From positions 20,379 to 84,378 of the forward strand of contig JACRIE010000042.1 in NCBI GenBank assembly GCA_016220165.1: DNA of 64,000 bases, written 5' to 3'. The position numbers and the translations under genes are program-made. The DNA comes from Candidatus Peregrinibacteria bacterium. Lineage in GTDB: Bacteria > Patescibacteriota > Gracilibacteria > UM-FILTER-43-11 > JACRIE01. Below the pieces are notes generated by a model. The model was not told the origin of the DNA and searched no databases. It saw nothing but the letters and a program-made list of their open reading frames with translations. The stretch's first letter is position 1. Every line of letters starts with the position of its first letter. Below, in pieces: positions 1-64,000 of the stretch.

Positions 1-910
1 AGTCGATGCCCGCGGAGCCCATTTCGAGGAAAAAAACAACGACCGCTACTACTACGCCATGAATACGAACGACCGGACCACGGCGCTCGTGCTCCAGGCC
101 ATACTCCGCGTCATGCCGGACCACCCGCTCATCCCCAACATCGTGCGCTCCATGCTGACCTCGCGCCGCGAAGGGCGCTGGGACACCACCCAGTCCACGG
201 TGGCGAGCCTCATGGCCCTGATCGACTACCTAAAAAACACGCGCGAATTGGAAGGAACCTTCACTGCCTCGGCGAAGTTTAACAACGATCCTGCCGTCAC
301 GCAGGCGTTCAATAAGGAAAACCAGCTGACACGGAAGGAGATTAAGAAAGCGTTCTCGGAGCTCGCTCCGGACGCGATGAACACGATCGTCTTCACGAAG
401 AACAACAATTCCGGCCGTCTGTATTACGACCTCCTGATGAGCTACTTCCTCACGATCGATGCACTGCCTCCGGCCGACGAAGGCATCGGCATCCGCCGCG
501 AAATAACCGCCATGGGAGACAAGGACGAAAAGAAACTCACGGATTCGTTTGATTTACTTCAAACATACAAAGTGAAGCTGACCATCACGGTTCCCGAGGA
601 CCGCCACTTCGTAGCCGTCGAAAGCCTGCTCCCCGCCGGCTTTGAACCCATCAACTTCAACTTCCGGAACAGCCAGCAGCGCTTCGCCAACGAATCAGGC
701 GGCTCCTGGGCCTTTGAGCACCAGGAGCTCCACGACGACCGCGTCTTTCTCTTTGCCGAACAACTCTCCGCCGGAGTCTACGACTACACCTACCTCGTCC
801 GCGCCACCACGCCAGGCCGCTTCCACGAAGGCCCCGCGAGAGCGTGGGAAATGTATTACCCGGAAAACTTTGGGCAAACCGAAGGGAAGTGGGTGGAGGT
901 AAAAGGATAG
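1..910 (+). CDS. alpha-2-macroglobulin family protein, C-terminal part (5' end outside window)
   Basis: Frame is open from the window edge (pos 2, VDARGAHFEEKNNDRYYYA) into listed ORF 59..910. VAVESLLPAGFEPINFN resembles the conserved LPAG(F/L)E motif of bacterial A2M (YfhM-type) C-terminal domains. A PBP1C gene, its classical partner, follows. Confidence 0.6.
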   Translation, partial: VDARGAHFEEKNNDRYYYAMNTNDRTTALVLQAILRVMPDHPLIPNIVRSMLTSRREGRWDTTQSTVASLMALIDYLKNTRELEGTFTASAKFNNDPAVTQAFNKENQLTRKEIKKAFSELAPDAMNTIVFTKNNNSGRLYYDLLMSYFLTIDALPPADEGIGIRREITAMGDKDEKKLTDSFDLLQTYKVKLTITVPEDRHFVAVESLLPAGFEPINFNFRNSQQRFANESGGSWAFEHQELHDDRVFLFAEQLSAGVYDYTYLVRATTPGRFHEGPARAWEMYYPENFGQTEGKWVEVKG

Positions 911-1194
911 AAAAGGAAATTTATTTCTCCTAAATTCGCTACTCTATGGAACAAATGGAAAAAGAAATATTACTAGAAAATAATTTTAGACTTCATGATT
1001 TACTAAAAAATAAAAAAAAATAAGAGAAACTGAAAAAGAATTTATGGAAACTGCGCCCTATAAGTTCAACAACGTAGGAGACATCAATTTTTTTGATCGC
1101 ATTTGCGATATTGAGTCTAGAAATATAGTAACGGATTTTGAATTTTTGAATTGCGGCAACAGACGGCCAAAGTAAATGCTATACCTATTTTTGC

Positions 1195-1223
1195 TTGACA
1201 AGTGAACATTTGTTTACTAAACT
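1195..1223 (+). promoter_or_regulatory. sigma70-like promoter with LexA-type (GAAC-N4-GTTC) box in the spacer
   Basis: TTGACA (1195-1200), 17-nt spacer aGTGAACATTTGTTTAC, TAAACT (1218-1223), 35 nt upstream of the Bro-N ORF. Same geometry as the recA and ORF6N promoters. Confidence 0.5.
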
Positions 1224-1258
1224 TTTCCGTAATATTTATTCATTAATTTTTTGTATTT

Positions 1259-1899
1259 ATGACGAACCAACAAAACAAGCTCGTACTTTTTCAGGATAAA
1301 AAAATCCGTCGCATTTGGCACAATGACGAATGGTTTTTTTCAGTAGTAGATATCGTAGAAGCACTGACGGAAAGTCCTTCCCCGAGACAATATTGGGGGA
1401 TGCTAAAAGGACGTGAGCCTCAGTTGTTAACAATTTGTTTACAACTGAAATTGGAAAGTATTGACGGAAAAAAATACGTCACAGATTGCGTTAATACCAA
1501 AAACGCTTTTCGTTTAATCCAGTCGATTCCAAGCCCAAAGGCCGAACCTTTCAAAATGTGGCTTGCTCAGGTGGGCAAAGAGCGATTGGATGAGATTGAA
1601 AATCCCGAACTGGCGCAGGAACGCATGAAAGCGCTTTACGAACAAAAGGGCTATCCAAAGGACTGGATCGATAAACGGCTTCGCGGAATAGCCATCCGCC
1701 AAGATCTCACCGAAGAGTGGAAGGAGCGAGGCATTACAGACCAAAAAGATTACGCGATTTTGACTGCGGAAAAGTAGCCAAACGCGGCGGTTCCGTGGCC
1801 GGAGTGGCAAGGAAGGAAACTGAAAAAGAACTTGGCCGGAGCGTGATTTCCAACGAAAACTATTTGTCGGGTAAAAAATCAGCGAAAAAATTGAATTAA
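1259..1899 (+). pseudogene. Bro-N / phage antirepressor-type DNA-binding gene, internally deleted and frameshifted
   Basis: ORF 1259..1777 has the Bro-N family pattern (KIRRIWHNDEWFFSVVDIVEALT, IQSIPSPKAEPFKMWLAQVG, YPKDWIDKRLRGIAIRQDLTEEW, YAILTAE) and then stops. The family C-terminus (KRGGSVAGVARKETEKELGRSVISNENYL) continues in another frame (1717..1899), with the central part missing. Confidence 0.6.
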
Positions 1900-1914
1900 C
1901 ACCTCGCAGAACCA

Positions 1915-4308
1915 ATGCGCTTCAGGTTCTCTAAAAATCAAAAATGGTGGCTTCTCCTTCCTCTTTTTTTATTGTTCCTCTTCGGCGTGTGGTTTTTCCT
2001 CTGGCCGCTGCCTGGCGCCTTGCGCCAATCGCTCAATCACAGTCCCGTCAAACTCCTCGATCGAAATGGAGCGCTGCTGTATGAGGTGCGCTCCGCTGAT
2101 TTCGGGGGACAGGAATACAAGCCGCTCGCCGGGATTCCCAAGGAATTGATCCTGATCGTGCTCGCCACGGAAGACCGCTCGTTCGCACAGCATCCGGGCA
2201 TAAGCCTGAAAGGGATCCTTCGCGCCGCGTGGCAGAATTTCACGTCCGGCAACGTGGTGTCTGGGGGATCCACGATCACCCAACAGCTCGTCCGGCTACG
2301 ACTGCAACCCAAAGAAAGGGGGTACGCGTACAAACTGAAAGAGATTCTGCTCGCGCTCAAACTCGAACGAGTCGCCAACAAATCTAAAATCCTTGAGGAT
2401 TATTTGAATAATATCTACTTGGGACACCAAGCTTATGGCGTCCAAGCCGGCGCCACAATCTACTTCAACAAAAACATCAGCGAACTGTCGCTGGCCGAAA
2501 CAGCGTTACTCGTGGGTCTCATCCAGTCTCCCGCCTCGTACGATCCGTTCGCTCACTTCGCGCTCGCCAAAAAACGGCAAAAAGTCGTCCTGAAATCCAT
2601 GGAGGACGTGGGCATGATCACGGCGGAGGAAGCCAAAGAATTACAGCAGGAGCCGATCCGTCTGGGGCACGGAAAAATAAAAATCCGCGCGCCGCATTTT
2701 GTGATGTGGATGCGCTCCATGGTAAGGCCGCAAAATTTTGCGGCCCGACAGGGAGCGTCAACCGAAATCCGCACCACGCTCGACCTCTCGCTGCAATCCG
2801 AAACCGAGCGGATCGTGGACTATCAGCTCGAAAAACTGAAGGACAAAAACGTCACCTCCGCCGCGGTCGTGGTGTTGGACGCGCGTCAGGGGGACGTGCT
2901 CGCCATGGTGGGTTCCGGCGATTATTTCGACGCGGATCATGACGGCGCTTTCAACGCGGCCATCAGTCCGCGTCAGCCAGGCTCAGCGCTCAAACCGTTC
3001 ACCTACGCGCTCGCGCTAAGAAGTGGCGACACCGCCGCGAGCACCGCCGCGGACGTGGAGACCCGGTTCTTCACGCAAGAAGGCAATCCGTATTCGCCCC
3101 GCAATTTCGATTACGGTTATCACGGGTTGGTACGCTATCGCGAAGCGCTGGCGAACTCGTACAACATCGCCGCAGTCAAAGTGCTTCAAAAGGTCGGCGT
3201 GGATTCGCTTTTGAAATTCCTCCGCGCAGCCGGTCTCACCACGCTAAACAAAACTCCTGAACATTATGGTCTCGCGCTCACGCTGGGCGACGCCGAAGTT
3301 AGCCTGCTCGAACTCACGCAGGCCTACGGCGTGTTCGCGCGTGGCGGCGTCACCATGCCGATCCGCACGTTACTGGACCAGCCGATAGCGCCGGGAGAGC
3401 CGATTCTGGACAGCAAAATCGCCTGGCTCATCTCGGATATTTTGAGCGATCCTCAGGCGCGCCTGCCGGAGTTCGGCGAAAGCAGCGCGCTCGACTTCGA
3501 CTTCCCTGTGGCGGCCAAAACCGGCACCACGCGCAACTCACGCGACAACTGGACGCTGGGCTACACGCCCGATTTCGTCGTGGGCGTGTGGGTCGGCAAC
3601 GCGGACAATACGCCCATGAAGAACACCTCGGGCGTGACGGGCGCGGGCCCGATTTTCCACGACGTACTGCTCGCGGCCGTTAAAAACCACCCGCGTACAG
3701 ACTTTATTCAGCCGCGAGGGTTAGTCAAAAAAGAGATCTGCCGGCTCTCCGGAAAACTTCCAACGCCCGAGTGCAGGGAAACCATTCCCGAATGGTTTAT
3801 CCAAAGAACCGAACCGAAAACGCCGGACGACATTTTTATCCGCGTCAAAACGGACCGACGAAACGACTTGCTCGCGGAACCTGATTGCCCCGCGCAATAC
3901 ATTGAAGAAAAAGTATTCACGCTTTTCCCTCCGGAAGTTCGAACCTGGGCGCGCGAGAATGGATACAAAGAACCTCCTGTAAACTTTTCGCCTTTGTGTC
4001 CGCAAGGAGCTGTTGCCACAACGCAATCTCAAGGAGAGGATTGGGTCTCGATCCAAAAACCGCACGCGAACGAAAGTTTTTTACTCGATCCGCTCATTCC
4101 AGCTAAAAATCAAAAAATAATTTTAGAAGCGGAGGCTGGAAAAAATGCGACAACGATTGACTGGTTCATCGACGACAAAAAAATTGGCTCAGCCAAAGCG
4201 CCAAACTATCGCCTCGAATGGCCACCCGTCATCGGACGTTTCCGCGTGGAAGCCAAAGCTCCCAAGAGTCAAGACAAAGTGACGATCGAAATTCTGAATC
4301 AAAAATAA
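1915..4308 (+). CDS. pbpC: penicillin-binding protein 1C (bifunctional transglycosylase/transpeptidase)
   Basis: GT51 motifs EDRSFAQHPG and GGSTITQQL. Transpeptidase motifs SALKPF (SxxK), SYN and KTGTT. C-terminal immunoglobulin-like extension typical of PBP1C. N-terminal TM helix. Confidence 0.8.
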   Translation: MRFRFSKNQKWWLLLPLFLLFLFGVWFFLWPLPGALRQSLNHSPVKLLDRNGALLYEVRSADFGGQEYKPLAGIPKELILIVLATEDRSFAQHPGISLKGILRAAWQNFTSGNVVSGGSTITQQLVRLRLQPKERGYAYKLKEILLALKLERVANKSKILEDYLNNIYLGHQAYGVQAGATIYFNKNISELSLAETALLVGLIQSPASYDPFAHFALAKKRQKVVLKSMEDVGMITAEEAKELQQEPIRLGHGKIKIRAPHFVMWMRSMVRPQNFAARQGASTEIRTTLDLSLQSETERIVDYQLEKLKDKNVTSAAVVVLDARQGDVLAMVGSGDYFDADHDGAFNAAISPRQPGSALKPFTYALALRSGDTAASTAADVETRFFTQEGNPYSPRNFDYGYHGLVRYREALANSYNIAAVKVLQKVGVDSLLKFLRAAGLTTLNKTPEHYGLALTLGDAEVSLLELTQAYGVFARGGVTMPIRTLLDQPIAPGEPILDSKIAWLISDILSDPQARLPEFGESSALDFDFPVAAKTGTTRNSRDNWTLGYTPDFVVGVWVGNADNTPMKNTSGVTGAGPIFHDVLLAAVKNHPRTDFIQPRGLVKKEICRLSGKLPTPECRETIPEWFIQRTEPKTPDDIFIRVKTDRRNDLLAEPDCPAQYIEEKVFTLFPPEVRTWARENGYKEPPVNFSPLCPQGAVATTQSQGEDWVSIQKPHANESFLLDPLIPAKNQKIILEAEAGKNATTIDWFIDDKKIGSAKAPNYRLEWPPVIGRFRVEAKAPKSQDKVTIEILNQK

Positions 4309-4370
4309 AATTGGAATTCCTTATTCGAATCTTGTAATCTTTGAATAAATAATCTTGTAATAATAAACCT

Positions 4371-4967
4371 ATGAAAAAAGAAATCGCTCTCGCCCTTCAC
4401 GAAATCGGCGCCGTGAAGTTTGGCAATTTTACGCTAAAATCCGGCATTCAATCTCCCATTTATATCGATTTACGCGTCCTCATCTCCTACCCGAAAGTGC
4501 TTCAGATGGTCGCGGACGCTATGATCGAAAAGGCCGAAAAACTCACGTTCGCCCGCATCGCCGGCATCCCCTACACCGCGCTCCCGATCGCCACGGCCAT
4601 TTCGATCAAGACCGGCTGGCCCATGATTTACGCGCGCAAGGAAGTGAAGGACTACGGCACCAAAAAAAAGCTCGAGGGTGTCTACAAAAAGGGTGAAACC
4701 TGTCTCATCGTCGATGATTTAATCACGACCGGCGCCAGCAAATTCGAGACAATCGAGCCTTTTCAGGCCGCGGGGCTCACCGTGAAAGACGTGGTGGTCC
4801 TCGTGGACCGCGAGCAGGGCGGCGCCAAAATTCTAAAAGAAAAAGGCTACACGCTTCACAGCGTCTTGGGCATCAATGAGCTTTTGGACATGCTCAAAGC
4901 CGAAGGTCGCCTCGACGAAACTCTCTACAAAACCGCCAAGGAATTCATCGCGAAGACGCAGGTGTAA
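4371..4967 (+). CDS. pyrE: orotate phosphoribosyltransferase
   Basis: PRPP-binding motif CLIVDDLITTGASK; length and overall pattern match PyrE. Confidence 0.85.
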   Translation: MKKEIALALHEIGAVKFGNFTLKSGIQSPIYIDLRVLISYPKVLQMVADAMIEKAEKLTFARIAGIPYTALPIATAISIKTGWPMIYARKEVKDYGTKKKLEGVYKKGETCLIVDDLITTGASKFETIEPFQAAGLTVKDVVVLVDREQGGAKILKEKGYTLHSVLGINELLDMLKAEGRLDETLYKTAKEFIAKTQV

Positions 4968-4994
4968 TTCGGATGTACCCCTTTTATCAAACCT

Positions 4995-5022
4995 GAAGGC
5001 GAGGATAATTATCCTCGCCTTC
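4995..5022 (+). terminator. 28-nt perfect palindrome downstream of pyrE (hairpin terminator candidate)
   Basis: GAAGGCGAGGATAATTATCCTCGCCTTC, 28 nt after the pyrE stop; no long U tract. Confidence 0.45.
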
Positions 5023-5114
5023 AATTAGAATTGAGAAAATCTTACTTGTAATTCTTTTCAAAATATGTTATCATAATATATAAATTTAATTTTTAACCCT
5101 TAAAAAAACTCTAT

Positions 5115-5390
5115 ATGAGTAAAAAAACAAAAATTGTTCTCATTATTGTGGCTATTGTTGCCGCAACCATAGTCGCCTTGCAGGCCACCTTAGGAATCCC
5201 GGGGAAATGGTTGCAGGCTTCCATCTTGGGTGGAACTCAAATCGAATCAGTCATACCCGTGGAACTTCAGGATACAGCTAAAAAGGCAAAACCCACTAAT
5301 AAAAATCAAATGGGTGGCGGTGGGACTATCAAACCGGGAACCAATGGTCAAATGGGCGGCGGCGGGACTATCAAACCAAACGCTCGTTAA
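5115..5390 (+). CDS. small membrane-anchored/secreted protein with tandem Gly-rich repeat
   Basis: N-terminal hydrophobic helix (IVLIIVAIVAATIVAL). C-terminal tandem NQMGGGGTIKPGT / NGQMGGGGTIKPNA. Its stop is directly adjacent to the stop of the convergent cyclase gene. Confidence 0.4.
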   Translation: MSKKTKIVLIIVAIVAATIVALQATLGIPGKWLQASILGGTQIESVIPVELQDTAKKAKPTNKNQMGGGGTIKPGTNGQMGGGGTIKPNAR

Positions 5391-8300
5391 TTAAGGGACT
5401 TTATGATAAGGAGCCAATTCATTTTTAAGACAACCGTTAAGGTCCTCTCGGACTGAAGCGCTTATAGTTACATCCTGGGCCAACGCGGCAACTTCATTGT
5501 AGTAGCGTTGGCCCTTTTCTCGTTGCCCTGAATAATAATAGGCATACGCGAGATTCGCGGCGGCATAAGCCGTATGCCGGGTGAGCTGATGTTCTTTGGA
5601 TAAACGATAGCCCGAAAGAGACCAACGGATACAAGCTTCACAATCTTCTTGAAGCTCGTTTGCATACATTCTCTTGCCGCAATTACGCTCAATGGCACGC
5701 TGCGCTTCATTGGCTAAATTTTCGAGCATAAAACATTCATGTGTCGCGCTGCCTGCCTGTTGGGCGATCTCCAGTCCGGATTCGTGATATTTCTGAGCCT
5801 GCCTTCGATCTTGACGAATGGCGAAAGAAAATAAATGATGATGACGCGCCCGGGCTTCATACGCTTCGCCGCACGCAATCAGTAAATTAGAAACCCTATG
5901 GAGATTGCTGGGACCAACGATCACATCGGCATGCTCTCTATAAAAAACGACTGCCTTCGTTAAAGAACGAATCATTTCCGCATTCAGGTCGCTTCCTCTA
6001 TCCCACTTCGATGGTGTGGCTCGTTTTAATTTATAGCGCTCTTGCAGAATACGACCGCGCAGAAATTGAAAAAATAGGACAAATTGGGGGTATTCTATAA
6101 TGCCGCCGGATATCAGAAGCTCCTCGCAACGTTGTTGCGCCTGTCGTAAAATAGCTTCTGCCTGCCGGGGATTTTTCTGCGCGATTTGAATAGCCCGATA
6201 AAGAAAAGCTATAATCGCGCTATCTTGAAAATTGAAAAAATGAATAATAAAACGCGGACCTGCATTCTGGCCAAATTTTTTAAGTCTATCAAGCATGGCT
6301 TTCTGCTCTTGGGCCAGAGTTTCAAAAGGCGCAGGGTCTCTTCCCGCTCGCATAATAATGGCTTCGGTTTTTCCGCGAAGGAGCTCAAGCCGCGCGAAAA
6401 GATGTTCGGCTTCGGATTCCGAAGATGGAATATGTTCAAGGGCAAGCGCCTGATCGAAACACGTAACCGCACCTTCCAAATCATGTCGGGAAGCGATTTT
6501 TGTTCTTAGCTTTCCTAAATCCGCAAGGCACGCGCGAATTTCCAAAGGACGATTGAGACGCTGTGCCGCCTCAAGAGTTTTTTCAGCATAAGCAATAGCG
6601 CGGCGTCTCAGCGATGGACTGCCCTTTGTCAGACGAAGAAGATTATTTCCATGCTGTAAAACCTTTTCGTTATCTTCTAATCTTAGCGCGTACCGAAAAA
6701 GAGCATCCTCATATTGCAAAGAATTTTGCTCTCGATAGGTGGCCACGGCGCCGCCAGCCCCTTCTAATATTTCAACGGCTCTTCGCAACTGAGGATTCGC
6801 GTCTTGTCCAAGCGTGCCACGATTAATAGCTTCACCCATTAAAACACTCTTAAATTTTACTTCTCTTGAAGAAACCGTAACAAATCCCATCATTTCTAAA
6901 TCAGTAAGATTTCGTTCCAGGGAAGCGGATTCCCCTCCGTAAAGAGCTTCGATAAAAAAATGTGGAACGGGAGAGCCAAGGATAGAAAGTAAAATAAGAA
7001 TGTCGCGCGCGTCATCGCTCAGGGCTCCCTGTTCTATAAGTCTATCAATATTGGACCAAATCAACTCCGTTATCTTCGTGCGCCCGCCCAAATCGGCTGG
7101 CAATGGCTTTTGCAATAAATCAGGCGATCCCGGACGTAAATATTCATCGCGAATAAGCAAAGCGACCACTTCACGAATAGCGAGAGGATTACCCTCGGAC
7201 ATTTCCCATACGACTTTCACAAGACTGTCCGGAACTTCGGACGCCCGTTCTCCAATCGCTTCTTCTTGTTCTCCTTTTAAAAGATGACAAATATAGGCGG
7301 CAACGCTCGCGCGCGTCAATGAAGGAATAACAAAAGACTCACCCTCTAAACCTTCTCCCGCTTTCTGCCACTGACGTTGCGTGCTCAAAAGAACTAAAGG
7401 GATTCTATCCTCTTTAAGGTTACGATTAACAAAATCAAAAATAAGACGCGAATCCTCATCGCACCACTGCATATCTTTAACGAAAATAAGCTGGGGTCTG
7501 CTTTGAGCGACGCTACGGACTAAAAGCAACATCGCGCGCTGAATCGTAGTGAGCTCATAAGAAGCTTCAATCAATCCTGCCAAACTCAAAAGCGCGGATC
7601 GCATGGGGTCGCCAATAGATAAAGAATCTAAACGTGTTTCCATTTCCTGACGCTGTTCTTCCAGCAATCGCTCAGGATCGCTATTTAAGAGGACTCTTAC
7701 CAGATCTCCGCAGATCGCGAAAGGCGCCTGATGGGGTTGATTTTTAATCGCGTGGATAGCGGGCGCTGATTCAGCCGCTCTTTGTCCTACGCGAGCGATA
7801 AGCGCGTTCGCGAAAGCGGTTTTTCCGGATCCCATGTCCCCTTTGATAGCTAAATGGCGATAACGCTGCCCCTGGAAGGCTTGATCCATAATCCCCATCG
7901 CGCGCGCCAAGTCAGCCTCCCGTTCCAAAAGCGCGCTATCTTCCACTCGAAGTTCCTCCGGCCCCATTCCATATCGTCTTTTTATTCCTTCAACAGCATA
8001 GCATGACACCGCCTCTCCAATACCCTTAAGAGCCTTAATCATCATGGTTTCGTGTTGAGCTAATGGACGGCATTTTTCGCGAACCGATTCAGAAACAAGG
8101 ATAGTCCCGAGGGCCGTGGCAGCCATTAAACGCGCGGACATATTCACGCTGGATCCCAAAATAGTATGCTCATAAGTCCCCTGAGGTTTGCCTTCGCTAT
8201 CGATCGCTCCCATCCTGCCCGAGATAGTGGTTCCGGACGCGATACCCATTTTTAAACCCATGGCAGCGCCCTCCTTTTCCATAATCGCGCACGCGCATCG

Positions 8301-9557
8301 ATACGCTCGCTCTTCGCAATCTCCGTCACGACCGCTGAGCCCTTTAAAAGTAATGATTATTTTAGATCCATCCGTTTTATTGATCGCGCCTTTGGTACGC
8401 GCTACTTCCTGCGCGACCCGGATATAAAAAGCGCGCAGATATCGTTGCCAGCCCGGATCCGATAAATCCCTTTCGGGCATGGCGATGAACAAGGTGGCAT
8501 GCCGCGTAAATCCGCTCACCTCGCTGATATGCCGCCCCCCGTGTCTCATGCCCGCGAGCAAACGATCGCTGGTTTTGCGTGGCGTGAAAGTAAGGAGTGT
8601 CGAAATCGCTTCAGTCAAAACCGCGCGTTGCCGCTCAGGCGTTATTGCGTTGCTCGCGACCAAAAGCCGTGCCATCTCCGCTTTAAAATTAAAAATGCCA
8701 GGATCCTCCTCCGCTAAAAAACGCGCCCGTTCCTCGCCATGGATTTTCCTCTCTCCGCGATCGGTATGCGCTTCTGCATTCAAAGCGTCATGATACGCGT
8801 CTCCGCTCACAAATGAACTTCGCTGCTTGGCGTCCCCTGGACGGACCGCGTCGGACAATATAGCCATTTGCACTTCGCCATAAGATCCGCCGATTTTAAT
8901 CGTAATTCGTCCGGTATCTCGGGCGATTCTAAGCAATTCGTCCGCCGCTTGCCCTGCCCGCTCCATGGAATGTGACCCGCGTATCATGATCGTCATGGAA
9001 TCTCCGCCCAATTTCAAAACCGTGCCCCCATGCGCCCGTACCACGGCATCGAACTCGGCAAAAGTAGTATTAATTGCCTCACGGATCCCTCCCGCGTCTC
9101 CGCGCTCCAGCGTCGCTTGCTCCACCTGCGCGGTAAAGCCAGCCACATCCGCGTAAAGCACAGTCCCCATTTCCTTATAAATCGAAGTAAGATCGGTATC
9201 GCCTGTGCGCCGCGCTTCGGAAAGATGCCGTAAAATCAATTCAGACCCCGGAACGACTTTCATGACTTCCTGAAGGACTTCACTGGCGCGACGTACTTTT
9301 TCCGGATCATCCGGGGCGGCTTCGGCCGCGTCGATCATGAGTTGCGCCTTATTCCAAAGCGGAGCAAAAGCGCCCGGCGGACACGGCAAAGCCGCGCGCG
9401 GACTAAGAGGCGGAGCTCCTCCCGCTGTCCCGGAAACGCCCGCGACAGCGGACAATGCCTGCCTCATCGCGGCCACAGCCTCGTGATCGTGAGATCGGGC
9501 GTCAGCCTGTGGTTTGGATCCCTCTGCTTCACAAGGGGGGTCGGAGCGCTCGGGCAT
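5391..9557 (-). CDS. tandem class III nucleotidyl cyclase domains + P-loop (STAND/AAA-type) NTPase + TPR/helical repeat protein
   Basis: Cyclase domain 1 has YADVAGFT and KLGGDSM. Cyclase domain 2 has GSSVNMSARL. Walker A is GDMGSGKT and Walker B-like is LIFVKDMQWCDEDS. About 600 aa of helical repeat follow. Confidence 0.8.
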   Translation of the reverse strand: MPERSDPPCEAEGSKPQADARSHDHEAVAAMRQALSAVAGVSGTAGGAPPLSPRAALPCPPGAFAPLWNKAQLMIDAAEAAPDDPEKVRRASEVLQEVMKVVPGSELILRHLSEARRTGDTDLTSIYKEMGTVLYADVAGFTAQVEQATLERGDAGGIREAINTTFAEFDAVVRAHGGTVLKLGGDSMTIMIRGSHSMERAGQAADELLRIARDTGRITIKIGGSYGEVQMAILSDAVRPGDAKQRSSFVSGDAYHDALNAEAHTDRGERKIHGEERARFLAEEDPGIFNFKAEMARLLVASNAITPERQRAVLTEAISTLLTFTPRKTSDRLLAGMRHGGRHISEVSGFTRHATLFIAMPERDLSDPGWQRYLRAFYIRVAQEVARTKGAINKTDGSKIIITFKGLSGRDGDCEERAYRCACAIMEKEGAAMGLKMGIASGTTISGRMGAIDSEGKPQGTYEHTILGSSVNMSARLMAATALGTILVSESVREKCRPLAQHETMMIKALKGIGEAVSCYAVEGIKRRYGMGPEELRVEDSALLEREADLARAMGIMDQAFQGQRYRHLAIKGDMGSGKTAFANALIARVGQRAAESAPAIHAIKNQPHQAPFAICGDLVRVLLNSDPERLLEEQRQEMETRLDSLSIGDPMRSALLSLAGLIEASYELTTIQRAMLLLVRSVAQSRPQLIFVKDMQWCDEDSRLIFDFVNRNLKEDRIPLVLLSTQRQWQKAGEGLEGESFVIPSLTRASVAAYICHLLKGEQEEAIGERASEVPDSLVKVVWEMSEGNPLAIREVVALLIRDEYLRPGSPDLLQKPLPADLGGRTKITELIWSNIDRLIEQGALSDDARDILILLSILGSPVPHFFIEALYGGESASLERNLTDLEMMGFVTVSSREVKFKSVLMGEAINRGTLGQDANPQLRRAVEILEGAGGAVATYREQNSLQYEDALFRYALRLEDNEKVLQHGNNLLRLTKGSPSLRRRAIAYAEKTLEAAQRLNRPLEIRACLADLGKLRTKIASRHDLEGAVTCFDQALALEHIPSSESEAEHLFARLELLRGKTEAIIMRAGRDPAPFETLAQEQKAMLDRLKKFGQNAGPRFIIHFFNFQDSAIIAFLYRAIQIAQKNPRQAEAILRQAQQRCEELLISGGIIEYPQFVLFFQFLRGRILQERYKLKRATPSKWDRGSDLNAEMIRSLTKAVVFYREHADVIVGPSNLHRVSNLLIACGEAYEARARHHHLFSFAIRQDRRQAQKYHESGLEIAQQAGSATHECFMLENLANEAQRAIERNCGKRMYANELQEDCEACIRWSLSGYRLSKEHQLTRHTAYAAANLAYAYYYSGQREKGQRYYNEVAALAQDVTISASVREDLNGCLKNELAPYHKVP

Positions 9558-9582
9558 GACAAATAAATCAAAAAAGGGGATA

Positions 9583-9611
9583 ATTATAGATTAAATCCGC
9601 TCGTTTGATAA
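9583..9611 (-). promoter_or_regulatory. sigma70-like promoter of the cyclase/NTPase gene
   Basis: Minus strand reads TTATCA, 17 nt, TATAAT; the -10 lies about 26 nt upstream of the ATG at 9557. Confidence 0.4.
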
Positions 9612-9642
9612 GGAAATACTTTTTTTGTTGAAATCCGGACAC

Positions 9643-9677
9643 AAAAAAGCCCGATACAATATTGATCGGGATTTTTT
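9643..9677. terminator. bidirectional intrinsic-terminator-like hairpin
   Basis: AAAAAAG-CCCGAT-acaatatt-ATCGGG-ATTTTTT: a stem flanked by an A run and a T run. Confidence 0.5.
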
Positions 9678-9930
9678 GTAGGGCCTCGCTGACCTGATTC
9701 GAAGGCGGTAAAAATAATGTACCGTGAACCAGACGAAGCCAAACAGAGAATGGTGACTAATCATCTCGAACCTGGGCTGAGTTTTGGTTTTTGTTTTCGT
9801 CCTTCCAAGACGTACTCTTTGGCGTTGTGTTTGTATTTTTGTTTTTATATAAAAATGACACAACAGAATAAATGGGGTTGAGCTTATACGAGTCAGGTAA
9901 AGCTGCATCACCAAGCCTAGGGGCTGGATA

Positions 9931-10030
9931 GCGACGAGTGACAAGTGACGAGTTAATCTTTCTCGTCTCTCGTCACTATTTCTTCGTCTCTCGTCACTAT
10001 TTCTTCGTCTCTCGTCACACGTCACTATAC
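9931..10030. repeat. CGTCAC-family repeat: inverted arm plus about 2.8 tandem 21-nt units
   Basis: GCGACGAGTGACAAGTGACGAG (9931-9952) is followed by TCGTCTCTCGTCACTATTTCT repeated at 9963, 9984 and 10005. It is enclosed by the stem AAGCCTAGGGGC / GGCCTCTAGGCTT. Confidence 0.85.
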
Positions 10031-10186
10031 GGCCTCTAGGCTTAAACGAAATGAGTTGTAAAAGAGCAATTTGTCCCGCAGCTTCGTGCGGGGTTAAGGT
10101 CAGAGGGATTTTTCAAACAGTTTTATGATCTCTGTCCGGCATTGTTTGATAACCGCGAGATAAAATTGTTATTGAAAAATCATGTT

Positions 10187-10214
10187 ATTATATCAATACA
10201 AAAATATTAAGCAA
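10187..10214 (-). promoter_or_regulatory. strong sigma70-like promoter reading leftward into the non-coding region
   Basis: Minus strand reads TTGCTT, 16 nt, TATAAT (perfect -10). Confidence 0.45.
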
Positions 10215-10352
10215 GTTATTTGTATAGACTAAAAATAATACTATGTCTTAATACGATTTGCGTTTGAATTTATCGCTAATCGATCAACGCTAATCGCCAA
10301 TCGAATCTGTTGGAAATTGTAAACTAATCTTGTAATCTTGTAATAATTAATA

Positions 10353-11075
10353 GTGAATATGCTTCAGCGTCTCGCCTTAGGCATCACGGGGCTTCTGATC
10401 GGCGTCTTTACGTTTTCGCAATACCATTCTATTCCGTTGGGTCCTTTTCGCGATCAATATCAGCCAAACGCGGATCGGGAAGCCATCCTGAAAACGCTCA
10501 ACGACGAGCAGGAGAGGCTAAAAAACCAGATCGCGGATCTGCGAAACTGGATCGAGCAAACCCAAAAAAGCGAAGGATCATCGGACGAAATCGATCAGAT
10601 AAAAATCCTGAAAGAGCTGGAAAAAAGGAACGGTCTGACGTCACTCGAAGGCAAAGGAATCGGGATTATTCTGGATGACAGTCCGGACGCCAAGCGCGCT
10701 TTTCTGGACGTGAATGACAACTCCCTGGTGCATGCCGCGGACTTGCGTGATGTTATCAATCTCCTTTTTGTGGATGGCGCCGCCGCGATCGCGATCAATG
10801 GGGAACGCATACTTGTCACGTCTCCCATCACCTGTGTTGGGAATAATATCCTTGTGAATAATTCCAATTTAGTCCCGCCGTTCAAAATCGAAGCTCTGGG
10901 GTCTCCGGAAGCTTTGTATTTAAATATTTTAAATACGGGACAGTTACCGTCGCTCTACGGACGCAAGGAAACTTATGGATTACAATTTTCCATTGCCATT
11001 CAGAATGACCTGGAAATCCCTGCTTACGACGGCAATTTTGCCATTAAAAATCTTACGCCTGAATCGCTTTCTTAA
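10353..11075 (+). CDS. DUF881 domain-containing membrane protein
   Basis: N-terminal TM helix. GIGIILDDS, LVHAADLRDVINLLFVDGAAAIAINGERI and FKIEALG match my memory of the DUF881 (YlxW-like) pattern. Confidence 0.6.
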   Translation: MNMLQRLALGITGLLIGVFTFSQYHSIPLGPFRDQYQPNADREAILKTLNDEQERLKNQIADLRNWIEQTQKSEGSSDEIDQIKILKELEKRNGLTSLEGKGIGIILDDSPDAKRAFLDVNDNSLVHAADLRDVINLLFVDGAAAIAINGERILVTSPITCVGNNILVNNSNLVPPFKIEALGSPEALYLNILNTGQLPSLYGRKETYGLQFSIAIQNDLEIPAYDGNFAIKNLTPESLS

Positions 11076-13179
11076 GCATCGGGTATCGATCTAAATACAG
11101 ATCTTCGTCGAGAAGTTCTTCCGCTGTTTTTCGGATACGCGCCACTAAAACGCCATCGCTCAGCGTGGCGAGCTTAAAATCCGGAATACCGGATTGCCGC
11201 ACGCCATACACTTCGCCGGGACCGCGAAGCTTAAGATCCATTTCCGCGAGCCGGAAGCCGTCGCTGAACTCCGTCATCGCTTTCAGACGGGCAAAAGCCG
11301 CTGCCGAATTCGATTGGGTGTACAAAAAACAATAGGATTGCTGTTTTCCGCGTCCTACGCGCCCGCGAAATTGATGGAGCTGGGACAAACCGAACCGATC
11401 CGCGCCTTCAATGAGCATCATCGTGGCGTTGGGCACATCAATACCCACTTCAATCACCGAGGTGGAAACCAGAATATCGGTGGTGCCTTCCACAAAGGAT
11501 TGCATCACAGCCTCTTTTTCAGACGACTTAAGCTTGCCATGGAGCATCGACACCCGAAATTCCGGAAAAACCTCTTTTTGCAGATGCTCGAACTCCCTTT
11601 TGACCGACTTCACCTCGAGGACGTCCGATTCGTCGATGAGCGGACAAATCACAAACACCTGCTCCTTTTTACGGATCTTGTCCGCCACAAACCGATGAAC
11701 CGTGCCCACGTGCTCCGGCGGCACCACTTTCGTGATAATCGTCTGACGGCCCGACGGCATTTCATTGAGAACCGAAAGATCCTGATCGCCGTACGCCACC
11801 ATGGCGAGCGTGCGCGGGATGGGCGTGGCCGTCATGTTGAGCACGTGCGGCCCTCCATGGGCGATGAGCATATCGCGCTGCTTCACGCCGAAACGGTGCT
11901 GCTCATCGATCACCGCGAGGCCCAATTGGCGGAACTGAACGTCCTCCTGGATCAGGGCGTGCGTGCCAACCACGATAAAAATCGTACCGTCTTTCAATCC
12001 ATTCATGACCGCGTGTTTTTCCGCGGTTTTCATGGAACCGATCAAAAGGGCCGGGGCGGGTATTGTAGGGACAAGACATGCCTTGTCCATACCCAAACCC
12101 GCCCCAAACCCATCCAACAACCGTTGAATCGTCCCAAAGTGTTGTCGCGCCAACACCTCCGTGGGCGCCATGAGAACGACCTGGAATCCTGCCGAAACTG
12201 CGGCCAGCATCGCCATAAACGCCACAATGGTTTTTCCGGATCCCACGTCGCCTTCCAAAAGACGCATCATGGGGAACGGTTTTCCCATGTCTTTGAGAAT
12301 CTCGTAAATCGCCACTTTTTGGGCTCCTGTGGGCGTAAACGGCAATGATTTGAAAAACCGTTTCACCAATTCCACATCCAAAGGGATGGTGCGTGTCGTT
12401 TTTACGGCAAGCCCGCTCTGCTGCCACGCCCGCTTCGCCATAACCGCGCGCAACTGGAGTAAAAAAAGCTCATCATACGCCAAGCGATCTTTGGCCTTTT
12501 TCAATTGAAGGCTCGCAAACGTTTGCGAGCCTTCCGACGTGGGAAAATGGATCTCGCGCACCGCCTCGGATCGCGACATCAACTTTTCGCGCTCGCGGAT
12601 AAAGTCCGGCAAAATCTCGGGCAAATCTTTGGTCAAATAGAGCAACGGATGAATCTTGGTGCGTAGCCATTTCGAAGTGATCCGCTCGTGCTGGGGATAG
12701 ACGGGAACCAGTCGGCCCGTGTGGATCTGGGCCTCTTTTTTGAGCTCCACCTCGGGATTTTGAAGCGTCAGGTCCCCCCCCATAGAGCCGTAAGATCTTA
12801 CGGCTCCTGTAGAACCGTACGACCGTGCGACCTTCCCGGAAACGACGACCTCGGCGTTCACGGGAACCATGCGGATCAGGTGCGGCTGATTGAACCACAC
12901 GCAGGCGATCGCGGATCCCCCATCGTCGCAAAAAAGTCCGCGCGTGATCGTTTTCCGCGTCCGCGTCCGTTCGTTTCTGAGCGTTTTCAGAACGCCCTGG
13001 AGCGTGACCACTTCGCCGTCCTTCACCTCGGCCACGCGCTTGAAGTGGGATAAATCCTCATACGCGCGCGGAAAATAAAAAAGGAGATCCTGGATCGTCA
13101 AAATCCCCATCTCTTTCAGAAATTTAAAATAATCGCTCTTGGTGCGAATCGCCTCGTCTAACGGAGTTCCTAAATTCAT
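11053..13179 (-). CDS. recG: ATP-dependent DNA helicase RecG
   Basis: Wedge domain plus SF2 helicase motifs GDVGSGKT, DEQHRFG and QLHQFRGRVGRG. Carries two in-frame palindromic insertions. Confidence 0.9.
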   Translation of the reverse strand: MNLGTPLDEAIRTKSDYFKFLKEMGILTIQDLLFYFPRAYEDLSHFKRVAEVKDGEVVTLQGVLKTLRNERTRTRKTITRGLFCDDGGSAIACVWFNQPHLIRMVPVNAEVVVSGKVARSYGSTGAVRSYGSMGGDLTLQNPEVELKKEAQIHTGRLVPVYPQHERITSKWLRTKIHPLLYLTKDLPEILPDFIREREKLMSRSEAVREIHFPTSEGSQTFASLQLKKAKDRLAYDELFLLQLRAVMAKRAWQQSGLAVKTTRTIPLDVELVKRFFKSLPFTPTGAQKVAIYEILKDMGKPFPMMRLLEGDVGSGKTIVAFMAMLAAVSAGFQVVLMAPTEVLARQHFGTIQRLLDGFGAGLGMDKACLVPTIPAPALLIGSMKTAEKHAVMNGLKDGTIFIVVGTHALIQEDVQFRQLGLAVIDEQHRFGVKQRDMLIAHGGPHVLNMTATPIPRTLAMVAYGDQDLSVLNEMPSGRQTIITKVVPPEHVGTVHRFVADKIRKKEQVFVICPLIDESDVLEVKSVKREFEHLQKEVFPEFRVSMLHGKLKSSEKEAVMQSFVEGTTDILVSTSVIEVGIDVPNATMMLIEGADRFGLSQLHQFRGRVGRGKQQSYCFLYTQSNSAAAFARLKAMTEFSDGFRLAEMDLKLRGPGEVYGVRQSGIPDFKLATLSDGVLVARIRKTAEELLDEDLYLDRYPMLKKAIQA
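12053..12105. repeat. 53-nt imperfect palindrome inside recG (GGACAAGRCATGCC family)
   Basis: GGGGCGGGTATTGTAGGGACAAGACATGCCTTGTCCATACCCAAACCCGCCCC encodes GLGMDKACLVPTIPAP. Its core is related to the hairpin at 24569-24600. Confidence 0.7.
12785..12806. repeat. 22-nt perfect palindrome inside recG
   Basis: GAGCCGTAAGATCTTACGGCTC lies within the segment encoding ARSYGSTGAVRSYGSMGG in the wedge region. Confidence 0.8.
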
Positions 13180-13348
13180 AGTCCGTAGTCAGTGGCAACG
13201 TAGTCCGTAGTTAAATTCAAATAAGAACTACAGACTACCAAACTACTGACTACGGACTAATTATACTTTATTTTCCAGCCAAAAAATGCTATAATATTTA
13301 GATTAAAGTTAATTTAAACCTTAAATCCTTAACCTTAAATCCTGCATC

Positions 13349-13735
13349 GTGTTAAAAACAATTCAAAAATACATCAACACGACGATCGATCCGGCAATGC
13401 AAAAATGCCTGAACGATCCGACTGCGAAGGGAACCGCGTTACAGGATGAACATCGGAACTTCCTCAAAATCCTCATCAACAAGCTAAAAAAAAGGAAAAT
13501 CAATATTTATCTCCCTGCGTCCCTCTTCAATCATGCGGTCTTTGACAAGTTGAGCGAAAACGAGCAGGAAAGAGCGAACCTGGCGGCCATAAATCTCCTC
13601 AATATCATCCGCCAGATCGAGACATTGTGGACATTTGAGCGCCGCGAAACATTTCAGATCCAAAACCTGGTCGAAACCGTGTGGCAGATGAAATCGCAAT
13701 ATGAACAAACGCACGGAAACGTATTTATCATCTAA
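13349..13735 (+). CDS. hypothetical protein (first gene of an operon of unknowns; GTG start)
   Basis: 128-aa ORF with no recognised domain; tightly packed with the following co-directional ORFs. Confidence 0.5.
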   Translation: MLKTIQKYINTTIDPAMQKCLNDPTAKGTALQDEHRNFLKILINKLKKRKINIYLPASLFNHAVFDKLSENEQERANLAAINLLNIIRQIETLWTFERRETFQIQNLVETVWQMKSQYEQTHGNVFII

Positions 13736-13741
13736 AAAATT

Positions 13742-13930
13742 ATGGGCGAAGGCGACATGATCCCCAGAGGCGGACAGCACGCGAAGATCATTGATCCAAA
13801 GCGTATCCAGAAGATCAAAGAAGGCGGCAAAAAAGCCGATGAGATCCGCAAAAAGGCGGATCAGCTCCACCGCCAAACCGAAGAACTCGTCGCCGACCAA
13901 CAACTGATGAATGATTTAAATAAAATCTAA
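13742..13930 (+). CDS. hypothetical small basic protein
   Basis: 62-aa ORF, 6 nt after the previous stop; Lys/Glu-rich helical. Confidence 0.4.
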   Translation: MGEGDMIPRGGQHAKIIDPKRIQKIKEGGKKADEIRKKADQLHRQTEELVADQQLMNDLNKI

Positions 13931-13934
13931 GTAC

Positions 13935-13954
13935 AGACGCGCCATGGCGCGTCT
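13935..13954. repeat. GAGACGCG-family palindrome (intergenic copy)
   Basis: AGACGCGCCATGGCGCGTCT, a perfect 20-nt palindrome. Confidence 0.8.
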
Positions 13955-13974
13955 CACCCACTAACCCCCATCTC

Positions 13975-14238
13975 ATGACCCCATTAGAAACCCAAACCAT
14001 CAGCACTATCCTGAATCATCCTCATTTAAAGCAGGAGGATAAGGAAAAATATATCGCCGCGTTCCTGCTCATGGGTCCGGGGAAGCAGGCGGAATTCGCC
14101 AAACTATTCGAACATTTCGACGAACGTTGCACCGCCATCGAGCAGGGTAATTTTTTACTGAACCATGAGGAACAAGGCCGTCTTTCCGCACTCTTCCAGG
14201 GCATAAAAGACCGATTGCTCTTAAAATTAAAAAAATAA
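13975..14238 (+). CDS. hypothetical protein
   Basis: 87-aa ORF, helical, no recognised domain. Confidence 0.45.
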   Translation: MTPLETQTISTILNHPHLKQEDKEKYIAAFLLMGPGKQAEFAKLFEHFDERCTAIEQGNFLLNHEEQGRLSALFQGIKDRLLLKLKK

Positions 14239-14250
14239 AAAACAAATCCT

Positions 14251-15741
14251 ATGACCGCTACACCTCAATCACCGGCAGAACAACCCAAGGAAGTAGATCT
14301 AGGCCTTGATCAATTGAAAGCAAAGCTTGCCAGCCTAAAATATGAAACAGGAGACAATGCCGCAAAATATGAATCACAACTTCGCTTGGTGTTCAACAGT
14401 GATATGGACGAATTGAGAATCGCCCGAGGCGAACCGCGTGATAAATTATGGAATGAAGTTTGGGCAAGACTCAAAGCAACGTCCGATTGGAAAGGGCTCA
14501 TAGAAAACAAAGTTGAAAAAGCTGGCGAAAAAGGCGCGCTCGACAAATTTGTAGAAGACGCGGAAAACCTGGACAGCCTCAAGGCCGCCATCGACGCGGC
14601 CAAGGGCGACGTAGGGATGGTCCGGCAATTCGTGGGCTATGTCAAAGATAAGTGGGAAAAAAGCGATCTGAGTAAAACACTCGGGTGGGACAAGCTTGCC
14701 GCTTTTATTGGCGGAACAATGGTTGCATGGGCCACGGAAGGATTGGCCAAAGCGGAAAAAGAGGGCGGACTGGCTAGCACCCTCAAAAAACCGTTCTTTG
14801 AAGGACTTCAATCTTTAGGTAACTGGCTTTTGCCAAAAAATCAGAAGGAAATGAAAAAATTAGAAGGAAAAATCAAAAAAGCCCTTGATGCCAATCCAAA
14901 AAAATACGCTGAAGCAAAAACCAGAGCGGAAGAACTTTTAAAGCTAGACCCGAAAAATAAAATAGCTCTAGCAGCTATAGAAGAAGCGGAAAAGCATGAA
15001 GACGATACTCCAGCCCCGGCAGCTCCCTCGACCGCTCCCGCTGCACCCCCTCCGGCGCCATCCGCCCCGCCCGCCGCCCCTACGACGCCCCCGCCCGCAG
15101 AAGAACCCGAAAAGACTCCCGCCGGATCAACGGCCTTGGCTGCTGGATCCGCTGCGGATTCTGACGCCGCGCGCAAAGCCCCAGAGAAAGCAGAAACATA
15201 TAAAAAAGAAATACAAGGAATCCAAAAACTTTTTGCTGATGCAAAAATCCCATTAAGGCCGCCAACATCTGCTGAATATGGAGAATTACTTGCAACCTGC
15301 GGCGGAGACAAAAAGAAAGCGGAAGAGATGGTAAAAAATACTACCGCTGACTATCTGGGAAACCCAGCTGGGCATCCGGAAATAACTTCGGATTTATTCT
15401 TTGCCGCCAAACAAGTTAAATGGCATGCGAAGAAACATTCTGAACTCAACAATTTTCAATTTGTTCTCATGGATGTGGCGATCCCTCATGCACGAGCAAA
15501 ATTCCTCGAAGACGTGCTCAAACAAAATCCTTATGAACCAAAATATTACTTTGCCAGAGGATACCCTGCGCCGGAGTCTCTCCGCAAATTCATGAATGCT
15601 TTACGAATAGGAAACGAAGACGTCTTGGCGCAATTTTTAAGAGCCCCGGAAGAAAAAGACAAAAAACCAAGTCCAGATTCTCCTCCTGCCCCTCGCGTAG
15701 CGACTGAGAGAATAGCAGGTGGCGGACGCAATCGTTCATAA
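14251..15741 (+). CDS. hypothetical protein with central Pro/Ala-rich linker
   Basis: 496-aa ORF: helical N-terminal half, linker TPAPAAPSTAPAAPPPAPSAPPAAPTTPPPAEEPE, globular C-terminal half. Confidence 0.6.
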   Translation: MTATPQSPAEQPKEVDLGLDQLKAKLASLKYETGDNAAKYESQLRLVFNSDMDELRIARGEPRDKLWNEVWARLKATSDWKGLIENKVEKAGEKGALDKFVEDAENLDSLKAAIDAAKGDVGMVRQFVGYVKDKWEKSDLSKTLGWDKLAAFIGGTMVAWATEGLAKAEKEGGLASTLKKPFFEGLQSLGNWLLPKNQKEMKKLEGKIKKALDANPKKYAEAKTRAEELLKLDPKNKIALAAIEEAEKHEDDTPAPAAPSTAPAAPPPAPSAPPAAPTTPPPAEEPEKTPAGSTALAAGSAADSDAARKAPEKAETYKKEIQGIQKLFADAKIPLRPPTSAEYGELLATCGGDKKKAEEMVKNTTADYLGNPAGHPEITSDLFFAAKQVKWHAKKHSELNNFQFVLMDVAIPHARAKFLEDVLKQNPYEPKYYFARGYPAPESLRKFMNALRIGNEDVLAQFLRAPEEKDKKPSPDSPPAPRVATERIAGGGRNRS

Positions 15742-15749
15742 AAAATAAC

Positions 15750-16235
15750 ATGCCCACACTCGCCCCCAGCATCATCGCGATTCCCGAGCTCCTGGCCAAA
15801 ATCCAGTCGAGTCTGATGGGCGATGAGCAGAAAAAGGCGCTCCTCGACGTCCTGCCCCGCGCCACGGAAACGGATCGCGCGCAGATCCTGGCGCTCATCG
15901 ACAAATCGAACGCCGAGGCAGAAGGGATTCAGAAGGACTATGAAGTACACGTCGGCGACATCAACATGAAATATAAACAGAAATTGGACGAACTGGTGCG
16001 TGTGAAAACCCGCCGCGCGCGTGAAACCTTCGAGACCATGGACGAAGAAAAGAAGGTGCAGACCATGATGACGCTCGAGCAGGAACTGCAAAACGTAAAA
16101 GACGCTCCGCTAACGAGCGCCGTCCCGACCCTCGCGCATCACACTTCTCGTCACTCGTCACTCGTCGCTCTCATATTCTTCCTCATCCTCGGCCTCCTGG
16201 CCTTCGGCGCCTGGCTGGCGCTAAAAATGCTCTAA
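15750..16235 (+). CDS. hypothetical C-terminally membrane-anchored protein
   Basis: 161-aa ORF with C-terminal TM helix (LVALIFFLILGLLAFGAWLAL). The segment just before the TM helix (TSRHSSLVAL) is encoded by a CGTCAC-family repeat. Confidence 0.55.
   Translation: MPTLAPSIIAIPELLAKIQSSLMGDEQKKALLDVLPRATETDRAQILALIDKSNAEAEGIQKDYEVHVGDINMKYKQKLDELVRVKTRRARETFETMDEEKKVQTMMTLEQELQNVKDAPLTSAVPTLAHHTSRHSSLVALIFFLILGLLAFGAWLALKML
16147..16170. repeat. CGTCAC-family repeat inside a CDS
   Basis: CTCGTCACTCGTCACTCGTCGCTC. Confidence 0.7.
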
Positions 16236-16278
16236 CAATTACTAATTTCCAATTTCTAATATCCAACAAAAAAATCTA

Positions 16279-16662
16279 ATGCCTAACGAAGAAAAAAAGA
16301 AAATCTTCGATCTGACGGAACGAACAGCGATATTTGGTGAAAATATTATCGAATTTGCTAAAAAAATACCTAAAAATGCCATCACGCTCCCATTGATCAG
16401 TCAATTGGTTAGGGCAGGAACGAGCGTTGGAGCAAATTATTGCGAAGCGGATTGCGCCGAATCGAGGAAAGATTTCGAACATAAATTAGGAATATGCAAA
16501 AAAGAATCGAAAGAAACAAAACACTGGCTGCGCATGACAGCAAAAGCAGTTCCGGAATTGCTGACAGGGGCACAGGAACTCGCCAAAGAATCAAACGAAT
16601 TGCAATTAATCTTTATAGCCATCATCAAAAAATCAAAATTAAATTCCATCTTAAAAGATTGA
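16279..16662 (+). CDS. four-helix-bundle protein (23S rRNA-IVS / Avd-like family)
   Basis: LVRAGTSVGANYCEA and KLGICKKESKETKHWLRM match the TIGR02436-type four-helix-bundle family. Flanked by inverted AATTACTAATTTC / TTAGAAATTAGTAATT words. Confidence 0.7.
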   Translation: MPNEEKKKIFDLTERTAIFGENIIEFAKKIPKNAITLPLISQLVRAGTSVGANYCEADCAESRKDFEHKLGICKKESKETKHWLRMTAKAVPELLTGAQELAKESNELQLIFIAIIKKSKLNSILKD

Positions 16663-16728
16663 TTTTTTTAGACATTAAAATTTTGCATTCATTTTGTTAG
16701 AAATTAGTAATTAGACATTCTGCATTTT

Positions 16729-17286
16729 ATGAACCACCTCTCTCATCCTTATCGGCACTTCGACCCAGTAGCACGCTTTGTATACCTAAATAATCCGCAA
16801 CAAATCGCCGCAACGATCGAAACGGCCAAACCCGGAGAAATAACGACTGCTGTTACGGCGGATAATTTGAAAGCCGCGATAGATAAGGCGCAAACGGCCA
16901 TAAAAAAGGGCAGCGAAGATCTGGCAAAAACCTTGGGCAGGGATGCTACGACAGGGAGAGAGAAGGATGCATTGAATGCATTGAATGCATTGGAGAAAGA
17001 GTCGGCCGCAAAATTCAGGGAACTGATCGATGCCCATGGAGTAGCGGTCAGCGACGCTAGCGCAGATAAACAAACCAAATTAGAAACGGTTAAAGGAAAT
17101 TTGGATGCAGCCATTAGCGCGTTGGTCACGAAAATCCATGCAACGACTGACGAAGGCGCCAACGACGAACTCGATGACGCTCAGAAAAAAATCGCCTACA
17201 CCGTTCTCGTCAATCAAATCCCTGAGTTTGGAAAAAAAAGCCCGCTGAAGGCACTCCCCAATACAAAGCCCTCATGGCTATTATAG
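16729..17286 (+). CDS. hypothetical protein
   Basis: 185-aa ORF, Ala/Lys-rich helical, no recognised domain. Confidence 0.5.
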   Translation: MNHLSHPYRHFDPVARFVYLNNPQQIAATIETAKPGEITTAVTADNLKAAIDKAQTAIKKGSEDLAKTLGRDATTGREKDALNALNALEKESAAKFRELIDAHGVAVSDASADKQTKLETVKGNLDAAISALVTKIHATTDEGANDELDDAQKKIAYTVLVNQIPEFGKKSPLKALPNTKPSWLL

Positions 17287-18461
17287 CCACAATCACACCG
17301 GAACAATTAAATGGATTAACGGAAAAAAGTGACAGTATCCCTCTGCGCCCCAAACAGGGCGAAGATGCAATGGAAAAAACTTTTGACGGCAAACTGCCGA
17401 AGGAAAAACCGGAAGTAAAAGAAGGCAAAACCAAGGCTTTAACAAAATTCATTACTGAAAAGGACATCGGAACAACAAAACAAATCCCCGATGCCGCTTG
17501 CGAAGCCGTAGTCAAATATCTCGCCACGAGATATGAGGTAACGCAGGAAGCGGCAGATAAACCATTAAAAATCGACGGCACGGAAATCAGAGACATGGAT
17601 GCGTTAATGCCGAAGCTGGACGGCTTAAAGGGATCAGATCAAAAACTGCCAGCTAATCTAACGGAAGCCGCTCAAAAAGGCACTGCTACAACCGAACAGC
17701 TCGGTCACATCCGCGATTACCTCAAGCAAGTCAAAGCCGAAGGCGATGAAAAGCCCAAAGGCTGGATGGATAATATAGGAGAGCTCTTTTCTGCCATAAC
17801 TCAACTCATCGCGGCATGGAAAAGCCAGGACTTCGATACGCTGGGCGACGTGGCAAAAGACCTGCAGGCAGGCAAAAACCCGCTGGAAGAACAGCAAAAG
17901 GCCAGCGATACGTATCGCACAATCCTTGAACATCGCTCTCCTGCGCCAAATCTTAATGCCATGCTCGCGGCTTACGCCAATCCTCGCGGCGCGGAAGCTA
18001 AAAATTTATTCGGAAGTAAAAATACTCGACTCAATGACGCCCAAGCGAATACGCCTAATTCTGAAACCCGCTATCGCACCGCGGCCAAAGAAGCGATCAA
18101 AAAACACTTGGAAGACAAATTGGGTGTCGCGATAGACGAAAACAGCGTAAGTAGGGGCACAAATGGCGCCATGCGGCTGACGTACCAAAAAGACGACGTC
18201 AAATACCGGCTGGACGTAAGCCAAGGAGCTGATAGAAAAATCCGTGTCATAAAAACAACGGTCGGAGCGAATGGAACGGAAACAAAAAACGACGCGTATG
18301 ATCTCACGGATATCGATGCGGTTAATCAGTTCATCGCGGCAACGGATTTAAACTCATTTAATGCAAATAAGGTGACTCTTGTTGCAACGCCAGCGCCAGC
18401 AGCAGCAGAAGCCCCCCCCCAGCAAAACCAAAGTAGGGGGAGAATAGCGCCGGCTGAGTAA
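17274..18461 (+). CDS. hypothetical protein
   Basis: 395-aa ORF overlapping the previous stop by 13 nt; no recognised domain. Confidence 0.55.
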   Translation: MAIIATITPEQLNGLTEKSDSIPLRPKQGEDAMEKTFDGKLPKEKPEVKEGKTKALTKFITEKDIGTTKQIPDAACEAVVKYLATRYEVTQEAADKPLKIDGTEIRDMDALMPKLDGLKGSDQKLPANLTEAAQKGTATTEQLGHIRDYLKQVKAEGDEKPKGWMDNIGELFSAITQLIAAWKSQDFDTLGDVAKDLQAGKNPLEEQQKASDTYRTILEHRSPAPNLNAMLAAYANPRGAEAKNLFGSKNTRLNDAQANTPNSETRYRTAAKEAIKKHLEDKLGVAIDENSVSRGTNGAMRLTYQKDDVKYRLDVSQGADRKIRVIKTTVGANGTETKNDAYDLTDIDAVNQFIAATDLNSFNANKVTLVATPAPAAAEAPPQQNQSRGRIAPAE

Positions 18462-18545
18462 AAACCCGCCGCATCTCTGCGGCAGAGAGGAAGACGGACA
18501 AAAAAATTTACAAAAAATTCAAAAAAGGTTTATAATCATTAAGCT

Positions 18546-18773
18546 ATGTGGAAAAAACACCTCTTCACCATCGTAATTGAAAAAGACGCGGACGGTTATT
18601 TTGTCTATTGCCCGCAATTACAGGGTTGCTACAGTCAAGGAGATACCTATGAAGAAGCGATGAAAAACATCGAAGACGCGATCCGCCTGCATCTGGAAGA
18701 CAGGAAGAGCGAAAACGAAATTTGGAAAGAATCTGGAGCGATCAACGTAACTTCCCTTGAACTCGCGTTTTAG
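18546..18773 (+). CDS. hicB: HicB-family antitoxin
   Basis: FTIVIEKDADGYFVYCPQLQGCYSQGDTYEEAMKNIEDAIRLHLE is the typical HicB/UPF0150 fold signature. Lies 3 nt upstream of hicA. Confidence 0.75.
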   Translation: MWKKHLFTIVIEKDADGYFVYCPQLQGCYSQGDTYEEAMKNIEDAIRLHLEDRKSENEIWKESGAINVTSLELAF

Positions 18774-18776
18774 AAC

Positions 18777-18971
18777 ATGCCTAAACTCCCACGCTATACA
18801 GCTAGACAACTAACAAGCCTTCTCGAGAAAAAGGGTTTCCTTTTGGTGCGCCAGAGCGGAAGTCATAGAATCTATCGAAATGAACAAGGGGTGCGTGCCA
18901 CCGTGCCATTCCATGGCTCAAAAACAATCCACCCAAAAATTGTAAAACAGATCCTAAAGGATATCGGCTAA
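18777..18971 (+). CDS. hicA: HicA-family mRNA interferase toxin
   Basis: LEKKGFLLVRQSGSHRIYRNEQG..VPFHGSKTIHPKIVKQILKDIG. Confidence 0.75.
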   Translation: MPKLPRYTARQLTSLLEKKGFLLVRQSGSHRIYRNEQGVRATVPFHGSKTIHPKIVKQILKDIG

Positions 18972-19336
18972 AGAATCGACAAACACGAGGACGGCTTCCT
19001 CAGTTCCTCAATCACTCGATCAAGGCGCTCCAGAATGTCCTCATTTTTAAAACGTATCACCCGAAAACCTATTTGCTTCAGCAAATCAGTTCTCAATTGA
19101 TCGTGTTCTTTGGTCACATCATGAACATCGCCATCAATTTCAATAATAAGTCGTGCCTCGGCACAATAAAAATCCGCGACAAAAAACCGCCGTCCTTCAT
19201 CCGTCTGAAACGAAATCGCGAATTGCCTGACGATCTTTTTTCCGTCAATTTTTCGGCTCCTGACCGCTTCCCAAAATATCTTTTCCGCTTTCGTCTGGTT
19301 CCTTCTTAATTCTCTTGTAACCTCTTTAAACTTCAT
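18968..19336 (-). CDS. DUF559 (Vsr-like endonuclease fold) domain protein
   Basis: RRNQTKAEKIFWEAVRSRKIDGKKIVRQF, VADFYCAEARLIIEIDGDVH and FRVIRFKNEDI. Confidence 0.7.
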   Translation of the reverse strand: MKFKEVTRELRRNQTKAEKIFWEAVRSRKIDGKKIVRQFAISFQTDEGRRFFVADFYCAEARLIIEIDGDVHDVTKEHDQLRTDLLKQIGFRVIRFKNEDILERLDRVIEELRKPSSCLSIL

Positions 19337-19357
19337 AACTCTTAAATTAAATCTTAT

Positions 19358-19440
19358 TTCCCTCTCTGTGTAGAGAGGGATTAAGGGTGAGTTTCTCTTC
19401 TTCCCTCTCTGGGTAGAGAGGGGGTTAGGGGGTGAGTTTC
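19358..19440. repeat. two tandem CCCTCTC..GAGAGGG hairpin units
   Basis: TTCCCTCTCTGTGTAGAGAGGGATTAAGGGTGAGTTTC and TTCCCTCTCTGGGTAGAGAGGGGGTTAGGGGGTGAGTTTC, between tyrS and DUF559. A third copy lies at 34070-34101. Confidence 0.8.
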
Positions 19441-20609
19441 TACACCACTCTCGCCCACTTCCTTTTCCCGGCCTGAATCACCATGCCGGCTTTGAGGCGA
19501 ATGATGGCTTTGGGATCGGTCGCTTTTGAGTTGTCGATTTTCACGCCGCCCTGCTCGATGAGACGCCGGCCTTCCGATTTCGTTTCGGCCAGCTTGCAGA
19601 GGAGGAGGAGGTCCGTGAGTTCACGGTCGCCGTTAAGTTTGAATTCGGGAATTTCATCCGGCAACCCCTTCTTCTGAAATATTTCGATAAACTCCCTCTC
19701 GGCCGCGTCAGCCTCTGGCTTGGAGTGATACATCGTGACGAGTTCGCGCGCCAAGCGCACCTTGGCATCGCGCGGGTTTCCGCCGGATTTCATATGGGCA
19801 TCGATCGCATCGATTTCTTTGAGCGACACGTCCGTGCACAGGATGAAATACTTGATGATTACATTGTCCGCCATGGACATAATCTTGCCGAACATGTCCC
19901 CGGGCGCGTCCGTGAGATTAATCGTGTTGTTATATGTCTTGCTCATCTTTCGGCCGTCCGTGCCTTCAATGAGCGGTGTCGTCAGCACGAATTTTTCCTT
20001 ATTTTTAAGCGCGCGAAGCAATGTGCGTCCGGCCATCATGTTGAAGAGTTGGTCGTTCCCGCCGATCTCGCAATCCACCTCGAGCATCACGGAATCATAC
20101 CCCTGCATCAGAGGATAAAGGAACTCATTTGGGGACAGCGGTTCTTCCGCCTTCAGACGCTTCTGGAACATGTCGCGCTGGAGCATTTGCTGGACTGTGA
20201 AATAACTGCCCAATTTCATGACCTCATCGAGCCTCAATTTCTCAAGCCATTCGTGGTTATAAACGATCTTAACTTTGTTGAAATCAAGGACTTTGGCGGC
20301 CTGTTTCTTGTACGTTTTGAAATTCTCCTCCACCTGCTCGCGTGTGAGCGGCTGGCGCGTCGCGTCGCGGCCCGTCGGGTCGCCGATCATGGCCGTGTAA
20401 CTGCCGATCAAAAAAATCACGTGATGCCCGTGCTCGGCAAAATCGCGGAGTTTGCGAAGTGGAATTGTGTGCCCCAAATGCAGCTGCGAGCCGGTCGGGT
20501 CAATGCCGAAATACACGCGCAATTTCTTGCCGGAAGCGATTCTCGCATGAGCGAGTTCCTGCGGCATCAGTTGTTCCACCCCGCGGGTAAGTAGTTCGTT
20601 GATTTGCAT
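19440..20609 (-). CDS. tyrS: tyrosine--tRNA ligase
   Basis: Class I motifs HLGH and KMSKT; C-terminal S4-like domain (GRRLIEQGGVKIDN). Confidence 0.9.
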   Translation of the reverse strand: MQINELLTRGVEQLMPQELAHARIASGKKLRVYFGIDPTGSQLHLGHTIPLRKLRDFAEHGHHVIFLIGSYTAMIGDPTGRDATRQPLTREQVEENFKTYKKQAAKVLDFNKVKIVYNHEWLEKLRLDEVMKLGSYFTVQQMLQRDMFQKRLKAEEPLSPNEFLYPLMQGYDSVMLEVDCEIGGNDQLFNMMAGRTLLRALKNKEKFVLTTPLIEGTDGRKMSKTYNNTINLTDAPGDMFGKIMSMADNVIIKYFILCTDVSLKEIDAIDAHMKSGGNPRDAKVRLARELVTMYHSKPEADAAEREFIEIFQKKGLPDEIPEFKLNGDRELTDLLLLCKLAETKSEGRRLIEQGGVKIDNSKATDPKAIIRLKAGMVIQAGKRKWARVV

Positions 20610-20710
20610 GATTATTTATTACAAGATTCATTATTACAAGATTACAAAATTAAATACAAATCTTAATGATCTTAGTAATCTTGTAATTTTGAATAAATAA
20701 TCTTGTAATA

Positions 20711-20738
20711 AAGGAATAATCGCGCGCGATTATTCCTT
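20711..20738 (-). terminator. 28-nt perfect palindrome overlapping the nadK stop
   Basis: AAGGAATAATCGCGCGCGATTATTCCTT; the nadK stop (20730-20732) lies inside it. Confidence 0.45.
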
Positions 20739-21590
20739 TGGTTTCTCCCCCCAATGTAACTTGTGCCGTAATGTCTCAAAATAGCTTTCTCCCGGCAGGC
20801 GCACGAAAGTGACCACAGGCCCCTTCTGGATGCGAATACGATCGCCTTTCCGAACCTCGTAACTATTTTGGCCGTCCAAAGTGACAATCATCCGTTTTTC
20901 ATCGCTCTCGATCACAATGTCGATCTTTTTATGATCCGGAATCACGATCGGTTTCTGCATGAAACTATGAGGACAAATCGGCGTCACGATGAAGGCCGCG
21001 AGCGTGGGATAAACAATCGGTCCGCCCGCCGCGAGGTTATAGGCCGTGGAACCCGTGGGCGTGGCCACCATGAGCCCATCCGCGTGATACGTGGTGAGCC
21101 GGCGGCCGTTCACCTGCGCGCGCAAACTGATAAGGCGGGCGAGGGTCCCCTGAGAAATCACGGCTTCATTGAGCGCCTGATAATGTCCAATTTCTTTTTT
21201 ACCGCGATGCACCGTTACCTCCAGCATACAGCGGCGATCCAAGGTGTAATCCCCGGCAAAAATCCTTTCGAGCGTAGCGATCGCGCGCGCCGGAGGCACG
21301 TCCGAAATAAACCCAAGCGTGCCGATATTGATACCCAAAATACGCGTGTCGAAATGGCGCAGTTTCCGCGCCACGCGGAGGATCGTCCCGTCACCGCCAA
21401 GCGTAATGATCATATCCACTTTAGTGCGTCCGATATGAAATTTTTTGAACGTTTTTAATTCCAACATCTCAGCCACGCGATCCTCCAAATAAATCTCCTT
21501 TTTAAGATCTTTGAGGTATTCCCACAATTGCCGGACAATTGGCTGACAGAATTCCGATTCCCGACGGATCACGAGACCAATGCTTTCCAT
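20730..21590 (-). CDS. nadK: NAD(+) kinase
   Basis: GGDGT motif and overall PpnK pattern (DMIITLGGDGTILR, TPTGSTAYNLAAGGPIV). Confidence 0.85.
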   Translation of the reverse strand: MESIGLVIRRESEFCQPIVRQLWEYLKDLKKEIYLEDRVAEMLELKTFKKFHIGRTKVDMIITLGGDGTILRVARKLRHFDTRILGINIGTLGFISDVPPARAIATLERIFAGDYTLDRRCMLEVTVHRGKKEIGHYQALNEAVISQGTLARLISLRAQVNGRRLTTYHADGLMVATPTGSTAYNLAAGGPIVYPTLAAFIVTPICPHSFMQKPIVIPDHKKIDIVIESDEKRMIVTLDGQNSYEVRKGDRIRIQKGPVVTFVRLPGESYFETLRHKLHWGEKPKE

Positions 21591-21613
21591 AAAATTTTAT
21601 GTGATAAAATTTT
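21591..21613 (-). promoter_or_regulatory. 23-nt A/T palindrome abutting the nadK ATG
   Basis: Minus strand reads AAAATTTTATCACATAAAATTTT followed directly by ATG. Confidence 0.6.
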
Positions 21614-21730
21614 AAATTTCTAATATCCAATTTCTAATGTCTAACAAAATTTCTAAATTTCTAAATTTTCAATCTTTAATCATTGGACATTGAATTTTTT
21701 TGTTAGAAATTAGAAATTAGAAATTGGATA

Positions 21731-22891
21731 TTAAGGATTCTGGATCACTTCCAAAATCCTCTGCGCCGTCTTCCCCCAGCTAAAATTCTTCACCTGCTCA
21801 AAGCCTTTACTTCGCAATTCTTTCCAATGGGATTCGTTATCCAGCACTTGCGTAATGCCGTCCGCGATGTCGATCGGATCCGTGGGATCGATATAGTGCA
21901 CCGCGTCCATACCCAACTCGGGGATCGAGGAGACCTTGGAGGCCACCACGGGCGCGCCGCTCTGCATCGCTTCTAAAACAGGAAGGCCAAACCCTTCATA
22001 AAAAGAGGGAAAAAGAAAAAGGGTGGCGCCCTGCATCAGGGCGACAAGTTCCTTCTCCGGTAGATATTCCAAAAAAGTGACACGATCCTGTAGTCCCAGC
22101 TTCTGGACTATCGCCTTAATCTTATTGAAATAAGCGCCCTGTTTTCCGCAAATCACAAGGCGATACTTTTTTTGATTGGCCGGACTCAATAGGTGATACG
22201 CTCTCAGGACGCCTATGACGTTCTTGCGCGGTTCCAAAGCGCCCGTCATCATTAAATAAGGCTCTTCAATCCCATACTGTTTTTGAAGACGTCGAATCTC
22301 CTCCGGAGGCACGGAGCCAAAAAAGATTTCCTGGACGCCCGCGTACACCACCGTAATCTTGTCTTGGAGCGGAAGATCCGGATATTGATTGAGCAGATCA
22401 CGGCGGGTATAAGAAGAAACCGTAAAAATCCATCGGGATTTTTGAACCGCCTTCTTGAGGGTGAGCTTTTCAATCCACTGGGCTTTTTTCTGATGCCGGA
22501 TCCCTGGTTTGAAAGCGATCATGTCATGAACCGCCAGTCCCACATGAAGGCGTCGCGGATCGTGCAAAAAAGGAACGATATAACTTTCAGTGGCTACCAA
22601 CGTGTCAACGCGTTCCCTGAGAAGCGAACGATAAAAACGCCAATGCCACAAGGGGCCCCATCCGCGCAGACGAACCACTCTGACATTCGGACGGTTCTGA
22701 TAAAGAGGAGGGCATTCAGCATTGGTATACAGCAAATACTCATTCGTGGTGTCGTGAAAGAGGATACTTTTGAGGACATTCGCCGTCCATACACCCTTAC
22801 CCCCCTTTTCACCCGCGATACCGCGGATATCAAACGCGATTTTCATAAAAATTGTGAATACTGAGCTTGTCGAAGGGTCAAAATTCGCCAA
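21731..22891 (-). CDS. glycosyltransferase family 4 (GT-B fold)
   Basis: C-terminal EGFGLPVLEAMQSGAPVVAS motif. Confidence 0.8.
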   Translation of the reverse strand: MANFDPSTSSVFTIFMKIAFDIRGIAGEKGGKGVWTANVLKSILFHDTTNEYLLYTNAECPPLYQNRPNVRVVRLRGWGPLWHWRFYRSLLRERVDTLVATESYIVPFLHDPRRLHVGLAVHDMIAFKPGIRHQKKAQWIEKLTLKKAVQKSRWIFTVSSYTRRDLLNQYPDLPLQDKITVVYAGVQEIFFGSVPPEEIRRLQKQYGIEEPYLMMTGALEPRKNVIGVLRAYHLLSPANQKKYRLVICGKQGAYFNKIKAIVQKLGLQDRVTFLEYLPEKELVALMQGATLFLFPSFYEGFGLPVLEAMQSGAPVVASKVSSIPELGMDAVHYIDPTDPIDIADGITQVLDNESHWKELRSKGFEQVKNFSWGKTAQRILEVIQNP

Positions 22892-23008
22892 AACGGATTA
22901 TATCATATATAATACGCTCAACACATGACACATGACATCTGACAATAAGCCAAAAAATGTATTTCAAAAAGTTAGGTGTCAAATGTCAAATGTCAATTGT
23001 CAAGTGTT

Positions 23009-23031
23009 AAAATTTTATCTGATAAAATTTT
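23009..23031 (+). promoter_or_regulatory. 23-nt A/T palindrome 3 nt upstream of ATG
   Basis: AAAATTTTATCTGATAAAATTTT, then act, then ATG. Confidence 0.6.
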
Positions 23032-23034
23032 ACT

Positions 23035-24135
23035 ATGAGCCTAAGACGCATTAAACACAGCCTTTTGCGTTTAAGCGCGGAAGAAAAAATAGTGGGAATT
23101 GGATGTCTCGTCACGCTCTTAAGCCTTTTTTTTCCTTGGTATTCGACCACCTTTTTATCCAGCCAAAAAAGCCTCATTGAAAATGGGCTTTCCGGAGATT
23201 TGGGGGTGATCGGGTTTGTCGTTTTTATTATGACGTTGATCGCGGGGCTATATCTGGTAGCGGAGAATCTCCGCGTTCGTCTCCCTTATTTTGGTCTCCC
23301 CAAACAAAAAATTGTTTTGTTTATCATGGGAGAAGCCTCTTTCCTGATGCTCCTCCTGATCGCGGTCTACACCAAGCGCTCCCTGGGTTTCACGAACGCG
23401 GAACTGCGATTCGGAATTTATTCCGCCTTTATAGGAACCATCGCCAGCACGCTCGCCATGATCAGCGCGCTGCAAAAACGACAACGGGAAGAAACGCGCG
23501 CTTTTTTTGATCATCCGGAAGAATCCGATCCCGTAGAGACGCAAAATCTTGCGTCTAAAAAACCCGAACCCCTATTGGATCCCGAACCGCAAAATGACAA
23601 CATTTCTTCCGTAGAAACGCGACATGTCGCGTCTTCTGATGTCCCTCACAAAATCCCCACGGCGCAACTCGACGAAAACGAATTGGAAGAAGATCTATTC
23701 CGTGTAAAAAAGCCCACCGAAACCATTAGTCGAAGTGCCAGCGCTGAGCGTAGTCGAAGTACCAGTACTGAGCGTAGTCGAAGTATTGACATTGAATCTT
23801 ATAAAGAACGTTACCAAGTTCCGGAAACAGATGTAGGGGCTGGACATGTCCAGCCCGAAAGATCCGACATTGTAGAGACGCGCCTGCCCACCGTAGCGGG
23901 AGCGAAGGAGGGCCAAGGCGCGTCTGAAAAAGAAACCACCGTATCTCCCACCGCCACCGACGACAACGAGGAATTCTTCACGCTCAAAGAATCTGAACCC
24001 CTGGAAGAAATGCCCATAAACGAGACAGAGAACGACAAAGAAAAACCGATTAGGATTGAAGAAATCCGAATCGATGAAATTAAAGAAAAAATCAGCGACA
24101 AAAAAGGATCCCCTGGCGGATTCTACGAAGATTAA
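23035..24135 (+). CDS. hypothetical membrane protein with acidic, repeat-derived C-terminal tail
   Basis: Four TM helices in the first 150 aa. The tail contains three VETx..AS palindrome-encoded segments and a tandem ERSRS repeat. Confidence 0.6.
   Translation: MSLRRIKHSLLRLSAEEKIVGIGCLVTLLSLFFPWYSTTFLSSQKSLIENGLSGDLGVIGFVVFIMTLIAGLYLVAENLRVRLPYFGLPKQKIVLFIMGEASFLMLLLIAVYTKRSLGFTNAELRFGIYSAFIGTIASTLAMISALQKRQREETRAFFDHPEESDPVETQNLASKKPEPLLDPEPQNDNISSVETRHVASSDVPHKIPTAQLDENELEEDLFRVKKPTETISRSASAERSRSTSTERSRSIDIESYKERYQVPETDVGAGHVQPERSDIVETRLPTVAGAKEGQGASEKETTVSPTATDDNEEFFTLKESEPLEEMPINETENDKEKPIRIEEIRIDEIKEKISDKKGSPGGFYED
23537..23556. repeat. GAGACGC-family palindrome in CDS
   Basis: AGACGCAAaatcTTGCGTCT encodes (V)ETQNLAS. 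Confidence 0.75.
23613..23637. repeat. GAGACGC-family palindrome in CDS
   Basis: AGAAACGCGACATGTCGCGTCTTCT encodes (V)ETRHVASS. Confidence 0.7.
23876..23925. repeat. GAGACGCG-family palindrome with 32-nt interior, in CDS
   Basis: AGACGCGCC...GGCGCGTCT encodes (V)ETRLPTVAGAKEGQGAS. Confidence 0.7.
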
Positions 24136-24245
24136 TTTAGCGGGTAGCAATTAGCGGCTAGTAACTAGTCAGATTCTGGCTAACCGCTAAAAGCTAACCG
24201 CTAACCGCTAAATTTACCTTGTCATCCTTAAAAAATAATTCTAAA

Positions 24246-24557
24246 ATGACTCCCGCTCCCGAACCCAAAACCGCCGAATCCGTCGCGGCCGCCAAAATCC
24301 TCTATTACTGCCGCGACTGCAAAAAAGCGATCGCGCCCGTGCGCATCGGCAACAAATTCCAGTTCAAATGCGGCGATTGCAAAAATAAAAGCGTGGCCTT
24401 TGGCACGGAAAAAAGCATCCACAACTTTTATGACATCGAAGGAGGCCGCCCTGCCGACGAAAAAAGCGAAAAGGAAGAAAAAAAATTCAAAAGTTTCGAC
24501 GAATACGCCGGCGCGATCAAACTCAATCCCGGAAAACCAGCCGAAGTAAAAAAATAG
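24246..24557 (+). CDS. small zinc-ribbon protein
   Basis: CRDCKK..(17)..CGDCKN is a four-Cys ribbon; Lys/Glu-rich tail. The listed ORF starts at TTG 24219, but ATG 24246 is more likely. Confidence 0.5.
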   Translation: MTPAPEPKTAESVAAAKILYYCRDCKKAIAPVRIGNKFQFKCGDCKNKSVAFGTEKSIHNFYDIEGGRPADEKSEKEEKKFKSFDEYAGAIKLNPGKPAEVKK

Positions 24558-24568
24558 AAACAACAAAT

Positions 24569-24600
24569 GTGGGAGGACAAGGCATGCCTTCTCTTCCCAC
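24569..24600. repeat. GGACAAGGCATGCC-family hairpin (terminator candidate)
   Basis: GTGGGAGGACAAGGCATGCCTTCTCTTCCCAC, 12 nt after the stop. Confidence 0.6.
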
Positions 24601-24701
24601 CCGCCGCCGCAGGTCAAAAGCGGGTCAAAATTAAAAGAACAAACATAAAAAAGAATTTGTTTTTTCTTTGTTTCTAAATTCCAATTTTTTACCTAATTTT
24701 T

Positions 24702-25328
24702 ATGAAAAAGGCTCCATTCATTCTGATAGCGCTCCTCCTGACTCTGACGCCGTTATTGATTACGGCCTGCCAAAAGGACAGCGTAAAAATCACGCGCTTT
24801 GATTCAGCGAACAAGGGAGACGTCGAAGCGCCCGCACCGGTAGAGACGCGCGGTGGCGCGTCTGAGCCCGCAGTAACCGGCGATGTCGGCATCGTTAATG
24901 AACGCCTCGAAATCACTTCTTTTAAGGACAATCAACTGACCACGGACAAAGCCTACAATGCGATCAGTGGTAAAGCGCCTAAAAGAACCTATAAGATTAA
25001 GGTTAATAACTACACGCTCACGCGTTTCAGGCCAGGCGCGGCCCATTGGAGCTATCTGGCGGCGGCCTCGGTCAACACGCTGAAGAAAGGCGAGAACAAA
25101 TACGCCGTGGCAGCCATGGATCAAGAGGGAAATATTATCGATGAATTAAGTTTCACTATCAATTACGAACCCGCGCTCGCGTCCAAGGCATTGCCCGCCG
25201 TGGGAGCAAATCTCTGGATCAGCCTCCTTTTTGCCGAGCTCCTGAGCATCATGTACTTTGGAATAAAATCTTTAATAAATAAACACTATGGAAAAAGGAT
25301 CTTGGGAAACTTTTATCGATACATGTAG
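24702..25328 (+). CDS. putative lipoprotein with C-terminal TM anchor
   Basis: Signal peptide with lipobox LLITAC; C-terminal hydrophobic helix. Contains one VETRGGAS palindrome-encoded segment. Confidence 0.6.
   Translation: MKKAPFILIALLLTLTPLLITACQKDSVKITRFDSANKGDVEAPAPVETRGGASEPAVTGDVGIVNERLEITSFKDNQLTTDKAYNAISGKAPKRTYKIKVNNYTLTRFRPGAAHWSYLAAASVNTLKKGENKYAVAAMDQEGNIIDELSFTINYEPALASKALPAVGANLWISLLFAELLSIMYFGIKSLINKHYGKRILGNFYRYM
24844..24863. repeat. GAGACGCG-family palindrome in CDS
   Basis: AGACGCGCggtgGCGCGTCT. Confidence 0.75.
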
Positions 25329-25503
25329 GGAAGGCTGGGAGGATGTCAGAGACAGCGAAAGGGAGATGATAAAAAAACAATCGGGTAGCCTTAGTCATTG
25401 CGCTGGCATTACTAGCGTCAGGTATTACAGCGCACCAGCTGGGATTATTTCAAAAACCACAAGATCCACAAATTCAGGAGATAAGCCAAAAAAAATAAAT
25501 CTA

Positions 25504-25532
25504 TTGACAAGTAAACAAACGTTCACTATATT
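25504..25532 (+). promoter_or_regulatory. recA promoter with LexA-type box in the spacer
   Basis: TTGACA (25504-25509), spacer aGTAAACAAACGTTCAC, TATATT (25527-25532). Confidence 0.55.
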
Positions 25533-25550
25533 GAAATACGTAACTTAAAC

Positions 25551-25680
25551 CCGTAATTTATAATTGGTAACTAGCGACCTTCCCGCCTTAGCGGGATACC
25601 TACAAGTTACAAATTATTCATAATCCCGCTGAGGCGGGACAAATTACGCATCCAATTGTTACAAGTTACGTATTATTAAT
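25551..25680 (+). repeat. about 125-nt structured element in the recA leader (copy 1 of 2)
   Basis: Shares order and sequence with the reverse complement of 42033-42155. The core TAGCGACCTTCCCGCCTTAGCGGGATACCTACAAGTTAC (25572-25610) is 36/39 identical to the other copy. Confidence 0.7.
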
Positions 25681-25687
25681 TAATTTT

Positions 25688-26701
25688 ATGTGTATGAGTA
25701 ATATGAATGTGAACAAAAAGATGGACGCGGTCAAGAATGCGCTCGCGCAGATCGAAAAAAACTTCGGCCAGGGCGCTGTCATGAAAATGGGCGATGTCCA
25801 GAAGATCAAAGTGGAAACGATTTCCACAGGCGCGCTTTCGCTGGACGCAGCCTTGGGGGGTGGCATTCCCCGCGGACGCATCGTCGAGATTTACGGCCCC
25901 GAATCCTCGGGAAAAACCACGCTGGCTCTGCACATCATTGCCGAGGCGCAAAAGCGCGGAGGCATCGCGGCGTTCATCGACGCGGAGCACGCGCTCGATC
26001 CTGAATACGCCAAACGGATCGGCGTGAATACGGACGAGCTACTCATTTCTCAGCCGGACAACGGCGAACAAGCGCTCGAAATCGCGGAAACCCTCACGCG
26101 CTCCGGCGGCGTGGATGTCATTGTCATCGACTCCGTGGCCGCGCTCACGCCCAAAGCCGAAATCGAAGGCATGATGGGCGACAGTTTCATGGGCCTGCAG
26201 GCCCGCCTCATGAGCCAGGCGCTCCGCAAACTCACGGGTACTATTTCAAAAACCGGCACCACGGTCGTCTTCCTCAACCAGCTCCGCATGAAGATCGGCG
26301 TGATGTTCGGCAATCCCGAAACCACCACGGGCGGCAACGCGCTCAAATTTTACGCCTCGATCCGTCTCGATATCCGCAAAATCGATAAAATCGATGTCGG
26401 CACCGGCGACGAACGCGAGATCTCGGGCAATCGCGTGCGCGTGAAGGTAGTTAAAAATAAGGTGGCGCCACCCTTCAAACAGGCTGAGTTCGACATTTTG
26501 TTTAATGAAGGCATTTCCCGCTCCGGCGACCTCATGGATCTTGCCGTCAAATACAGCGTGATTCAAAAAGCCGGCGCCTTTTTCTCATACGGCGAACATA
26601 AACTCGGCCAGGGCCGTGAAAACGCGCGCAAATTCCTCATCACCAACGTAAAAATCTCTACGGAAATAGAAAAAAAGGTGAAGGAAAAAATAGTGGCCTG
26701 A
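25688..26701 (+). CDS. recA: recombinase RecA
   Basis: [15 protein letters not shown], Walker [10 protein letters not shown] and [10 protein letters not shown]. The exact start among several nearby Met codons is uncertain. Confidence 0.95.
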
Positions 26702-26747
26702 AAGACGCGCTGTGACTATAATAGGGGAAAATAATACCAAAACCCTT

Positions 26748-28208
26748 ATGAAAAAATCATTATTACTTCTGTGTGCTGTTTTTGGCATATGGACAGCAGT
26801 CCTGCCGGCTCAGGCGCAGGAAGCGCCCTTCTTTTCAGAAACAACTCAGAAGCTGTTCACGGTTTCCGGAGAATTTCTTCCTGCCACGCTGGTCGATTTC
26901 AGTGTGAGCCGCGACGGAAAAAGTGTCGCCTATAGCCTCTTGCAGGGAAATAAAGAATGGGTGGTATTCAACGGAAAACCCGGAAAACAGTACGACAACG
27001 TGAGCCTGCTCACCGTGTCACCCGACGGAAAAAGTGTTTTTTATGCGGCCAAAAACGACAATTCGGATAATGAAATTCTGGTAATGAATGGACGCGAGGA
27101 AAGAAGGGCGGGAAGAATCATCACCGCCGACAATGAAACCATTCCATTTTTTAAAAACGAGCCTGTATATTACACCTATTCCGAAGCCAGGGATACGGTT
27201 GCGCTCTACATCGGCGCTAAAAAAATCATCGGCGGACAATTTCCTTTCTTTGATAAAAATTTTACAAAAATGGGATACCTTCTCCAGACACGGCTGAAAG
27301 ATGGAACTGCGATCCAGTCCCTGGTAGACGATGAAAACGGAAGGAAAGGGAAAGTGTATGAAATGATTTATGGCACTCAATTCAATGACGATGGAACCAT
27401 CTCCTATCTTGCCAAAGCTAAAAATGGATTCTTTCTGGTACGGGATAACCGTGAAATTCTTTCGTACCCCGCCCTCCCGGATGAAAATCTCGACTACTGG
27501 TCTGCCAAAATAAGCCCTGACGGAAAAAATATGATATTCGATATGGATATTCACAAAAAAACAGTGACCGAAGAAAGCGTGCATGTGAATCCATGGGATT
27601 TCGACTCATATCATTATGTCGGAAAACGTAAAAGCGAACGACGTGACGCCATGGTGGGGGCAACGAATCTGATGCTTTTCAGCCCCGACTCCAAAAGAAC
27701 CGCGTACACCGTGTACAGGAACGGCGTTAGGGTTGCCGTTGACGGCAAGGAAGGGCCAACCGCATTTAGCGACATGGAAAACATCACGTTCAGCCCGGAC
27801 TCTAAACACGTGGCTTATATCGGAATGAAGTCGTACGCGGTCAACGTTTCCGAAAATAAGCTACGCTTCACCTACTTCCGTCCAAGAAGCCTCATACTAG
27901 ACGGCAAGGAAATCAAAACATACGGCTTCGATGACGTCGGAGACGGAGGATACGTGGGCGGCTATCTCGAATTCACACCCAAGGGAAACGGCCTCGTTTA
28001 CACCACCTACAACAACATGACGCTCGAACAAAAATTCGTGGTGGAAGGAAAAGAATTGAAAGACTATTATACAAGTGACCCTCAATCCACTATTTCTCCT
28101 TTCATATTCAATGAGGACGGCACAAAAGTGGGAATCTTTGCCATGAAAACCAACCCGGACACTTCGCTGGAAGAAGGATGGTGGATCGTGGAAGACCTGG
28201 AACAATAA
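26748..28208 (+). CDS. secreted beta-propeller-like repeat protein
   Basis: Signal peptide MKKSLLLLCAVFGIWTAVLPAQA; recurring SPDGK(S/N)x.Y motifs reminiscent of TolB/WD40-like repeats. Confidence 0.55.
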   Translation: MKKSLLLLCAVFGIWTAVLPAQAQEAPFFSETTQKLFTVSGEFLPATLVDFSVSRDGKSVAYSLLQGNKEWVVFNGKPGKQYDNVSLLTVSPDGKSVFYAAKNDNSDNEILVMNGREERRAGRIITADNETIPFFKNEPVYYTYSEARDTVALYIGAKKIIGGQFPFFDKNFTKMGYLLQTRLKDGTAIQSLVDDENGRKGKVYEMIYGTQFNDDGTISYLAKAKNGFFLVRDNREILSYPALPDENLDYWSAKISPDGKNMIFDMDIHKKTVTEESVHVNPWDFDSYHYVGKRKSERRDAMVGATNLMLFSPDSKRTAYTVYRNGVRVAVDGKEGPTAFSDMENITFSPDSKHVAYIGMKSYAVNVSENKLRFTYFRPRSLILDGKEIKTYGFDDVGDGGYVGGYLEFTPKGNGLVYTTYNNMTLEQKFVVEGKELKDYYTSDPQSTISPFIFNEDGTKVGIFAMKTNPDTSLEEGWWIVEDLEQ

Positions 28209-28285
28209 GCCATTTTATCGTTCACCCTTGCTCCCCGATTTTTCCTTCGCTACAATGGGGCCAATACCCGCACTTTGCTCGCCCT

Positions 28286-29218
28286 ATGATCCCAACTTTC
28301 CCCGCTAGACTGTCACAAAAAGAGCGTCTTCTCAAAGCCGTCACCATGCGGCGCGATATCGTCACCATGACTCATGCCGCGGGTTCCGGGCATCCCGGAG
28401 GTTCGCTTTCCGCCGTGGAACTTCTCGTCGCCCTCTTTTTTGAACATTTGAAACACAATCCCGCCGATCCCCAGTGGAAAGAGCGGGATTTTATGATTTT
28501 CTGCAAATGCCACATCACACCTACCATTTATTCGATCCTCGCGCGCAGCGGCTATTTTTCTCCCGAAATTCTTCTCACATTCCGTAAATTCGGCTCTCCA
28601 TTGCAAGGTCATCCCTACCGTTTTTATCCTGCGGGCATCGAAATGTCCGGCGGATCCTTGGGACAAAATCTTTCCATTGCCGGCGGCGTGGCGCTCGGGC
28701 TCAAAACTCAGGGAAAACCAAACCGAGTTTACGCGCTCTCCAGCGAAGGAGACCTTCAGGAAGGGCAAAGCTGGGAAGCGATCATGTCCGCGGCCCACTT
28801 CCGCCTTGATAACCTGTGCCTCTTGGTCGACTACAACAAACTGCAGATCGACGGTTACGTCGAAGACGTGATGGGAGTGCATCCGCTCGATGAGAAGTTT
28901 CGGAGCTTCAACTGGCACGTCCTTTCCGTGGAAAACGGCCATGATTTCAATGAAATCAACGCGGCCATATCCTCGGCGAAAACGCTGACCGGAAGGCCCC
29001 AGGTCATCATCGCGCACACGGTCAAAGGTAAGGGGATATCGTTCATGGAGAATCAGGCCGGATGGCATGGCAAAGCTCCCAACGCGGATGAATGTCAAAA
29101 AGCGCTCATCGAACTCGCACAGCAGGAGGAACTGATTTTACAAAACGATCTGGTTCCCGCCTCCCCCATTAGCTACACCTTCAAAATCAAAGAGAAAATC
29201 CCCCCTTATAAAGTCTAA
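28286..29218 (+). CDS. transketolase, N-terminal subunit
   Basis: GSGHPGGSLS and thiamine-diphosphate-binding region GDLQEGQSWEA. Start chosen at Met 28286 to avoid overlap with the upstream gene. Confidence 0.85.
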   Translation: MIPTFPARLSQKERLLKAVTMRRDIVTMTHAAGSGHPGGSLSAVELLVALFFEHLKHNPADPQWKERDFMIFCKCHITPTIYSILARSGYFSPEILLTFRKFGSPLQGHPYRFYPAGIEMSGGSLGQNLSIAGGVALGLKTQGKPNRVYALSSEGDLQEGQSWEAIMSAAHFRLDNLCLLVDYNKLQIDGYVEDVMGVHPLDEKFRSFNWHVLSVENGHDFNEINAAISSAKTLTGRPQVIIAHTVKGKGISFMENQAGWHGKAPNADECQKALIELAQQEELILQNDLVPASPISYTFKIKEKIPPYKV

Positions 29219-29245
29219 TTCCTGCAACCTACAACCTAATTCCTA

Positions 29246-30214
29246 ATGAATAAGCGAGAAATGCTCCTCCAAAGGCAAGGCTGGGCCGACGCCCTCATTG
29301 AATTGGGAACGAAAGACCCGCGGGTCGTCGTCCTGGACGCGGACCTGGCCAAATCCACGCTCACCTGCCAGTTCAGGGATAAATTCCCGAAGCGCTTTTT
29401 TGACATGGGAATCGCGGAACAAAACATGGTGAATACCGCCGGCGGACTCTCGCTGACAGGCCTCATACCCTTCGTCACAACGTATGGCGTGTTCGTGTCC
29501 GGGCGCGCGTGGGAGCAGATCCGCACGAGCGTGTGCTACGGAAAACTGAACGTCAAATTCGGCGGCGCCCACGGCGGCATTTCCGTGGGGCCTGATGGCG
29601 CCACGCACCAGGCGCTCGAAGAAATCTCTATCATGCGGGTACTGCCGGAAATGACAGTTCTCGTGCCCGCGGATTATCACGAAACCAAAAAGGCGGTACT
29701 GGCCTCCGCGTCGATCGACGGTCCGGTTTACATCCGCTTCGGGCGCAAAAAAACGCCCGTGGTAACCGCTAAAGACACGCCCTTTGAAGTAGGGAAAGCC
29801 ATTATCATGAAGCAAGGCACGGATCTCACGATCATTGCCTGCGGTACCATGGTAGCCTCTGCGCTCGACACCGCGGAACGATTAGAAAAAGAAGGCGTTT
29901 CCGCTGAAGTCATCAATCTACATACCATTAAACCGATTGACCGGGACGCGATTGTCAGCTCCGTCCGAAAAACTGGTTGCCTTGTGACCGCAGAAGAGCA
30001 CCAGTTGGCGGGCGGAATGGGAAGCGCTGTCCTTGAAGTATTGGCTGAAGAAATGCCAGTTCCTGTCGAACGCGTCGGCATCCGGGACACCTTTGGCGAG
30101 TCCGGAACGCCGCAGGAACTGATGGAAAAATACGGCATCACCTCCAAAGAGATCTTCGAAAAAGCCCATTCAGCGCTTTCGCGCAAAAAAATAGACATTA
30201 GAAGCCTGTCCTGA
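29246..30214 (+). CDS. transketolase, C-terminal subunit
   Basis: FFDMGIAEQNMV and GPDGATHQALEEISIMRVLP. Confidence 0.85.
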   Translation: MNKREMLLQRQGWADALIELGTKDPRVVVLDADLAKSTLTCQFRDKFPKRFFDMGIAEQNMVNTAGGLSLTGLIPFVTTYGVFVSGRAWEQIRTSVCYGKLNVKFGGAHGGISVGPDGATHQALEEISIMRVLPEMTVLVPADYHETKKAVLASASIDGPVYIRFGRKKTPVVTAKDTPFEVGKAIIMKQGTDLTIIACGTMVASALDTAERLEKEGVSAEVINLHTIKPIDRDAIVSSVRKTGCLVTAEEHQLAGGMGSAVLEVLAEEMPVPVERVGIRDTFGESGTPQELMEKYGITSKEIFEKAHSALSRKKIDIRSLS

Positions 30215-30269
30215 ATCCAGCTTGTCCTGAATTACATTAAAGGATTGAAGGATTAGGATTTAGAAATTT

Positions 30270-30292
30270 AAAATTTTATCAAATAAAATTTT
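30270..30292 (+). promoter_or_regulatory. 23-nt A/T palindrome abutting ATG
   Basis: AAAATTTTATCAAATAAAATTTT followed directly by ATG. Confidence 0.6.
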
Positions 30293-31507
30293 ATGAAGCC
30301 CTTCTCTTCCCGCCTTCCCCGCTTGGGGACTGAAAACGCCTTCGCGGTGATCACCAAAGCCAAAAAATTTGAACGGGAAGTCTTGCAACCGCAAGGCAAA
30401 CATCTCGTCTATTTACAAATCGGAGAACCGGGTTTTGATACGCCGGAAAACATCAATAAAGCCGCCATCAGAGCGATCAAAGACAATCAAACTCACTACA
30501 CAGCGACTCCGGGTATTCATGAATTACGCGAGGCCGTGGCCAGAGAATCTTCCAGGAATAGCTGTATGCCATACGAAGCCGAAGATGTCGTGATTGTGCC
30601 GGGAGGAAAACCGGTCATGTTTTACATGATTCAGGCGCTCATCGACCCGGGAGATGAAGTAATCATCCCTAATCCAGGTTATCCCATTTATGGCTCCGTC
30701 ACGGAATTTTTGGGTGGCAAAGTGGTTCCCATCCAATTAAAAGAAGAAAATAATTTTAATTTTTCAGCGGAAGAACTGGAGCGATGCATTACCCCGAAAA
30801 CCAAGTTGATCATCGTTAACTCGCCGCAAAACCCTACAGGGGGTGTGTACACCAAAGAGCTTCTTGGACAAATCGCTGAAATCGCGATCAGACACGACCT
30901 CTGGGTCCTCTCGGACGAAATTTACGATAAAATCGTGCATGATGGAACTCATGTTTCCATTACAAGCTTCGCGGGGATGCCGGAACGGACCGTGCTTCTG
31001 AATGGCTGTTCAAAAGCCTACGCCATGACCGGCTATCGCGTCGGCTGGAGCGTGACAAAAAATCGTGAAATGGCCATTGCTTTGGAACGTCTCGCCTGCA
31101 ACGATGTTTCCTGCGTCAACACCATGGCGCAATTCGCGGCTCTGGAAGCACTTACAGGATCCGTCACTCAGAAAGCCGTGGACAAAATGGTCATAGAATA
31201 CCGCCAGCGCCGCGATCTGATGGTAAAACTCGTCAATGAAATTCCCGGCATGCGTTGCCATTCGCCCAAAGGCGCGTTCTATTTGATGGTGAACGTCCGC
31301 CGGCTCCTCGACGCGCTCAAAATCACAGGAGCGGAATTTTGCGATCGGGTCATGAAAGAAGCCAATGTGCTCATCCTCCCGGGAACGGTTTTCGGCCTCT
31401 TCGGCGACGACTTTGTGCGCTTCTCTTACGTGTCGACCGAAGAAAAAATCAAAGAAGGTTTAGCGCGAATCAGGGACTGGATCCAAAAGATTGCGCTGCC
31501 GCTCTGA
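30293..31507 (+). CDS. pyridoxal-phosphate-dependent aminotransferase (class I/II, aspartate aminotransferase-like)
   Basis: SKAYAMTGYRVGW (PLP lysine motif) and NPQNPTGGVY. Confidence 0.8.
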   Translation: MKPFSSRLPRLGTENAFAVITKAKKFEREVLQPQGKHLVYLQIGEPGFDTPENINKAAIRAIKDNQTHYTATPGIHELREAVARESSRNSCMPYEAEDVVIVPGGKPVMFYMIQALIDPGDEVIIPNPGYPIYGSVTEFLGGKVVPIQLKEENNFNFSAEELERCITPKTKLIIVNSPQNPTGGVYTKELLGQIAEIAIRHDLWVLSDEIYDKIVHDGTHVSITSFAGMPERTVLLNGCSKAYAMTGYRVGWSVTKNREMAIALERLACNDVSCVNTMAQFAALEALTGSVTQKAVDKMVIEYRQRRDLMVKLVNEIPGMRCHSPKGAFYLMVNVRRLLDALKITGAEFCDRVMKEANVLILPGTVFGLFGDDFVRFSYVSTEEKIKEGLARIRDWIQKIALPL

Positions 31508-31529
31508 AACGGTTAGAATGGGTTTTGCT

Positions 31530-32906
31530 ATGGAGCAAATTGGCAAAATTCCACCGCATAATAAAGAGGCGGAACAGTCCGTTCTGGGATCTATCCTGCT
31601 GGACAAAGACGCCCTCATTAAAATCGTTGACCTGATCACCAAGGTCGACTTTTATTATGAAATTCATGCCCTCATTTTCGAGGCCATGTCCGATCTATTC
31701 CGCCGTCACGACCCGATCGATATTCTCACGCTCACGAATCTATTGGAGGAGCGCGGTCAGCTGGAAACCATTGGAGGTCCTGCTTATTTGGCGGAACTGA
31801 CTTCGGCCGTTCCCACGGCCACGCACATCTTTAAGTACGCGCAAATCGTCAAAAATAAAGCTACGTTACGCCGTATGATCAGCGTGGGGCAGCGAATCAC
31901 GGGATTTGGTTTTAACGAAGAAGAGGAAATCGAACAATTATTAGAGCAAAGCGAAAAAGAAGTATTCAATATCTCTCAAACCTTTTTAAAAGATCGTTTT
32001 GTCCACGTTCGGGATGTTCTGGCCGCGCGCTACGAGGAACTGTCGGCCATCTACATGGCCGACGAGAAAGACCGGTTCAAGGGCGTTTCAAGCGGCTTCA
32101 AAAGCATCGACTTCCTCCTGTCCGGCCTTCAGCCCGCGGATCTGATCATCATTGCCGCGCGCCCTAGTATGGGAAAAACCGCGCTGGCGCTCTCCATTGT
32201 CCAAAAAATATCCATCGAAAGTTCTCAGCGAAAAACCGTGGGGATCTTTTCCCTAGAAATGTCCCGCGAACAGCTTGTGGACCGCATGTTCTGCTCTTTG
32301 CTCGGGATCGATTCCTCCAAAATGCAGAAAGGACAGCTCACGGATCGGGATTTTCAGAACATGGGCCCCATCATGGACAAATTGAACCAGGCACCGATCT
32401 TTATCGACGATTCCGTGACATCTTCAATCGTGGAACTTCGAGCCAAGGCCCGCCGCTTACAAATGGAACATGGATTGGATCTGCTGGTGGTTGACTATCT
32501 CCAGCTTATGACCACAGGCAATCCGGCCTATCAGGCCAATCGTGTTCAGGAAATTTCCGAAATTTCCCGCTCGCTCAAATCCCTGGGCCGTGAATTGCAT
32601 GTGCCCGTGATTGCTTTATCTCAGCTCTCGCGCGCGGTAGAACTACGCAACCCGAAAATTCCGCAGCTTTCCGATCTTCGTGAGTCCGGCTCCATCGAAC
32701 AAGACGCTGATGTGGTGATGATGCTCTACCGGAGAGATTATTACGAAGAAAATCTCCCCGAAGATGAAATCGGCATCACCGATATTTATGTGCGCAAACA
32801 CCGTAATGGCCCGACAGGAAGAGCTCAATTACGCTTCGATAAATCTCAAATGCGCTTTTATGACATCGACAAACGCTTCCATCCCGAAGAGATAGGCGCC
32901 GACTAA
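31530..32906 (+). CDS. dnaB: replicative DNA helicase DnaB
   Basis: PPHNKEAEQSVLGSILLD, Walker A ARPSMGKTA, LVVDYLQLM and SQLSRAVE. Confidence 0.9.
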   Translation: MEQIGKIPPHNKEAEQSVLGSILLDKDALIKIVDLITKVDFYYEIHALIFEAMSDLFRRHDPIDILTLTNLLEERGQLETIGGPAYLAELTSAVPTATHIFKYAQIVKNKATLRRMISVGQRITGFGFNEEEEIEQLLEQSEKEVFNISQTFLKDRFVHVRDVLAARYEELSAIYMADEKDRFKGVSSGFKSIDFLLSGLQPADLIIIAARPSMGKTALALSIVQKISIESSQRKTVGIFSLEMSREQLVDRMFCSLLGIDSSKMQKGQLTDRDFQNMGPIMDKLNQAPIFIDDSVTSSIVELRAKARRLQMEHGLDLLVVDYLQLMTTGNPAYQANRVQEISEISRSLKSLGRELHVPVIALSQLSRAVELRNPKIPQLSDLRESGSIEQDADVVMMLYRRDYYEENLPEDEIGITDIYVRKHRNGPTGRAQLRFDKSQMRFYDIDKRFHPEEIGAD

Positions 32907-32990
32907 CATTTTACACCTGACATATGATTCACACCTGACGCCTGACTTTTAAGATTCTGGTCAGATGTCATGTGTCAGATGTCATGTGTA

Positions 32991-33013
32991 AAAATTTTAT
33001 CTTATAAAATTTT
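32991..33013 (+). promoter_or_regulatory. 23-nt A/T palindrome abutting the mraY ATG
   Basis: AAAATTTTATCTTATAAAATTTT followed directly by ATG. Confidence 0.6.
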
Positions 33014-34060
33014 ATGACCCACATCCCTCAACTCATTTGGATTTTCAGCTGGACGATTTTTTGCTTTTTAATCACGCTTCTCCTTACTCCGCTCTTTTTG
33101 AGATTGGTCGACAGGCTCCATCTTAAAAAAACAATCCGTGATACAACAATGGATGGAAAAGCCGCTACTATTTTTCGCGAATTGCATCTCAAAAAAACAG
33201 GGACTCCAACCATGGGGGGCGTAATCATATGGGGAGCGATAATAATGGTTATTCTTTTTTCGCGATTGCTGGCCCTGATGGGAATCATCCAAAAATCACT
33301 CCTGGATCGCGGTGAGGTCTATTTGCCGCTCTTCACACTGCTGGCCGTGGGAATTCTGGGGGCCGTCGACGATCTTCTGAACATTAAGGGGGTGGGGGGG
33401 CAAAAAGGCATGAACGCCGTTCGAAAATTCGCGTGGCTGACCCTTTTCGGGCTCCTGGGCGCCGCCTGGTTTTACTTTAAACTGGATTTTTCCAGTATCC
33501 ATATCCCGCGCGTGGGCGATTTTGAGATCGGCTGGCTCTACATTCCCCTCTTCGTTCTGGTGATCGTCTCGACTGCCAACGCCGTGAATTTTACGGACGG
33601 GCTGGACGGCCTCGCGGGGGGACTCCTCATCCTGGCGTTCGCGACCTTCGGAGCCATTGCCTACGCCAAAGGCATGCCGACACTGGCCGCGTTTTGCGGC
33701 GTTGTGATTGGAGCATTGCTCGCCTTTCTTTGGCATAACATTCCGCCGGCGTTGTTTTATATGGGCGACACGGGCGCGTTGGCGCTTGGCGCGACTCTCG
33801 GGGTCATCGCGATGATGACAAATTCATTAGTAATTCTGATCATCGCGGGCATTCTTTTCGTCGTGGAAACGATCTCCGTCATCCTACAGTTGACATGGAA
33901 AAAGTGTTTTCATCGAAAACTCTTCCTCATCGCGCCGCTCCATCACCATTTTGAAAAAAAGGGCTGGGGCGAAGCCAAAATCACCATGCGATTTTGGATT
34001 ATCGGCGCCATGGCCTCCGTCATAGGCCTGATCATCGGTCTCATTGGCATGGGGCATTAA
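33014..34060 (+). CDS. mraY: phospho-N-acetylmuramoyl-pentapeptide transferase
   Basis: Polytopic membrane protein with NAVNFTDGLDGLA, MGDTGALALG and APLHHHFE. Confidence 0.9.
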   Translation: MTHIPQLIWIFSWTIFCFLITLLLTPLFLRLVDRLHLKKTIRDTTMDGKAATIFRELHLKKTGTPTMGGVIIWGAIIMVILFSRLLALMGIIQKSLLDRGEVYLPLFTLLAVGILGAVDDLLNIKGVGGQKGMNAVRKFAWLTLFGLLGAAWFYFKLDFSSIHIPRVGDFEIGWLYIPLFVLVIVSTANAVNFTDGLDGLAGGLLILAFATFGAIAYAKGMPTLAAFCGVVIGALLAFLWHNIPPALFYMGDTGALALGATLGVIAMMTNSLVILIIAGILFVVETISVILQLTWKKCFHRKLFLIAPLHHHFEKKGWGEAKITMRFWIIGAMASVIGLIIGLIGMGH

Positions 34061-34069
34061 AAACAAAAA

Positions 34070-34101
34070 TTCCCTCTTGATAAAGAGGGTTAGGGAGATT
34101 T
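34070..34101. repeat. CCCTCT..AGAGGG hairpin unit (third copy)
   Basis: TTCCCTCTTGATAAAGAGGGTTAGGGAGATTT, 10 nt after the mraY stop. Confidence 0.7.
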
Positions 34102-34205
34102 AAAAAGAAAAAAATAAAATAAATTCCATTTTTGTAAAGTTATTTTAAAATTCAGGAGCCTTTCCTGGATTGTTTTTTTGGCTGTTTAATGCTAAAATAA
34201 TAGGA

Positions 34206-36185
34206 ATGAATAACGAATCAGTTGTCTTCAACGAAGCGGAAAAGAAAAGCGCAAAAAAACCTGGTTTTTGGGCGCTCCTAAAGGCTGGGCTTCTGGCGCG
34301 CCATCGCCAAGGAGCGAAGCCTGCTGCGTCAAACCCCTCAACGGCCGTCAAGGATCATCCTTTAAACGTGGATAAACCTGAAGCGACCGCGACTGCGGGA
34401 AACGATGAAAAAATAGATGTCAAAGCGATCAAAGAAGCTGAAAAAACATACCGTTTGGGCCTGGCCACCATCAAAGACCTGATCAGTCCTTCCTCGTTGG
34501 ACTTCAGCTACAACCAATTCCGGCTCGGCGGGCTCTATGCCAAGAGCTTTTTTGTATACACCTATCCGCGCTATCTGGACGTCAACTGGCTCTCTCCGAT
34601 CATCAATTTTGACGTCACCATGGACATTTCCATGTTCGTCTATCCCGCGAGCAGCGCGATCATCATGAAATTCCTCAAAAACAAGGTGGCCCAAATTGAA
34701 TCCACCATGCACATCGAACAGGAAAAGGGGCTTGTGAGCGATCCCGCATTGGAAACCGCCCTTCAGGATGCCGAAGAATTGCGCCGGAATATTCAGCGCG
34801 GCGAGGAAAAATTTTTCCAGTACGCTCTCTACTTCACGATCTACGCCGAAAATGAAGAAAAGCTAAAGAAGGCGGTCACTCGCCTCGAAAGCGCCCTGGG
34901 GGGACGACTCGTCCTGACTAAAAGCGCGGATTTACAGATGGAACACGCGTTCAATTCCTGCCTGCCTTTGGCCATGGATGAATTGGAAGTGTATCGCAAT
35001 ATGAACACCAATCCCCTGTCGACCACGTTCCCCTTCAGTTCTACGGATCTTACCTCCGGCGAAGGAATTTTGTATGGAATCAACCGTCACAACGACAGTT
35101 TGATTATTTTTGATCGGTTCTCATTGGAAAACGCCAACTCAGTCATTTTCGCCAAATCCGGCGCGGGTAAATCATACGCCATCAAACTCGAAATTCTGCG
35201 TTCCATGATGCTCGGCACCGACGTTATCGTGATCGATCCGGAAAACGAATACGAAATGCTGGCCAACACGGTCGGCGGTACCTATTTGCGGGTTTCCCTC
35301 AATTCCGAACAGCGCATCAATCCTTTTGATCTTCCAACCCCCATGCAGGGAGAAGATGAAAAACCGGGCGATTTACTACGCAGTAATATCATTTCGCTTC
35401 ATGGACTTCTCAACTTGATGCTCGGAAAATTGACGCCCGAAGAAGAAGGATTGATGGACAAGGCTTTAATTGATACCTACGCCCTAAAAGGCGTCACGAT
35501 GGACACGCCGAATCCCGGGGCCATGACGCCGCCCACCATGGAGGATCTTTACGATATTCTTACGAATATCCGAGGTGCTGAAAATCTGGCGCAGCGCTTG
35601 CAAAAGTATACGGTTGGAACCTTCTCGGGAATCTTCAATAAACCCACGAATGTCGATCTAAAATCAGGACTCGTGGTATTCTGCATTCGGGATCTCGAGG
35701 ATATGCTGCGCCCCATCGCCACATATATCATTTTGAATTACATCTGGAATCGCGTCCGTTCCGAACTCAAAAAGCGCCTCCTGGTCATCGATGAGGCCTG
35801 GTCCATGATGCAACATGAGGACAGTGCCCGATTCCTTTATGGCCTCGTAAAACGCGCCCGCAAATACTATTTGGGAATTACCACGGTCACTCAGGACGTG
35901 GAGGATTTCATCCGATCCGATTACGGCAAGCCGATCATCACAAACTCATCCATGCAGTTGCTTTTGAAGCAATCGCCCGGATCCGTCGACGGTCTTGTAA
36001 AGCTATTCAACCTCACCGAAGGAGAAAAGTACCTTCTCCTCAACTCAGACATTGGACAGGGACTTTTTTTCGCGGGCTTGAAGCATGTGGCCATTCAAAT
36101 CATCGCGAGCTACAACGAAGATCGCGTCATTACCACAAACCCCCAGGAAATTCTCCGCCGCCAGCAGGGCGAACTGTCAAAATAA
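34206..36185 (+). CDS. VirB4/TraC-like (DUF87-type) secretion/conjugation ATPase
   Basis: Walker A AKSGAGKSYAIK, Walker B LLVIDEAWSM, and overall VirB4-like layout. Confidence 0.7.
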   Translation: MNNESVVFNEAEKKSAKKPGFWALLKAGLLARHRQGAKPAASNPSTAVKDHPLNVDKPEATATAGNDEKIDVKAIKEAEKTYRLGLATIKDLISPSSLDFSYNQFRLGGLYAKSFFVYTYPRYLDVNWLSPIINFDVTMDISMFVYPASSAIIMKFLKNKVAQIESTMHIEQEKGLVSDPALETALQDAEELRRNIQRGEEKFFQYALYFTIYAENEEKLKKAVTRLESALGGRLVLTKSADLQMEHAFNSCLPLAMDELEVYRNMNTNPLSTTFPFSSTDLTSGEGILYGINRHNDSLIIFDRFSLENANSVIFAKSGAGKSYAIKLEILRSMMLGTDVIVIDPENEYEMLANTVGGTYLRVSLNSEQRINPFDLPTPMQGEDEKPGDLLRSNIISLHGLLNLMLGKLTPEEEGLMDKALIDTYALKGVTMDTPNPGAMTPPTMEDLYDILTNIRGAENLAQRLQKYTVGTFSGIFNKPTNVDLKSGLVVFCIRDLEDMLRPIATYIILNYIWNRVRSELKKRLLVIDEAWSMMQHEDSARFLYGLVKRARKYYLGITTVTQDVEDFIRSDYGKPIITNSSMQLLLKQSPGSVDGLVKLFNLTEGEKYLLLNSDIGQGLFFAGLKHVAIQIIASYNEDRVITTNPQEILRRQQGELSK

Positions 36186-36333
36186 TGTCATTATTGACGC
36201 GGCCTTTCATTTCTATTTGACTTTTAAATAATTTCGTTTATACTTCGCCCGTGCTTCGTTTCTTGATCTAATGCGCTTTTATAGCGATGATGACTCAGGA
36301 TAAGAAGCGTTTATATCTTATCCTTATTTTTTT

Positions 36334-36633
36334 ATGGGTACAAAACTGTACGTCGGTGGTCTCCCCTATTCGACTACCGAAGAATCGCTTACTAGCGCAT
36401 TCTCCGCCGCAGGCGCTGTGTCGTCTGCCAAAATTATTTCAGACAAAATGTCTGGCCGGTCACGGGGATTCGGCTTTGTCGAAATGGCAACTCCCGAAGA
36501 AGCCCAAAAGGCTATCGAGATGTTCCACGGTAAAGAGTTCGAAGGTCGCACTCTGACGGTCAACGAGGCTCGCCCTCTTCAAGAAGGCGGACGCCGTTTT
36601 GATCGCGGTGGTGCCGGTCGAAGATTCGAATAA
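36334..36633 (+). CDS. RRM-type RNA-binding protein
   Basis: RNP-2 is KLYVGGL and RNP-1 is RGFGFVEM; Gly/Arg-rich tail. Confidence 0.85.
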   Translation: MGTKLYVGGLPYSTTEESLTSAFSAAGAVSSAKIISDKMSGRSRGFGFVEMATPEEAQKAIEMFHGKEFEGRTLTVNEARPLQEGGRRFDRGGAGRRFE

Positions 36634-36660
36634 GCCGGAGATCGTTTAAATACGATTTAG

Positions 36661-36695
36661 AAAAACCCTCCCCGCCTAGGCGGGGAGGGTTTTTT
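36661..36695. terminator. rho-independent terminator (bidirectional)
   Basis: AAAAA-CCCTCCCCGCC-ta-GGCGGGGAGGG-TTTTTT, between the RRM gene and the convergent tRNA-Glu. Confidence 0.85.
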
Positions 36696-36709
36696 AGTTT
36701 CTACTCCGT

Positions 36710-36784
36710 TGGTAGCGCCACGGAGAATCGAACTCCGGTTACCAGATTGAGAATCTGATGTCCTAGCCGCTAGACGATGGCGCC
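36710..36784 (-). tRNA. tRNA-Glu (anticodon CUC), CCA encoded
   Basis: Reverse complement is GGCGCCATCGTCTAGCGGCTAGGACATCAGATTCTCAATCTGGTAACCGGAGTTCGATTCTCCGTGGCGCTACCA. It folds as a cloverleaf with anticodon loop TTCTCAA and T-arm CGGAG-TTCGATT-CTCCG. Confidence 0.85.
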
Positions 36785-36838
36785 ATAAATGGCGTAGTCT
36801 ATTCTAGCAATCAAGCTTGTTTTGTAAAGAGCTGTCCA

Positions 36839-37363
36839 ATGGTACTTTTTTTGATCCTCATGCTGATCTTCGTGTTCCTCATGTTCCTCACGGTCTTCGT
36901 GAATTTTTATCTGATGGTGCCATTCGCGCCCAGCAACCGCCACGCCACTCAAGCGATGATCCAAGCCGTTCCCCTCAAGCCGACCGATATCGTTTATGAG
37001 CTTGGCAGTGGCGATGGCCGCCTGGCATTCGCGCTCAACAAGACTTACGGATGCGCCGTGGTTGGCTTTGAACTGGCCCCGCTTATTTTCCTCTGGGCCC
37101 AGCTGGTCAAGCTCCTCAAACGGAGTCCTAAGGTCACCTTCCTGATGAAGAACTTCCTGTCGTCCGACCTGAACCACGCGGACTATTTGTATTGTTATCT
37201 GACGCCGGGAATGCTCGATAAATTAGCTAAAAAAATCGAAACGGATCACTGCCACGCAACGATCATTTCTCATTCCTTCGCCATCCATCATTGGAAACCC
37301 TTCGAGATTATCCCCAAAGACATCACCCAAAAGACACCGGTTATTTATATTTACAAAACCTGA
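36839..37363 (+). CDS. class I SAM-dependent methyltransferase with N-terminal TM helix
   Basis: SAM-binding motif I is IVYELGSGDGRLAFAL. Confidence 0.6.
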   Translation: MVLFLILMLIFVFLMFLTVFVNFYLMVPFAPSNRHATQAMIQAVPLKPTDIVYELGSGDGRLAFALNKTYGCAVVGFELAPLIFLWAQLVKLLKRSPKVTFLMKNFLSSDLNHADYLYCYLTPGMLDKLAKKIETDHCHATIISHSFAIHHWKPFEIIPKDITQKTPVIYIYKT

Positions 37364-37383
37364 CGGTATACTATCGTTCGTAT

Positions 37384-37460
37384 GGGCGCTTAGCTCAGTT
37401 GGTTAGAGCGTCTGATTTACACTCAGAAGGTCAAAGGTTCGACTCCTTTAGCGCCCACCA
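37384..37460 (+). tRNA. tRNA-Val (anticodon UAC), CCA encoded
   Basis: GGGCGCTTAGCTCAGTTGGTTAGAGCGTCTGATTTACACTCAGAAGGTCAAAGGTTCGACTCCTTTAGCGCCCACCA. All four arms pair; the anticodon loop is TTTACAC. Confidence 0.9.
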
Positions 37461-38209
37461 GTCACTCCCCACCAATTCTTGAAACTCTTCCCTCCGACTT
37501 CCGGCAACATCCGCACCGTGGGAAGGGCCAAGGGATCTTTGAAGTCAATAAAAAAACCATGACTCGTGGTCCGCGCGAAGAGGTAGCCGGCAACGGCCAC
37601 GGCTTTTTGAACGCGCGCGTTCGTTTTACCTAAAGGATAACAAAAACTCACTACAGGCTTTCCTGTCATGGTTTCCAGCGCGCGTTTAGAGTCTGTGAGT
37701 TCTTGGGCAAGCGCCGCGTTGGAAAGCGTGGTTAAATCAGGATGGGTCACGGTATGGCTTCCTATTTCCACAACTCCGGAATCTGAAATCTCTTTAAGCT
37801 GAGCGGTCGTGAGATAGCTTGGTTTGTCCAGCTTCCCGGTGATCACAAACAGTGTGGCGCGCAAATGATATTTTTTGATCACGGGAAAGGCTCTCGTATA
37901 AAAATCTTCGTACCCATCGTCAAACGTAAGCATGACTGGGTTTTTGGGAATAGCGCCTGCTCCCAGATCGCTCATCGTCAGAGCGACAATTTGATGTTTG
38001 ACCAAAAAAGCGGCCAGCTTTTTAAAAGACGCAACCGAATAATACAAATTACGGCCGAAGGTGTCAGAAGCAGGAGGCGTGGACACATAATGAAACATCA
38101 GAATCGGCAAAAAATATTTAGAACCAGATTGAGCTTCTACGCCAGTCGAGACTCCGCTGAGCAAAAAAAGAGCTAAAAAAAAGCAAATTTTTCTAAAAAA
38201 GGGACGCAT
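37448..38209 (-). CDS. polysaccharide deacetylase family protein (secreted)
   Basis: Signal peptide; NodB motifs LTFDDGYEDFY and HTVTHPDL. The 3' end overlaps the tRNA-Val 3' end by 13 nt on the opposite strand. Confidence 0.8.
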   Translation of the reverse strand: MRPFFRKICFFLALFLLSGVSTGVEAQSGSKYFLPILMFHYVSTPPASDTFGRNLYYSVASFKKLAAFLVKHQIVALTMSDLGAGAIPKNPVMLTFDDGYEDFYTRAFPVIKKYHLRATLFVITGKLDKPSYLTTAQLKEISDSGVVEIGSHTVTHPDLTTLSNAALAQELTDSKRALETMTGKPVVSFCYPLGKTNARVQKAVAVAGYLFARTTSHGFFIDFKDPLALPTVRMLPEVGGKSFKNWWGVTGGR

Positions 38210-38212
38210 AGT

Positions 38213-38626
38213 TTAAATTAAATCCATAACTTTTAGAAAAAATTCTCTATCTTTCGGATGTGTCAGCAAATCTGCCGCCAATTCCTTTTCAATCCAGCGC
38301 GCCTCGGGGTTTTCAGGATCAATAGGTTTCAAAAATTCCTGATTCGTTTTAAAAAGAAACATCGTGATATTTTTAAACTCCGAAGGATCCTCCCCTCCGT
38401 CGGGAGCGATGCGATACCGCTGATAAGCGCCCAGCTCACGAACAAACGTAAGGTCTTGGATTCCGGTCTCCTCATAGATTTCGCGCTTGGCCGCCATCAT
38501 GGCATTTTCCTGAGACTCGATATGCCCCTTGGGCAAAGACCATGAATTACCGTGTTGATTCACCACCAACACTCGTCCATGAAGGTCCAATACCACGCCG
38601 CCTGCGGAATACGTTTCTTTAGCCAT
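38213..38626 (-). CDS. NUDIX hydrolase
   Basis: The NUDIX box is GHIESQENAMMAAKREIYEETG. Start set at MAKETYSAGGVV (38626), 5 nt after the upstream stop. Confidence 0.8.
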   Translation of the reverse strand: MAKETYSAGGVVLDLHGRVLVVNQHGNSWSLPKGHIESQENAMMAAKREIYEETGIQDLTFVRELGAYQRYRIAPDGGEDPSEFKNITMFLFKTNQEFLKPIDPENPEARWIEKELAADLLTHPKDREFFLKVMDLI

Positions 38627-38631
38627 TTGGA

Positions 38632-40197
38632 TTACGCTTTCTTTTTGAGTAGTGACATCATTTCCGGCGTCACAGCCCGAGTGGCATAAATAATTCCAAG
38701 ATAAACCACGCTGCCTATGGGTACTAAAATTGCTAATTGAGGAATCGCGCCCGCGTGAGGCAATAATCCCATACCTACCCATAAAACAAGACCCATCATT
38801 AATGCGGCAAAAATGAGCTTAGAAAAAGTTTTTAAATGAAGATAAAAACCAAGCTGTCTCTGCGCTACATGATAGGTAAAAATCAGAATCAGAAGCTCGG
38901 AAAAAACCGATGTGACAGCCGCGCCGCGAAATCCCCAATGAGCCACCACAAGAATATTGGAGATGATATTAAATAAGACCGCTCCCGCGTTGATGTACAT
39001 GAGTTTGACCTGTTTATTGAGGACTACTAAGGTGAACCCGAACAGTGAATTGATGAAGGAAAACGCCATGGCGAACATCAGGATTTTTACCGCGATATCC
39101 GAACCGTAGCGATATGTGTGTCCGCTGACGAATTGGGGATCGGAAATAAATTGTACAATGGGAACCGCTAGCACAAAGCCTCCCGCCAAAAGCGGCGCCG
39201 CAGACGCAACCAAAAAATCGAAAGAATACTGCATCAATTGACGGATTTTTTCGCTTTGCTCCTCGATATAACGGGTCATGATGGGAAGCACGGAATTCAT
39301 GAAATAAACCGGGATAATAATCATGACTTCCAGCATGCGCATGGCCACGCCATAAAGTCCAACCTCTGTGTCGCCACAGAGAGTCGCGTTACAAACCACG
39401 GCCCCATTTGCCACGGCGAGGCTATGCGGCAAGAAAGAGGAAAGAACAATCACGTTCACGCGAAAATAGATCGTGTTAAGAACCAAGGCCACGCCGTAAG
39501 GCAATGATTTTTTAAAAACATCCGCCCAAAAATCGAAATCAAATCGATACGTAATCGCGGTGTAGCGACGTGTATAGTAAGCCGTAATCACAAACATCAC
39601 AAGGTTAGCGATCACGCCGGCGAACAGCAGATGATAAAATCCCATGACCGGATCGCGAGGGAAGCCTATAAACGCCGCCCAGGCCATGTAAATCACGCTC
39701 ACGATTTTGCCTATTACAAGGCCGTACGTTGTGTAATTCATCTTTAGATGAACCTGAAGAACCGTTGAAATCGTGCCGTTGAGGATCGTAAATAAAGTGG
39801 AAAAAGTAGCCACGATAACACCGATGGGGATCAAGGTATTGCGATAGGTCGGCACCAAAAACACAACGATCGCGCCCAGAATCATAGCGATAAACGTCAG
39901 CAACGTCCGAAGCCCTAAGACATTTCCAAGGATGCGTGGGATTTGGCTTTGATCGCGGGACATCTCTTTGACCGTGATCGTATAGATGCCAAAATCCGCG
40001 ATAATGCCAAAAAAAGCGAGATATTGATAAACCGTCGTGTAATCGCCATAACCGGCCGTCCCCAAATAGCTCGAAATAATTTTGAGGATCACGATAGAAA
40101 GGGCCCCGGTGGCCACTTTTCCAAGGATCTGGACAAACGTGTTTTCGAGGATTTTACGGGCAATCGACATACACCACACTATACCGAAAATCACCAT
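38632..40197 (-). CDS. MOP-superfamily flippase (Wzx/MurJ-like polysaccharide or lipid II exporter)
   Basis: About 14 TM helices; the N-terminal pattern KILENTFVQILGKVATGALSIVILKIISSYLGTAGYGDY is typical of oligosaccharide flippases. The start may be Met 40170. Confidence 0.65.
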   Translation of the reverse strand: MVIFGIVWCMSIARKILENTFVQILGKVATGALSIVILKIISSYLGTAGYGDYTTVYQYLAFFGIIADFGIYTITVKEMSRDQSQIPRILGNVLGLRTLLTFIAMILGAIVVFLVPTYRNTLIPIGVIVATFSTLFTILNGTISTVLQVHLKMNYTTYGLVIGKIVSVIYMAWAAFIGFPRDPVMGFYHLLFAGVIANLVMFVITAYYTRRYTAITYRFDFDFWADVFKKSLPYGVALVLNTIYFRVNVIVLSSFLPHSLAVANGAVVCNATLCGDTEVGLYGVAMRMLEVMIIIPVYFMNSVLPIMTRYIEEQSEKIRQLMQYSFDFLVASAAPLLAGGFVLAVPIVQFISDPQFVSGHTYRYGSDIAVKILMFAMAFSFINSLFGFTLVVLNKQVKLMYINAGAVLFNIISNILVVAHWGFRGAAVTSVFSELLILIFTYHVAQRQLGFYLHLKTFSKLIFAALMMGLVLWVGMGLLPHAGAIPQLAILVPIGSVVYLGIIYATRAVTPEMMSLLKKKA

Positions 40198-40351
40198 TTT
40201 TTATCATTGACAAATCGATAAACTCATTGTCAATAGTGAGTCAATTCGAACTATTGACAAATTAATAATTTTATGGTAATTTATTAACCTTTCTCCGGAC
40301 ACTCAAAAACCAAAAAGCAAAAACCAAACGGATACGTTAACTAAGCCACGT

Positions 40352-41131
40352 ATGCGTCTTAAAGTTTTGCTCATTTTCTTGGCGTTTCAATTAAGTGCCT
40401 TTGGGCTCTATGCCGGCGTGCACGCCTTCTGGCCCTCTTTTGAGCAAAATATCATCGCCAAAACCGACCAAACCCTGAAGCCGGCCTCTTTCCGCCTAAG
40501 CGCTGAAGGAAAAACCACAAAAATCCCTGGGGAAACCAGTAATCTCATTTATGAGACAATCCGAAAATTGCCCGCGAATCATACAAAATCGCTTCAAAAA
40601 ATCGTCCTGGAATACAATCCGGAAGCCAGTCGCGGTATGGGCGGCGCTCGTACAATCATTCTTAAAAGCTACAACGTGTCCGTAGAAGAACTAAACGCGG
40701 TCCTCATTCACGAAATCGGTCATACGACCGATTTGGGATCGTTGCAAGCTGAAACCAATAGCGCGCCTTCGGAATTTAAAGACGGAACGCTCCCGATCTA
40801 TCAGGGCGACCCGAGCCTCGACTTTTACCGCATCAGCTGGGATAACGAAAAACAGATAAAAAGCGTTGCCAATAATTTCGATTTCGTTTCAGGCTACGCC
40901 ATGACAGACCCGTTTGAAGACTTCGCGGAAACCTATCTTTTCTACATACTCCACGACGACGAATTCCGCTTCCTGGCCTCCCAAAATGACGCGCTCCTGG
41001 CCAAATATAACTTCATGAAAAACACCGTCTTCGCTGGCCGCGAATATGCGGCCGCCCACGCGGCGACAACCGATTGGAACGCCTTCCTCCGCGTGTGGGA
41101 CGTGACGCTGCTGCCATATAGCGACTTTTAG
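40352..41131 (+). CDS. secreted protein with HExxH zinc-metallopeptidase motif
   Basis: N-terminal signal/TM helix and LIHEIGHTTD; no family recognised. Confidence 0.5.
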   Translation: MRLKVLLIFLAFQLSAFGLYAGVHAFWPSFEQNIIAKTDQTLKPASFRLSAEGKTTKIPGETSNLIYETIRKLPANHTKSLQKIVLEYNPEASRGMGGARTIILKSYNVSVEELNAVLIHEIGHTTDLGSLQAETNSAPSEFKDGTLPIYQGDPSLDFYRISWDNEKQIKSVANNFDFVSGYAMTDPFEDFAETYLFYILHDDEFRFLASQNDALLAKYNFMKNTVFAGREYAAAHAATTDWNAFLRVWDVTLLPYSDF

Positions 41132-41400
41132 TACCGGATCTCAAATCCTTCAAACTCCGCCGTGTACGCCTCGCGCACGACCTCGACTCTTTCGACCTGC
41201 GCCGTGCTTGGACCGCTGGCGCACCATTCGACGAACTGGTTCACAAGGTTGTCAGGCCCTTCGACCACGGCCTGAACCGTACCGTCCGCGCAGTTGCCGA
41301 TCCATCCAGTCACGCCCAATTCGAGCGCCTTCTGTTGGGCGCTGGATCGAAAAAATACGCCCTGCACACACCCGCGGATGATGAGACGGATACGAATCAT
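41128..41400 (-). CDS. acyP: acylphosphatase
   Basis: GCVQGVFFR and GWIGNCADGTV; 90 aa. Confidence 0.85.
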   Translation of the reverse strand: MIRIRLIIRGCVQGVFFRSSAQQKALELGVTGWIGNCADGTVQAVVEGPDNLVNQFVEWCASGPSTAQVERVEVVREAYTAEFEGFEIRY

Positions 41401-42032
41401 TTCTTCAGAATCTTAGAAAAAAACCAAAGCATCAGATAATAAATCGAATAGAGTCCAACGAGATAAACCGAAAAATTTAAAACGATTCCGGGCTGATGGA
41501 GCGTTCTCAGCATTTCATTCGCTGTGAATAAAGGGTATTGCAAAAGATCCCAACTATTAAACCGACGGATCAGACCCAAAAGAAGCCCTGCCGTAATTAC
41601 GGGAATAATGAGAATAGGAAAAAGAAATCCAACTAATTTTCCAAAAAAATGGCGGAAGATACGGGTCATACGTTCAAGCGAATACACAAACGTGGGGACC
41701 CCCAGCAAGGCGAAACCAAAGAAAAACATGATCTGCCACGCGCGATCCGGACATACGCGAAAAGTGGTAGGCGCGCGACAATAATCCAGCAAATGCCGGA
41801 TCATGGTGAATAGATAAACCGTATTAGGCAAAAAAGCGATCCATAAAAGAAAAACAAGAGTGAAGGGAACCCATTCGTGCCACGCTAAATTCCATTTTTT
41901 CGCTTTCAGCGTTCGATACAAAACGAATGACAAACAACACGGGATCAGAGCTAAAAAAACATTCCACGTGACATCCGAAAAAAAATAACGATTCACGTCC
42001 GTGCTGTACATAAAATCGAGGAAGGCTTTCAT
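41397..42032 (-). CDS. DUF1361-like integral membrane protein
   Basis: TWNVFLALIP and FLPNTVYLFTMIRHLL resemble the WNLFLAxIP / FLPNAPYxxTDxxHL pattern I recall for DUF1361. Confidence 0.45.
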   Translation of the reverse strand: MKAFLDFMYSTDVNRYFFSDVTWNVFLALIPCCLSFVLYRTLKAKKWNLAWHEWVPFTLVFLLWIAFLPNTVYLFTMIRHLLDYCRAPTTFRVCPDRAWQIMFFFGFALLGVPTFVYSLERMTRIFRHFFGKLVGFLFPILIIPVITAGLLLGLIRRFNSWDLLQYPLFTANEMLRTLHQPGIVLNFSVYLVGLYSIYYLMLWFFSKILKK

Positions 42033-42155
42033 AATTTTAATACGTAATTTGTAATCACTAAGTGATCCCTTTGGGACTCGTAATTGGTAACTTGTAGGTA
42101 TCCCGCTTTGGCGGGATGGTCGCTAATTACAAGTTACAAATTACAAATTACGTAT
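42033..42155 (-). repeat. about 125-nt structured element (copy 2 of 2), in the glmS to DUF1361 spacer
   Basis: The reverse complement aligns end to end with 25551-25680. Core is at 42087-42125. Confidence 0.7.
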
Positions 42156-44051
42156 TTATTTTACAGTGACCGATTTCGCCAAATTCCGAGGCATGTCGGG
42201 ATCCAGTCCGCGAAGTACGCTCAGATAATAAGCCAGCAATTGAATTGGGATAATGTTGACGAGGGGCGACGCAACGCCCACATCGGGGACGTGGATCCAT
42301 TCGTCAAAAACATCATGTCGCTCCGGACTCACGCCGATAATATAGGCGCCGCGGGCTTTGAGTTCCATTGTGTTGCTGAGCACATCCTCGCGGACTTCAT
42401 CGTTCGCCACAAAGGCGATGCAGGGCGTCCCATGGCTGACAAGCGCGATGGGGCCGTGCTTGAGTTCGCCAGCCGCGAACCCCTCGGCATGAATATAGGA
42501 AACTTCCTGGATCTTGATCGCCGATTCCAAGGCCATGGGGTAATTTTCAGCTTTGCCGATGATATATAAATTATTATGCTCGCGGATGAGTTGCGCGATT
42601 TCTTTAATATAAACCAGGAAGCGCGGATTGAGCATATCATTGATCTTTGAGGCCACTTCCGCCAGGAGCCGCCGGCCTTCCTGAAGGCGTTCTGTCATGG
42701 CGTAAGCGATGAGAAGCAAGAGCGTCATCTGGGATGTGGCCGCTTTAGTGGATGCCACCGCCTTCTCCGGACCGGCGTTGATCAAAAGCGAGGTGTCCGA
42801 TTGCCGCGCGATAGTGCTGCCAGCCACGTTGACAATCGAAAGCACGCGGGCTTTCTTCTTTTTCGCAGCCTCCATGGCTTCCAGCACATCCGCAGTTTCG
42901 CCGCTTTGGGAAATCACGACGAGCAAACTCTCGGGGCGCAGAAAATGATGATACACGGGAAATTCAGAAGCCGGAGCGTAATTCACATGACGCTGGGCGA
43001 TGATCGAAAAAAAGTATTCGCCGGCCATGCACACCTTGCCGGCCGTGCCGCAACCGGAAAAAAAACATCCGCGCGATTCGCGGATCGTCTGGGCGATTTT
43101 GAGGATATCTTCGTCACTCTGATCAATCGCGCGAAGAATCGTCGCCTTCTGTTCCATGATCTCCTTGAGCATGTAGTGATCATATTCCCCTTTCTCGGCC
43201 GATTCCGCTTTCCAGTCGATATTAACGAGACGTTTTTGGATCGGCTGACTTGTTTCAATATTTAAAAAATGCAGCGACGAGTGGTCAGTGACGAATTTTT
43301 CTTTCTCGTCTCTCGCCTGCCCCGAGCTTGGTCGAGAGGTCTCTCGTCTCTTGCTACTCGTCACTCGCCTGCCCCGAGCTTGGTCGAGGGGTCTCTCGTC
43401 ACTAGCCTCCCCATCTATGATCACCATCTCATTATCATCCAGATACATCACCTCCTGCGTGTATTCAAGAAACGCGGGAATATCCGACGCCACAAAATGT
43501 TCGTCTTGACCGATACCAACGATCAAAGGGCATCCGCACCGGGCCGCGATCAGCTGATGGGTGCCCACATTGATCGCCACAATGGCGTAACGCCCCTTAA
43601 GGCGGCGAAGAGCGGCTAAGACTGCCTCCTGAAAATTCATGGTTTTCCGATAACGCGCGATGAGCTGCGGAATCACCTCGGTATCCGTCTGAGAAATAAA
43701 ATACTCACGCCCCAATTCGTCGCGGATTTCCTTATAATTCTCAATAATCCCGTTCTGAACGACCGCCACGGTTTTGTCGCCGCTGAAATGAGGATGCGCG
43801 TTGATATCCGTGACGCCGCCATGCGTGGCCCAGCGCGTGTGACCGATCACCAAAGAGGCGGAGGTATTCTTAAAAATCTTCGTATCGATCCCGGAAATCT
43901 TGCCCACATGCTTCTCGACAAAAAGCTCACCGCCCCTGTCTGCGGCCACTCCCCACGAATCGTATCCGCGGTATTCCAATTTTTTAAGCCCGTCAACCAC
44001 GAGTTCGAGACCATTCGTCCGCGGCCCTATGTAACCGAAAATTCCGCACAT
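42156..44051 (-). CDS. glmS: glutamine--fructose-6-phosphate aminotransferase (isomerizing), with a 44-aa repeat-derived insertion
   Basis: N-terminal MCGIFGY nucleophile, two SIS domains, C-terminal PRNLAKSVTVK. Confidence 0.9.
   Translation of the reverse strand: MCGIFGYIGPRTNGLELVVDGLKKLEYRGYDSWGVAADRGGELFVEKHVGKISGIDTKIFKNTSASLVIGHTRWATHGGVTDINAHPHFSGDKTVAVVQNGIIENYKEIRDELGREYFISQTDTEVIPQLIARYRKTMNFQEAVLAALRRLKGRYAIVAINVGTHQLIAARCGCPLIVGIGQDEHFVASDIPAFLEYTQEVMYLDDNEMVIIDGEASDERPLDQARGRRVTSSKRRETSRPSSGQARDEKEKFVTDHSSLHFLNIETSQPIQKRLVNIDWKAESAEKGEYDHYMLKEIMEQKATILRAIDQSDEDILKIAQTIRESRGCFFSGCGTAGKVCMAGEYFFSIIAQRHVNYAPASEFPVYHHFLRPESLLVVISQSGETADVLEAMEAAKKKKARVLSIVNVAGSTIARQSDTSLLINAGPEKAVASTKAATSQMTLLLLIAYAMTERLQEGRRLLAEVASKINDMLNPRFLVYIKEIAQLIREHNNLYIIGKAENYPMALESAIKIQEVSYIHAEGFAAGELKHGPIALVSHGTPCIAFVANDEVREDVLSNTMELKARGAYIIGVSPERHDVFDEWIHVPDVGVASPLVNIIPIQLLAYYLSVLRGLDPDMPRNLAKSVTVK
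43275..43406. repeat. CGTCAC-family element, two tandem units plus inverted arm, in frame in glmS
   Basis: CTCGTCTCTCGCCTGCCCCGAGCTTGGTCGAGAGGTCTCTCGTC and CTCGTCACTCGCCTGCCCCGAGCTTGGTCGAGGGGTCTCTCGTCAC, preceded by CGACGAGTGGTCAGTGACGA. Confidence 0.85.
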
Positions 44052-44054
44052 AAT

Positions 44055-44077
44055 AAAATTTTATTTCATAAAATTTT
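44055..44077 (-). promoter_or_regulatory. 23-nt A/T palindrome 3 nt upstream of the glmS ATG
   Basis: Minus strand reads AAAATTTTATGAAATAAAATTTT, then att, then ATG. Confidence 0.6.
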
Positions 44078-44140
44078 CACACCTGACAACTGACATCTGA
44101 CACCTGACTTTTCTTTTTTATTTTAATTTTTTGTCAGATG

Positions 44141-45088
44141 TTATGTGTCATGTGTCAGATGTTCTTTATACCACTGCACCGTCTCCTTCAGCCCTCTATC
44201 AAAATCAATTTCAGGCTTCCATCCGAGCTCCTTCCTTATTTTACTGGAATCGACGGCGTAGCGCACGTCATGCCCCAAGCGATCCGTCACGAACTCGATG
44301 CGGTCCTCGGAAAGACCAAGGAGTCGAATGATCGCCTTGGCGACATCCAGATTGATGTGCTCATTGCCCGCGCCCACATTATAAACTTCACCCAGTCGCC
44401 CCGTATGCAGGACTAAATCGATCGCGCGGCAATGGTCGGAAACATGGAGCCAGTCGCGGATATTCTGGCCTTTACCGTACACGGGAACGGTCTTGCCCTC
44501 CATGAGCCGCTTCACAAAAAACGGAATGATTTTTTCTGGAAACTGGCGCGGTCCGTAGTTATTCGCGCATCGGGAAATGACTGCGGGCAGTCCGTACGTG
44601 CGCTGGTACGCGCTAATGAGGAGATCCGCCGCCGCCTTCGAGGCGGCGTAGGGCGAACTCGGCTTCAGTCGATCGTTTTCAGTGAAATGCCCCTTCACGA
44701 TATCGCCGTACACTTCATCCGTGGAGACCTGAACGTAGCGTGGATGCTTGTGCTTCAATGCCGCCTCCAAAAGCGCCTGGGTGCCCAAAATATTGGTTTG
44801 CAAAAATACCTCCGGCCCCGTGATGGAGCGATCCACATGCGTCTCCGCGGCGAAATTCACGATCACGTCCGCCTCCCCGGCTAGCGAATCAACCAGCTTC
44901 CGATCCGCGATATCCCCCTGTACGAAACGATAATTCGGATGACCTACGACCTCTTTGAGGTTGTCCGGATTCCCCGCGTACGTCAATTTATCCAAATTGA
45001 TGATTGGATAATCCGGATGTTCCTTAACCAAATAATGAATAAAGTTGGAACCGATGAACCCAGCTCCACCCGTGATAAGAAGCCTCAT
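44141..45088 (-). CDS. rfbB: dTDP-glucose 4,6-dehydratase
   Basis: TGGAGFIGSNF and YAASKAA (YxxxK); overall RmlB pattern. The last six codons (HLTHDT) lie in an intergenic-type hairpin arm. Confidence 0.85.
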   Translation of the reverse strand: MRLLITGGAGFIGSNFIHYLVKEHPDYPIINLDKLTYAGNPDNLKEVVGHPNYRFVQGDIADRKLVDSLAGEADVIVNFAAETHVDRSITGPEVFLQTNILGTQALLEAALKHKHPRYVQVSTDEVYGDIVKGHFTENDRLKPSSPYAASKAAADLLISAYQRTYGLPAVISRCANNYGPRQFPEKIIPFFVKRLMEGKTVPVYGKGQNIRDWLHVSDHCRAIDLVLHTGRLGEVYNVGAGNEHINLDVAKAIIRLLGLSEDRIEFVTDRLGHDVRYAVDSSKIRKELGWKPEIDFDRGLKETVQWYKEHLTHDT

Positions 45089-45142
45089 AATTCGTAATTA
45101 AAACGCAGAAAAAATCCTATCAAAAAAATCCGTCCTTAGCCA

Positions 45143-45171
45143 TTGCTTTTATAACGACAAAATGGTATAAT
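45143..45171 (+). promoter_or_regulatory. sigma70-like promoter
   Basis: TTGCTT, 17 nt, TATAAT, 30 nt upstream of ATG 45201. Confidence 0.5.
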
Positions 45172-45200
45172 AATTAGATTTAATCTTTAATCCCAAAGAT

Positions 45201-45656
45201 ATGTCTCAGAATACAGCGCTTAATCTCGATGACGGAAGTGATCGTCAGCACGACGGCGCCCACCGCGCCGATATACAAAGAGCCCTCCGCGCGTCGGAAA
45301 AAGCGGCCGACGGAGCCCCCTTCCCAGTCGAAGTTCAACCCACTGATGGAGAAAGAGCAGATAGAGAAGCTCTCCTTTCGGCGACAGGCAATCTCCATAT
45401 CGCGGAAAGAATTCTTGCCAAAACACTGGGTGGAACTGACGTCGTGGAAGCAATGAAAGAAAGAGGCATTAGCGTAGAACGACTCGTAGCGGAAGCTCTT
45501 GAAGAAGCCAATACCGGTAAAAATGTCACGAGCATCGCATTCTCTCGGGCGGTAAGAATGGCAAATCAGATCCTGAGAGAAAAGAGGATGCCTCAATTAC
45601 CGGATATTCATAAGGTGAGTAGGCAATTAGTAGAAGAGTTCCAACAGGAAATTTAA
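45201..45656 (+). CDS. hypothetical protein sharing an N-terminal module with the HD-domain protein
   Basis: 151-aa ORF. AADGAPFPVEVQPTDGERADREALL is similar to ATDAVFPVEVKPTPEERAAREALF in the product of 46266..47336. Confidence 0.55.
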   Translation: MSQNTALNLDDGSDRQHDGAHRADIQRALRASEKAADGAPFPVEVQPTDGERADREALLSATGNLHIAERILAKTLGGTDVVEAMKERGISVERLVAEALEEANTGKNVTSIAFSRAVRMANQILREKRMPQLPDIHKVSRQLVEEFQQEI

Positions 45657-45694
45657 AACCGTGCATTCAAATAAAAATCAATAAATTTTAAAAA

Positions 45695-46309
45695 ATGAAA
45701 CCTCCTTCTGCACCACAACCATTCGACCCCCAAGCCTTAGCGCGAGAGATGGGACTAATGGAAGCCAGATACCTCAAAGCGGTCAAGAATAAAAGCGCCG
45801 GAGTTCTGACGGGTGACACTCGTCCGGAACAACGGATAGCCGCAAACCGTGACGTGTATCGAGCTGCACTCAATGGAAAAGCCGTAGTTTCAGCCAACAC
45901 CGCAGCAAAGGGGGCCGCTCCGGATGAAGAACATGAGTCCACCCAGGCAGAAAAAGACGAAAGAATGGAAGTCTTACAACGTCAGCAAGAACTTGAGGCG
46001 AAAGCTGAAAATTTTATCCGGAGCATGGAGTGCAATCAGGCAATACGAAAAGCGCTGAAGCTTGCGGGAAACGATCCGCGTGTTGAAAGCAGAGAAATAC
46101 GAGAAGAACTCAAGCTATATTTTATTAGCAAGGGAGCTTTGAGACCTCAAAGACTATTCAAAACCATGTGCGCACGGCTCGCGGGAGACTCCGACCCTGA
46201 AGCATTTATGACCCGAGCTTTAATTACAATTGGAAAAACTTTTGACACCTTTTGCCTGCCTGATATCACGCGGCAGCTAGTGCCGGAGAAGCCTGAACGG
46301 CGGGCCTGA
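45695..46309 (+). CDS. hypothetical protein
   Basis: 204-aa ORF with no recognised domain. Its 3' end overlaps the convergent HD gene by 44 nt. Confidence 0.5.
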   Translation: MKPPSAPQPFDPQALAREMGLMEARYLKAVKNKSAGVLTGDTRPEQRIAANRDVYRAALNGKAVVSANTAAKGAAPDEEHESTQAEKDERMEVLQRQQELEAKAENFIRSMECNQAIRKALKLAGNDPRVESREIREELKLYFISKGALRPQRLFKTMCARLAGDSDPEAFMTRALITIGKTFDTFCLPDITRQLVPEKPERRA

Positions 46310-47336
46310 AGGCCGCCTCCGAAAGAGCTTTCGCGTACCCGTCATACAGCGCCGCGTCATTTAGGAATGGAGCTTCTTGGGCCATGCGGCTCGCGAGAGC
46401 ATGAATGGCGCTGATGACAACATCCATCCGAACCGTCGTGTGCAGCACGGCAACAACCGCTTTCTGAAAATCGCTCTGGGCGGTTTGATTCAAAACACCG
46501 TCAATCCATGCCGCAGAAAAGCCTGCAGGCTTCTGCTGTATTTCGTGTAAACGATAACCCCGTGGCCCCATCACGCCCGTCACCGCTTCAAAAATATCAA
46601 CCAGCTCCATCAATTGCATGGCCTTTTGCACTTTCGGATCCTCAGCTCCGGGAGCCTGCTCGCGATTGTAGCGTGAATGATGACCGATCATAACCGCTTG
46701 GGTCAAAGGGCCAAGACGATCAAAAGCCCCTGATTCCACATGATTCATGCGATCGGCAACGACCTCGGAGCTCGTATGGGATTTGATAAGACTCATTTCC
46801 GCATCGGTAGGGCGACGGCCAACAACTCCGAGCGCCTCATAAAACGCGGGATCATAAACCGTATCATCTTCGGACATCCGCGCTCCCTTGAGCTTGCCGA
46901 CATCGTGCATAAAGGCTCCTCTGGCCAAGTCGTCCTGTTCTTCGGAAGTAAAATCAGCAAAAAGTTCGGGGTGTTCGTTGTATAAAGCCATCATGATAAG
47001 ACCCACGCCCACGCTGTGCCTATAGGTTTCCGGATGATGGCGCTGGAGCGCTTCCAGAGTCTTTTGGACTTCGGGGTGACGCTCGCAGAGTTCAACAAAA
47101 CCGCGTTGAGTCCGGGCTGAGTCGCTATTGATCGCGGCGCCGCTGATACGAAAAAATAGGGCTTCCCTCGCGGCACGTTCTTCCGGGGTAGGCTTCACCT
47201 CAACTGGAAAAACGGCATCCGTAGCCGCAAGGCGAGCCGCTTCTACGGCAATCAAACGAGGATCCCTTTCCGCCGCGGGTGACGCGGCTTCCGGGGAACC
47301 GACAGAATGAATAAGCTGATCAGGAACTGAAGCCAT
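46266..47336 (-). CDS. HD-domain (metal-dependent phosphohydrolase) protein
   Basis: HSVGVG, FMHDVGK and IGHHSRYN follow the spacing of HD / HD-GYP-like domains, but no GYP motif is present. The listed ORF starts at TTG 47342; ATG 47336 is preferred. Confidence 0.65.
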   Translation of the reverse strand: MASVPDQLIHSVGSPEAASPAAERDPRLIAVEAARLAATDAVFPVEVKPTPEERAAREALFFRISGAAINSDSARTQRGFVELCERHPEVQKTLEALQRHHPETYRHSVGVGLIMMALYNEHPELFADFTSEEQDDLARGAFMHDVGKLKGARMSEDDTVYDPAFYEALGVVGRRPTDAEMSLIKSHTSSEVVADRMNHVESGAFDRLGPLTQAVMIGHHSRYNREQAPGAEDPKVQKAMQLMELVDIFEAVTGVMGPRGYRLHEIQQKPAGFSAAWIDGVLNQTAQSDFQKAVVAVLHTTVRMDVVISAIHALASRMAQEAPFLNDAALYDGYAKALSEAAFRPAVQASPALAAA

Positions 47337-47488
47337 AAACAATACTTTTTAGGAGGTAAGTATATTACTATACTATACTTTAAGTATATTGTCAATACAC
47401 ATATTTTGACAAAATATCAAAAAGTATTAATATAATAAAACTGAAATACTGAACTCGAAAAAAATTCTGATTTTATAAGTAGTTCAGT

Positions 47489-47986
47489 ATGAATAACCCA
47501 AAATTTATGGAGCCACAATCCACACAAGACGGCATCGTTTGGGTCAAACCCGAAAACATCGGGGAAAATATTGATTTAAAGGTATTAGGACTGCGGGAAG
47601 AAACCTTGCGGCTCGCTGAAAAAAACCGCGAAAAAATAGGCCATACATTGGTTTATTACGCTCATTTCATGGCCGTTCAGCTCGCCCGCTTCCTTTCCCG
47701 AAAATACAAAGGAAAAAACATTTTAGCGTCTGACTGTGAAATGGCGTTATTGCCGGATCTTGTCAGAGACACGCGCACAGCGCTGACATTGACTTTCCGC
47801 GTGTCTATAGATGTCGGCTACCAGGAATACTGGGATGTAACGCTCGCCAAAAAGCCCGATGGAATGATCGACAATACCGTTCCTGTGAAACTTAAGGACT
47901 TTACCGCCGAATTCGCAAAGGCAGAGACGCGAAGAGCGCGGTCGGGCGGAGCAACACTCGGTGGCCGTACCCCCGTTCTCTCTTAA
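47489..47986 (+). CDS. hypothetical protein
   Basis: 165-aa ORF with no recognised domain. Confidence 0.5.
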   Translation: MNNPKFMEPQSTQDGIVWVKPENIGENIDLKVLGLREETLRLAEKNREKIGHTLVYYAHFMAVQLARFLSRKYKGKNILASDCEMALLPDLVRDTRTALTLTFRVSIDVGYQEYWDVTLAKKPDGMIDNTVPVKLKDFTAEFAKAETRRARSGGATLGGRTPVLS

Positions 47987-48038
47987 TCGCCGCTTTTATT
48001 AACGTTTATTCCCGCGACCGGCTGGCCCAGGACTTTTT

Positions 48039-48088
48039 CTCGTCTCTCGTCACTCGTCACTAGTCACTCGTCTCTCGTCACTCGTCTC
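48039..48088. repeat. CGTCAC-family repeat covering the VirD4-like gene stop
   Basis: CTCGTCTCTCGTCACTCGTCACTAGTCACTCGTCTCTCGTCACTCGTCTC supplies the last residues RRVTRDE and the stop. Confidence 0.8.
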
Positions 48089-50787
48089 TTCTTCGGTCTA
48101 TCTATCAGCCCCTTCTCCCCGCGATCCAATCCTCGCACAGGCGCTTCGTCGTCTTCGCGTCGTCCGCTCTCGCTCCAGCGCTTGATCTTGTCTTCCACTT
48201 CCTCGCGCGGACGCGCGTAGCGTTCGCGGGAAAGGCGGATGATTTTGTCGCGGCGGCCCTCCTCGATCACCAAATCCGGTGGCGCGAGCGTGGCCACGGA
48301 AAACGTCTTGCTGGGCATACCGTCGATGAGGAGCTTGGTGTACGCGTGGTACTTCGGGAGCGTCACGATGTCGTTCGGCAGGACCTCTTCTGAGAATTGA
48401 TTGGAGAAATACTCGGCGTCGTCGAAGCCCACCTGGAAGCAGATGCTCGTACCCACGTTGCCGAACACCGCGTCGCGCACCTCTTCGGACATCTGTTCAA
48501 TGTACTGGTTCGCCATGGTAAGATTGAGTTTGTATTTTCGTGCTTCTGAGAGAATTGTGGCAAACGAATCCGTGGCGAAATTCTGAAATTCATCCACGTA
48601 GAGATAGAAATCCGTGCGCTTATTCGCGACCACGTCCGAGCGGCTCATGGCGTCCAGTTGGAATTTGGTGATCAGCATGGAACCGAGCAGCGATGAGTTA
48701 TCTTCGCCGATCTTGCCCTTAGAAAGGTTCACGATAATGATCTTGTTCGTATCCATCATGAAGCGCACGTTCATGGTCGATTTCGACTGCCCCACGATAT
48801 TGCGGACCATGGGGGACGAGAGGAACTGCCCGACCTTATTTTGGATAGGTGAAATCGCTTCGGTGCGGAATTTGGGCTCCATCTTGCCAAACTCATCTAG
48901 CCAGAAACTCTTCACCATGGGATTTTCGATCGTGTTCACGACCTTACGGCGGTAGTCGTCATCCACCAGGATGCGCATGATGCCGAGCATGCTGGCCCCG
49001 GGGAATTCCGTGAGGGCGAGAATAGTGTTGCGGAGGATGTGTTCAAGGCGCGGTCCCCAGCTTTCCGCGTACATCTTTTTAAAAACACCGAGCAATCCGG
49101 AAGCGATGAGTCCGCGATGCTCCGGCGTGCCGATCGAGGACTCGAGCATGTTGAAAGCGATCGGATACCCCGTGTCCGATGGATCGATGATCACCACATC
49201 ATTCGTCCGGTGCGCCGGCACAAAGTCGATCATGCGTTCCGCCAGATCGCCGTGAGGATCGATCACGGCCACGCCCTTGCCGCGCAGGATGTCGGACTGA
49301 ACCATGTTTTCAAGCAGGGTCGATTTGCCCATACCCGTTTTTCCGATGATGTAGATGTGACGCCGACGATCCGTATCGCGGATGCCGAATCTCTGTTTAA
49401 TTCCGCGAAAAGACGATGTCCCGAGTAACGTGAATTCGCTGGCGGGCACCTGCCCTTCGCGGGGCAGATTATGCGGCGGCTCCAGCTTGCGCGACATCAC
49501 CCATAAAACATTGGAAGCGGGCGTGCTCCCTTCGGACACCTGTGGCAGATGGAAAATCGTTGCCAACTCCTCCACGTTCATCACCATCGTCGCGGTCACC
49601 ACCGCGCGCTTGAGATACCGACGGAATACGGAACGATTATGCTCATTCACGCGGGCGATTTTAAAACCATTGAGGCTGGGAAGATTGAATTGCTTGAAAC
49701 TACCGGCGATCTCTTTAATTTTTACCTCCGCGTGAGGTAGATTTTCCGGATATGCCAGATACACTATGCGGATATTGGCATCAAAGGAAAGCTGGGTCAC
49801 TTTATCCACGCCGGCCGCGATCGGATCTTCGCGGTCGTGGGTACGGGACACATGCTCGTCCATGTCTTTGTCGTCCGAATCCTGGGCGCTCTGCATTTCA
49901 AGAATGCTCAGCCCTTTGCCGCGGATAGCCCAAAAAAAGACGTATAACGGACTAAAAAACAGCCGTTTCCAAAATCCACGGACGAGATAAATACGGGTCG
50001 CTAACGTCTCAAGCCAAAAAATACCGCGGAACAATCCGCGATTTACTAGGCGGAGACACTTAATCCCGCGCTTGCGCCACCAGTCCCCCAACGGCTGGAT
50101 CGTGATTTGGATCCACGCCTGCTCATCCTGAGCGCTCAATTTAGAAAGAGTCGCGATAATGCCGGACAATGGTTCCGTCGCGAGACGCGTCAGCTTATCT
50201 TCGAATTGAGCGAAACGCTTGATAGGATAAACCTGAGGCTCGGTGAATTTTAATTCCGCAGTAATAGGCTGTGGGCGCGCTAAGGGCGCGCCGGAATATT
50301 TCACGGGCAAATGCTCCGAACCTTTTACTTCTTTTTTTTGTACAGGCAGTTTCTTCTCCTGAGTCATGTCGAAGGAACGAACTGCGTCTCCTCCCCCGCC
50401 AAAGGGACCCGTATAATCCTTCATCTCTTCGATTTCCACATCCGGATACTGGGCATAAATCTGGCTCTCCACCACAATCTTAAACCGTCGCGGCATCCAG
50501 ATAAAAAATTGGATAAGCCCATCCACGGACGCGATTTCAAAACTCAATCGCGGCTGTTGGAAACCGGACAAATACCGCCACAAGGACCATTCCTCATGAA
50601 GACCGTGCAACGCGGCGAATACCTGCTCCATCACAATCGGTCCCTTTTCATTCAACTTAGAAACCGAAACACGAATGAGACAGGAATCCTGTTGCCGCTC
50701 ATACCGGCTCCGTTGCGCGCTCAAAAATAACAAAAAAAGGAAGTAAGCGAGGAGGATCCCTGCGGCAACGAATAACCACAACGTCAT
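48064..50787 (-). CDS. VirD4/TraG-like type IV coupling-protein-family ATPase with large N-terminal membrane-anchored domain
   Basis: N-terminal TM helix, Walker A GKTGMGKST, Walker B-like DFYLYVDEFQNF. The C-terminal half has the TraG/TraD-type layout. Confidence 0.7.
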   Translation of the reverse strand: MTLWLFVAAGILLAYFLFLLFLSAQRSRYERQQDSCLIRVSVSKLNEKGPIVMEQVFAALHGLHEEWSLWRYLSGFQQPRLSFEIASVDGLIQFFIWMPRRFKIVVESQIYAQYPDVEIEEMKDYTGPFGGGGDAVRSFDMTQEKKLPVQKKEVKGSEHLPVKYSGAPLARPQPITAELKFTEPQVYPIKRFAQFEDKLTRLATEPLSGIIATLSKLSAQDEQAWIQITIQPLGDWWRKRGIKCLRLVNRGLFRGIFWLETLATRIYLVRGFWKRLFFSPLYVFFWAIRGKGLSILEMQSAQDSDDKDMDEHVSRTHDREDPIAAGVDKVTQLSFDANIRIVYLAYPENLPHAEVKIKEIAGSFKQFNLPSLNGFKIARVNEHNRSVFRRYLKRAVVTATMVMNVEELATIFHLPQVSEGSTPASNVLWVMSRKLEPPHNLPREGQVPASEFTLLGTSSFRGIKQRFGIRDTDRRRHIYIIGKTGMGKSTLLENMVQSDILRGKGVAVIDPHGDLAERMIDFVPAHRTNDVVIIDPSDTGYPIAFNMLESSIGTPEHRGLIASGLLGVFKKMYAESWGPRLEHILRNTILALTEFPGASMLGIMRILVDDDYRRKVVNTIENPMVKSFWLDEFGKMEPKFRTEAISPIQNKVGQFLSSPMVRNIVGQSKSTMNVRFMMDTNKIIIVNLSKGKIGEDNSSLLGSMLITKFQLDAMSRSDVVANKRTDFYLYVDEFQNFATDSFATILSEARKYKLNLTMANQYIEQMSEEVRDAVFGNVGTSICFQVGFDDAEYFSNQFSEEVLPNDIVTLPKYHAYTKLLIDGMPSKTFSVATLAPPDLVIEEGRRDKIIRLSRERYARPREEVEDKIKRWSESGRREDDEAPVRGLDRGEKGLIDRPKKRRVTRDE

Positions 50788-50831
50788 TTCTATTTTTTAA
50801 GTTCGTGGGTATTGTATTACGTTTTTTGCAT

Positions 50832-50890
50832 CTCGTCACTCGCAACTCGCCTGTCCGTCCGAAGCGTCCGCGCGAAGGCAGGTCACTTCT
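50832..50890. repeat. CGTCAC-family repeat (variant hairpin core) between the VirD4-like start and the nfo stop
   Basis: CTCGTCACTCGCAACTCGCCTGTCCGTCCGAAGCGTCCGCGCGAAGGCAGGTCACTTCT; the nfo stop (50883-50885) lies inside it. Confidence 0.75.
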
Positions 50891-51710
50891 TAGTGATCTT
50901 CACAACGTCCTCATACAAATCCGGCGTCTCCAGGATGAGCGGCACCTTGCGGCGGTTCGCCTCGCTCAGAATGGCCTGAATCCCCTCCCAGCCGATTTCG
51001 CCCTGGCCCAGATCCGCGTGTCGGTCCACATGCGACCCGAGTGGTTTTTTGGCGTCATTGAGATGAATGACTTTTAATTTTTCCGCGCCCAGCAATCGAT
51101 CGAATTCTTTGAAAGTATCTAAAACGGCTTTTAGCGTCCGCCAGTCGTATCCCGCGGCGAATGAGTGGCAGGTATCAAGGCAGAAAAAAAGCCGCGAACG
51201 GTTCTTTTTCCCGATGCCCTCGTAAACACGGGCAAGCTCCTCAAAACTCACGCCGATCTCGGTGCCCTGCCCTGCGCCATTTTCGAGAAATAGAGGCACT
51301 TCGAGCGCTTCGCTTTCTTCGAGCGCACAATTCAGATTCTCGATCGTGTAACGAAACGCGTCCTCTTTTGGAAGCTCCAGGAATTTGCCCACGTGCGTCA
51401 CCAGCCCATGCCCGCCGATGCGCTGGAGAATATCCAAATCGAATTTGATGAAGTGCATGGCCGGTGCCGCCTCCTTCCAGGGCTTGGCGAAATTCGTAAA
51501 ATAGGAACTATGACCCACGATTGTTTTAATCCCATGCGCCTTAACGCCCTTTTTAAAATCATGGATATCCTCTTCGTCGTACGTCGATTCCCTCCACTGC
51601 TGCGGGCTATGCAAAAACAACTGCATGGCATTGCACCCGAGCGAATCGAGAAAGAAAGGAAGCGGAGCGAGTCCTTCGGCGATGGAAACATGAACGCCAA
51701 CGATCATCAC
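50883..51710 (-). CDS. nfo: deoxyribonuclease IV (endonuclease IV)
   Basis: IHLNDAKKPLGSHVDRHADLGQGEIG and TIM-barrel AP endonuclease 2 pattern. Confidence 0.85.
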   Translation of the reverse strand: MMIVGVHVSIAEGLAPLPFFLDSLGCNAMQLFLHSPQQWRESTYDEEDIHDFKKGVKAHGIKTIVGHSSYFTNFAKPWKEAAPAMHFIKFDLDILQRIGGHGLVTHVGKFLELPKEDAFRYTIENLNCALEESEALEVPLFLENGAGQGTEIGVSFEELARVYEGIGKKNRSRLFFCLDTCHSFAAGYDWRTLKAVLDTFKEFDRLLGAEKLKVIHLNDAKKPLGSHVDRHADLGQGEIGWEGIQAILSEANRRKVPLILETPDLYEDVVKITKK

Positions 51711-51809
51711 CAGTTACCAGTTACAAGTTACGCATCTATTATAATACTACAAAAAATTTGCCACGTTTAAGCAACATTTGATATAGTGACTCCCTAAAAT
51801 AAATTTTCT

Positions 51810-52193
51810 ATGCCGCCTTCCGCCCCATCTTCTGAATATTATCAGCGAACCATCCAAACGTTTCTCACCACTAATCCAGATGGCACAAGAAGCGCCGTCG
51901 CGGCCATTGAGGATCCTGTTCATCACATGGAATTAATGGCTCAGGTGAATCCTGAGGGGATTTTAAACCAAGTCTGCGTTGCAGATCGAAGCCGCCCTTT
52001 TAACGAATGCCGCACAGCGATCGCGCGGTCGGGAACAGTATGGAATGAAGTGGATCTTAAAAAAAAGGAAATGATTCACGATGTCAGAAAAAGATTGGAT
52101 GGCTGCGCTCATATCGCGGAGCTCGTTCGATATTTGTCCTTCGCGTTTCAAAAAAAATTAGACATTTACGTCTTCGATTGGAAACGACTTTAA
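51810..52193 (+). CDS. hypothetical protein (possibly DUF2889-like)
   Basis: HHMELMAQVNPEG..PFNECRTAI..GCAHIAELV loosely matches the H-x-M..P-x-x-x-C..C-T-H-L pattern I recall for DUF2889. Confidence 0.35.
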   Translation: MPPSAPSSEYYQRTIQTFLTTNPDGTRSAVAAIEDPVHHMELMAQVNPEGILNQVCVADRSRPFNECRTAIARSGTVWNEVDLKKKEMIHDVRKRLDGCAHIAELVRYLSFAFQKKLDIYVFDWKRL

Positions 52194-52611
52194 GATGTTC
52201 GCCTTTAGACGTCGGGTTAAGAATGGAAACCGATAACGGTATCTCGAGCCGTCTAAAAATCGCTATGCCATTCACAGGCAGTGGGCTCAATATACATCTG
52301 GACGGAATGCGTGTCACAGAAGCCGATGATTCTCTGGAGCGGCTGCTCAGAAATAGATCACCCGAAGATGGATTTAGAGCGCTCCGCGGCAACGGAGAAA
52401 GCCCGCCAGCGGAAGGAACGCGCCTTTTACTCCGGCTTTTTATGGAAACCCGGCGGGCCATTTTGACGCAACGATCAATCGAATTCCACACATTACGCGG
52501 AGCGATAAGAACCGGAAGAACTACTGGGGTCGAATGCGCTTTATTCAGAGATCTGATTCGTCCGTCAGAAAAAGTCTGACCTATATTCCGTATGGTGGAC
52601 CAAATTGTAAT

Positions 52612-54301
52612 TTAATAAACTTCCTTAAGGTAACACTCCTCACAAACCACGATCTCCAGCCGTTCATGAGAATAAGTCGTCTGAATCTTCGCTCCGCATT
52701 TCGCGCACGCGCGGTCGCAAACCCGTCGCGGGTTGCGCATGGCCATGCGCCTACGATGGCGCTCATCCGGATGCAAACGGGGAATCGGAAGCTTTTGATC
52801 ACGGTAGAACTTAAGCTCTTGGGGAATCAATTTAAACAAACGTCCGGTCGCCTCGCACTGAATCGCCCAATGAAGGACATCGTCCGGAATATCCGCGGTC
52901 CGATCCGGCAAACGCGCGCCGGGAATCATGCGGGTGGCATCAGGCTTTTTTTCAACCATGTCGTGCCACGACCAACCTTTTTTCGAAACCTCCGCTTTCG
53001 TCATCGGATAAAAATCCATGGCCATGCTTTCGTTATAACCAAAACAGGACATCGCGGTTGGAAAAAATTCACCCCATTCCTTCCTAGCCACCATCTGGCC
53101 CACAATCTGACCTACGATTTGTTCATATTTTTCCTTGGTGTACTGCTTGTTTAAAATACAATATTTTTTCTGCTTCAAGCCGATGCAGCCGAATAAATTC
53201 TGCGAGGAGTGGCACGCGAAGCAATACAGAAGATCCGTAATGTTATTCCAGCTGGAGATGGAAAAAAGCGTGCTCGTCGCATTCGTACCGATCTCAAGGG
53301 AATCATAACACTTCTCATTCCCGTAACCGAACGCGTACACGTCGTAACAGTCCTTTGAATCGTTATACCACGCGCAAAATTTTGCAGTCCTCGAGGTTAT
53401 CGGCGTCAAAACAGCCTTCGCACCCCTTAGAATTAAAGATGTGATTGCAGGCGGCCACATCCTGATTGTTCTGACCTTCATAGAACAGGTGCGGGTGCTT
53501 TTCGCAAAAAACTTTAAACTCCTTTTTTAAACTTTCGACCACCTTATAGGAAGTGAAATCGATGGCCGCTATTTTCTCTTCGTATTCCTCTTTCGTGCAC
53601 GATTGATTGCGGAAAACGTATTCCTTATTGCGCAGACCGTACGAGAAAAAGCAGTGATGACAATTCCGGCAGTCATACAAAAAACGTGACGCGCTGCACT
53701 CTTTGGTGTTCTGAGAGTAGGCGAGGTCGTACCCTTTTTCACAGTCTATACACTCATAACAAAGTTGGGAATCCATGATGTGGATATTATCGACGGAATT
53801 TTTATTACGTGGCATAAAAATGCCGTAATAACAATCCTCGTTGTAACCAGACGATGAAATTAGATAGCAATTCCGGTTGCGCGTGGTCGCCGTCGTATAT
53901 TCACAATTTTCCGCATTATTATTCTGGTGCACGGCCTGCTTGGGGACTTTCAAAAGCAGGTCTTTGAACTGCTCGAAAAACGGACGGCCGAAATCAAAGT
54001 CCTGACCAAAATCCATGGGATCCCAGTGGTCGCTCCACCAGCAGTCGCGGCAATAAACGGTGTAAGGACTTTCGGACGAAAGGACCGACATGGTGGATCG
54101 CTTGCAGAGATCGCACGGCCTCTTATAAAGCGTGCGCTCGTTCTTCCAGCTCAGATGGCGCTGCTGGCGGCAGTCCGGGCACAGCGTCGGTTCCGGAAGC
54201 GCGATCTTTTTCCCGCCCACGATGGGCGAAACTTTATCGTAAAACGCGCGGTCCGCGTCCGTGACAAGAAAATCCATTTTGCATTGAGTGCACGGCTTCA
54301 T
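52612..54301 (-). CDS. Cys-rich multi-zinc-ribbon protein, paralogue 1, interrupted by a +1 frameshift
   Basis: ORFs 53363..54301 and 52612..53481 join into one 562-aa reading frame if one A is removed from AAAATTTT (53376-53383). The total length of 1690 nt equals 3n+1. Colinear with paralogue 2; both end in CEECYLKEVY. Confidence 0.7.
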
Positions 54302-54443
54302 AAAAAAATAATTAGGTTCCGAGTTGTTACTATAATGCTACAATAAACAAATGTCAAAAATGTTGACTATCAATTTAAAATTAATTGATTTTGGCTCTTA
54401 ATAAATATAAAATTGTTGTCAGTTTAATTGACATTTTTAATCT

Positions 54444-55202
54444 ATGCTGCCTAAAAAACTGATCGGCGCTTTACAGGAATTGGGCCTCAGCGAAAAAGAG
54501 TCGTGCGTTTATCTAGCCATGCTCACGCTGGGCGAGGCATCCGTTCTGCAAATCGCGCGCGCCGCGGAGATCAAACGGCCGACCGTCTATCCGGTGCTCG
54601 AATCCCTGCAACAAAAAGGATTGGTGCATATCGACATCAGGAGCATGAAACAGCGCTACCGCGCCATCAACCCGGAACGGCTGGAACTCCTTTTGGAGCA
54701 ACGGCGAAAGAACCTCCTGTCCGCGCTTCCGGAGCTGACCGCGCTTTACAACACCGAAGGAAGCCAAAGCCTCATTCAGTATTTTGAAGGGCTTGAAGCC
54801 GTCAAAACCGTCTACGAATCGAATATCCGGGACATTCAGCCCCACGAAAACTACTGCGTGATCGCCGACCAGAAGAAGTGGATCGGGCTCGACCAGAAGT
54901 ATTTCGAAAACTTCACCTACCGCCGAGGCCTGCTCCCGATCAACATCCGGCTCCTCCTGAGCGACACGCCCATCGCGCGCGCGTTCCAAAAAAAAGAGCG
55001 CTATTACAACGAGACGATTCGGTTCCTGCCCAAAGGCACGGAGCTGACAACCAACCTGGTCATCACGCCGCAACGGCCCTTCATGCACCAGCTCACGCCG
55101 CCCGTGAACGGCATCGTGATCGAAAACAAAAGCGCCATCAAAACGCAGATGGAGTTGTTTGAAATCCTATGGAAGAGTCTCGATACGAGAGACTCGCAAT
55201 AG
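54444..55202 (+). CDS. TrmB-family transcriptional regulator
   Basis: The N-terminal winged helix LGLSEKESCVYLAMLTLGEASVLQIARAAEIKRPTVYPVLESLQQKGLV is the TrmB signature. Confidence 0.7.
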   Translation: MLPKKLIGALQELGLSEKESCVYLAMLTLGEASVLQIARAAEIKRPTVYPVLESLQQKGLVHIDIRSMKQRYRAINPERLELLLEQRRKNLLSALPELTALYNTEGSQSLIQYFEGLEAVKTVYESNIRDIQPHENYCVIADQKKWIGLDQKYFENFTYRRGLLPINIRLLLSDTPIARAFQKKERYYNETIRFLPKGTELTTNLVITPQRPFMHQLTPPVNGIVIENKSAIKTQMELFEILWKSLDTRDSQ

Positions 55203-55206
55203 AAGC

Positions 55207-55776
55207 TCATTCCAGACAAAACCCGATCCTGGGTTTATCCGCAGACGGTGGTGGATTCTGCAAGCGCTCAATGGCTTGCCATACTTTTCTGAAGTCCTGA
55301 TCGTTTTTATTGGAATGTTTTAAGAAAAAGGATTTAAGCTCTCGAAGCTCTTTGATTAATTCCTGATGAGACGACAAAATCTGTCGCAACCGGATAAAGG
55401 CTCAGACGACTTGTATACTCATCAATATTGCCCGCTCACTGCGAAGGACATTGGCAGCCATGACGACTCCGTGTTCAGTAAAAACACGCGGCAGATATTT
55501 AATATTTTTTCCGCGTACAGAAGCCGCCCCTTCGTTCAAGGTCACAATTTGTGACCTTGAAGATCTGGATTCTTCCCAGCTCAATTGAAACATAAAATCT
55601 TCCGGAAATCTCTTTAAATTACGCTTAACTGCCTGAATCAGTGCCTTAGTTTCAACGCCATAAAGCATAGCCAAATCACGGTCGAGCATCACGCGGTGAC
55701 CGCGAAGGACATAGATACAATGCTCAATTCGCTCAGCAGGAACAATGGATTCAGTTTTCATACTAAAATTCTTCAA
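55207..55776 (-). pseudogene. ORF6N-domain DNA-binding gene with an in-frame TGA
   Basis: ORF6N pattern IYVLRGHRVMLDRDLAMLYGVETKALIQAVKRNLKRFPEDFMFQL. The frame reads ..MSIQVV-TGA-AFIRLRQILSSHQELIKEL.. with the stop at 55402-55404, and the C-terminal helix continues in the same frame (55207..55389). Confidence 0.65.
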
Positions 55777-55797
55777 AAATCTCTAATCTCAAATCTA

Positions 55798-55826
55798 AAT
55801 ATAGTGAACATTTGTTCAAAAATCAA
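55798..55826 (-). promoter_or_regulatory. promoter with LexA-type box in the spacer (ORF6N gene)
   Basis: Minus strand reads TTGATT, spacer tTTGAACAAATGTTCAC, TATATT. GAAC-ATTT-GTTC is at 55806-55817. Confidence 0.5.
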
Positions 55827-55846
55827 GTCTTTTTAACGCATAAAAA

Positions 55847-56647
55847 TCAAACGTGATAAATCGTCGCCTGCTTCCACAGAAGCTCGAACGACTCGCAGTA
55901 CCCTTGCGCCACGACTTTATTATAAATCTGGATCACCACGATCTCCTCGGTATAAATCTCGATGGACACCATCTCCGGCGTGATGCGCGTGAGCGTGGGG
56001 CTGGAAAGGCCGACCGCAAGCGTTTTTAAAACCGTATGACTCTCGCGGGCGAACTTTTCCTTGAATGCCTGCGAGGTGACGTCCGGCGAAATCTGCCATT
56101 TCGCCACTTTATACTTTTTCAGTAGATCGAGGTAGCGCGGATACCACTCGCCAATCGCTTCATAAAAATAATCAGCCTGAGCGCCGCCAAGGATACGAAG
56201 TTTTTTATCGTATTTCGCGGCCGATTTAACCAGAGTTTCAAGATTCGCGGTAAAGCCGGAATGGCCGTACAAAATTTTAACTTCGAGCTTCTGCTCCCCT
56301 GCCTGTCGCTGTAGCTTGATCAACTCAGGGACGACGCTGTGTGCAACCGCCTCTTCTTCGCGGATGTGATCGAACAGGATGTCAGGATTGGAAGCCTGAA
56401 AATGCTTTTTTTTCTTGATGTAAACCATGCTGGCCAAATGAAGATTGACCAAGCGTTCCAATGCCTGATAAACCAGCATGCGATGAAGCTTGGTGTGACG
56501 AATGAGCGGCCCCACCGACGTGAGGCCGCTTTTGATGAGCGCCAAATAAACACGCGATTCATTTTTATTCAAACCGAGCTTTTGGAGATAGGATTCAAGA
56601 TTCATTGACAAAAATAGTAAAAAATGTTGATAAATGTTTAACCCCAT
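55847..56647 (-). CDS. TrmB-family transcriptional regulator (second copy)
   Basis: LGLNKNESRVYLALIKSGLTSVGPLIRHTKLHRMLVYQALERLVNLHL. Confidence 0.65.
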   Translation of the reverse strand: MGLNIYQHFLLFLSMNLESYLQKLGLNKNESRVYLALIKSGLTSVGPLIRHTKLHRMLVYQALERLVNLHLASMVYIKKKKHFQASNPDILFDHIREEEAVAHSVVPELIKLQRQAGEQKLEVKILYGHSGFTANLETLVKSAAKYDKKLRILGGAQADYFYEAIGEWYPRYLDLLKKYKVAKWQISPDVTSQAFKEKFARESHTVLKTLAVGLSSPTLTRITPEMVSIEIYTEEIVVIQIYNKVVAQGYCESFELLWKQATIYHV

Positions 56648-56683
56648 GCTAAATTATAGCCGAAAAATTTCTATCGTCAATAT

Positions 56684-57133
56684 TTGATGATAACTTTTAA
56701 TACAAAGTCTTTGCGGGTCTTCCCTCGAAATAAGATAACGTTCCTGGACATCACGGAACCGATCAACGCGCTGATCCAAAAAGAGGGAGGCGTCGAAGGC
56801 ATGGCGCATCTCTACACGCGCCACACCACCACCGCCATCCGGGTGAACGAAAATGAATCGAATCTGGTGCGTGATTTTCACGAATTTATGGAGTCACTAA
56901 TTCCTGCCAGCAAAGAATATCATCGCGACAAACTGCATCTGAGAGATTGTCCGGCGGACGAACCTAAAAACGCGCGCGCCCATCTGATGGCGCTCATGCT
57001 GGGAAGTAGCGAATCCATTCCCTTCCGCGACGGAAAGCTGATGTTGGGGCTATGGCAATCGATTTTCTTCATCGATTGCGACGGCGGCCGTCCCGATGGC
57101 CGCGAAATTTTAGTAACCATCGTATCGCCATGA
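56684..57133 (+). CDS. YjbQ/UPF0047 family protein (secondary thiamine-phosphate synthase-like)
   Basis: HLYTRHTTTAIRVNENE and HLMALMLGSSESIPFRDGKLMLGLWQSIFFIDCD. Confidence 0.7.
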   Translation: MMITFNTKSLRVFPRNKITFLDITEPINALIQKEGGVEGMAHLYTRHTTTAIRVNENESNLVRDFHEFMESLIPASKEYHRDKLHLRDCPADEPKNARAHLMALMLGSSESIPFRDGKLMLGLWQSIFFIDCDGGRPDGREILVTIVSP

Positions 57134-57513
57134 AAAAGAAATCGCTTCAAAAATTGACGTGGTCCGACCGCTTCACCTACGTCAAAAACGTCGTTTTCGA
57201 GGCGGACGATCTCGGACAACCAGGCGCGCGGTTCCAGGTGGTTAAATTCAAGCCCGGAACCATTATCAAGCCCCATTATCACAAAAAAACCTACGAAATC
57301 TTTTACATTCACAGCGGTCAGGGATCGCTCCGGATCAATCAAGAAAAATATCCTCTGAAAAAAGACGACATCATTTTGTGCGAACCCGGCGATCGGCACG
57401 CCCTTGAAAACACAGGGAAAAAAGACCTCGTCATTTTAATCTTCAAGACGAACGAGGTACCCGATAAAGATATTTTTTGGGATCTCTCGGCAAAATTTCA
57501 TAATGTGATCTGA
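57130..57513 (+). CDS. cupin domain protein
   Basis: IKPHYHKKTYEIFYIHSGQG..PGDRHALEN is the two-motif cupin signature. ATGA overlap with the yjbQ-like stop. Confidence 0.7.
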   Translation: MKKKSLQKLTWSDRFTYVKNVVFEADDLGQPGARFQVVKFKPGTIIKPHYHKKTYEIFYIHSGQGSLRINQEKYPLKKDDIILCEPGDRHALENTGKKDLVILIFKTNEVPDKDIFWDLSAKFHNVI

Positions 57514-57698
57514 GCGTCTTTCAGGATGGCATGAATCGTCCCCCGAGGAATATCCTTCGAATGGATCGGAACGACCACTTTCAAATTTTTTTTTAAATTT
57601 TTAAAAATCGCATGACTTCCATTTTGACGGATAAAATAGAAGCCATGCTTATACAAAATGCAGATAAGCTTTTTAGGGGTAAGATTATACTTTGGCAT
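57498..57698 (-). CDS. hicA: HicA-family toxin (second module)
   Basis: YKHGFYFIRQNGSHAIFKN..VVVPIHSKDIPRGTIHAILKDAQI. Confidence 0.7.
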   Translation of the reverse strand: MPKYNLTPKKLICILYKHGFYFIRQNGSHAIFKNLKKNLKVVVPIHSKDIPRGTIHAILKDAQITL

Positions 57699-57888
57699 GA
57701 CGCTTTTTTCTCGCTATAAGATCATGAAAAGTCTGATGCTCCATCTCGTCTTCGAGATACAATTCAATGGCATTTTTTAAATTTTTAATAGCCTCGGCAG
57801 GATTTTTGCCAAAAGAATGACAACCCTTAAGCTCGGGGCAATAAGAATGAAATTGTTTACCGTCAGGTTCTATATGAAAAGTAATCAT
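57685..57888 (-). CDS. hicB: HicB-family antitoxin (second module)
   Basis: ITFHIEPDGKQFHSYCPELKGCHSFGKNPAEAIKNLKNAIELYLED; overlaps hicA by 14 nt. Confidence 0.7.
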   Translation of the reverse strand: MITFHIEPDGKQFHSYCPELKGCHSFGKNPAEAIKNLKNAIELYLEDEMEHQTFHDLIARKKRHAKV

Positions 57889-57936
57889 AACTTAAACAAT
57901 GGTGGATGATTGTATTATAGCACGTATGCCGGAATT

Positions 57937-59594
57937 TCAGTAGACCTCTTTTAAATAGCACTCCTCGCACAAAATTTGCCTAAACTCCGTCGGATCCAGG
58001 GGGGTGGCGATCTCTTTTTTGCAATGAGCGCATAAAATGAGCCGCATCGTCTTTTGATTATGAAGGGCTAAGCGATCGCGATAACGACAGAAAGGACATA
58101 AACGAGGCAAAGGAATTGGAGCCTCCTGATAAAATTTAAACTCCTGAGCTATGATGCGGTAATTCTTTGAGCAATCCGAACAAGTCAAAATCTGATCCAG
58201 GATAGAACGATCCGTGTCGTGAATATCGTCTGGCAAAAAGACTGTTTCAGGAAAGTCTTGATGCTGGGATGTTGCAGGAGGCGACTGCCACTTCCAGCCA
58301 TTTTTAACGACCTCTTCTTTCGTCATCGGATAATCATAAAAAGAGACAGTATCGTTATAACCGAATAACAAAATCGAAAGGGGAAAAAATTCACCGTACT
58401 CGCCGTCCGCCAGCATCTTGGCTTTAATTCTTGGAACAAGCGCCTCGTAATCACTTTTTGAATACGATTGATTCAAAATACAATATTGATCTCCTTTGAG
58501 TCCGACACAACCGAAACAATGGTCGCATTGTTTACAGGAATTGCAGTACTCCACGTCGTGCGAACCCCAGCAATAACGCGAAAACTTGACGTTGTAAGAC
58601 TCAATCCCCGAGTTAGTGGTTTCATAAAGCAGGGTGGCATTACGCCCCGCCGTATTCGAATCGTAGCAATCTTTGGCGCCGCGCCAGACATGTTCGCCGT
58701 AAGCGCAGTCCTCGGCATCGTAGCAATGAAATACCTGGCGGCAATTCTTGGCATTCCGAATATAATCGCCGCTACAGCCTTCGGCATTTTCGATTTGCAG
58801 ATGTTTACGGGGCTGTGTTTTAAAAAAACATGAAATTGTTTTTTCAGCATTTGAATTACATCATGGCTCCCAAACTTCAATTTTTCGAGCTCCTGAAAAT
58901 AGGCGTCTTTGGAATACGGTTTATTAAAAATATAGAATTGTTTATTCCTCAGGTTCGCCGAAAACAAGCAGTGGTCGCAGTCCACACATTGATCCAGAAA
59001 CCACGAATCGCTGCAATTGGAACAATTTCGTGAAAAATGCAGACGATAACAATTAAAACAATGATTCGCCTCGTAACAACGTTCGCATTCATGAAGATAA
59101 CTGCAATCGATACAGTCCTTGGACTTTTGGATCCAGTAGCAAAAAAATGAATCCTCGCAATTGCTGCTTTCGCTGATCAGATAGCAATTGCGGCAATGGG
59201 CTGTCGATTCACAATAATCGCAATTCTCGTTGCCCGTACCGACGATGCCAAGCTGGGGCGCCGCATGCATCAAAGCATCGAACTGACTAAAAAATGAGCG
59301 GTTGAAATCATACGCACGTCCAGGGGCACGGCAATCGCGATCCTCTGCGCACCAGCAGGATTGGCAATAAATCACATAATCGCTTTCTTTTGGAAGCGTG
59401 GACACAAAATCCTGTCCGCAGCGATCGCACGGCCGCCGGTAAAACGCGTAATCATTGATATGTCCGTGACGCCGCATATGGCGGCAGCGAGGGCACCACG
59501 TCGGTTCCGGTACGTCCATTTTTTGATAAAACTGACGATCGGCATCGATCACCTCGAACGATGATAAACACTGGGAACATGATTTCATTGACAT
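57937..59594 (-). CDS. Cys-rich multi-zinc-ribbon protein, paralogue 2, interrupted by a -1 frameshift at U UUU UUA
   Basis: ORF 58473..59594 stops resembling paralogue 1 after ..KKQFHVFLK. The -1 frame then reads TQPRKHLQIENAEGCSGDYIRNAKNCRQVFHCYDAEDCAYGEHVW.. and runs into ORF 57937..58554. The total of 1658 nt equals 3n+2. Confidence 0.7.
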
Positions 59595-59642
59595 TAAAAA
59601 ACTTTTAAATTATACTTTAAATGTACACTTAAATTTATCTTC

Positions 59643-59906
59643 ATGAGTACGCTTATTAGCATCAAAGATCTCAGGACGTCGCTTTCGTCAGTCGCCGACG
59701 CCGTAGCGCAGGGTGAAAGTTTCCTCGTCATGCGGCATTCCAGACCGGCTTTTAAAGTCGAACCCCTAAAAGAGGAGGAGGAGGAAACCATGGACATGTA
59801 TGGCTGGAAAACCATTGTTGATTTTACGGAGGGGGGAAAAAAGAAAGGAATTGCAGCAAAAAAATTATTGAAGATCATGCGCGAATTTGAGAAAAAATAT
59901 GGATAA
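59643..59906 (+). CDS. Phd/YefM-family antitoxin
   Basis: ISIKDLRTSLSSVADAVAQGESFLVMRHSRPAFKVEPL. Confidence 0.65.
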   Translation: MSTLISIKDLRTSLSSVADAVAQGESFLVMRHSRPAFKVEPLKEEEEETMDMYGWKTIVDFTEGGKKKGIAAKKLLKIMREFEKKYG

Positions 59907-60141
59907 AATTTTAAAATTTTTAAAAAAAAGAAGAAAAAGAGAGAGATTGCTGCTTATGGCGTCTTTAGAATTAATAGAGCGCGATGAGCTACTTAATTTT
60001 GATATAAAAAAGCTGAAAGGATTTGATAGAAGATATAGGGCCAGAGTTGGTAAATTTCGTATAATATTTGAAAAGGGTGGAAGAAAATTAAATAGGATCA
60101 TCAAAGTGGACGAAAGAAACGAACAAACCTATAAATTTTAA
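59899..60141 (+). CDS. RelE/ParE-superfamily toxin
   Basis: KKLKGFDRRYRARVGKFRIIFEKGGRKLNRIIKVDERNEQTY; overlaps the antitoxin stop. The listed ORF begins at TTG 59887. Confidence 0.6.
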   Translation: MDKILKFLKKRRKRERLLLMASLELIERDELLNFDIKKLKGFDRRYRARVGKFRIIFEKGGRKLNRIIKVDERNEQTYKF

Positions 60142-60202
60142 AAATAGACCGTGACAAAAAAATAATTTATCCCTGGATAAGGATATAACCAGACCAATAA
60201 GA

Positions 60203-61318
60203 ATGAAAGTCGCCATTGTTCATGAACTACTGGTGAAACTCGGCGGCGCGGAACGCGTCGTAAAAAAGCTGTGCGACATGTTTCCTCAAGCGCCCATCTA
60301 CACGCTCATCCACAATCCCGACAAAACGAAGGAATGGTTCCGTGGCAAAAAAATCATCACGTCCTCCATTCAAAAATATTATGATTTCTATGCGAATCAT
60401 CGCATTTTGTTGCCAAAAATGGCGCGCGCCATCGAAGCGTTTGATTTTAACGAATATGACCTCGTCATTTCCAGCAGCTCCGCTTTTGCCCACGGCATCA
60501 AAACACGACCTCAGACCAAACATTTGTGCTACTGCCACTCCCCCATGCGCTACGCGTGGGATTACACGCACCAATACACGGGCAATATGAATCGGATCAG
60601 TCGCGTATTCGCGGCCATGGCGCTCCATAAAATTCGCCTATGGGATTACGAAACGTCGAGCCGCCCAGCCATAGTTCTCGCGAATTCAAAACACGTTCAA
60701 AAACGGATCGAAAAATACTGGCGGCGCGCGTCCGAAGTCGTCTATCCGCCCGTGAATGTAACGCGCTTTGAAGTTCACCCTGGCCACGAAAACTATTTTC
60801 TGATCGTGTCAGCGCTCACGGCTTTTAAACATCTTGAACTGGCCGTGGAGGCATTCAATCAAAACGGCCATCATTTGATCATTATTGGAGAAGGGCCGGA
60901 ATACTGGCGGCTTAAGGGCATGGCGAAAGAAAACGTCGAACTCCTGGGGCGAAAATCGGACAAAATGATCAAAGAATACATGGAACACTGTCGCGCTTTC
61001 ATTTTTCCGGGAGAGGAAGACTTCGGTATCACGCCGGTGGAGGCCATGGCCGCGGGAAAACCGGTGCTTGCCTACGGAAAAGGCGGCTGCCTGGAAAGCG
61101 TACAGGCAAGCATCAGTGGCGAATTTTTCAATGAATTAACCTCTGAAAACCTCAATGAGGGATTGAAAAAACTGCTGAGAAACGAAAAAAAATATGATCC
61201 GCAGGCCATCCGAAAAATCGCGGAGCAACTTGACGAATCCATCTTCGAAAAAACTATTCAGGAAACAATCTCGTCACTCGCCTGCACCGAGCTCTGTCGA
61301 GGGGTCACTATTTCTTAA
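60203..61318 (+). CDS. glycosyltransferase family 4 (GT-B fold) with repeat-derived C-terminal tail
   Basis: [19 protein letters not shown] motif. The last 15 aa ([15 protein letters not shown]) are encoded by a CGTCAC-family element. Confidence 0.8.
61270..61315. repeat. CGTCAC-family repeat in which two convergent genes terminate
   Basis: CTCGTCACTCGCCTGCACCGAGCTCTGTCGAGGGGTCACTATTTCT. Confidence 0.8.
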
Positions 61319-61751
61319 CTGTCTTCTTCTTGCCCAGCTTCTTTTCAACGACTTTCTTGCCTTCCTTCACGACGGTCTTTTTGGCCCTCTTCTTGGCGAC
61401 CTCTTTCTTTTCCGTTTCTTTGGCGGCCTTTTCAACCTCTTTTCCGTGTTCGGTTTCGTGAACCTTGCGGGTAATCTTCTCCTCGACCGATTCCTTAACG
61501 CGTTCCGCTTTTCTCTGCTGGATCAAACCTATTGCATCCTTTTTTTTCTTGGCGGCCTCCGTGCGAGCTCTGAACTTATCAACCATACCCGCCGTATCGA
61601 TAAGCTTCTGCTTGCCTGTATAAAATGGATGACAATTACTACAGATTTCAACGCGATAATGCTCTTGAGTGGAACCGAATTCATAGCTAGCGCCACAAGC
61701 GCAAACCGTTTTGGCCTTAGGATAATATTTAGGATGAATATCAGACTTCAT
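61308..61751 (-). CDS. rpmE: 50S ribosomal protein L31 (zinc-binding type) with about 75-aa Lys/Glu-rich C-terminal extension
   Basis: [30 protein letters not shown] is canonical L31; about 75 further residues follow. Confidence 0.85.
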
Positions 61752-61857
61752 ATTGAATACGATTAGCGATTAATGATTAGCGATTCGCGACCGAATTTTC
61801 TTGCGCTAATCGATCAACGCTAATCTCAAATCGAAATAAAAGCGTGGCAATTTTAAA

Positions 61858-63324
61858 CTATTTTTTACGCCGAGGCAAGGACTTTTTTTGAAGAGGAACA
61901 GGTCTTTTAATCGATTGTTGTTTAAAGGGAGAAAGGGGAAAAACAGATCGTAGTAAAAAAAGAAGAATAAGAAGCGCGGTCACTCCTATTAAAGCCCAAA
62001 CCACCCATCCGCGACGTGCTGTCACCAAAAGGCTCGTGGTTTGCGACTCTTTTTGGTTATCCGTAGCCTTTAAAAAAACTTTATAGACTCCCGGCTTGGA
62101 ATAACGATGATCGACAACCACGCCCTCCGCTTTTACGCCGTCCCCAAAATCCCAAAAATAATTCGTGATAATTCCATCGGGATCTTTGGATTTAAGGGCG
62201 TTGAAAGTAATAGAACGAGGGTTTATTGTTGACTGAGTGGGCTCAATCACAGGAAGGGGAGCCTTATTGTTATTATTCGGATCCGCGTTATCCCCAAGGC
62301 CGTCATGATCCGTGTCTTTCCATTCTTTGGGATCCAGCGAGAACGCGTCTTCTTTATCATTCACGCCATCGCTATCCGTATCCGCCAACAAAGGATTGGT
62401 GCCCTGCTGAATCTCCATATTGTCTCCAAGGCCGTCATGATCCGTGTCTTTCCATTCTTTGGGATCCAGCGGGAACGCGTCTTCTTTATCATTCACGCCA
62501 TCGCTATCCGTATCCGCCAACAAAGGATTGATGCCTTTTTGAACTTCAACAACGTCAGGAATACCATCCTTATCCGCATCTTTTTCTGCATTGTCTCCAA
62601 TGCCGTTATGATTCTCATCCGCCCATTCCTTCGGATCCGTAGGAAATGCATCCTGGACGTCCGGAACTCCGTCATTATCGTCATCTAAATCAGCATTATC
62701 ACCGATCCCATCTCCATCCGTGTCCTTCCACTCTTTAGGATTGAATGGGAACGCGTCTTGGGCATTGAGAATCCCGTCGCCGTCGATATCAGGGTCGTGG
62801 CGATTCCCGATGCCATCACCATCCAGGTCATTGTCAACAAAAATAGTGATTCGAACCTTATTGTTGTCGGTATTATCGCCAGTGGTAACTGTAGGTTTGA
62901 CGCGAATGGCAATCGTATGAGCTCCTGTGCGATCGGGAGTCCAATCAACAAACACATCATCCGTCTTTCCTCCAACTACGGAAATAGGTTGGTCGGTTCC
63001 GATATATTCCACTGTTAATTCATCATAAAAACGCACGACGCCGGTCAAATCCGCTTTCCCGCCGTTGTGGACAACACCATAAATGCGAACGGTTTGGTTT
63101 AAAATAACGTCATCTTTTAAAAGACGTATGTCCTCCTCCTTGAGATAGAGATCGTTGGCAAAATTAGAATTATCCGCGGCAAGAACTGGCTTCGTATAAA
63201 CATCGGTCACTTCGAGATCAGCCGTTTGGGCATACAGCGTAATAACCGCTCCTGTAAAAATATCGATAAAAAAGGAAAAAGACAGGAGCCCTAATGTATA
63301 AAAAAGAGTATTACGAAGCCTCAT
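61858..63324 (-). CDS. cell-surface protein with thrombospondin type-3 (calcium-binding) repeats, PKD-like domain and C-terminal TM anchor
   Basis: Signal/TM N-terminus, many DxDxDGxxDxxD repeats, WDFGDG (PKD-like) and a C-terminal hydrophobic helix followed by basic residues. Confidence 0.75.
   Translation of the reverse strand: MRLRNTLFYTLGLLSFSFFIDIFTGAVITLYAQTADLEVTDVYTKPVLAADNSNFANDLYLKEEDIRLLKDDVILNQTVRIYGVVHNGGKADLTGVVRFYDELTVEYIGTDQPISVVGGKTDDVFVDWTPDRTGAHTIAIRVKPTVTTGDNTDNNKVRITIFVDNDLDGDGIGNRHDPDIDGDGILNAQDAFPFNPKEWKDTDGDGIGDNADLDDDNDGVPDVQDAFPTDPKEWADENHNGIGDNAEKDADKDGIPDVVEVQKGINPLLADTDSDGVNDKEDAFPLDPKEWKDTDHDGLGDNMEIQQGTNPLLADTDSDGVNDKEDAFSLDPKEWKDTDHDGLGDNADPNNNNKAPLPVIEPTQSTINPRSITFNALKSKDPDGIITNYFWDFGDGVKAEGVVVDHRYSKPGVYKVFLKATDNQKESQTTSLLVTARRGWVVWALIGVTALLILLFLLRSVFPLSPFKQQSIKRPVPLQKKSLPRRKK
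62292..62530. repeat. near-identical 132-nt tandem duplication inside the TSP3-repeat gene
   Basis: CCAAGGCCGTCATGATCCGTGTCTTTCC... recurs with a 132-nt (44-codon) offset and only a few substitutions. Confidence 0.85.
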
Positions 63325-63359
63325 AAACCTACGGTTTAGGAACTAGTGTTTATAAATTT

Positions 63360-64000
63360 TTAAGAAGCAAGAGGCAATTTTTGTTTAGCTTCAGAAGCCT
63401 CTGGTTCCGTAAGGATCAGTGAAATCGATGCCACTTTATCCCCTTCGTGCATGCGCATGACGTAGACGCCCTGCGTCGCGCGCCCGATTGAAGGAATTTG
63501 TTTGAGCGGCAAACGAATCATCTGCCCATGTTTGGAAATAATCACTAAATCGCCGTCCAGACCCGGTTCAATCACGCGCGCGCCGACCAATTTACCCGTC
63601 TTAGCCGTAAGAGTGGCTGTTTTAACACCCGATCCGCCGCGATTCTGGAAACGATAGTCCGAAACCGGCGTGCTCTTGCTGAGGCCATTTTCCATGACAA
63701 CAAGGAGTCGCGCCTCCTCCGGATGACGAATAACGTCCATTTGGACAACTACATCGTTTCCTTTCAATCGGATACCGCGAACTCCCATACTGGGACGACC
63801 CATAGATCGAACGTCTTCTTCTTTAAACCGGATACATTTGCCCTCGCGCGTCGTAAGAACCACCTGCACCCCGGGGGATGTGTCTTGCACCCATTCCAGA
63901 AGATCTCCTTCGCGGAGCTTGATCGCGATAAGCCCTGATTTACGGACATTGGCAAATTGATCCAACTTTGTTTTCTTGACCGTGCCGCGATTCGTAGCCA
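63360..64000 (-). CDS. gyrA: DNA gyrase subunit A, C-terminal beta-pinwheel part (5' end outside window)
   Basis: The frame is open to the window edge (ATNRGTVKKTKLDQFANVRKSGLIAIKL..). Repeated blades of type G.G....L..GD.V; the ParC alternative is not excluded. Confidence 0.75.
   Translation of the reverse strand, partial: ATNRGTVKKTKLDQFANVRKSGLIAIKLREGDLLEWVQDTSPGVQVVLTTREGKCIRFKEEDVRSMGRPSMGVRGIRLKGNDVVVQMDVIRHPEEARLLVVMENGLSKSTPVSDYRFQNRGGSGVKTATLTAKTGKLVGARVIEPGLDGDLVIISKHGQMIRLPLKQIPSIGRATQGVYVMRMHEGDKVASISLILTEPEASEAKQKLPLAS

Follow-up and report, generated by a model that had tools for sequence, protein, structure and literature searches.

We consider it fairly probable that the region at 52.6-59.6 kb of the window is the degenerating remnant of a Peregrinibacteria-specific system, in which one or more genes for Cys-rich proteins of about 560 residues stand under a dedicated TrmBL2-like winged-helix repressor. 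By the window we mean the whole 64,000-nt stretch that was analysed, from Candidatus Peregrinibacteria bacterium (GCA_016220165.1, contig JACRIE010000042.1, positions 20,379-84,378, forward strand). The Cys-rich family is large, undescribed and almost confined to Peregrinibacteria. Both of its copies in the window and the ORF6N gene between them have been inactivated by single recent lesions; the regulators are intact, as are the toxin-antitoxin genes.

Lesions and gene content of the window

The gene order and strands that had been proposed for positions 52194-60141 are as we find them. The original prediction had, however, repaired the reading frames without noting that both Cys-rich copies and the ORF6N gene are pseudogenes. 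Each Cys-rich gene carries one frameshift that divides it into two ORFs, and has no other interruption along its length. For Cys-rich gene 1 (52612..54301, minus strand), the ORFs 53363-54301 and 52612-53481 span profile positions 2-308 and 303-561. The shift lies at 53376..53383 (minus strand), where the run AAAATTTT has one extra base (A3 to A4), and the repaired junction, EDCK followed by FCAWYNDSKDC, matches P0001 (EDCKFCSWYNDSKDS) with zero residues missing; the closest homologue of this copy is intact and 69% identical. The reading frames of Cys-rich gene 2 (57937..59594, minus strand) span profile positions 2-278 and 257-561, and one base is missing in a zone with the runs T7, A4 and C4 (58809..58828, minus strand). 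This second copy is 37% identical to the first, and its nearest relatives among the 78 related loci of our context survey are at most 41% identical. After repair the products measure 562 and 552 aa, in keeping with the predicted 550-560 aa, and can be aligned from one end to the other with intact homologues, which have about 560 aa. The ORF6N pseudogene (55207..55776, minus strand), whose read-through product matches Pfam ORF6N (E 2.2e-30) and a PHROG anti-repressor (E 4e-23), is interrupted by an in-frame TGA at 55402-55404, a CGA-to-TGA change of an Arg codon; all of 7 homologues have this Arg.

It could be argued that both Cys-rich genes are functional, the frameshifts being sequencing errors, programmed ribosomal frameshifts or phase-variable switches at homopolymers. 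The single shift per gene would agree with this, as would its location within homopolymer runs (A4T4 in the first copy; T7, A4 and C4 in the second). However, the sequence is identical in Logan, an independent assembly of run SRR12113407, in which one contig covers the first site (L079, 100% over 11,120 nt) and another the second (L080, 100% over 4,724 nt), so that the frameshifts are present in the data and are not reading slips. The two assemblies may share their source reads, in which case part of the population may carry an intact allele. Elsewhere in the window the long ORFs give no evidence of a further split gene, which speaks against error-prone reads. Moreover, 205 homologues, which come from 69 loci with as many as 9 in 20 kb, are intact in a single frame, and the broken ones, roughly 15-20, are interrupted at unrelated positions by different lesions. 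The homopolymer runs are also short for slipped-strand switching, and the plain nonsense mutation in the neighbouring ORF6N gene fits local decay. We thus find it very unlikely that these genes are functional; with both Cys-rich genes and the ORF6N gene inactivated, the system is probably non-functional in the source organism, at least at the window locus.

The remaining genes include two passengers, a YjbQ/UPF0047 gene (56684..57133, plus strand; PF01894, E 2e-32), which does not recur beside arrays elsewhere, and a Cupin_2 gene (57130..57513, plus strand; PF07883, E 1e-17). Three toxin-antitoxin modules had been counted and two are detectable. The assignment of the overlapping hicA and hicB genes (57498-57698 and 57685-57888; 57498..57888, minus strand) is solid in Pfam, with HicA_toxin at E 2.7e-18 and HicB_lk_antitox at 27.8 bits (cut-off 27). 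The overlapping small phd-like and relE/parE-like genes (59643-59906 and 59887-60141; 59643..60141, plus strand) are sub-threshold in Pfam (Phd 23.2 bits, cut-off 29.8; ParE 14.4 bits, cut-off 23) and are supported by PHROGs (antitoxin 5.6e-5, RelE-like toxin 2e-6); a promoter scan places TTGACA-17-TATACT near this pair, at 59588-59616. The mobile-looking character proposed for the island finds little support: the nearest 15 kb on its flanks are free of tRNA genes, a search for direct repeats flanking it came back empty, no integrase occurs among the scanned genes, and its GC content is only slightly low (0.43-0.46 versus about 0.48-0.50).

The Cys-rich family and its architecture

The searches returned more than 7,600 homologues, among them intact full-length proteins of about 560 aa. 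With a limit of E <= 1e-30, the family comprises at least 2,478 clusters (50% identity), nearly all of them from Peregrinibacteria. Profile and structure searches bear out the earlier statement that these proteins belong to no described family: their core has no match in Pfam, NCBIfam, PADLOC, PHROGs, PDB sequences or the literature, and Foldseek returned zero matches for the structure model. Contact with Pfam and NCBIfam is limited to the terminal zinc fingers.

The architecture can be written A-B1-B2-C-A', that is, a zinc module, the repeat domains B1 and B2, a domain C and a second zinc module. A and A' consist of an Arg-rich treble clef plus a CxxC-x17-CxxC zinc module, and hhalign shows their homology (probability 99.6%, E 8e-24), as was expected from their similar motifs. 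The C-terminus of the family is very conserved, and both window copies do end in CEECYLKEVY. B1 and B2 are two copies of one Cys-repeat domain (hhalign E 5e-32). Their Cys residues had been described as recurring every 18-20 aa; the actual spacing is in multiples of 3 on a 12-residue repeat, as at columns 145, 157, 169 and 181, and of the 21 B1/B2 columns with at least 50% Cys, only 9 reach 80%, which counts against the zinc-dependent role suggested below. We read B1 and B2 as probable solenoids on the basis of this period, which is seen in the sequence only; the AlphaFold model, a confident one (pLDDT 86.7, pTM 0.87), has mostly coil and short strands there.

Two kinds of known proteins invite comparison. 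In small proteins with zf_Tbcl (PF13451) and CxxC-x17-CxxC/zf_Tbcl_2 (PF23477, TIGR04272) domains, we find the same two fingers that build modules A and A'. Among 60 Cys-rich homologues, 54 match zf_Tbcl_2 and 28 match zf_Tbcl, and the window copies score just below the curated cut-offs. Unlike in those small proteins, the finger pair occurs twice here, on either side of an undescribed stretch of about 370 residues. [quoted passage not shown]

The antifreeze protein of Tenebrio molitor is a 12-residue Cys-rich beta-helix, and beta-helices of this type share with B1 and B2 the 12-residue repeat, the fixed Cys positions and the Cys spacing in multiples of 3. In contrast to them, the Cys-rich family resembles no PDB entry in Foldseek and is devoid of the ice-binding motif. 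A disulfide-bonded core is unlikely, since these proteins have no signal peptide, and we propose that they are cytoplasmic. The two Arg-rich terminal modules tentatively suggest zinc-stabilised scaffolds, which would probably attach to nucleic acid or to a partner protein by these ends, and the variable repeat domains would then provide paralogue-specific surfaces.

TrmB-like regulators and the control region

TrmB-like regulator 1 (54444..55202, plus strand) is intact, has 252 aa and resembles TrmBL2 in its architecture (Pfam TrmB PF01978, E 2.6e-18; 66 bits, cut-off 25.6). Regulator 2 (55847..56647, minus strand; Pfam TrmB E 1.1e-8) is also intact and is 23% identical to the first; its start is likely M15, at 56605, and the promoter scan finds TTGACG-16-TATAAT at 56680-56653. 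Both lie above the Pfam cut-off and share the winged helix-turn-helix of the archaeal TrmB and TrmBL2 regulators (3QPH, 5BQT, 5BOX). The whole of their family profile can be aligned to the TrmBL2 structures 5BQT and 5BOX (E 6e-10), TrmBL2 itself having about 260 aa, and palindromic sites at the regulators' own promoters are a further likeness. However, the regulators considered here are bacterial, from Peregrinibacteria, and very divergent (12-29% identical to regulator 1), the sugar-binding domain of TrmB lies outside the alignment, and where TrmB targets sugar metabolism the target here would be an array of Cys-rich genes.

The two regulators had been placed in mirrored, recurring pairs with the Cys-rich genes. 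This applies to the divergent pair formed by Cys-rich gene 1 and regulator 1, which is the only canonical one. Regulator 2 has no adjacent Cys-rich gene and faces yjbQ, and Cys-rich gene 2 faces phd, so that there is no true mirror and these two genes form no canonical pair. A TrmB-like gene is present in 39 of the 78 related loci, as the predicted conservation of adjacency implied. Directly upstream of a Cys-rich gene lie 46 of the 56 TrmB-like genes, 39 of them divergent and less than 600 nt away and 7 on the same strand. The other half of the loci have no TrmB gene in the sequence examined, and many arrays run off contig ends.

The 142-nt spacer between Cys-rich gene 1 and regulator 1 (54302..54443) contains three dyads, among which the palindromes noticed earlier could be located: candidate operators O1 (54352-54368, 17 bp, TGTCA-N7-TGACA with one mismatch) and O2 (54417-54433, 17 bp, TGTCA-N7-TGACA), and a third dyad, ATCAATT-N7-AATTGAT (54369-54389). 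Two of the three TGTCA-N7-TGACA matches in the whole 64 kb fall within this spacer. The promoter scan finds TTGACA-17-TATAGT on the minus strand (54357-54329), so that O1 overlaps the -35 element of Cys-rich gene 1, and TTGATT-17-TAAAAT on the plus strand (54385-54413), so that O2 begins just past the -10 element and overlaps the predicted transcription start of regulator 1. The earlier suggestion that these palindromes are operators gains weight from related TrmB/Cys spacers, in which the dyad class TGTnnn-N6-nnnACA is common, its arms varying by locus: it occurs in 19 of 38 spacers, versus 4.2 expected (maximum 9) in shuffles. This dyad is unlike the TGM motif of TrmB.

The geometry suggests that a dimer of regulator 1 would bind both operators, whose centres lie 65 bp apart. 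The dimer on one would cover the -35 element of the Cys-rich gene and that on the other the trmB1 transcription start, and both genes would stay repressed until a signal releases the regulator. As the recurring dyad adjoins the TrmB start, it argues first for autoregulation, and control of the Cys-rich gene would rest mainly on the second site in the window.

Tandem arrays and their neighbours

In the related loci, Cys-rich genes stand in same-strand arrays of up to 9-11 copies, which the TrmB-like genes mostly precede. These long arrays, often ending at a coupling-protein-like ATPase, were not visible to the original prediction. Within arrays the best identity has a median of 43.5%, versus 56.4% to another genome, and for 165 of 177 copies the most similar copy belongs to another locus. 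No pair within a locus exceeds 70% identity, that is, there are no recent duplicates. The array members are old paralogues, kept as orthologues across species. A further 20 copies are single and lie in housekeeping contexts, including purine or central-metabolism ones.

Such a multi-paralogous and lineage-restricted family might be taken for an anti-phage or inter-genome conflict system, the window then being a defence island with toxin-antitoxin modules. The hicAB genes, the relE-like pair and the anti-repressor-like ORF6N gene fit this picture, and ORF6N genes recur within the arrays of three other loci (L003, L015, L052). However, the family has no match in PADLOC or PHROGs, the searches revealed no effector domain such as a nuclease or NTPase, single copies sit in housekeeping operons, and the retention of old paralogues is unlike a fast-turnover defence repertoire. 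We therefore hold a conflict system to be highly improbable.

A different proposal, which we regard as unlikely, makes the Cys-rich proteins partners of a type IV coupling-protein-like membrane ATPase: they would be its translocated substrates, its adaptors or its DNA-docking partners. In 21-22 loci, a 747-aa DUF8128/DUF87/TraG-like ATPase (type A) lies downstream of the array on the same strand, directly after an intact Cys-rich copy in 13 cases (gaps of 15-249 nt), and it is 70-83% identical across many assemblies. When loci were looked up from the ATPase, two of three showed a divergent TrmB gene, then at least one gene of about 560 aa, then the ATPase, with other flanks that differ; the lack of a signal peptide and the conserved C-terminus also suit such partners. 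Against this, related genomes could share the gene order by descent and not for a functional reason, and from one genome to another the ATPase has non-orthologous copies as its nearest neighbours (33 of 156, versus 44.8 expected by chance); the single copies in purine or central-metabolism contexts have no ATPase, and zinc-stabilised proteins are unlikely secretion substrates. The window ATPase (type B, 48064..50787, minus strand, 907 aa, membrane-anchored, with DUF8128/DUF87/TraG-like Pfam matches) lies downstream of Cys-rich gene 1 on the same strand, separated from it by two genes, but it is a different paralogue, 36-39% identical to type A, and of 80 metagenome loci with genes for its closest relatives, only 2 have Cys-rich genes as well. 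The likeness to type IV coupling proteins (VirD4/TraG/TrwB) lies in a membrane-anchored DUF87/TrwB/TraG-like ATPase 3' of the arrays; the relaxase is absent here, no other type IV secretion component was found in the scanned parts of the locus flanks, and an interaction with the ATPase is hypothetical. Should the Cys-rich proteins nonetheless be its partners, the arrays would represent a cargo or adaptor repertoire for the secretion or DNA-transfer machine of an episymbiont. As the degenerating remnant that we favour, the window locus belongs to an undescribed multigene system that is probably repressor-controlled.

Gene content of the island

The island is rather probably the decaying remains of a system of Cys-rich genes under repressor control, one that is typical of Peregrinibacteria. 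It would consist of one canonical pair, formed by the regulator TrmB1 and the Cys-rich gene Cys1 with a two-operator control region, together with an orphan regulator, an unpaired second Cys-rich copy and unrelated passengers. The gene order and strands of the original prediction were borne out by the ORF listing and by three-frame translation, which place Cys1 at 52612-54301 (minus) and the second copy, Cys2, at 57937-59594 (minus). Between them are found TrmB1 at 54444-55202 (plus; Pfam TrmB, E 2.6e-18, 66.1 bits), ORF6N at 55207-55776 (minus; Pfam, E 2.2e-30), the second regulator, TrmB2, at 55847-56647 (minus; Pfam TrmB, E 1.1e-8, 35.3 bits), yjbQ/UPF0047 at 56684-57133 (plus; Pfam UPF0047), a cupin gene at 57130-57513 (plus; Pfam Cupin_2) and hicA with hicB at 57498-57888 (minus; Pfam HicA and HicB). 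A phd-like and relE-like pair at 59643-60141 (plus) follows Cys2. Both regulators carry a TrmB wHTH, with scores above the Pfam gathering score of 25.6.

Three toxin-antitoxin modules had been proposed, of which Pfam and PHROGs recognise only two, hicAB and the phd/relE-like pair. The former belongs to HicAB by its scores (66.2 bits for HicA and 27.8 for HicB, each with a cut-off of 27), and its two genes overlap at 57685-57698. The latter lies under the curated Pfam thresholds (Phd 23.2 bits for a cut-off of 29.8, ParE 14.4 bits for a cut-off of 23); it is matched in PHROGs (antitoxin 5.6e-5, RelE-like toxin 2e-6), its pair geometry is consistent, and from its sequence it is a likely but unproven type II toxin-antitoxin member. 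The idea of mirrored regulator/Cys-rich pairs did not hold either, Cys1/TrmB1 being the sole canonical pair. Indeed, TrmB2 faces yjbQ, with the pseudogene of ORF6N downstream of it, and Cys2 faces the phd promoter and is devoid of a TrmB-type dyad. We advise that Cys1, Cys2 and ORF6N be annotated as pseudogenes in the window, and that one TrmB/Cys pair alone be considered a real unit.

The yjbQ, cupin, hicAB and phd/relE genes do not recur beside the arrays of Cys-rich genes found in related loci of other assemblies, but ORF6N does so in three of these loci (L003, L015 and L052). This phage anti-repressor-like gene, whose product has ~180-200 aa, lies there inside the arrays, mostly on the opposite strand (L003:7675-8256, L003:20908-21507, L015, L052), and it co-occurs with TrmB-type repressors.

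As for the surroundings of the island, 418 nt (52194-52611) separate a DUF2889 gene (51810-52193) from the end of Cys1, and their sole ORF, unannotated and of 118 aa (52223-52579), is without a PHROG match and has no Pfam hit on record. The 488-aa product of 61858-63324, which combines thrombospondin type 3 repeats with a PKD domain and carries a hydrophobic segment C-terminally, is a probable surface protein; a giant PKD-rich protein resembling it, with a T4SS_pilin domain, is encoded in another locus (L163), near an ATPase of the array-linked type A. An Rfam scan of 50-62 kb gave no match, and no further Cys, TrmB or ATPase remnants came up when 44-64 kb was searched in six frames with sensitive profiles. 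Regarding marks of mobility, the nearest tRNA genes are ~15 kb from the island, and a flanking direct repeat was looked for and not found.

Lesions in the Cys-rich genes and in ORF6N

Each Cys-rich gene carries exactly one frameshift. Cys1 has one base too many in AAAATTTT (53376-53383), and Cys2 has lost one base within its T7/A4/C4 runs (58809-58828). The family profile spans both halves of each gene free of gaps (positions 2-308 and 303-561 for Cys1, 2-278 and 257-561 for Cys2), and the repaired Cys1 junction agrees with the closest homologue at every residue. In ORF6N, a CGA-to-TGA nonsense change has turned an Arg codon into an in-frame TGA (55402-55404); all of seven homologues keep this Arg. 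The other long ORFs of the window include no evident split gene; with three lesions in some eleven genes, the damage is therefore local and not the product of poor sequence. In addition, two Logan contigs (SRR12113407) are 100% identical to 44444-55563 and 57600-62323 and span both frameshifts. These contigs break off at 55563, in ORF6N, and resume at 57600, in hicA, so that the stretch of TrmB2, yjbQ and cupin was assembled apart from them; strain variation or a change of coverage may lie behind this.

The Cys genes of the window could alternatively be functional, their shifts being errors, programmed or phase-variable. This is very improbable in view of the context survey, in which one genome per species was scanned and 78 loci were returned: these loci hold 205 copies that are intact in a single frame and roughly 15-20 broken ones, and the breaks differ in site and lesion. 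A programmed ribosomal frameshift was rejected on the same grounds. In particular, a split L046 copy is interrupted at nearly the profile position seen in a window copy, yet in another sequence and by another lesion, and a copy in L017 has a Cys codon replaced by TGA. We retain decay as the preferred reading. In seven further loci (L004, L044, L061, L063, L065, L075 (CP060226.1) and L077), the family genes look cut into many short ORFs when translated with table 11, a pattern that would suit genomes in which TGA is read as sense (code 25), and not pseudogenes.

The Cys-rich family and its fold

Repaired Cys1 has more than 7,600 homologues. Among the top 120, nearly all have 540-600 aa, cover ~100% of the query and come from Peregrinibacteria or Patescibacteria, and every one is annotated as "hypothetical" or "zinc-ribbon domain containing". 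When all 1.84 billion cluster representatives were scanned, 2,478 clusters were returned at E <= 1e-30. Profile searches of the repaired proteins, which the original prediction had called for, recognised only the terminal fingers, through the zf_Tbcl and zf_Tbcl_2 / CxxC-x17-CxxC models of Pfam and NCBIfam. The zf_Tbcl_2 model matches 54/60 homologues and zf_Tbcl 28/60 (best E 7.9e-9), and the family belongs to zf_Tbcl / zf_Tbcl_2 by model match and by its four Cys ligands; the copies of the window score 20-25 bits, marginally below the cut-offs of 24 and 27. C4, C7, C41, C44, C532, C535, C553 and C556 are invariant or almost so in the family, R45, R514, R518 and R530 are invariant, and R49 and R522 are nearly so. 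The CxxC-x17-CxxC domain binds zinc in small Methanosarcina proteins (PMC12704099).

Profile-profile comparison revealed two internal duplications, one relating the N- and C-terminal zinc modules (E 8e-24) and the other relating two repeat domains, B1 (126-235) and B2 (273-385; E 5e-32). Each protein contains ~36 cysteines (6.5%). A spacing of ~18-20 aa had been proposed for them; the conserved Cys columns of B1 instead stand at 12-residue intervals, and Cys-Cys distances are family-wide almost only multiples of 3. From this periodicity, the repeat domain can be read as a narrow solenoid that completes a turn every 12 residues. AlphaFold2 gave confident models (pLDDT 86.7 and pTM 0.87 at full length, pLDDT 90.6 for the C-terminal 184 aa). 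Foldseek searches of both models against PDB and BFVD found nothing significant, only zinc-ribbon noise, with best E values of 2.4 (full length, PDB), 0.25 (BFVD, zinc ribbon only) and 2.5 (C-terminal 184 aa). Searching PDB by sequence brought up nothing beyond LIM-like noise, PHROGs gave no match, and the core of these proteins could indeed not be assigned to a described family. The arrays might be thought of as a defence system, which we hold to be very improbable, P0001 (an intact homologue of Cys1) and repaired Cys2 being without any component match in PADLOC-DB at E <= 0.1. The Cys-rich proteins are probably zinc-stabilised scaffolds whose Arg-rich terminal modules would bind nucleic acid or a partner, and whose repeat surfaces would be specific to each paralogue.

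CPR bacteria have many uncharacterised families. We found no description of this one in the literature: the Peribacter paper (PMC4736985) deals with different Cys-rich proteins, much larger and extracellular, whereas those of the window family have ~560 aa. The regulators and the toxin-antitoxin genes of the island are ordinary, and it is the Cys-rich family, its array layout and its private regulator/operator pairs that are undescribed in the sources searched, the core showing no relative of known function by sequence or by fold.

Arrays, repressors and a coupling-protein-like ATPase in other genomes

In the surveyed loci, the Cys genes form same-strand tandem arrays with up to 9-11 copies per 20 kb. 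Within an array, a copy's best identity is 43.5% at the median and 54.8% at most, against a median of 56.4% with a copy in another locus, and the nearest relative lies in another locus rather than in the copy's own for 165/177 copies. Judged by these identities, the arrays are an old, long-kept repertoire of distinct subfamilies, and not a fast-duplicating one. Twenty copies stand single amid housekeeping genes, as in folD-purF-[Cys]-purD. This arrangement, with the Cys gene between purF and purD and after folD, is seen in two Peregrinibacteria assemblies (L010:7440-13033 and L011), and in L053 a single Cys gene lies between asd and the 2-oxoglutarate dehydrogenase E1 gene. A 3.3 Mb Bdellovibrionota contig bears one family copy; a separate clade outside CPR was rejected for it, its closest relatives being Patescibacteria proteins, which suggests horizontal transfer. 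Peregrinibacteria genomes are of ~1.3 Mb, and some carry at least 12 copies of the 1.7 kb Cys gene, that is 1.5-2% of the genome. Since these copies persist from species to species as separate orthologous lineages, they must have an important role.

The adjacency of TrmB-like and Cys genes, which the original prediction proposed to check in other genomes, is conserved. A TrmB-like gene is present in 39/78 loci, and 46 of the 56 TrmB-like genes are placed accordingly: 39 are divergent from a Cys gene at a distance below 600 nt, and 7 share the strand of a Cys gene that they directly precede. The unit usually reads T< C> C> C> (T, TrmB-like gene; C, Cys gene). The regulator profile can be aligned end to end with TrmBL2 structures, whereas the alignment to TrmB proper (PDB 3QPH) covers residues 7-154 only and the sugar-binding domain of the latter is not matched; the regulators also score far under the cut-offs of the NCBIfam TrmB equivalogs. 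They diverge far more than their Cys targets, with 12-29% identity to TrmB1 and 23% between TrmB1 and TrmB2. When TrmB2 was compared to the regulators on the same strand as the Cys gene (L013, L038, L059), its best matches were regulators of the divergent class, at 23-35% over partial alignments.

The spacers between the two genes share a dyad near the TrmB start, usually an 18-bp TGTnnn-N6-nnnACA, found in 19/38 spacers, where shuffled sequences lead one to expect 4.2 (maximum 9). Its inner arms vary by locus with palindromy kept (TGTAGAA/TTCTACA, TGTTC/GAACA, TGTCTAT/ATAGACA, TGTGC/GCACA), and operator specificity appears from these sequences to have diverged together with the repressors. 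In the window, TGTCA-N7-TGACA is perfect at 54417-54433 and has one mismatch at 54352-54368; with at most one mismatch, two of the three matches in the 64 kb fall inside the 142-nt Cys1/TrmB1 spacer. The site at 54352-54368 overlaps the -35 of a strong predicted minus-strand Cys1 promoter (TTGACA-17-TATAGT), and that at 54417-54433 starts just past the -10 of the predicted plus-strand trmB1 promoter. This promoter overlap and the dyad class of the other spacers support the earlier guess that this palindrome could be an operator. In the simplest reading, TrmB1 would repress Cys1 and itself through the two candidate sites. A 21-nt stretch of the spacer (54346-54366) is 81% identical to one in the trmB2 leader (56610-56630), with AAAAATGTTGA in common, and the leader also contains an imperfect dyad, GTTAA-N7-TCAAC; cross-regulation between TrmB1 and TrmB2 is possible on this resemblance. 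In L048 (9821-9988), the end of the TrmB/Cys spacer is a tandem of about ten heptamers (CGTAATT / CGTAATC / TGTAATT).

Clustering of neighbour genes placed a ~747-aa membrane-anchored ATPase (type A, DUF8128/DUF87/TraG-like) downstream of the arrays, on the same strand, in 21-22 loci (L003, L013, L017, L051 (7187-9427), L060, L161, L162 and others). It directly follows an intact Cys copy in 13 cases, after 15-249 nt, and is 70-83% identical across many assemblies, with flanks that vary beyond it. Look-ups starting from the ATPase gave the order TrmB<, at least one Cys gene, then ATPase in 2/3 loci, the remaining flanks being dissimilar. An orthologous anchor copy beside the ATPase was rejected (33/156 best hits versus 44.8 expected by chance). 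The ATPase of the window (48064-50787, minus), which likewise lies downstream of Cys1, was rejected as a member of the unit: it is a 907-aa paralogue (type B), 36-39% identical to the array-linked type, and Cys genes occur at just 2/80 metagenome loci encoding its closest relatives. On CPR metagenome contigs (L088, L092-L094, L099, L100), type B DUF87/TraG-like ATPases are often tandem pairs of two paralogues.

The frequent linkage to type A in other genomes raises the idea that the Cys-rich proteins are the cargo or adaptor of this coupling-protein-like ATPase. We regard it as doubtful. L163 encodes a type A ATPase without linkage to Cys genes, and for the type B ATPase of the window the linkage is unsupported. 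A wider reading, equally tentative and to be taken as a whole, is that of an ancient set of at least a dozen distinct zinc-finger/Cys-repeat proteins of an unseen fold, with sub-arrays under a private TrmBL2-like repressor and operator and coupled to the ATPase, which would together make up a novel regulated system of cargo or adaptor proteins by which nucleic acid or protein is passed between Peregrinibacteria episymbionts and their hosts. The family offers a confidently predicted new fold and a clean set of repressor/operator pairs, and it is a possible handle on the targets of the coupling-protein-like ATPases that are widespread in CPR bacteria.
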